NCBI GenBank assembly: GCA_044892525.1
Contig: CM097885.1
Span: 15,440,001-15,504,000 of the forward strand
Origin: Schmidtea polychroa
Lineage: Eukaryota
Length of the DNA: 64,000 nucleotides
Direction of reading: 5' to 3'
Numbering within the stretch: the stretch's first letter is position 1; each line of letters begins with the position of its first letter. A program made the position numbers and the translations under genes. The notes beneath the pieces were generated by a model. That model was not told the DNA's origin and did not search any database. It worked only from the letters and a program-made list of their open reading frames with translations. Below, one piece after another: positions 1 through 64,000 of the stretch.

Positions 1-59
1 CTTTTATTTGTAACATTGTTGCCAATTTCACCTCCTTGGGGTATCTACTGTAGTAAATC

Positions 60-202
60 AAGGTGGCCTGGGGTTGAAACAGCCTATCACCTGCCCCGAG
101 TCAAATGAGGGTCACATGCAAAATTTCAGCATCTTAGGTCCAACGCTGGGGAATTCTATGGGTAACAAACAAACAAACCAACTTTTATCTTTATATATTA
201 GA
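60..202 (-). mobile_element. Probable 5' end of a non-autonomous Helitron-like element
   Basis: The minus strand reads A|TCTAATATATAAAGATAAAAGTTGGTTTGTTTGTTTGTT. A TC start after A followed by (GTTT)n is typical of Helitron 5' termini. The other end was not identified. Confidence 0.45.
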
Positions 203-372
203 TTTTATTTATTAAAAAGAGCTTGAAGTCTATTGTATTGAAGCTATTGTATCTAATATAGGTTATCGGATGCGATAATTTTATCAATAACATTTTGTAA
301 TTTCCCATAACACAAAATAATTTTCTCTCTGAAACACAATGCTACCTAACTTTTATGTTATCTTTTTAATAG

Positions 373-1696
373 ACAATGAAACCCGTTAAATATCTTTTGG
401 AACTCAAATTATCATATGCCGTGCTGTCAGATCAGGGGTCAGCGAAATTTGATAAAAGCACAAAAGTATTGAGATTGGAACTTCCAATTGAACAGACTCC
501 TAATCAACCGTCGGGTGTCACTGAAAACATATCATTAAATGTTCCAAATAATTTGATAGAAGAATGCCCATCGGATAGTGAGGAAATCGGAGAACAATTG
601 CATGCTGATGCAAGTGTTCTCGGTGATGAAATTGTTGAGGATATTTCGGCAAATTCTAATGTAAATAAAGAGGGCAATGAAAATGTTGATATTGATAGAA
701 TTGGTCATACGGGTCCAGATGAATTAGAAAGGTTATTTATATTTTGTGTTTATTTCACCATTTTCATACAGATTCATTATAAAATCTTGAACAAATTTGA
801 ATTTAATAAACAATCGATTAATAATTAAATCAATTATCAAAAAAAATATTTTATCTTTTTCATCATTGATCTATTTTCATTTTCAATATTTAAGCAAATA
901 TAAAATATGAAACAAAATATTGATTACTAGCAGGAAAATAAATTGATAATCGGATTCTTTAAATTAAAAGAGCATTTCTGGTGTAATTCCTAATGGGTAT
1001 CATATGGGAACTTATAGGAGTTGGTTCGAATTGTCGTTTTCTGATGCAGGAAGGATCCGTAATACGTGATTCACTCTATAATTATATAACAGCAGATTAG
1101 TTATGATTATAATAATATAGTAAATTCGAATTTCTTCAAGGTTATATTAAAAAGTGAAACCCAAGGTTGAAATTCTCGGCATCATTAGCGGAGTTTAAGT
1201 CGTAGACGGAGTTATACCCATTCTAATGCCTTCAGCTCCTAACTTAATCATTCAAATTATTTATTTTCTTTTCAGATTATTCAAAGCAATTGTTGATACT
1301 CATTTTTCTAAAAAAAATTTTAAATAAATACTAAAAAATATCGAATTAACAATTAATTCGTTCATGCATTATTAATAATAATATTTAAATCAATAATAAT
1401 GATATATTATTAATAATATTTGAATCAATAATACTGATATATTATTAATAATATTTGAATCAATAATGCTAATATAGAATTAATAGTATTTGAATCAATA
1501 ATGCTAATATATTAATAATAATAATAATAATAATAATAAAGTGATAATTTACATATTTATATATTTTCAAATATTATTAGATAAAGATCAAAATCACTTG
1601 AAAAAGGCTGTGTCAAAAATTCGTGAATTTCTAAAAACATCGATATCTTTATTGATTCATAATAAATTTTTAATTATTATTATTATTATTATTATA

Positions 1697-1727
<31 letters not shown>

Positions 1728-4129
1728 AATATCAATGATTATTAGTCAATTTTTAATTGTATACAATGCCAATTGAAATGAAATCAGAGGTGAAAATCAA
1801 AAGAATTTCTTATAATAATTATAACAATAATAAATAATAATAATTAATAAAAGTAATTAATAACAATAATAAAAATAATAATAATAATTTGATATAGTTA
1901 TATTATGCTAGAAATATAATGATTGAAATAAATAAAAACTGCATGTAGAAAACTGGCATTACTACCCGCCTGCACTCAGAATTTGTTATACATAATGGTA
2001 TCTTCATTATCAAAGAACTTTTTATTAAAGAACTAGTGCTTTGCAAAGTTCATTTGTCATCTATGTCATGCATAAATATAATATATAATTAACAAAAATA
2101 ATAGAATCTTTAACCTTTTTATGATTTAATTACCAACCATAAATATATGATATAATTGAGATATTTATATGTGACCGACAAGGGGGGTTCGTCCTATAAT
2201 TTAGCCATCGCTTATAGCTACTTTATATATTGATAATAAATGAAAAACTCAAACTTGTTCTGCAAGCCTTGTGCCTTATTGAATTTTAAATAATTGAGAA
2301 ATATAAACATGTGCCTTCTATATGTCTTCTAGTTTATTTTTAAGAGACAAAAAGGTGATAAAGAAATATGCTTATTAAGCGTTTTATAGTTATTTGATCC
2401 AAACTTTGATTTTTCATTTATAAATTCAGCCATAATTGAATCACCTTCATCTTTTATATAGATCATCTGATAATATATCGTCTTTCGTAACTCCTTCCAT
2501 TGAAATGTATCAATCAGAATTTCCAATAATAAGATACCCATTTTTAAAATATCCCCGGCTAGTGAATAAAGTACCCAGCAAATGATAATCAAATGACCTT
2601 GGATATTTCACCAAATCCTCTTCTAATTGTTTTTCTTTATTATAATTGATTTTTTAGCAACTATTTTCCGGATAAAATCTTTGGATTTCTTTCTCACTTC
2701 TTTGTGCTTTTTCACAATTTCACCGATTGATCTGATTCCTTGAATGATGAAGAACTGTTTCCCAGCTCACTTTGATAAATAAAATGAATATATATGTATA
2801 TATATGTATTCGAATTTTTTATATATTTCTTCAAATTCAATAACCGAGACAGTTTTCCTCACACTAATTGATGCCATTAAAAATTCCCTTGATGCATCTG
2901 TAAAATTATCTAAAATTACTGTAATATCCATTTCAAATTATCCAAATTCAACGTAAAGATCGAATGCGAAATAAGTACAAATAAACAAAGGAACAAATCT
3001 AAATTTAATTCTCGAAAAGTTTCCAACTCAATTCCGGATTCATAAATTGAAATCATAAAACTTAAATTAAATGAATGATTAATCACAAATAACACACTGC
3101 ATACACACTCACATTTTTAAAAAATGCACACACATTTCAACACCGAAGATTTGATTGGGTGCATACCCTAAGGAGAGAAATGCTTCAATTCATTTCACAA
3201 CAATAATTAAATTATTATATTTATACATGATATAAATATATAAAAGTTTTATAAAAAAGACGTCGGTTCAAACCAAAACAGCTAAATAAATTGTAATATA
3301 GTTAAGGAATGATGAAAATGTAAAATCAAAATCAAAATCAACCCCTTTACAAAAAAGCATTTTATATTTATGGATATTTTTTTCTTTTCAATTCTTATTG
3401 AATTCTACAAGTTCCAATATGCACAAGTGCCTTAAAATGAACATTTAAATCAATTTCGAACTTTTTCTATTAATTTTCTATTTTTTCATATTGATTACTT
3501 TCAATAAAATTTACCTATAGGATAATTCCGCAAGTAGATTTAAAATTTCGAAACAATTCTACGCATGCGTTCATAGTTTGTAACATTCGAAACATTAACA
3601 AATCCAATTGGAATTACCACTGGGAACAGATATCTCCTACGAAATACCAAGTTATAATAGAATTTTCTAATTGTGGTCAAGGAGGCTGGAAAAATCTTTA
3701 CAAATTGCCTCTAATTGTTGATTTTAAAGATGAAATAACGAATGTGAAAAGTGAAATTCAATGCCAGATATCTGAAGAGAGCATAGTGTGTCAGATACCA
3801 ATTCAGATAAATACGAAATTTGCAGAATCTGTGGGTTTCTCTAATCAAATATTCAGCTGTGTCAGTTTCTCCTAGATATTTATAAAATTATTATTAACTG
3901 CTGATAACAGAAATATGACGATCCGTTCAGATCCTGGGATACAATATATGACGCCGAAATTGATACTGAAATGACTGATAATAGTGAGACCTTTCAAACT
4001 GCTTTCGGCGTCATTAGCACAGAAACTTTGAAAATCATTTGTTCTCCTCTTCAAGCGCCTATTGATATAGAAAAGGAATTCCCGAAGGTAATTGTAATGT
4101 ATAATAAATAATAAATTATAATTATTATA

Positions 4130-4196
<67 letters not shown>

Positions 4197-6033
4197 CACT
4201 ATCATCATCAGGTTACCTACATTCACGAGGAATGAATAACTGTGAATAACAATATTGATAATTTATAAACAAATTAAATCTATAAATTTTTAAATTATAA
4301 ATAACAATTTTAAATAATTGTTTTCAAAAATCATTTTCAACAAACAATTATTTTTCTCTTTTAAAATATCTTTAAAAAAATATTATTTTAATTATTTTTT
4401 TAATTATTTAACATAACTATTATTCAATATACATCAACATACAAAAACTTAATTAAAACATTCAATTCACACGTATTCAGTGCATTCTGCACATTGATTT
4501 TAGGATTAAAAGTTCTTATCAGTAATGCTTCACATGTCACACACTCAAAACAATTATCTAATTTTTTGATAAAATTTTAAAATCCGGCATTCCTAATTCT
4601 CTCATACAGACTTTATTGTAATCCTTAATATTGGACACTCCTTTCGGTCGACAGTGTTCTTGAACTCGAGTACAGAGATGACGGGAAGTCTCTCCAATGT
4701 ACATACATTTTTGTATTTTGAGTGTTATACAGTTAGCATAAAGATTTCGAACAAGAAGCTGTGTATTCAATGTTGTAAGGTGGATTCTAATTCCTGTTTA
4801 TAACTTCGAGTTTGTTAGTGGATTTCAAGTGCTTCTTAGATTGTGTTCAAATCTTGGTTATGAATATCTATGTCATGGGTGTAAGGAGGGATTTTCCTAA
4901 GGAAAAATCAGAACTGCACAAATCGACAAATAAAGTACAATGTTTTAAAAGTAAAAGATGAAAAGATTTTGTTAGAATTTAAAATAAATATATTATATAC
5001 TTAGAATCAAAGTCAGAATTATTTTTTTTGAATTCGCGTTTTTATTTTAGGTTTAAGCTGTTAACCCTTTGAGAACGGGGAATTTCGTCAATTTTTTTTA
5101 ATTTTAAAATATCATTTTTTTAATTTATTTTTTAAATATTTGATCAATTTGAAATTTCTAAGTGAGTGGTATTCAATAAAACATTCAGGAACACACAATC
5201 CAGCATCACAATCCTTGCATTCATACCTTGTATCTTTTCTCTTTTGTTCTCTAATTTCTGAATGTGAATATACAAAACATCTTCTTTGGGCCGCTTTTTT
5301 TGAATTTGATGGTGGTAATAATGTATGGAAATATCTAGCAGTTAGTCTTTGATAAATTGAGGTTCTTCTTGAAGACAACTGCTTGCATTTTCTAAATTTA
5401 TTGTGATTACCATTGTGATGGCTAAAAAACAATAAATTTCTTCTTTATTGGTGTCTTTCCACTTCACTTCGTTTGTTGTTGAATTCTACACTTGGTATAT
5501 ATTTGTTTGTTCGACGATTTTTTCAATTAGATTTTCGTTGAAAAAAAGAAAAAGTAATCAAGCACATCTTCACCTAAATCTCTCTTTCACTATTCTAGTG
5601 TTCGAATTATCAAATCTAAAAATGTTGGGGGTATGCTCACTTCTTCACCATCCTCGATAAACTGATCCTTCTATTGAATTATCTTCTATTTCAGATCCAG
5701 AACTAGAATATTCAAATTCGCTATTTATTTCGATTTCTGAATCAGAATCAGCACCAGCTAAAATGTCGCTAAATTCAAAGGCCATATTTTATTTGATGCA
5801 GTTGCAGAAAAAATTGTCTTTAATATTAAAATACTAAAAACGTGATCTTTAATTTATTTAAACTCAGACGTTTATATACGTTCCCCGGATTTAGTGAAAG
5901 TCAAAAACGTATATATATGTCGGCCGGTCTCAAAGCGTTAATTAATTGACTTACAACTTGTATAATCGTATTATAAATCTTAAGTGCATTAATTGTCAAG
6001 AGTTATTTCTTTAATGTGGGTCTTCCAAATGTG

Positions 6034-6066
<33 letters not shown>

Positions 6067-7513
6067 TATTTAAAAAATCAATAATCTTATATTATAGAAA
6101 CATAAATACTAACTTTGATTTAAGGATTATGAGATACACCTTACACTATCGAAATTTAAAGTGATAGAAAAATTAAATACTACACGCAGACACAACACAT
6201 ACTAAAACACACATGCAAACTTGATATATAAAAATGCGCCACAGTAGTAGGATGTGGGCCATCCAGATCAGGAGCTCCCCGCATCACATATACCCCCTCC
6301 CCCCCCGGGAAAAAAAATTTTTTTTTTTAAAAAATAAAAGGTCAAGGTCAAGGTCATTTTTTTATTAATTTAATTTTTTGTTTTAATTAAGTGATCTGGC
6401 GGGCTCACACTTTTTTTCATCCCAAAAGTTAATGTTCTCGTTAACAGATTTTATTGACCGATACCTCATCTTAAAGCTCAGTCCAAGACCTTTCGAATGA
6501 GCTATAGGTATCTTATATATCTTTAATAGTTTTAATGTTATTAACAATTGATGACCACCATCTTTTCAAAGTTAAATTATTATTATTTGTCAAAATATTA
6601 TTAAGTGATCCAGAGGGCCCCTACTTTTTTTCATCCCAAAAATTAATGTTCTCGTTAACAGATTTTATTGACCGATACCTCATCTTAAAGCTCAGTCCAA
6701 GACCTTTCGAATGAGCTATAGGTATCTTATATATCTTTAATAGTTTTAATGTTATTAACAATTGATGACCACCATCTTTTCAAAGTTAAATTATTATTAT
6801 TTTCCAAAATATTATTAAGTGATCTGGCGGGCTCACACTTTTTTTCATCCCAAAAATTAATGTTCCCATTATCCGAATTTATTAACCGATACCTCATCTT
6901 AAAGCTCAGTCCAAGACCTTTCGAATGAGCCATAGAAGGTATCATCATCATTATTATTAACAAAGAGAATGAGTCACCCAATGACTCACCCAACGATGCC
7001 TAATATTTTTAGAATGATTACGTCATACTTTTAGAACGATGCCTAATATTTTTAGAATGATGCCTAATATTTTTAGAATGATTACGTCATACTTTTAGAA
7101 CGATGCCTAATATTTTTAGAACGATGCTAAATATTTTTAGAACGATGTCTATTATTTTTAGAATGATTACGTCATACTTTTAGAACGATGCCTAATATTT
7201 TTAGAACGATGCCAAATATTTTTAGAACGATGCCTAATATTTTTAGAACGATTACATCATACTTTTAGAACGATGCCTCTTATTTTAGAACGATGTCTAA
7301 TATTTTAGAACGATGCCTATTATTTTTAGAATGATTACGTCATATTTTTAGAACGATGCCTAGTATTTTTAGAATTAATAATTTTGTTTTAATTATCGAT
7401 GATTATATAATTCTGTTTAAATCATTGATTATATAATTCTTTTGTTTTAATTATCGAATACGTAATAATATAATTTTGTTTAAATCGTTGATTACATATT
7501 ATTATTTTCTAAG

Positions 7514-7600
<87 letters not shown>

Positions 7601-7772
7601 CATATATACACCGAGTCTATCCGACAAAATATTCTGTCCCCCTATGGGTACTGCTCACAAGGGTACTGATCACCAGGGTACTGCTCACAATCAACAACTC
7701 GCTAGGGTATTATTAGTATTATTAATAATGACTAAGATATTTTCAAAGAATTATTATTACAACTCCCAAGAA

Positions 7773-7814
<42 letters not shown>

Positions 7815-8084
7815 CATGTATTTTTAGAACGATGACTCATTCGATGACTCATACGATGACTCATAAATTATTATTATTTTCAAAAATATTATTAAGTGGT
7901 CTGGCGGGCTCCTGGTTTTCGTTTGCTCAAAACTTAATGTTCCCACCAACAGATTTTATTGATCTATAGCTCATTTTAAGGCCCAGTGCGAGATCTATCT
8001 ACTGATATATAAATATTATTATCATCATTATTATTGGGAATGATATTAACATCCGCGCGAAAGATGTTATTTTCAAAGTTTTAA

Positions 8085-8155
<71 letters not shown>

Positions 8156-8593
8156 GTTAATGAAAAATCTAAAATATGGTTTACACACACAACCCCTCAA
8201 CCATTATTATTATTATCAATATTAAAAACCTAAAATATTTTCTACACACACACATGCACAACTCATTAACCATTATTATTATCATTATTAGTGAAAACCT
8301 AAAATATTTTTTACACACACACAACCCATTAACCATTATTATTATTATTATCAATATTAAAAACCTAAAATATTTTTACACACACACATACAACTCATTA
8401 AACTTATTATTATTATTATTATTGCAAATATTAGTCAAAAACCTAAAATATTATTTACACTCACACAACTCATTAACCATTATTATTATTGCAAATATTA
8501 GTCAAAAACATAAAAACACTCATAAACCATTATTATTATCAATATTCGTGAAAACCTCAAATATTTTTTACACACATATACAACCCATTAACA

Positions 8594-8635
<42 letters not shown>

Positions 8636-11600
8636 ATTATTATTATTATTAGTGAAAAAACCTTAAATAATTTTTACATACTAAGTTATGGAGTAGAGTA
8701 TTATTATGTTTGCAGTATTCTGTGTTAGCCTTTACATGAAGTTGTCAATAAGGAGCGATAATTTTACACACACATTCTATATACACATACCTTGTTTAAC
8801 ATGGGTGTATATACTCCTAGTCTATCCGACAAAATATTCTGTCCCCCTATGGGTATTGCTCACAAGGGTACTACTCACATTCAACATATCGCAAGGGTAT
8901 ATTAATTAAGGTTAGTAAATAAAACCTATCACACATACTATTTAAACGATAAAAATCAAGACAAGAGAGGACAAGGCAAAGTTTATGCATTTAGTATTGC
9001 CAGGCCTAATGAGCAGTGATCAAATATCTGTGCCTGAAAGACACGGTGGATATTTGTTCGCGTCCACAAGGGTCGTCTGTGCCTCCCCCAAGTGGGGTCA
9101 GAAGAACCTGGGCATTATAGCTTTCCGTACGGAACATTACGCCTAGCATGGGTAGTCAACTACCAGCACATTCGAAACGTATAATTTCAAAATACATGCG
9201 TCATTGGCACTATAACCAAATTAATTAATGTTTTCACTAACACAAATATATATTTACAGAGGCCTCCCACTAGTTGGATTACAACCGCCCACCACGACGA
9301 TCAGTTTGTAAATATATATTAATTAAGGGATAAAGAGGACCCACCCAACCCTATTATATTTAATTTACAAATTTTTCTCGCTCTTCTGCTGGTATTCTAT
9401 CTCAAAATTATCATCTCCATCGGGCCATTTGGAATACATCTTGCGAATTGGACATATTTCTTAGTTTCTGATGTGGTGTCAACTATCATTGCTAAAATTT
9501 ATATTGATTTAAAAGCAATTAACTTACATTATCTAACATTTTATCATCACAGGCTTGATAAATTAGGCAACTGTTATTTGTGGTATACTTTTTCAATGTC
9601 ATTTCCCACCATAAAACACAGATACCTAAATATAATATATATATTTTAAAGAATTAATTCATGTCTTACATTAATAATAATATTCTTCAGGTAGTACTTT
9701 ACAATATCTAATTGCTAAAACATCGGTTTTTCCCATTTTTCTTGACAATCGTTGAAAGTTTACATAATTTAAGTCTGATAATTCATGTTGAAGGACACCC
9801 ACAATCAGCTAATTCATTTAAGAAATCCGGAACTATAACTCCTTTAGTGTTTCACCATTTTGTCTGGTTCATTTTTTTCTATAATTCATGTTTTAATAAG
9901 AAATTTCTAAATCCAGAACATAAGTCATTTAGTGTTTCACCATTTTGTCTGGTTCATCTTCTTCATAATCATATAATTCATTTTCTTCATTACTAAGTAA
10001 AATAATTAAAATATTGTAGTAAATTCTTTATTTACTTACTTTATGGATACTAAAACGAAAGAAATAAAGTTATATCAAAAGTATATTTAAATAAATTAAA
10101 TTTAAATAATTTAATTTAGTTATTTAAAAATATTTAAACAATTTAGTTATTTAAGAATATTTAAACATTAACATTATTATATAGTATAATTTTATATAAT
10201 ATTATAATTTTATGTACACTTATATATCCTTCATTTAATTTTTTAAATTCAAAATTTATAATGAAGATTCTTTGAATTAAAAAATATTCTGTTAGTATTT
10301 CCAGGCAGTAAACAACGAATTCAATAATTAAAATCTTAATTTTCATGTTGTTAGGGTTATGGCCAGAATTTAATCGCCATCTAATCGTTTGTTCTCAATT
10401 TCGCTCATTTTTGTTCAAAACATTCAGGTGAGTTGTTATCTGGAAAGTTTCTTTGAGCTCAGTTTTGTTAAAACACTCACGGTATTTTTGAGGGACGTGA
10501 CACTGGGAATAAATTAACAATGGGTGGTCTTGCATACATGTTGTTGGTTTGAACTGTTGATTTATTTTAGAAATATGTATATTAAAAACATTTAAGGTAT
10601 CATTCAGTAAAATAATATAGTATTTTTGAGTATTTTTAGTTGATTTATAAATAACAGTATTTTGATATATCAATAAAGACCATATACTCCTAGTTTATCC
10701 GACAAAATATTCTGTCCCCCTATGGGTATTGCTAGCAAGGGTACTGGTCACACTCAACAAGTCGCAAGGGTATATTAATCATTTAGAAATTCTTAGGTAA
10801 GATAATCAGAAATTTGTGAATATTTTAAATGTAACTTTACACTTATGTCGAGCGACTAATTTATTGGTTAACTTTTTAGACATTTAAAGCAAAAGGTAAT
10901 TTATTCATCTAATGTTCGTTACAATAGTTAATAATATGAGAAAAACATGGTCATTATTCATTGATAATTTTAAATTCTTTATCATTTAGAGTAAATTTGT
11001 TTGAGGCAAAAATAATTAAAGGAGTCATAATAGAAATATGGTTATCATTTATCCAATTAAGGGGCTTATTAGTTAGAAATATATATTATAAAGTAACAAT
11101 TATTTTCTAATTTAATTAGATGATCATTAGACGTAATATATCTTTGCGAGAAATTTAAAATGTTTGAGTAACCAAAACATGGATATTTTGTGCGATAAAT
11201 TTATGAATATTGGTTAATTTTGTTATTTTTAGTCATTTAAAATAATATTTAGCAAAGGTAATTTAGCAAAATATCATTTATCCACCCGATAACAATATTC
11301 CTTCAAAAGATTAACTGATATTCAACCTATTTAATTTCTAATTAAAATCATAAATTTCCTTCAATAAAGTTAAATTTTCTATAGTTGTCGATTTCCAACT
11401 TTTAAGTCAATATTTCTCAAGTTTTGTCACCGATATCCCCACAATGAATATCCGTCTATAACATGTTAAATAAAGGTAAATAATTTAAAGCAATAACCCT
11501 TGATATCATTCTCAATTAATTCTAAAGATTTCAGATATTTCATTGTCAAAACCAAGTAAATAAACACCTAATTGATCATTAACCCTAAAAGACTTAATAA

Positions 11601-14600
11601 AACAGTGGATAATTAATAAAAAACTGGTTCTAAAACATAAATCTAAATTACTGTGCAATGACATTCATCACAACCTAATAAACCTCTAAAACGATATAAG
11701 TTCACTGGAATTATTATTAATTCATAGCTAAATACTGACTATTTCCTTTGAAAATTTGATATTTTACCAATAAGAACATTGTCGATTTAAATAGAGATTT
11801 CAAAACATGTCCATCTTAACCGATCCCTCACCAAATATTTCTAGCATTTTAAAAACCCCCTTAAAAATCATATATTACCATCTTAACCGAACCTTCACTA
11901 AATCCAACCGACTTTAATATATCAATTCTCTTAAAATCCATGGGAAATCCTTCAAAATATGAATTTTATTTAATTGTTAAAAACATTCTTCCATTGAAAT
12001 AATTTAGTAGCTAAATTCAAAGAGTCCACTAAAAGATCAAAATAAATATTTAACCACATGTATCATCAAATACCTAACTAGAGATGATAATATCTCATTG
12101 ATTGATCATAATTCTTCATCGATTCAACTAATTATAGCCATTACAACATGATATATCTTTCAAACTAAATTTCAGTATATTTTACAATAATTTTCAAGTA
12201 GATTTCAAATATATCATCATCATGAAAAAATTAGCTGGTTTCAACTTTAGATTTTCAATATTTTAAAGTTCATCAATGTGTAAATATTCTTAGAAAAATA
12301 TATGAAAAATTATTTAGTCAAATTATCATTACAAAGTCATCATCAAAATTAATTTTTATTTAAAATTTAAAAACAAGTCAATAAAATATAGCAAATTATC
12401 AAGAAATTAATTAAATTTATCTTAGAATTAACACTAAACCTTAAATATTCTTTCAATTAACATGAAATTCACAAAAAATGTTAGTAAAATCCCGCTAAAT
12501 CTAAAAAATTACCAATGAATTTAATGCTAAATAATAACCAAAAATTTGCCTAAATAAAATCATTAAAACACACCAGTACCTTTACGACCAGTACCCTTAC
12601 GAGCAGTACCAATTGTGAACAGTACCCATAGAGGGAGAAAATATCTTGTCGGATAAACTCAGAGTATATATAATAAAACTAATTAACAATAACTCCATCA
12701 AATTGAATCAGTCAAATTAACACAAATTTTAATAAAAAATCTTATTCTAAAATGGTAAGCAGCATAAAATCGAAAGATAATTTTGATAACACAGAGATAA
12801 AATTAACAATATTATTCTCAGGTGGTAAGAATATTTTATGTTTGAGTCTGTTATCCCTCTATTATCATTGATTACTTGGTGTTTTCATATTTTTATGTAA
12901 AGTGAATGCTGGATATGTGTTCTGACACACTTTGTTTCCTTCTTAACTTTGAGAGATCATTTTGAGTGAAAAGAGTAATGTATCTTAAATTATCTATTAG
13001 AATATTTGCTTTTGAAATATTTAGTGATAAATAGTAAATATAATAATTATTATTTCAATATTAAAGTAGTTAATCAAATTTAAAATATGAATTTATCATA
13101 ATTGCTCAGTCAAATAACATTTGTTATGTATGTTTGTCATTTGTGGATTAAATACTTTATAAAAATAAATTTTTATCCCATTATTAAAATATTTTAATTC
13201 GTTAGTAACTCATATATTAGAAATAATTTTATATATCTTCATCACTTATAGCCCCCGATTTTCCAATAATCCTCCCAACAAATATTTCTTTGAAAATTTT
13301 ATTAAATATTTTTTATTAAAGTGATCATTTTTATAAATTTTATGAATTTCATGAAATAATTTTAAATAAATGCAATTAATAAATTTCCATCTTATCTACG
13401 CCACTTCTCGCTATATTTACATTTACATACCATTAATGAATAATTTAAACACTTATTTTCACTTTTTTGAATTTCATTATTAATTAATCATAGAATAATG
13501 ATGATTCTTACCACCTGAGAATAATATTGTTAATTTTATCTCTGTGTTATCAAAATTATCTTTCGATATTATGCTGCTTACCATTTTAGAATAAGATTTT
13601 TTATTAAAATTTGTGTTAATTTGACTGATTCAATTTGATGGAGTTATTGTTAATTCGTTTTATTATATATACTCTGAGTTTATCCGACAAGATATTTTCT
13701 CCCTCTATGGGTACTGTTCACAATTGGTACTGCTCGTAAAGGTACTGGTCGTAAAGGTACTGTTGTGTTTTAATGATTTTATTTAGGCAAATTTTTGGTT
13801 ATTATTTAGCATTAAATTCATTGGTAATTTTTTAGATTTAGCGGGATTTTACTAACATTTTTTGTGAATTTCATGTTAATTGAAAGAATATTTAAGGTTT
13901 AGTGTTAATTCTAAGATAAATTTAATTAATTTCTTGATAATTTGCTATATTTTATTGACTTGTTTTTAAATTTTAAATAAAAATTAATTTTGATGATGAC
14001 TTTGTAATGATAATTTGACTAAATAATTTTTCATATATTTTTCTAAGAATATTTACACATTGATGAACTTTAAAATATTGAAAATCTAAAGTTGAAACCA
14101 GCTAATTTTTTCATGATGATGATATATTTGAAATCTACTTGAAAATTATTGTAAAATATACTGAAATTTAGTTTGAAAGATATATCATGTTGTAATGGCT
14201 ATAATTTGTTGAATCGATGAAGAATTATGATCAATCAATGAGATATTATCATCTCTAGTTAGGTATTTGATGATACATGTGGTTAAATATTTATTTTGAT
14301 CTTTTAGTGGACTCTTTGAATTTAGCTACTAAATTATTTCAATGGAAGAATGTTTTTAACAATTAAATAAAATTCATATTTTGAAGGATTTCCCATGGAT
14401 TTTAAGAGAATTGATATATTAAAGTCGGTTGGATTTAGTGAAGGTTCGGTTAAGATGGTAATATATGATTTTTAAGGGGGTTTTTAAAATGCTAGAAATA
14501 TTTGGTGAGGGATCGGTTAAGGTGGACATGTTTTGAAATCTCTATTTAAATCGACAATGTTCTTATTGGTAAAATATCAAATTTTCAAAGGAAATAGTCA

Positions 14601-17600
14601 GTATTTAGCTATGAATTAATAATAATTCCAGTGAACTTATATCGTTTTAGAGGTTTATTAGGTCGTGATGAATGTTATTGCACAGTAATTTAGATTTATG
14701 TTTTAGAACAAGTTTTTATCTATTAATTATCCACGGTTTTATTAAGTCGTTTAGGGTTAATGATCAATTAGGTGTTTATTTACTTGGTTTTGACAATGAA
14801 ATATCTGAAATCTTTAGAATTAATTGAGAATGATATCAAGGGTTATTGCTTTAAATTATTTACCTTTATTTAACATGTTATAGACGGATATTCATTGTGG
14901 GGATATCGGTGACAAAACTTGAGAAATATTGACTTAAAAGTTGGAAATCGACAACTATAGAAAATTTAACTTTATTGAAGGAAATTTATGATTTTAATTA
15001 GAAATTAAATAGGTTGAATATCAGTTAATCTTTTGAAGGAATATTGTTATCGGGTGGATAAATGATATTTTGCTAAATTACCTTTGCTAAATATTATTTT
15101 AAATGACTAAAAATAACAAAATTAACCAATATTCATAAATTTATCGCACAAAATATCCATGTTTTGGTTACTCAAACATTTTAAATTTCTCGCAAAGATA
15201 TATTACGTCTAATGATCATCTAATTAAATTAGAAAATAATTGTTACTTTATAATATATATTTCTAACTAATAAGCCCCTTAATTGGATAAATGATAACCA
15301 TATTTCTATTATGACTCCTTTAATTATTTTTGCCTCAAACAAATTTACTCTAAATGATAAAGAATTTAAAATTATCAATGAATAATGACCATGTTTTTCT
15401 CATATTATTAACTATTGTAACGAACATTAGATGAATAAATTACCTTTTGCTTTAAATGTCTAAAAAGTTAACCAATAAATTAGTCGCTCGACATAAGTGT
15501 AAAGTTACATTTAAAATATTCACAAATTTCTGATTATCTTACCTAAGAATTTCTAAATGATTAATATACCCTTGCGACTTGTTGAGTGTGACCAGTACCC
15601 TTGCTAGCAATACCCATAGGGGGACAGAATATTTTGTCGGATAAACTAGGAGTATATGGTCTTTATTGATATATCAAAATACTGTTATTTATAAATCAAC
15701 TAAAAATACTCAAAAATACTATATTATTTTACTGAATGATACCTTAAATGTTTTTAATATACATATTTCTAAAATAAATCAACAGTTCAAACCAACAACA
15801 TGTATGCAAGACCACCCATTGTTAATTTATTCCCAGTGTCACGTCCCTCAAAAATACCGTGAGTGTTTTAACAAAACTGAGCTCAAAGAAACTTTCCAGA
15901 TAACAACTCACCTGAATGTTTTGAACAAAAATGAGCGAAATTGAGAACAAACGATTAGATGGCGATTAAATTCTGGCCATAACCCTAACAACATGAAAAT
16001 TAAGATTTTAATTATTGAATTCGTTGTTTACTGCCTGGAAATACTAACAGAATATTTTTTAATTCAAAGAATCTTCATTATAAATTTTGAATTTAAAAAA
16101 TTAAATGAAGGATATATAAGTGTACATAAAATTATAATATTATATAAAATTATACTATATAATAATGTTAATGTTTAAATATTCTTAAATAACTAAATTG
16201 TTTAAATATTTTTAAATAACTAAATTAAATTATTTAAATTTAATTTATTTAAATATACTTTTGATATAACTTTATTTCTTTCGTTTTAGTATCCATAAAG
16301 TAAGTAAATAAAGAATTTACTACAATATTTTAATTATTTTACTTAGTAATGAAGAAAATGAATTATATGATTATGAAGAAGATGAACCAGACAAAATGGT
16401 GAAACACTAAATGACTTATGTTCTGGATTTAGAAATTTCTTATTAAAACATGAATTATAGAAAAAAATGAACCAGACAAAATGGTGAAACACTAAAGGAG
16501 TTATAGTTCCGGATTTCTTAAATGAATTAGCTGATTGTGGGTGTCCTTCAACATGAATTATCAGACTTAAATTATGTAAACTTTCAACGATTGTCAAGAA
16601 AAATGGGAAAAACCGATGTTTTAGCAATTAGATATTGTAAAGTACTACCTGAAGAATATTATTATTAATGTAAGACATGAATTAATTCTTTAAAATATAT
16701 ATATTATATTTAGGTATCTGTGTTTTATGGTGGGAAATGACATTGAAAAAGTATACCACAAATAACAGTTGCCTAATTTATCAAGCCTGTGATGATAAAA
16801 TGTTAGATAATGTAAGTTAATTGCTTTTAAATCAATATAAATTTTAGCAATGATAGTTGACACCACATCAGAAACTAAGAAATATGTCCAATTCGCAAGA
16901 TGTATTCCAAATGGCCCGATGGAGATGATAATTTTGAGATAGAATACCAGCAGAAGAGCGAGAAAAATTTGTAAATTAAATATAATAGGGTTGGGTGGGT
17001 CCTCTTTATCCCTTAATTAATATATATTTACAAGCTGATCGTCGTGGTGGGCGGTTGTAATCCAACTAGTGGGAGGCCTCTGTAAATATATATTTGTGTT
17101 AGTGAAAACATTAATTAATTTGGTTATAGTGCCAATGACGCATGTATTTTGAAATTATACGTTTCGAATGTGCTGGTAGTTGACTACCCATGCTAGGCGT
17201 AATGTTCCGTACGGAAAGCTATAATGCCCAGGTTCTTCTGACCCCACTTGGGGGAGGCACAGACGACCCTTGTGGACGCGAACAAATATCCACCGTGTCT
17301 TTCAGGCACAGATATTTGATCACTGCTCATTAGGCCTGGCAATACTAAATGCATAAACTTTGCCTTGTCCTCTCTTGTCTTGATTTTTATCGTTTAAATA
17401 GTATGTGTGATAGGTTTTATTTACTAACCTTAATTAATATACCCTTGCGATATGTTGAATGTGAGTAGTACCCTTGTGAGCAATACCCATAGGGGGACAG
17501 AATATTTTGTCGGATAGACTAGGAGTATATACACCCATGTTAAACAAGGTATGTGTATATAGAATGTGTGTGTAAAATTATCGCTCCTTATTGACAACTT

Positions 17601-17703
17601 CATGTAAAGGCTAACACAGAATACTGCAAACATAATAATACTCTACCCCATAACTTAGTATGTAAAAATTATTTAAGGTTTTTTCACTAATAATAATAAT
17701 AAT

Positions 17704-17748
<45 letters not shown>

Positions 17749-18186
17749 TGTTAATGGGTTGTATATGTGTGTAAAAAATATTTGAGGTTTTCACGAATAT
17801 TGATAATAATAATGGTTTATGAGTGTTTTTATGTTTTTGACTAATATTTGCAATAATAATAATGGTTAATGAGTTGTGTGAGTGTAAATAATATTTTAGG
17901 TTTTTGACTAATATTTGCAATAATAATAATAATAATAAGTTTAATGAGTTGTATGTGTGTGTGTAAAAATATTTTAGGTTTTTAATATTGATAATAATAA
18001 TAATAATGGTTAATGGGTTGTGTGTGTGTAAAAAATATTTTAGGTTTTCACTAATAATGATAATAATAATGGTTAATGAGTTGTGCATGTGTGTGTGTAG
18101 AAAATATTTTAGGTTTTTAATATTGATAATAATAATAATGGTTGAGGGGTTGTGTGTGTAAACCATATTTTAGATTTTTCATTAAC

Positions 18187-18233
<47 letters not shown>

Positions 18234-18503
18234 TTAAAACTTTGAAAATAACATCTTTCGCGCGGATGTTAATATCATTCCCAATAATAATGATGATAAT
18301 AATATTTATATATCAGTAGATAGATCTCGCACTGGGCCTTAAAATGAGCTATAGATCAATAAAATCTGTTGGTGGGAACATTAAGTTTTGAGCAAACGAA
18401 AACCAGGAGCCCGCCAGACCACTTAATAATATTTTTGAAAATAATAATAATTTATGAGTCATCGTATGAGTCATCGAATGAGTCATCGTTCTAAAAATAC
18501 ATG

Positions 18504-18545
<42 letters not shown>

Positions 18546-18717
18546 TTCTTGGGAGTTGTAATAATAATTCTTTGAAAATATCTTAGTCATTATTAATAAT
18601 ACTAATAATACCCTAGCGAGTTGTTGATTGTGAGCAGTACCCTGGTGATCAGTACCCTTGTGAGCAGTACCCATAGGGGGACAGAATATTTTGTCGGATA
18701 GACTCGGTGTATATATG

Positions 18718-18768
<51 letters not shown>

Positions 18769-21700
18769 CTTAGAAAATAATAATATGTAATCAACGATTT
18801 AAACAAAATTATATTATTACGTATTCGATAATTAAAACAAAAGAATTATATAATCAATGATTTAAACAGAATTATATAATCATCGATAATTAAAACAAAA
18901 TTATTAATTCTAAAAATACTAGGCATCGTTCTAAAAATATGACGTAATCATTCTAAAAATAATAGGCATCGTTCTAAAATATTAGACATCGTTCTAAAAT
19001 AAGAGGCATCGTTCTAAAAGTATGATGTAATCGTTCTAAAAATATTAGGCATCGTTCTAAAAATATTTGGCATCGTTCTAAAAATATTAGGCATCGTTCT
19101 AAAAGTATGACGTAATCATTCTAAAAATAATAGACATCGTTCTAAAAATATTTAGCATCGTTCTAAAAATATTAGGCATCGTTCTAAAAGTATGACGTAA
19201 TCATTCTAAAAATATTAGGCATCATTCTAAAAATATTAGGCATCGTTCTAAAAGTATGACGTAATCATTCTAAAAATATTAGGCATCGTTGGGTGAGTCA
19301 TTGGGTGACTCATTCTCTTTGTTAATAATAATGATGATGATACCTTCTATCGCTCATTCGAAAGGTCTTGGACTGAGCTTTAAGATGAAGTATCGGTTAA
19401 TAAATTCGGATAATGGGAACATTAATTTTTGGGATGAAAAAAAGTGTGAGCCCGCCAGATCACTTAATAATATTTTGGAAAATAATAATAATTTAACTTT
19501 GAAAAGATGGTGGTCATCAATTGTTAATAACATTAAAACTATTAAAGATATATAAGATACCTATAGCTCATTCGAAAGGTCTTGGACTGAGCTTTAAGAT
19601 GAGGTATCGGTCAATAAAATCTGTTAACGAGAACATTAACTTTTGGGATGAAAAAAAGTGTGAGCCCGCCAGATCACTTAATTAAAACAAAAAATTAAAT
19701 TAAAAAAAAAATGACCTTGACCTTGACCTTTTATTTTTTTTAAAAAAAAAATTTTTTTCCCGGGGGGGGGGGGAGGGGGTATATGTGATGCGGGGAGCTC
19801 CTGATCTGGATGGCCCACATCCTACTACTCGCCACTGAGATACGTTTCTATAATACTTTATTTTAGACAATTTTTAAAAAACAACAAAGGATCTCTGAAA
19901 ATGATTTTAAATGTATTATTAAAGAAACGTTTAATTGTCATGAAAATGACGAAATATCATCGTAAGAATTATTTTTGAGTTAAGATTAAGTTAAATATTT
20001 ATTAGAATTTCTTATATTTGTTTCAGAAAATTTTAGAAAAATACATTTTTGCTGATTGATTTAATTATTTAATTATAATTAAAAATATATCTGACTTACA
20101 TTATCACAATAATTCCAAAATAATTATAAAATAAATTTCATAAAATTCCTAAAAATCTGAAAATTAATTTAAAATAATTTATAATACAAATGTTGACTAA
20201 AAGTAATATTTAAGAACGTGAATAATGATCCCGAATCTATGTGGATTAAAATGCAAGCTTAACATTTACTTAAAATTAAACATCTTAACGGAAAGTCATT
20301 TCTAAACTGGCTAAAATAAATTTCTAGAAAAATGAAATTTATTAAATTGGTAACAAAAATAGACAAGCCCAATAACTATTGCGTGCACAGACGTGACAAC
20401 CGTGAATGATTAGATATGTATAATTTATCGGCAAATAGATAGGATAATAATGCATGAATTTAAGACAATCTGCTTTGTGTAAATTAACAAAAGGAAAATA
20501 CATTTATTTATTCAGAATTGTTTGAGTGGCTGTAATTAGGGTGCTTTTGTATTTAGGTTATTGAAAATAACATCGAAACTGACAATGAGCAAAAGAATTA
20601 TGAAACTAATCAAATAGAAACAGGAGAATGCGAAGAATGCATAGAAATTCATGATATAAAGAGCAACTTAATAAGTAAATTTTATAATAACTGATTTCTT
20701 TGTATAATTTTGGAATTCTATTAATTATTTCTAAATTTTTATATTCTCTATCCTCAATCTTTCAGATTATATATTAACATTTTTATTTCTATTTTACCAA
20801 TTAATTTATTGTCTAAAAGAATGGAAATAAAGGAAATTGTAAATGAAAATAGATCAAAGGTGAATAAGAACAAAATTATGAATTTTGAATCACTTTATTT
20901 ATGAGCAAACTGCAGTTCATAATTTACTACACCAATTACATATCACATACGATCACATATTACATACAATCACATATCCAACACAATTACATATCCCGTA
21001 CATTTATATATCCCATACATTTACATATCCCATACAATTACATCTCCCATACAAATACATATTCCATAAAATTACATATCCCATAAAATTACATCCCATA
21101 TAATTACATATCCCATACAATTACATATCCCATACAAATACATATCTCATAAAATTACATATCCCATAAAATTACATATCCCATAAAATTACATATACCA
21201 TAAAATTACATATCCCATACAATTACATATCCAACACAATTACATATCCCATACAATTGCATATCCCATACAATCACATATCCCATACAATTACATATCC
21301 AACACAATTACATATCCCATACAATTACATATCCCATACAATTGCATATCCCATACAATTGCATATCCAACACAATTACATATCCCATACAATTACATAT
21401 CCAACACAATTACATATCCAACAAAAAATCCATTATTAACTATAAATATTATAGTAAATATAAAGAAAAATAATATCAGTAGAATATTGCAGAAAATTCT
21501 AAAACATGTATTTGACAAGATATGAGAATTTATGCCTTATTCTGCTACATAACCTTTATCCTTGTAATAAATTATTACATACGCATTATTGCATTCACAC
21601 TAATTGCTGTGTAAACAATATTATTTTAATAACTTGTTATTGTTTTAGTATTCACGTTTTTATTGTAGATTTTTCATTTATAAGCAAATAGAAAAAACTT

Positions 21701-24001
21701 AATGACTTCTGTAATTTGTAAAATTCGATTTTTATACATTAATTGTTTTATCATTATTTATTATTATTTTTGTTTATTATTTATTATTTTGTTTATTAAA
21801 GTGATAATTTAATCCTTTTACTGCGAATAATGTATTTAATGAAAAAATTTCGACTATTAGATAGTTCTTGTCAATCTCCTGGAATTTAGCAATCTTCTTT
21901 CCGAACATACATTTAAATATAATATAATATAATGATATACTTTCTTTTTCTGAATTTTAAAAATTTTATTTAAAATTAAAATTTAATAAATATCGCCATT
22001 CGTACATTTTTTTCACTATATTTCGATAGCATCACTATCATCATCAGGTTACCTACATTCGCGACGGATGAATTGATAATATATAAACAAATTATAAAAT
22101 CTATATATTTTAAATTATAAATACAAATTTTAAACAATTATTTTTTAAAAATAATTTTCAATAATCAATTATATTTAAACTTTTAAAATTATTTAAAAAT
22201 ATTATTTTAATTATTTTTTTAATTATTTAACATAACTATTATTCAATATACATCAACATACAAAAACTTAATTAAAAACATTCAACACACAGTATTCACT
22301 GCATTCTGCACATTGATTTTAGGATTAAAAGTTATTATCAGTAATGCTTCACATATCACACGCTCAAAACAATTATCAAAATTTTTCATAAGATTTTAAA
22401 ATCAGACATTCCTAATGATTCCTATATGATCCTTAATATTGGACACTCCCTTCGGTTGACAGTGTTCTTGAACTCGAGTACAGAGATGACGGGAAGTCTC
22501 TCCAATGTATGTGGCATTACACCCATTACATGTAAATTGATAAACGAGATCCGAACACAATCCAACCGACGTTTGAGATTTACTAACAAACATACTAAGT
22601 AATTTGCACGATTTTGAAACAATTCTATAATTCAATGTACCCAACTGTTTACCTATCTTTCTTTTGAAATCTTTATATCCTTCAGAATACGGCAATACCA
22701 TCGTATATTTTGGCTCATCTTGTTTGTTAGTATCAATTCATATTCACTACATCATTCGACATATCAGTCAATTTACATTCATTAATACTACGATCCTTAG
22801 CATTATTCATACATTTATCAACAGTCTCATTCAACGTTAACAATAAAAACCGTTTTGAGTAGCCATTCTTCACCAGTAATTCAACTAATTTATCTACACT
22901 TTTTACTGAATTTTTAAAAGTGGAAGATAAGCACCATGATCGATAAACCAATCCTTTCACCATGTTTCTTTTATATTTAAATTCACTAAAACTCTCTGGG
23001 TAGTATAGAGGCCGGTATCTGTTGGTTTTCTGTAAATTTCTGTCTCATATTGTTCATCTTTACGTTTAATTAACAAGTCAAGAAATGCTATGGATGAATC
23101 CTTCTCAGTTTCACATGTGAATTTAATGTTCTTATGTAATCCATTCATGTATTGCAAAAAAGGTTTCATATGTTCCTTATTTTTAAATATCAGAAAAACT
23201 AAATATCAGAAAAAAATCTAAACATGCCAAAAATATTGACGCCATTGTTGGTGCTAAGGGTGAACCCATAGCCAGTTCATCAATTTGTTCATACCATTCT
23301 TTATTAAAAAGAAAATTAACTTTGGAAGTTGCAAACTCTTAAAGCTTCCTAAATGCATTTCCATCACACATATTATGCGCATTAATATTTTCATTCCATA
23401 ATTCACAACATAAATCGATTGTTTCTTTCAACGGGACATTAGTAAATATACATCAAACGAAACCATATACTTATTAACATTATTTTTATTCAATTGTCCT
23501 ATACATGATGCAAATTCAAAACTATCCTTACATTCAAACTCAGATTTTATTAAGGGTTTTAATAATCCATCCAAATACTTCGCTATTTTATACTGAGCTG
23601 TTCTGACCATAGATAAAACAGGTCTCATGGAAACTCCGTCTTTATGCACTTTTGGAAGTCCGTATAATTTAGCTGGCTGTTAACCTTTTGCATGAACTAA
23701 TTTTGCTATATCTTCATCATCTTAACTAAATCACGCAACATAGTATTCAAAATCACTTCATACTTTAGAATTGGCAATCTCCCTTTTTTTCGAAACTTAT
23801 CGATTTTTGAAAATTGAGAACCTGAGAGTGCTTTATTTAATTTATTCACATAAACATCATGGTCCAAAATTACAAATCCATATCCTTTATCAAATATTTT
23901 TATTAATAAATTTTTGACCCTAAATTTATTTTATATTTAATATTGTTGGAACTTAGTAAAAGTGGTATAATAGCGAGAGTGGCATAGAAGCAAGACTTGA
24001 C

Positions 24002-24055
<54 letters not shown>

Positions 24056-24842
24056 AAAGAACTTGAAGACTATAAATCAATAATATATCGATGTTTTTGA
24101 TATTCATGAATTTTCGGCACTGCCCTTTTCAAGTGAATTTACGGAATATCAAAAACATCGATATATTACTGATTCATAGTCTTCAAGCTCTTTTTAATAA
24201 ATAGAATGGAAAAAAATCAGTAGTGAAATTGGAAAAAAAGTTCTTATTATATATATATATATATAGATTTTTAAATAGAATTTAATAAAATAATAATACA
24301 ATATTTCATTTTACAGAGCTTTTATTTCATTAATCAATATATTTGAAATAATTTTAATAATTTCTTTAATTACTACATTAAGTTTATGCATTTCGTTCTC
24401 ATTTATTTAATACTATTATATTACTGACAAATTATAAGTAAAATATTGACATTTCCAAGGTCAAATTTTTAATTTTTTCTCCAATAATAAAAGGAATTAT
24501 AATTTGTATATACGAAACACTTTTATTTACAATATGAGAATTGGAATTTATCTTCTGGTTCCAAAATTTGGTAAATATTCTACAATGATAAACATTCAAA
24601 TGTGCTGCTGGAGAGCTTTAGTTTTAGGCTGTATTTTTCAATTTGAATTTGAATTTGATTTTGTTATTTTCTTTATTAAAGCTGAACAACCTAAGGTAGA
24701 CATTGCAAATGAATCAGTGAAATTGGCTAAAGAGAGTCCAACAATTTTACCATTGGATTATATGGAAGCTCAAAGAAGTTTGGAACATAGAAATAAATGC
24801 TGTGTTGAATTGAATTCTGATTTATTGTTTGATTTGGAGTAA
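373..24842 (+). CDS. DNAAF2: Protein kintoun / dynein axonemal assembly factor 2-like, 3' exons (5' exons lie upstream of the window)
   Basis: Exons 373-731, 3521-3860, 3911-4087, 20557-20674 and 24682-24842 join through GT-AG introns with matching phases (2,0,0,1) into one open frame. The first exon resembles the PIH1-associated CS domain (YLLELKLSYAVLSDQGSAKFDKSTKVLRLELPI). The second resembles a second CS-like domain (FRNNSTHAFIVCNIRNI...FSNCGQGGW). The C-terminus EHRNKCCVELNSDLLFDLE* resembles the kintoun C-terminal H..C....N.LL[FY]DL[DE] motif as recalled. Confidence 0.8.
1594..1815 (+). repeat. Degenerate copy of a dispersed Penelope pLTR-like repeat
   Basis: TCACTTGAAAAAGGCTGTGTCAAAAATTCGTGAA...AAAACATCGATAT is homologous to copies at about 24055-24250, 35885-36040 and 54343-54480. 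Confidence 0.55.
4197..4705 (-). mobile_element. Penelope-like element, 3' fragment (GIY-YIG end and 3' region)
   Basis: Encodes YIGETSRHLCTRVQEH. Nearly colinear with 22033-22510. The 3' end abuts the (AAT)n tract at about 4130-4195. Confidence 0.8.
5065..5937 (-). mobile_element. Internally deleted piggyBac element
   Basis: TTAA at 5061-5064 and 5938-5941. TIRs are CCCTTTGAGAACGG and (reverse complement) CGCTTTGAGACCGG. ORF 5112-5432 encodes the piggyBac C-terminal Cys-rich domain (RCFVY...YECKDCDAGLCVPECFIEYH). An acidic N-terminal remnant begins near 5785. Confidence 0.85.
6387..6945. repeat. 214-bp subterminal tandem repeat in the left arm (about 2.6 copies; about 1.6 in the right arm, about 19340-19682)
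   Basis: GTGATC unit starts at 6391, 6605 and 6819. A diverged further copy lies at about 7890-8085. Confidence 0.85.
6993..7375. repeat. About 21-bp minisatellite TTTTAGAACGATGCCTAATAT (mirrored at about 18908-19290)
   Basis: Tandem units are directly visible, with an alternating variant TTTTAGAATGATTACGTCATAC. Confidence 0.9.
8162..8680. repeat. About 55-62-bp degenerate tandem repeat (AAAACCTAAAATATTTTTTACACACACACAACCCATTAACC(ATT)n), mirrored at about 17660-18180
   Basis: Roughly eight visible units. They explain the low-complexity ORFs 8176-8652 and 17687-18166. Confidence 0.8.
10687..12664. mobile_element. Nested TA-flanked TIR element inside the left arm (mirror copy 13672-15652)
   Basis: Left end is TA|CTCCTAGTTTATCCGACAAAATATTCTGTCCCCCTATGGGTA. 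The right end reverse-complements to TA|CTCTGAGTTTATCCGACAAGATATTTTCTCCCTCTATGGGTAC. Confidence 0.55.
20933..21425. repeat. 17-bp minisatellite AATTACATATCCCATAC
   Basis: More than 25 head-to-tail units with no unique spacers. Confidence 0.9.
21995..23910 (-). mobile_element. Degenerate Penelope-like retroelement (RT plus GIY-YIG endonuclease)
   Basis: Broken frames encode LYGLPKVHKDGVSMRPVLS, MVSFDV, IAFLDLLI...IYRKPTDT and LVYQFTCNGCNATYIGETSRHL, with multiple frameshifts and stops. Confidence 0.9.
24055..24250. repeat. Dispersed pLTR-like repeat in inverted arrangement, carrying a variant hammerhead motif (24104-24136, - strand)
   Basis: 24055-24105 is an inverted copy of about 24144-24195. 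The minus strand reads TCAC-TTGAAAA-G-GGC-AGT-GCC-GAAA-AT-TC-ATGA. Confidence 0.6.
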
Positions 24843-25795
24843 TAATAATAATGATAATGCTGTTCATGATGTGAATAATACAAATATATCGCGTTTCTTG
24901 TTACTTTAATTGAATAAACTTGAAATATATTGAATTATATCACGATATTACACTTGGGAAACAAAATAAAATTTAAATGTTTTTACTCTTCCCAGCTTCT
25001 GTTTCTTATATCAATTTTGAACTGAGATGAGACTCAAAAATATTTATTTCGAAAAAAAATTACAGAATAAAACAAAAACTTTTATATTTCTTTATTTTTC
25101 TTTTTACAATGAAAAATGAATGTTGTATTCCTAAATATGTTGGTACGTGTATGTAATGAATGTAATCTGACTTGATCCTTTATTGCCTTGGTTTTCAAAG
25201 CGTGTTCCGTGATGAACTTTCAAGTATTCTGTGAAAAAATCAGATGTCCAATTCAATTACAAATTGTTTGAAAATAAAAATCAATTCAATGTGAAATTTA
25301 CACGTACCATTAGGCTGCTTTGTATGAATAAAAATATCTTTCGGGTTAAAATTTCTTCTTGGGAACATAAAATATTGTTGCATTTATCAAAATTCTACTT
25401 AAGCCGATTGTAGATTATTGTAGATGTTCCGCCTAAAAATAAATCTGAGTTCTATTGAATGGCTCTATTGAATGCCGGATCGATATTAACTTTTAACCTG
25501 TCTAGTCTATTAGATCAGGAGAATGTGCTCGAAGATCTCTATTATGTATTTTGCACGTTGTATATATATTAGGGTTATAATTTTTCTTAAAACGAAACCC
25601 GTGGCAGCATTGGATTAACTTCTATATAAAAATAACATATTAGCGCACCGCACTTAAAACTTATAGGCACAAATTCAAACCTTTATTAATTACAATGTTT
25701 ATAAGTCCAAATTTGTATTTAGAAATCAAAGGTTAAGTTATTTGTCATTTTTGCGTCTTCACTGCTCTAAAATCACAATTAGGTATGCTATATAT

Positions 25796-26507
25796 AAGGG
25801 GTGAGTAAATACTTTTAAGCGAGGGCCAAAATTAAATTTTCAAAATGTCTCCCGGGCCAGAGAACTATACCGCTTACGCAGTGCACACGCGAATGTTTGG
25901 GTGGAGTTTTTTTCCTGCCCAAGAAGTTGTCTTACTTGGGTGTACATGCAAACAATTTGTGCCAGTAAAATATGTCACGTAATTTTTAAAGAAATATGAT
26001 GCATTATATTAAATTAATGATCATTAAATAAAACAGTTAATGACAGATTTTATTTTGTTATTTATTTATATCTTAACGATACAAAATATTTAATATTGAT
26101 ACATAGTTATTACATTTTTATGTTTATATTGCATTTTGTAAATATAATAGTAAATAGAATTTAAAAAAGAAAAGATAAACATCAAACGTTAAAATAGAAT
26201 ACTTATAGTTAATACGAAACGTGATCTTAAAAGAAATGACGAGTATGTGACCAGGGCTAAATCAAAATAAACAGTGACATATCATCCTTTGAAGAGTGAG
26301 AGGAGTACACGTTCAATTTTATGTAGTCAGCCAACCACGCGCTTTGATAGAGTATGTTGCATACATTACAGTAGTATGGTTACGGCTGTTCAAAATTATA
26401 ATACTGTCTATTATTTAAATTTTTCATTATTTATATGTAGATTATAAACACTAATACTGTTGATTTCAACAAAATCCCATGAAAGAGATTTTTTTTGCCC
26501 ACCCCTG
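25796..26507. mobile_element. Non-autonomous hAT-type element
   Basis: Perfect 8-bp TSD CTATATAT (25788-25795 and 26508-26515). Ends are AAGGGGTGAGTAAA and (reverse complement) CAGGGGTGGGCAAA. Confidence 0.75.
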
Positions 26508-27032
26508 CTATATATAATGAGTTTATCTCAATACTATACCAAAAGCATTAAATCATTACAAATTATTTTATTGATATATATTATTATTAAACAAACAAAT
26601 TTGCTTATCCTATCAGGACGAAAATTTTACAATCCTGCAATACTTTATTTGATAAGTAAACATCAATCGTAATTAGTTAAATAAAAATTATATTAAAACT
26701 AAACTATTAGTTACAATTTGTTTCCATAGTAACATTTCAAGGTGAAATATATAGTTTCTTTTAAAACTCATTTCGGTAATAATATTCAAATGTTTTACAA
26801 GTATTTATTAATAACTTTCAGATATATACATCTAAATTTTATTTATAATTCAATATATAGATAACAATATCGTGCATACCCAAATTCCCATTAAATGCAT
26901 TTATAATTGAACAATAATTCATACAAATCAAAAACACAAGTTTTAAATAAATCTATTTGCAGGTAAAAGATAAACAATTTCTACTTGATTCTAATGATTG
27001 AAACTTTAAAAATATAAAATTTAGTAAAATTT

Positions 27033-27617
27033 CTATTGTTTTGATTTCAAAAGGTTAATATCATCGATTAAATAGTTTTCAAGAGTCTTAAAAGCTTTCT
27101 CAAGATCATTGTTGATAACTATTAAATCAAATATTCCAGGAGTTTTGGAGAATTCCATGTCCACTTTAGATCTCAATAATCTAGCTTGTAATTTTTCCTC
27201 CGTTTCGGTTCCTCGATCTCGTAATCTTTTTTCTAAAACTTCATAACTTGGTGGACTGATGAAAACAAATCGAGCGTTGAGATCACTCTTTTTCACAGCT
27301 TTCACACCTTCCATTTCAATGTCTAAAACACAAATCTTTCCGGAACTTTGGACCTTTTTAACGGCATCTAGACTTGTTCCGTATATATTTCCAGCAAATT
27401 CTGCATGTTCTAAAAATTTTCCTTCTGCTATCAATTGTTTCATCGTATCATGAGGTACAAAATGATAATCTTTTCCATCTTGCTCCCCGGGACGTGGGCC
27501 TCTTGTTGTATGTGAAACACTAAATGCAAAGCAATTTTCATGCTTCTCCATTAACTTTGTTAATAAAGTGCTTTTACCACATCCGGATGGACCATTTAAA
27601 ACTAATGGGCGGATCAT
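27033..27617 (-). CDS. GUK1: Guanylate kinase, copy 1
   Basis: 194 aa with P-loop GPSGCGKS, GMP-binding SVSHTTRGPRPGEQDGKDYHF, EHAEFAGNIYGT and LEKRLRDRGTE. A TTTAG acceptor 12 nt upstream of the ATG suggests an upstream exon. Confidence 0.95.
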   Translation of the reverse strand: MIRPLVLNGPSGCGKSTLLTKLMEKHENCFAFSVSHTTRGPRPGEQDGKDYHFVPHDTMKQLIAEGKFLEHAEFAGNIYGTSLDAVKKVQSSGKICVLDIEMEGVKAVKKSDLNARFVFISPPSYEVLEKRLRDRGTETEEKLQARLLRSKVDMEFSKTPGIFDLIVINNDLEKAFKTLENYLIDDINLLKSKQ

Positions 27618-30217
27618 TCTCGTTAGAATCTAAAAATGAATAAAACATAAATTTTTTATCATTAATCTTCGCATTTTAGTTTAGAAAATAAAACAACTTT
27701 TTTAATTGTAACTTTCTTATCAAAAATGAAACAATGAAAATAAAGTCTATTATTTCATACAATTAAATGAGTACAATTATGTATAATTAAATTCTTAAAA
27801 AATAAATTTTATTAGTCAAAATTTTAGCTAATCATATATCAGATATTTGTGAAAGTGCATTAGTTGTTTTTTATCACGGAATGTTATGTAATAAAACAAA
27901 TGACTTTATTTAACCGTAATTTACAATATTTATATAAAGTTTCATTATTTGAAAATAAAAGTTATTGAATTTATACTGAAATAGGTTCAAATCTTAAATA
28001 ATTTATAATTAGTTGAAATACTTTTTTAAAAATCTATTTTTATAGACTTGTCATATCAAAGAACAAAATAGGTAGTCATTTATTCTTAAAGATCAAAAAG
28101 AAAGCATGACTTATTTGAATTTAAATATATAAAAAAGAAACTAACAAACACAAATTTCTATGAATAAGGTATCTAAAATTATTTTCTGTATAGCTGATCT
28201 AAAATTCTTTAAAATTATTTTTCTGACCCCAGGTCCATTTGGATATTAAAGTATTAATTACTTAAAAACTGATTTTTTATGATTTTTGTTTGAATTCGTC
28301 AGTATCATAACATTTAAAAGTGCATAAAGTTCAATTAAAATACAAATAAAACATAACAAGTGCTGGGTTTATGACAAGGAAGTTAATTTATACAAAATAC
28401 AGAAAAACGACTACTGGTGGGTTACGAGTAGAGAAACATTCTATGTATGTTCTTGTAAACGTCCGCCATGTCGCTACATAACTCTTCATAACTATCAAAT
28501 TTACCGCTAAATACCTGTCTCAAGTGATGTTGCCGTGCAATTTAATGAGTGGCGTCAGCAAAAGATGAGTAAAACTTTTGAATTTAATTATAACTGCTTA
28601 TAAAAATGTTATTTAATCTAATTTCTGTATATTTTAGATGTCAAAATAAAAGAATTAAGTGATAAAATACGTTGCCAAATTGTTGATAGTCATAATAATG
28701 GTCATTTCCTTAGTACTCAAGCACAACAAGTTCGTGTTGCTCGGTCAATAATCTTTTCTAGCGAGCCTCACAACCCGGGATTCTTTAATTGGTCTGCATC
28801 GGGCGTGCTCTTTGCGGCCATGGTTACACCTGCTAGTAGGCTGTGACTGATTACTAGCCAGCTCGGTTGGAAATATCTCAAGGAATGAAATTGGAGCTAC
28901 GTTGGAGCTTAATTGGATGGTGTGTTCATCGTTGTTGTTTTGATGTCTGCCAGCATCCAGCTGGCGGATCAGATACCTCAGGGTTTAAATCTCGACGTCA
29001 TTCTACGTAACTGGCCTTTGCAGATACGAAAAAGTCTGCATCTTTTTTTTCGCATTGCCAAGGGCGGGAACTGTTGGCTTCCATCTTCCGACATTTATTC
29101 TTCAACCTCTGAATTTTCGTGAGCTCCTTTGTATCTTTCAGTTCGAGGTGAAAACTATCGGTGATTCGTTCAATTAAATCAAATTTATTCAATTTAAATG
29201 CATGATCATTGATCATCCTTTGGCAAATAAATGTTTACAAAAAATGATTTCTCGAACCCCGCAAAATACTCGTTCAAATCAAAGTTTGCGTCATGTCTAT
29301 GATATTTTTGGTCGCGATCAGATTCCGTCTCATCGACTTTACCCATCATGCAGAACATAATACCTATTGGTATCATTCATTTTCATTAAGCAAATTCATA
29401 ACCTTGATTAAAACACACCATCTTATTTAAATAATAATCATAAGAGTAAAATAAATTTATTGGTGACCCAAAGGCTCAATGTTAACAATTTTTCATTGTT
29501 AGAAATTACTACCTCTGTCCAAAAATGATAGTCCAGTTGCATTTTAGTCTTCTTCCCAAAATGATTGTCAATAGATAATATAAAAAATTGAACGGTTTTG
29601 TAAAACCTTTTACAGTAAAAACACATTAAATAATTTTATTTTATTGATTGAACAAATAACAAAACTGCATTTTAAGTATCACTGTTACGTATAAAAGAAA
29701 TTACGATTTAAAGTCAAACTGGACTATCATTTTTGGATAAACACGGTTTCATTATAAATATTGAATTTGGATCTTTAAAGAATTTTTCATATATATTTAA
29801 AATGATGATTTATACAAAAAATGTTTTTAAATAGTTTAGAAATTTTTTGATATTAATAATGTTTAAAAAATTTTATTATTTTTAAATAGAATTTAATTGT
29901 GGTTCAAAATTAATTTAATTTAAAAATTTTAAAAATTTATAAAATGATAATAATATCTTTTTAAAATTTTTATATTTATTAAAATGTTTTTCTGAATTTG
30001 ATAATGATTAAAATATCTAAATTATATTTTAAAATATATTAATTTTATTCTTAATTATATTCAAAATTGTTTAAAAATCATATTAAAAGTAATTTTCATT
30101 TTATTGAAATGTTATGTTAATTTTTGTTTGTTTGAATGTTATGTTTATCTGTCCTGTAACAAATTCAAGCTTTAAACATTGATAATAATGTTGTAATTAA
30201 ATGTTTTTGCAATTTAA

Positions 30218-30450
30218 CCGTTTGTGGACGAAATTAATTTATTAATATATTATATTTTAGCATAAATTTTTTTTTATTATACGAATGCTTGATATCGTGT
30301 TATGATTTTTTTAAAGTTTGGCCAGCACAGCTGGTCATTATACATTGTTAAACATCTGGAACCAAATTCGTGGCCAAAATCTCTGGTCTACCGTTCGTAA
30401 CCGTATAAGCAATTTAAGGCCAGCGCTGCTGGCCTACCGTCCGCGAACGG
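30218..30450. mobile_element. piggyBac-type MITE
   Basis: TTAA on both sides. Ends are CCGTTTGTGGACG and (reverse complement) CCGTTCGCGGACG. Confidence 0.7.
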
Positions 30451-30773
30451 TTAAAATATTTAGTTTCAGATAAAAATATTCTTTAACAAATTTATTACTC
30501 CTTAGTTTATGTATTATTTTTACGAGTTAATTGTTAGTATTGAATAATTTTTATTATTAATTTAACTACATAAATTATTTTAATTTTAAATTAATTTTAA
30601 TATTAAATTAATTTAAATTTTATTTAAATAATTATTTAAAATTTTTATTACTTGATTTATTTATTTTGTAAGGAAAATTAAATAATTCAAATTCAAAATA
30701 ATAAAATAAAATATAATTTGTTCAAATAATATTAATTTATTATTATATATTTTCAATTCTAAATTTAAATAAA

Positions 30774-31358
30774 ATGATTCGTCCATTAGTTTTAAACGGC
30801 CCGTCTGGAACTGGTAAAAGCACTTTATTGAAAATGTTAATGGGAAAACATGAAAATTGCTTTGCATTTAGCGTATCTCACACAACAAGGGTGCCACGCC
30901 TTGGTGAACAAGATGGAAAAGATTACCACTTTGTGTCTCGCGATAAGATGAAACAATTGATAGAAGAAGGAAAATTTTTAGAACATGCAGAATTTGCTGG
31001 AAATATATACGGAACAAGTCTAGATGCAGTTAGAAATGTCCAGAGTTCCGGAAAGATTTGTGTTTTAGACATTGAAATGGAAGGCGTGAAAGCTGTGAAA
31101 AAGAGTGATCTCAACGCTCGATTTGTTTTCATCAGTCCACCAAGTTATGAAGTTTTAGAAAAAAGATTACGAAAACGGGGAACTGAGACGGAAGAGAAAT
31201 TACAAGCTAGATTATTGAGATCTAAAGTGGACATGGAATTCTCCAAGACTCCAGGAATATTTGATTTAATATTCATTAATGATGACCTTGAAATTGCTTT
31301 TAAAATTATTGAAGATTTTTTAATTGATGATATTAATCTTTTGAAATCGGAGCAATAG
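30774..31358 (+). CDS. GUK1: Guanylate kinase, copy 2
   Basis: Intact 194-aa ORF with GPSGTGKS and SHTTRVPRLGE; paralog of copy 1. Confidence 0.92.
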   Translation: MIRPLVLNGPSGTGKSTLLKMLMGKHENCFAFSVSHTTRVPRLGEQDGKDYHFVSRDKMKQLIEEGKFLEHAEFAGNIYGTSLDAVRNVQSSGKICVLDIEMEGVKAVKKSDLNARFVFISPPSYEVLEKRLRKRGTETEEKLQARLLRSKVDMEFSKTPGIFDLIFINDDLEIAFKIIEDFLIDDINLLKSEQ

Positions 31359-32144
31359 AAGCTTTGACTGCAAGATTTTTATATATTTTATTTTATTTTT
31401 CGCAATTCCAATATCGAGACTCAACATTATCCTCCCCCATCTTACTTATTATTGAAATATAAATTAATTTGTTTTAATATTATTTTTTAATTTATTTTAA
31501 TTAGTGTAGAATTAATGTTAAAATATGAAATGAATTGGAAATATTAAATATGTGTGAATAACATATTTTAGAATCTGAAAAATGGTTCAAATTCTTTACT
31601 TATAAATGCCTTGATGGGCAAATGATATAACATGATTTAGTATATATATATATATGTTTCAAATTTTTATAATTTTATCATAATAATTTCTTTGAATTTT
31701 TGCACCAGAATATTGTTTTGGAGGTTTTAACCGGTTTGCACCGCCTGGTTTCCATTTTTTGTGGTGATAATAATGGAATCTAAAACATTTATGATGACTG
31801 CTATATTTATTTTTTGTGTTAAAAATTTAAAGAAATTTTTTTTTGTTCAAATATTGACCTGAATTCAGCGAAAAACTGAAATTGTGTTTTGAAATTTGAT
31901 TTAGTGAATTTAAAATAGAAATTATTTGTTTTCAAAATTACTTTTACAATTGCAAGATATATTAACGGAAGCAACCCAAAATTCGTGTCTAAAAACAATT
32001 GGTCTAAACTCATTTCTGAATTGAACCACACAAAAGCATCTACTCTATCTCTCAATGATTCATGCTCGATTGACAAGTTCTCACTAGATTTAACTAAATT
32101 ACTGGGGATTTATGATCCCGCTGGATATTTCAAATATTCACTGA

Positions 32145-32438
32145 TTGGCTATTTCGTCACGGATTATATTTCTTCTGGAAAGAAGATCAAAGTGTGACAG
32201 AGAAAGAGAATCTAGTAAACGAAAGAATAGTTATGATTGCATTGTTGACAACAACCTGTTTGTAATCAGTTTAACTACTAAACAGAAAGGAATAAATGAA
32301 ATTCTCAGATTAACCGGTGTTGAAATGCCAAAAAGACTTGAACCAAAAGGAACATTTGACATCCAAAAACCTTTTAGCTCAATTCCAATGGAACGATATT
32401 CAAACCAATCATTTTCAACGCATTTCAACAAAAGTTAA
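32145..32438 (+). pseudogene. Decayed 40S ribosomal protein S6-like fragment
   Basis: RIIFLLERRSKCDRERESSKRKNSYDCIVDNNLFVISLTTKQKGINEILRLTGVEMPKRLEPK aligns by eye with eS6 [65 protein letters not shown]. The N- and C-terminal parts are missing. Confidence 0.7.
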
Positions 32439-32676
32439 ATAATTATATTTTCCTTTAATTTATGGCAAACTAAAGAAAATACATCAAACCCAAAATATTA
32501 TAATTAATGATAATGGTTTCGATAGTTTCTCAGGGTTAGGTAGGTAATCTTTATGGTAATCTTACCGCATTTAATCTCCATTCTTTACAAGCCTAAATGA
32601 TTTTCAGAAAATTCATGTCATAATTTTTCAATGTCAAGAATATTTTGCTTACACTTATTGTAAGGAGAATATTTAT

Positions 32677-32910
32677 CATTGGTGGAACTTCAAAATTTGG
32701 GCCCCCCCGCAATGTAAAATATTTCCACTTAAATTTTTCGGTTAAAGTTTAATACATAGTTATTCACAGCAGCCGCTATTCAATGATAGTTTTATGTTTG
32801 TAGGCAAATATAACTGCGGGAAAAAAGTTTCAGAAAATGATTGTAAATATTTTTTTAGTAATAATTTTAGTAATAATCGCAGGGTCCCTCGTCCACTAGT
32901 TACGCCACTG
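32677..32910. mobile_element. hAT-type MITE
   Basis: 8-bp TSD ATATTTAT. Ends are CATTGGTGGAACT and (reverse complement) CAGTGGCGTAACT. Confidence 0.7.
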
Positions 32911-33385
32911 ATATTTATATAATAATTAATTATTAATTATATTTAATTTGTGCATTAATAGTTATCAACGTAAGATTGTAATGAGTGATGAATTAATAAA
33001 TTATGATGAATTTCTCAAAATATGAAAACATTATTTCTCCAACAATTTATTATCTTGTTTAAATAATACATATTGCTTGGCTCGAATTCTAAATGACTCG
33101 TTCAAATTCTAACATATATAATTTTTAGGAAATTTATTTTGATAGTATAATTCCCATTCAAACGGGGATTTGATCCCAATACATGTATAAATTGGTGATT
33201 ATCCCAATAACGTCCTGAGTCAATTGTAACCTTTCGGTTTGCCGAGTCTCCTATAACACATGGATAAAAGAATCATTTAAACAATTATAAAATATTATGA
33301 TATAAAAGAAAAACACAGCAATTTCATTTCAAAATAGAGAAATATAATTGTTATCAGATACAGTGAGTCTTGGCCAAATTACCTT

Positions 33386-60889
<27,504 letters not shown>

Positions 60890-61759
60890 CTAAAGAAAAA
60901 TGTTATTTTAAATACCGTTCCAATTTTTTAAAAGTAATAAGTAGGGTAATAACTATTCCAATTATTTTTCGTAACGAAACTGAAACCCCTTACATTCGAG
61001 GAGCAATTGTATGCAGATGATAGTAGCAACATTAATTTTTTGAAAAATTGAAAATAAGTTTACGGAAAATATTTTAAAAATACAAATAACTTTAATTAAA
61101 TAAAATCATCAAATAAAGTGGTAAATATATGCCTTACCAAAGTGGTTCTCAATTATATATAAAAGCGCGGAACACCATTCACATGATTTTTTTACGCGGA
61201 ACACTGACAAAAAAATAATTGCCCACAATGAGTGACCAATCACAAATTACTATAAATCTGTCGTAAACGTAAACAATGCATTCTTATAAGCAAAGGAAAT
61301 ACCACGCGCAACAATAACAAGCAATAAAAACTCTTTTATATTTGTATGTTTATATATATGTGTAACGGCTTTCTTATTGAATCATCTTATAAAAAAATTA
61401 ATTGAGGTTTTTGATGATATGTATCTTAAATGCAAATTTAGAGATAAAATGTCATTTTTCTCGCGAAACACTGCCTTATCATGATATCCATTTCGGAATT
61501 AGTGATTCTAATGGTCATTAGGTGGTAACAATGTTCTAGCGAGAGTACATTCGTTCATTCAATAAAAATTTGCTTCTTTCAATTTCTTTAATAAATAACT
61601 GAAACTCGCATTTTTATTCATGAAAATATATATTTTTACATGTAAAACTTGCTTAACTTGCTTAACAATTATTTATATATTCGGTGTACCCATAAGTAAT
61701 CAATTATTTAAGTGGCAACATAAAAAAGAATTTAACTACATTTAATTTTATTTTTAATC

Positions 61760-62040
61760 GATTATATAATCTCCATCGTTATCTAGGACCTTTTGCCATC
61801 TTGTTGGTAGACTTTCAATTCCCTTTTCATAAAATTCAGTATCCTTTAAAGAAAAATATGCTTCTAGGTCAGTTAGAACATCATTACCAATTTTAAAATT
61901 TTTATTCTTCAAGAAACGTTTTAATGTTCCATGGACCGGAATAAATAAAAATCGGATGGTGCTATGTCTAAGGAATATGAGGGATGTGGTAAAACCTATT
62001 ATATTTTTAAGAATTTAGATTTGTTTGCATGTATTACAGT
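61760..62040 (-). mobile_element. Mariner transposase C-terminal remnant
   Basis: HPSYSLDIAPSDF...KDTEFYEKGIESLPTRWQKVLDNDGDY. Confidence 0.75.
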
Positions 62041-62490
62041 GATAGAATTCCGTATATATATAAATTTTAAAAAATTTCAATTTCAATACAACTGTTTTAT
62101 TTTAATTTGATTATGATAGTTTCATTTCATTTTTAAGTTTTTAGAGCAGCTTATTAATGATTAAAATATAAAATTAACATAATCAAATTAAAATAAAACA
62201 CTATTGAGTTAAATGATAAGGTCACGTGAATAATAATATAAAGGTCTCTACCATATTGATATCAAATTATTTTAAATTTTCTTTTAAATAATTTGAATAT
62301 TTGTTGGGGTTTGGCTTGTTCAGAGCGCAAGATTATTAGACGTACAAAGGCTAGAACAATATGTATAATAATAATTATAGACAAATAGTAAGAATAATTG
62401 TTAAAAATAGTAATAGTTTGTAACTTAAAATAAATTATAAATAAAAATAGTATCATCAAATTACTACATTTAGATAAATACTTATTATAG

Positions 62491-62550
<60 letters not shown>

Positions 62551-62553
<3 letters not shown>

Positions 62554-64000
62554 GGGCGCGCCGAGCTGTTAGGCCGCTTGAGTGCAAAATAATTTCCCGC
62601 CGCTCTTCATCCTTGCTGCAAAAAGTTTCTATAATCCAAAATAAAAATAACATTTAATTAAAGTAAAAATTAAACTAACTACGGAAGAACACACATATCA
62701 CATACAATAGTTTATGAAAATTATAGTTTATTAATGACAAAACAGATAAGTTTAGGAAAGTTATAGTTTAGTACACACAAACAATAGAAAGTTTATGAAA
62801 TTAATAGTTTACTACTCATACAAAAGAGGCTTTTCTCTCCTTGTTCAAAGCAAATTGTGAAATTAAGTCATGCATATCTAAATTATCCCGGATTTCATGT
62901 TCTATTGAAATTATTGATATATTACTTAAACGTTCCTGGAGCATAGTTGATCGTAAATAATTTTTAATTATCTTCAATTTTGAAAACGATCTTTCACCTG
63001 TTGCAACTGAGATTGGTAATGTTAATAGAATTCTGGTCACAATAAATATATTTGGGAATGTTGCCTGAAGATCATTTTGTAAAATATATAATAATATAGA
63101 TTGAGGTTTAATATCTTCTTTTAAAAATACCTTTATAGTTTTTATCTCTTCGAATAAATCAATTCCATTAATATCGGACTCATTTCTTTGTTCGTCAGTT
63201 AATTTCAAATGTAAATCTTTGCAGCTTTTCAAAAGTATTTCTTCTGTTATATCTTTAATATTATACATAAATCCAAATATATCATTAGACGATTTTAACG
63301 CTTCGAATCTTGTTGTAATTGATACTAATGCTTGGTCGATAATGCAGAAATAAAATTTAATTTTAAAATTTGTTTTTGGATCTAATATTGGTTCATCCTT
63401 GCCTTCATAATCAAAATTTGTTGTTTTTCTTCTTACTCTTAAACTTGAAACTTCTGGAAATTTAGGTTCTACGTGTAATTTTTCGGCTAATTCACTAGAT
63501 GATGTAAGCATTTTTTCAAATCCATTATCATTACGACAATTTTTAAAAAACTCTATTAAATCATCTAACGCGGTAACGCTTCTATTGATATCGGTGTTTG
63601 GGTTCTGTAATATTTGACTAACAACATTAATTTTCATTAAAATTTCATGCCAAATAACAATGGAACATAAATAACGATAACTTGATATTTTTAGTGAAAG
63701 AGAATTTGCCACATGTCTGGTTTTAAAGTCAATCAATTGATCATTTGATATTTCAAGAAGAGATTTATAAATTTGTTCAGTATGATACCTTAGTGGTTGT
63801 ATGGCATCAATTCTACTTGACCACCTTGTATCGCTCAGGGGTTTTAATTTTAAATTCGGTAAATATTTTACTATTATCGCCCATCTTTTGACGCCGAAAA
63901 AACTACATATATTTCTTGTACTAAATCAAAAAATGTTACTGTTTCATGTGAAATATGTGCCGCATCATTAACAACTAAATTTAAGCTATGAGCAGAACAT
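62551..64000 (-). mobile_element. hAT transposon (ZMYM1-like type), 3' half; continues past the window
   Basis: Terminus CAGGGGCGCGCC lies next to (TA)n. ORF 62816-63736 has the hATC motif LTLPISVATGERSFSKLKIIKNYLRSTMLQERL. Upstream are CSAHSLNLVV and LSDTRWSSR, with a frameshift near 63890. Confidence 0.9.

Follow-up and report, generated by a model that had tools for sequence, protein, structure and literature searches.

A largely palindromic element with Polinton ends in Schmidtea polychroa, a probable helper-dependent satellite

The window, a stretch of 64,000 bp from Schmidtea polychroa (contig CM097885.1, positions 15,440,001 to 15,504,000), contains an element of 13,587 bp (6243–19829) in which two inverted arms make up 95% of the length, and this raises the question of what such an element is and how it is copied. 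An earlier, sequence-only reading had proposed a defective, snap-back parasite of Polintons. The reading favoured here, with a probability of roughly 0.7, is that this palindrome without detectable gene, whose ends are those of a coding Polinton family resident in the genome, is a helper-dependent satellite, copied by the helper polymerase via a fold-back strand and inserted by the helper integrase.

Structure of the element and its insertion site

Analysis of the window sequence confirmed the palindrome, its termini AGTAGTAG...CTACTACT and the exact target-site duplication (TSD), all noted in the sequence-only reading, and an alignment of the arms recovered the differences it had described (SNPs, (ATT)n lengths and one 214-bp unit). 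The arms are 98.6% identical over 6239 aligned columns, differing by 19 substitutions, one 214-bp unit, one 3-bp indel, a 4-bp difference in a C-run and (ATT)n length differences of 36, 24 and 3 bp. The features are as follows, with strand where one applies.

6072..6242, plus: host dispersed repeat, left part (insertion target), from paralogue comparison
6237..6242, plus: left TSD, CGCCAC, present as a single copy in the paralogous empty site L104
6243..12832, plus: left arm, 6590 bp, from arm self-comparison
6243..6300, plus: Polinton terminus (AGTAGTAG...), predicted to serve as pPolB origin and as integrase end; 45–51 of the first 57 bases agree, ungapped, with the ends (10 in all) of five coding copies
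6243..8165, plus: part matching a non-coding stretch in the coding Polinton (terminal-repeat region), from sequence match
6386–6935, plus: 214-bp units within the terminal-repeat region (6243..8165)
6992–7374, plus: 21-bp array, also within 6243..8165
7603..7700, plus: ~90-bp motif, copy 1; in coding copies the motif sits a little inward of each end
8808..8900, plus: ~90-bp motif, copy 2, from sequence match
10682..10773, plus: ~90-bp motif, copy 3, from sequence match
12601..12692, minus: ~90-bp motif, copy 4, pointing outward
8900..12600: arm "cargo", except for the motif without counterpart in the coding Polinton, no coding signal
11590..11672: short tract with arm-specific alleles, each also found in other copies (one-arm exchange), from copy comparison
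11811..12479: non-coding blocks ~70% similar both to L139, another palindromic family, and to the stretch upstream of pPolB in L066, a palindrome carrying that gene
12833..13503: loop, 671 bp, of which the family has two types, ~77% alike, without conserved reading frame
13504..19829, minus: right arm, 6326 bp, inverted counterpart of the left arm
Anchors 13681, 15643, 17516 and 18700: four mirror copies of the ~90-bp motif in the right arm, from sequence match
19830..19835, plus: right TSD, CGCCAC, exact match to the left
19830..20351, plus: host dispersed repeat, right part (insertion target), from paralogue comparison

The sequence on either side of the element is part of a dispersed repeat with 86–89% identity (40 of 3174 candidates scored), and the left flank is continuous with the right flank in four of the five paralogues compared. 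An empty site with a single CGCCAC, named earlier as a check, was found by sequence comparison in the paralogue L104. A host gene had also been said to resume in frame after the element; this was not upheld, since the reconstructed empty site is full of stops in all six frames and the target is the dispersed repeat. The nearest host-like frame, a PIH1 CS domain at 373–828, ends well upstream of the element.

Gene content and a coding family with the same ends

A genome search with the terminus pattern gave 1939 matches (963 + 976) and none with the reversed control pattern, so the structure is far beyond chance. An extrapolation from the first 100 terminus matches examined implies some 450 palindromic copies, which at ~13.5 kb each would amount, by the same extrapolation, to about 6 Mb, some 0.8% of the genome. 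Long near-perfect palindromes are usually unstable, which makes their abundance here surprising. The several hundred copies share their ends, and the genome-wide terminus search revealed the further copies with their own, differing 6-bp TSDs that the sequence-only reading had called for, the TSD being exact in 26 of 28 other copies (cargo-bearing, with both ends located). Most palindromic copies are 12.3–15.6 kb long against 16.1–17.1 kb for coding copies, a length mode that is suggestive, though not more, of the earlier proposed packaging-size constraint, but one-sided copies of 7.7–9.1 kb with exact TSDs are also present. The ~90-bp motif occurs 5–11 times per palindromic copy (nine counted) versus 2–3 times per coding copy. 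A reading of this motif as the terminus of a Tc1/mariner element nested in the palindrome was rejected, since it is found inside both ends of coding Polintons.

The autonomous-type Polinton sharing these termini, whose existence had been anticipated, was found in the form of five coding copies (16.1–17.1 kb, exact TSDs) with the same ends as the palindromes, 45–51 of 57 terminal bases being identical. These copies encode an rve integrase and an A32 ATPase (Pfam/hmmscan), together with a pPolB assigned by 59% identity to a PF03175-positive protein, hmmscan having given no name. Their capsid was modelled as a double jelly-roll (pLDDT 92.7), and the model matches the major capsid proteins of iridovirus, PBCV-1 and mavirus with E down to 3e-16. 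A capsid model from a single sequence had a pLDDT of only 35. PDB sequence searches and PHROGs gave nothing informative on the proteins of this candidate helper, no protease was recognised among its frames listed, and an 18-mer of the capsid gene occurs 579 times in the genome. When comparing the palindrome with the candidate helper, 2200 of 7261 bases match, none of them coding, while ~5 kb per half is unmatched and the inner part resembles other Polinton-type palindromes.

Within the element no remnants of Polinton genes were detected by tblastn with nine helper proteins (best E = 0.36), all nine of which match another Polinton family, used as a positive control. pPolB and integrase were absent both in this search and in a Pfam scan of six read-through frames, where nothing exceeded the cut-off and one DUF match fell below it; a capsid profile built from 112 proteins gave a best E of 0.26, the ATPase had no match, and protease was likewise absent in the Pfam scan, the sole search made for it. 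The claim that no ORF resembles any of these five proteins held in these searches. The scan of read-through frames is blunt, having missed a zinc finger that was detected when its frame was scanned alone, and a short or spliced gene may therefore still be present. No open frame is common to the 8 loops compared, and the arms gave no sign of coding constraint, with synonymous fractions of 0.21–0.26 in all six frames (357 variants; best p = 0.04 among 312 tests); an Rfam search gave no match. Two candidates for genes were rejected, a KH-like stretch in the loop that is absent from the loops of other copies, and the conserved blocks at 11.8–12.5 kb, which have no open frame common to families. 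With Polinton termini, a coding family with the same ends and no gene detected, the description of the element as a non-coding Polinton derivative is supported, and from the shared ends and the TSD length we infer that it is mobilised in trans by helper proteins.

Likeness of the arms, fold-back and competing explanations

Comparison of the arms of 17 copies revealed a median divergence of 0.17% within a copy versus 3.37% between copies, and the nearest arm was the own partner for 31 of 34 arms (the arm count excludes 9 of 17 locus pairs, where the terminus or inner-end motif was not located, and 2 short copies), the three exceptions coming from two near-identical sister copies. Among the copy-private variants in 9 copies, 120 are shared by the two arms and 24 are confined to a single one. 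Since arms are nearest to their own partner and differ so much less within than between copies, one arm probably served as the template for the other at some point before insertion. Several copies carry one-arm tracts of alleles common to other copies, and the terminal 22 bases differ between the ends in 8 of 41 terminus pairs, so that the homogenisation is either incomplete or overwritten by ectopic conversion. A loop-ward gradient of arm differences, seen in 9 copies, was not upheld in 17, where private differences per kb from end to loop are 2.1, 0.9, 2.2, 2.2, 2.3 and 2.2; one old copy contributes 89 of the 226 arm differences.

Related palindromes carry probable traces of folding. Seven short family members (five are the shortest among 41 terminus pairs, the other two were identified via pPolB pairs) form the loops of larger palindromes; their flanks are mirrored over 4–7 kb and lack a direct TSD, which is likely the footprint of a fold-back; palindromes carrying pPolB with other Polinton ends are represented by 5 inverted pairs among 91 scored matches. 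The sequence-only reading had proposed that the TIRs were extended by copy-back replication and had thereby duplicated captured DNA. The mirrored-flank loops support the former part, as fold-back in Polinton replicons, but capture of the duplicated DNA from the host is conjectural, and part of that DNA resembles the non-coding DNA of other Polinton-type palindromes. The loop of the window element is itself not a nested TIR element, and its origin is therefore argued by analogy with these related loops.

The steps that we infer for the satellite would begin with an extrachromosomal linear copy undergoing strand-displacement replication that starts at its ends, the displaced strand self-annealing into a ~6.5-kb stem with a 0.7-kb loop. 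One arm would then serve as template for rebuilding or correcting the other, placing variants in both arms, and the helper integrase would insert the duplex and generate the 6-bp TSD. After insertion the arms would drift apart like LTRs, with sister copies donating one-arm patches. Copying of one end back over the other, made possible by an internal inverted repeat, is the likely origin of the palindromic form itself.

In Y-chromosome palindromes the arms are kept alike by gene conversion, and it is conceivable, if rather unlikely, that chromosomal conversion after insertion is what mainly keeps these arms alike, the element being a passenger with Polinton ends. That recombination or conversion is acting is evident from the one-arm tracts with alleles of other copies, and the loop-ward gradient expected of fold-back re-synthesis is absent; however, these tracts lower the likeness of the arms, an old copy has retained arms 3.1% apart with mostly private changes, one-arm insertions and deletions of kilobase scale persist, and the mirrored-flank loops require copy-back. 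In another reading the element is a giant relative of foldbacks or MITEs, moved as an intact duplex with the Polinton integrase as the sole enzyme and without a polymerase step. This would need only cis-elements and agrees with the 6-bp TSDs and with two sister copies on C3 that are near-identical throughout. It also predicts arm differences that grow along lineages, against the ~3.4% between copies and ~0.2% between arms observed and the private variants present in both arms, and is by arm comparison already disfavoured, to the point of being improbable.

A benefit to the host, either by hairpin or small RNAs directed against the coding Polinton or by a decoy titrating its proteins, is less probable still. 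Copies of the helper motif in inward and outward orientation would give dsRNA if transcribed, and the palindromes have the motif 5–11 times against 2–3, but the bases matching the helper include no coding ones and selfish spread explains the copy number. That the locus is an assembly artefact of fold-back chimeric long reads can hardly be credited, although no contig examined spans the whole element: a chimera would have identical arms, mirrored flanks and no TSD, whereas at this locus unrelated flanks carry a direct TSD, the differences between the arms are alleles that also occur in other copies, the same arm-loop junction recurs at hundreds of sites and a paralogous empty site exists. Contigs from run X1, which may be the source of the assembly, match both junctions without differences, reaching 27 letters inside the element (31 being the threshold for bridging), and no informative empty-site joint was present in 4 read runs.

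Comparison with known systems

Vertebrate Mavericks are given (AGT)2//(ACT)2 ends, a 6-bp TSD, a length of 12.7–24.6 kb and inverted repeats of 46–1447 bp (Barreat and Katzourakis 2021, PMC8097293), and inverted repeats of 100–1500 bp are stated for Polintons (PMC10748475). A model derived from sequence describes Polinton replication as protein-primed, with a racket-shaped single-strand intermediate (PMC4196379). The element has such ends, which are common to the resident coding family, with a 6-bp TSD and a length within the range, but it is without a core gene and its arms of 6.3–6.6 kb lie outside the usual ~0.05–1.5 kb. Non-autonomous Polinton derivatives were reportedly described by Kapitonov and Jurka in 2006; like these it is gene-less and has kept helper ends and 6-bp TSDs, but it is no simple internal deletion, being near helper length and 95% palindromic. 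Laboratory protein-primed linear replicons also have an end duplicated around an internal inverted repeat and depend on a helper, though they do so without integration, while here a natural integrated family of several hundred copies is found. No description of whole-palindrome Polinton satellites was found in the literature searched, a scope outside which lie the 2006 Polinton paper, the adenovirus primary papers, Repbase and supplements; non-autonomous Polintons as such are a known kind. Annotation pipelines demanding core genes would miss such palindromes.

Foldback transposons and MITEs (Drosophila FB/Galileo, Tetris) share the long inverted arms, internal tandem repeats, short loop and non-autonomous spread, but move by cut-and-paste transposases. 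Here, in place of the ends of a DDE cut-and-paste element, there are ends matching a Polinton that encodes pPolB and capsid, together with 6-bp TSDs and an LTR-like resetting of the arms. The family thereby offers testable predictions for Polinton replication, namely ~6.5-kb stems, this arm resetting and mirrored-flank loops marking fold-back, and the arms would provide each insertion with a clock of its own.

Copy-back or snap-back defective viral genomes are self-complementary, carry their origin twice, have lost genes and show amplification of cis motifs. The element resembles them in these respects, as far as sequence alone reveals, and arm comparison indicates that its arms are derived from one another; the difference is that this family is inherited in host chromosomes. 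More tentatively, Polintons in this animal might routinely spawn copy-back defective genomes, where a small TIR-bearing insert within a linear replicon would nucleate the fold-back and cause one end to be duplicated. The resulting palindromes would amplify a cis-motif of the helper, fit the helper capsid, travel in its particles and end up as heritable satellites that roughly equal the helper in number. If the copy-back reading is true, these palindromes would preserve in the genome the traces of defective-interfering dynamics in an animal DNA virus, for which a model is so far the only account of replication.

Structure, insertion site and gene content

Self-BLAST and global alignment resolved the palindrome at 6243-19829 of the window into two inverted arms (6590 and 6326 bp) around a 671-bp loop, the arms being 98.6% identical with 19 substitutions and six indels, one of them a 214-bp unit. 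The termini are AGTAGTAG and the flanking target-site duplication (TSD), CGCCAC, is exact; arm lengths, loop, termini and TSD agree with the sequence-only reading. The window is AT-rich; the assembly containing it, four of whose contigs are very large, measures 781 Mb. To its right the element is flanked by a dispersed repeat (3174 candidates, 40 of them scored), in four of five paralogues fetched the left flank runs straight into the right one, and the paralogue L104 holds a single CGCCAC as a paralogous empty site. The palindrome is real, and an artefact is given next to no weight. The same reading had the host gene resuming in frame after the element, which finds no support: the reconstructed empty site is without any open frame. 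An internally deleted piggyBac-like element at 5061-5941, with TTAA at both ends, terminal bases matching at 10 of 12 positions and a C-terminal zinc finger (PF13842), may have been taken for a host gene.

Other features recognised in the window
373-828, plus strand: PIH1 CS-domain frame
27033-27629, minus strand: guanylate-kinase frame (PF00625), uninterrupted
30717-31358, plus strand: guanylate-kinase frame (PF00625), uninterrupted
38308-38961, plus strand: reverse-transcriptase fragment
43229-43870, plus strand: guanylate-kinase frame, uninterrupted
57988-58677, plus strand: FLYWCH frame
62816-63925, minus strand: hAT dimerisation domain

The guanylate-kinase frames at 30717-31358 and 43229-43870 lie in a 1.08-kb duplicate (97.9% identity), to which the one at 27033-27629 is 87% alike. 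Broken frames at 4254-4701 and 22072-24000 gave no Pfam match; by motif likeness we take them to resemble Penelope-type reverse transcriptase and GIY-YIG endonuclease. A 17-bp minisatellite (29 copies, strong C skew) occupies 20933-21419.

When the element was searched with nine proteins of the coding Polinton family sharing its ends (the presumed helper), no match appeared (best E 0.36), all nine matching another Polinton family as positive control, and a capsid profile gave none either (best E 0.26), in agreement with the absence of Polinton ORFs noted earlier. No synonymous excess was seen among family variants in any frame and no shared reading frame in the loop, and Rfam gave no match; no gene was detected in the element, the Pfam read-through scan being limited in sensitivity for a short or spliced gene.

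The presumed helper and the palindromic family

Among the terminus pairs, five measuring 16.1-17.1 kb are coding Polintons that have the same ends, exact TSDs and terminal repeats about 0.7-1.8 kb long, a coding family with shared termini such as the sequence-only reading proposed to look for. Their annotated genes are 97-99% identical across the five copies, and annotation was made on one of them.

Genes of the helper
Integrase: rve domain and chromodomain
ATPase: A32-type
pPolB: 59% identical to a PF03175-positive protein
Capsid: 407-aa protein (model pLDDT 92.7), matching double-jelly-roll capsids of iridovirus, PBCV-1 and mavirus
TBP-like frame: locus L082:5578-6042 (PF00352, E 2.8e-15)

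No protease was recognised among the helper frames listed. The TBP-like protein shares 54% identity with a frame of a second Polinton family, and homologous frames occur at L079, L083, L085, L088 and L062. A capsid-gene 18-mer occurs 579 times in the assembly.

The first 57 bases of the window element agree at 45-51 positions with the ten ends of the coding copies, and the helper matches, at 6243-8165 and in three more copies of a 90-bp motif, amount to 2200 bases out of 7261 for arm and loop together. This motif, which coding copies carry immediately internal to each of their ends (2-3 per copy) and which occurs 5-11 times in each of nine palindromic copies counted, is at a guess a promoter or packaging signal; a lone diverged copy lies outside the element at 46030-46160 (minus strand). 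The inner arm and loop show 63-71% similarity to another palindromic family and have non-coding blocks in common with the DNA preceding pPolB in a palindrome that carries this gene; from these likenesses at least part of the cargo seems to stem from Polintons, not from host capture.

A 22-base terminus pattern matched the assembly 963 times forward and 976 times reverse (control 0), an arm-interior 20-mer occurred 820+793 times and an inner-end 18-mer 730+719 times. Among the first 100 matches listed for the latter, 62 sit in inverted pairs 0.6-0.8 kb apart (hand count), from which about 450 palindromes whose loop is intact can be extrapolated genome-wide. A census of the first 25 Mb of the large contig C1, scored for arm and capsid marks, gave 41 terminus pairs: 15 with a single inverted pair of arm marks, 8 with the capsid mark only, 2 with both, 5 with one arm mark, 3 complex and 8 unmarked; when three of the unmarked pairs, 13-15 kb long, were retrieved, two proved to be palindromes as well. 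The proposed check for copies with different 6-bp TSDs was borne out: among the 28 other cargo-bearing copies in which both ends could be placed (a non-random sample from the best matches and the start of C1), 26 have exact TSDs, the others one and two mismatches, and all hexamers being distinct save one site present twice. At L087/L088 (G000:C1:13994720-14010943) a coding Polinton with its own TSD sits inside the loop of a family member, and another family member, at about 139.675-139.70 Mb of G000:C1 (L071-L073), has a 12.6-kb palindrome with pPolB nested in just one of its arms.

Arm similarity, probable fold-back and proposed mechanism

In 17 copies the arms of one copy differ by a median of 0.17% (range 0-3.1%) against 3.37% between copies (136 comparisons), the own partner is the nearest arm for 31 of 34 arms, and of the copy-private variants in nine copies 120 are common to the two arms and 24 confined to a single arm. 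We infer a resetting of the arms no later than insertion. In one old copy the arms have diverged by 3.1%, mostly through private changes, and one-arm insertions and deletions persist in family copies; arms therefore drift once integrated. That chromosomal conversion keeps the arms alike is considered unlikely. Against a simple resetting picture count the predicted rise of arm differences toward the loop, which was not found, one-arm tracts with alleles of sister copies in several of the 17 copies, and differences in the terminal 22 bases between ends in 8 of 41 terminus pairs (hand count). Family copies exchange sequence, whether before integration or after it. Loop type does not follow arm lineage among C1:174.27M and C1:45.46M versus C2:154.62M and C1:205.06M, the arms of C1:174.27M being about 2% from C2:154.62M yet with the other loop type, which suggests recombination between family members.

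The reading we favour, at a probability of about 0.7, is helper-driven: helper pPolB would replicate the element as an extrachromosomal linear molecule, the strand displaced in the process would snap back on itself, one arm would serve as template for the other and helper integrase would insert the product. Movement by integrase only is judged improbable, and a host-serving RNA or decoy very improbable. A packaging constraint may or may not act on length: the palindromes are mostly 12.3-15.6 kb versus 16.1-17.1 kb for coding copies, but there are one-sided copies of 7.7-9.1 kb whose TSDs are exact and which may have been shortened later by deletion.

Likely footprints of fold-back were found in related palindromes. 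Inverted pPolB pairs (5 among 91 scored matches) form palindromes with other Polinton ends, four of them with arms of 6.1-7.7 kb and >99% identity and two having as loop a 1.2-1.7-kb member of the window element's family with mirrored flanks, and the five shortest census pairs (546, 1077, 1078, 6161 and 6183 bp) are loops within 4-7-kb mirrored arms. Since integrase leaves a direct repeat, a mirrored flank would mean copying of one side over the other, presumably via the inverted repeats of the inner element. Such loops resemble adenovirus genomes, which in one study were reportedly generated by recombination between inverted repeats. A fold-back origin of the window element would follow by analogy, because its own loop is no nested TIR element. 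In the palindromes at L065-L078 and L141-L146, which have at least two other kinds of Polinton terminus, each arm contains a pPolB frame, and neither a capsid nor an integrase frame was seen between the ends; several have in common an inner junction that ends in CAGTAG ahead of a nested mini-element.

Comparison with known systems

No description of whole-palindrome Polinton satellites was found in the literature searched, the 2006 Polinton paper, Repbase and supplements lying outside that search. In PMC8097293 and PMC10748475 the maximum published Polinton TIR is a quarter of the arm length seen here, and the 52-nt terminal palindromes of preprint 10.64898/2026.07.28.741278 are a structure unlike a whole-element palindrome; PMC6431247, PMC4196379, PMC3185507 and PMC13027316 were consulted as well. 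Unlike autonomous Polintons the window element is without genes, and it has the testable features of a non-autonomous Polinton derivative.
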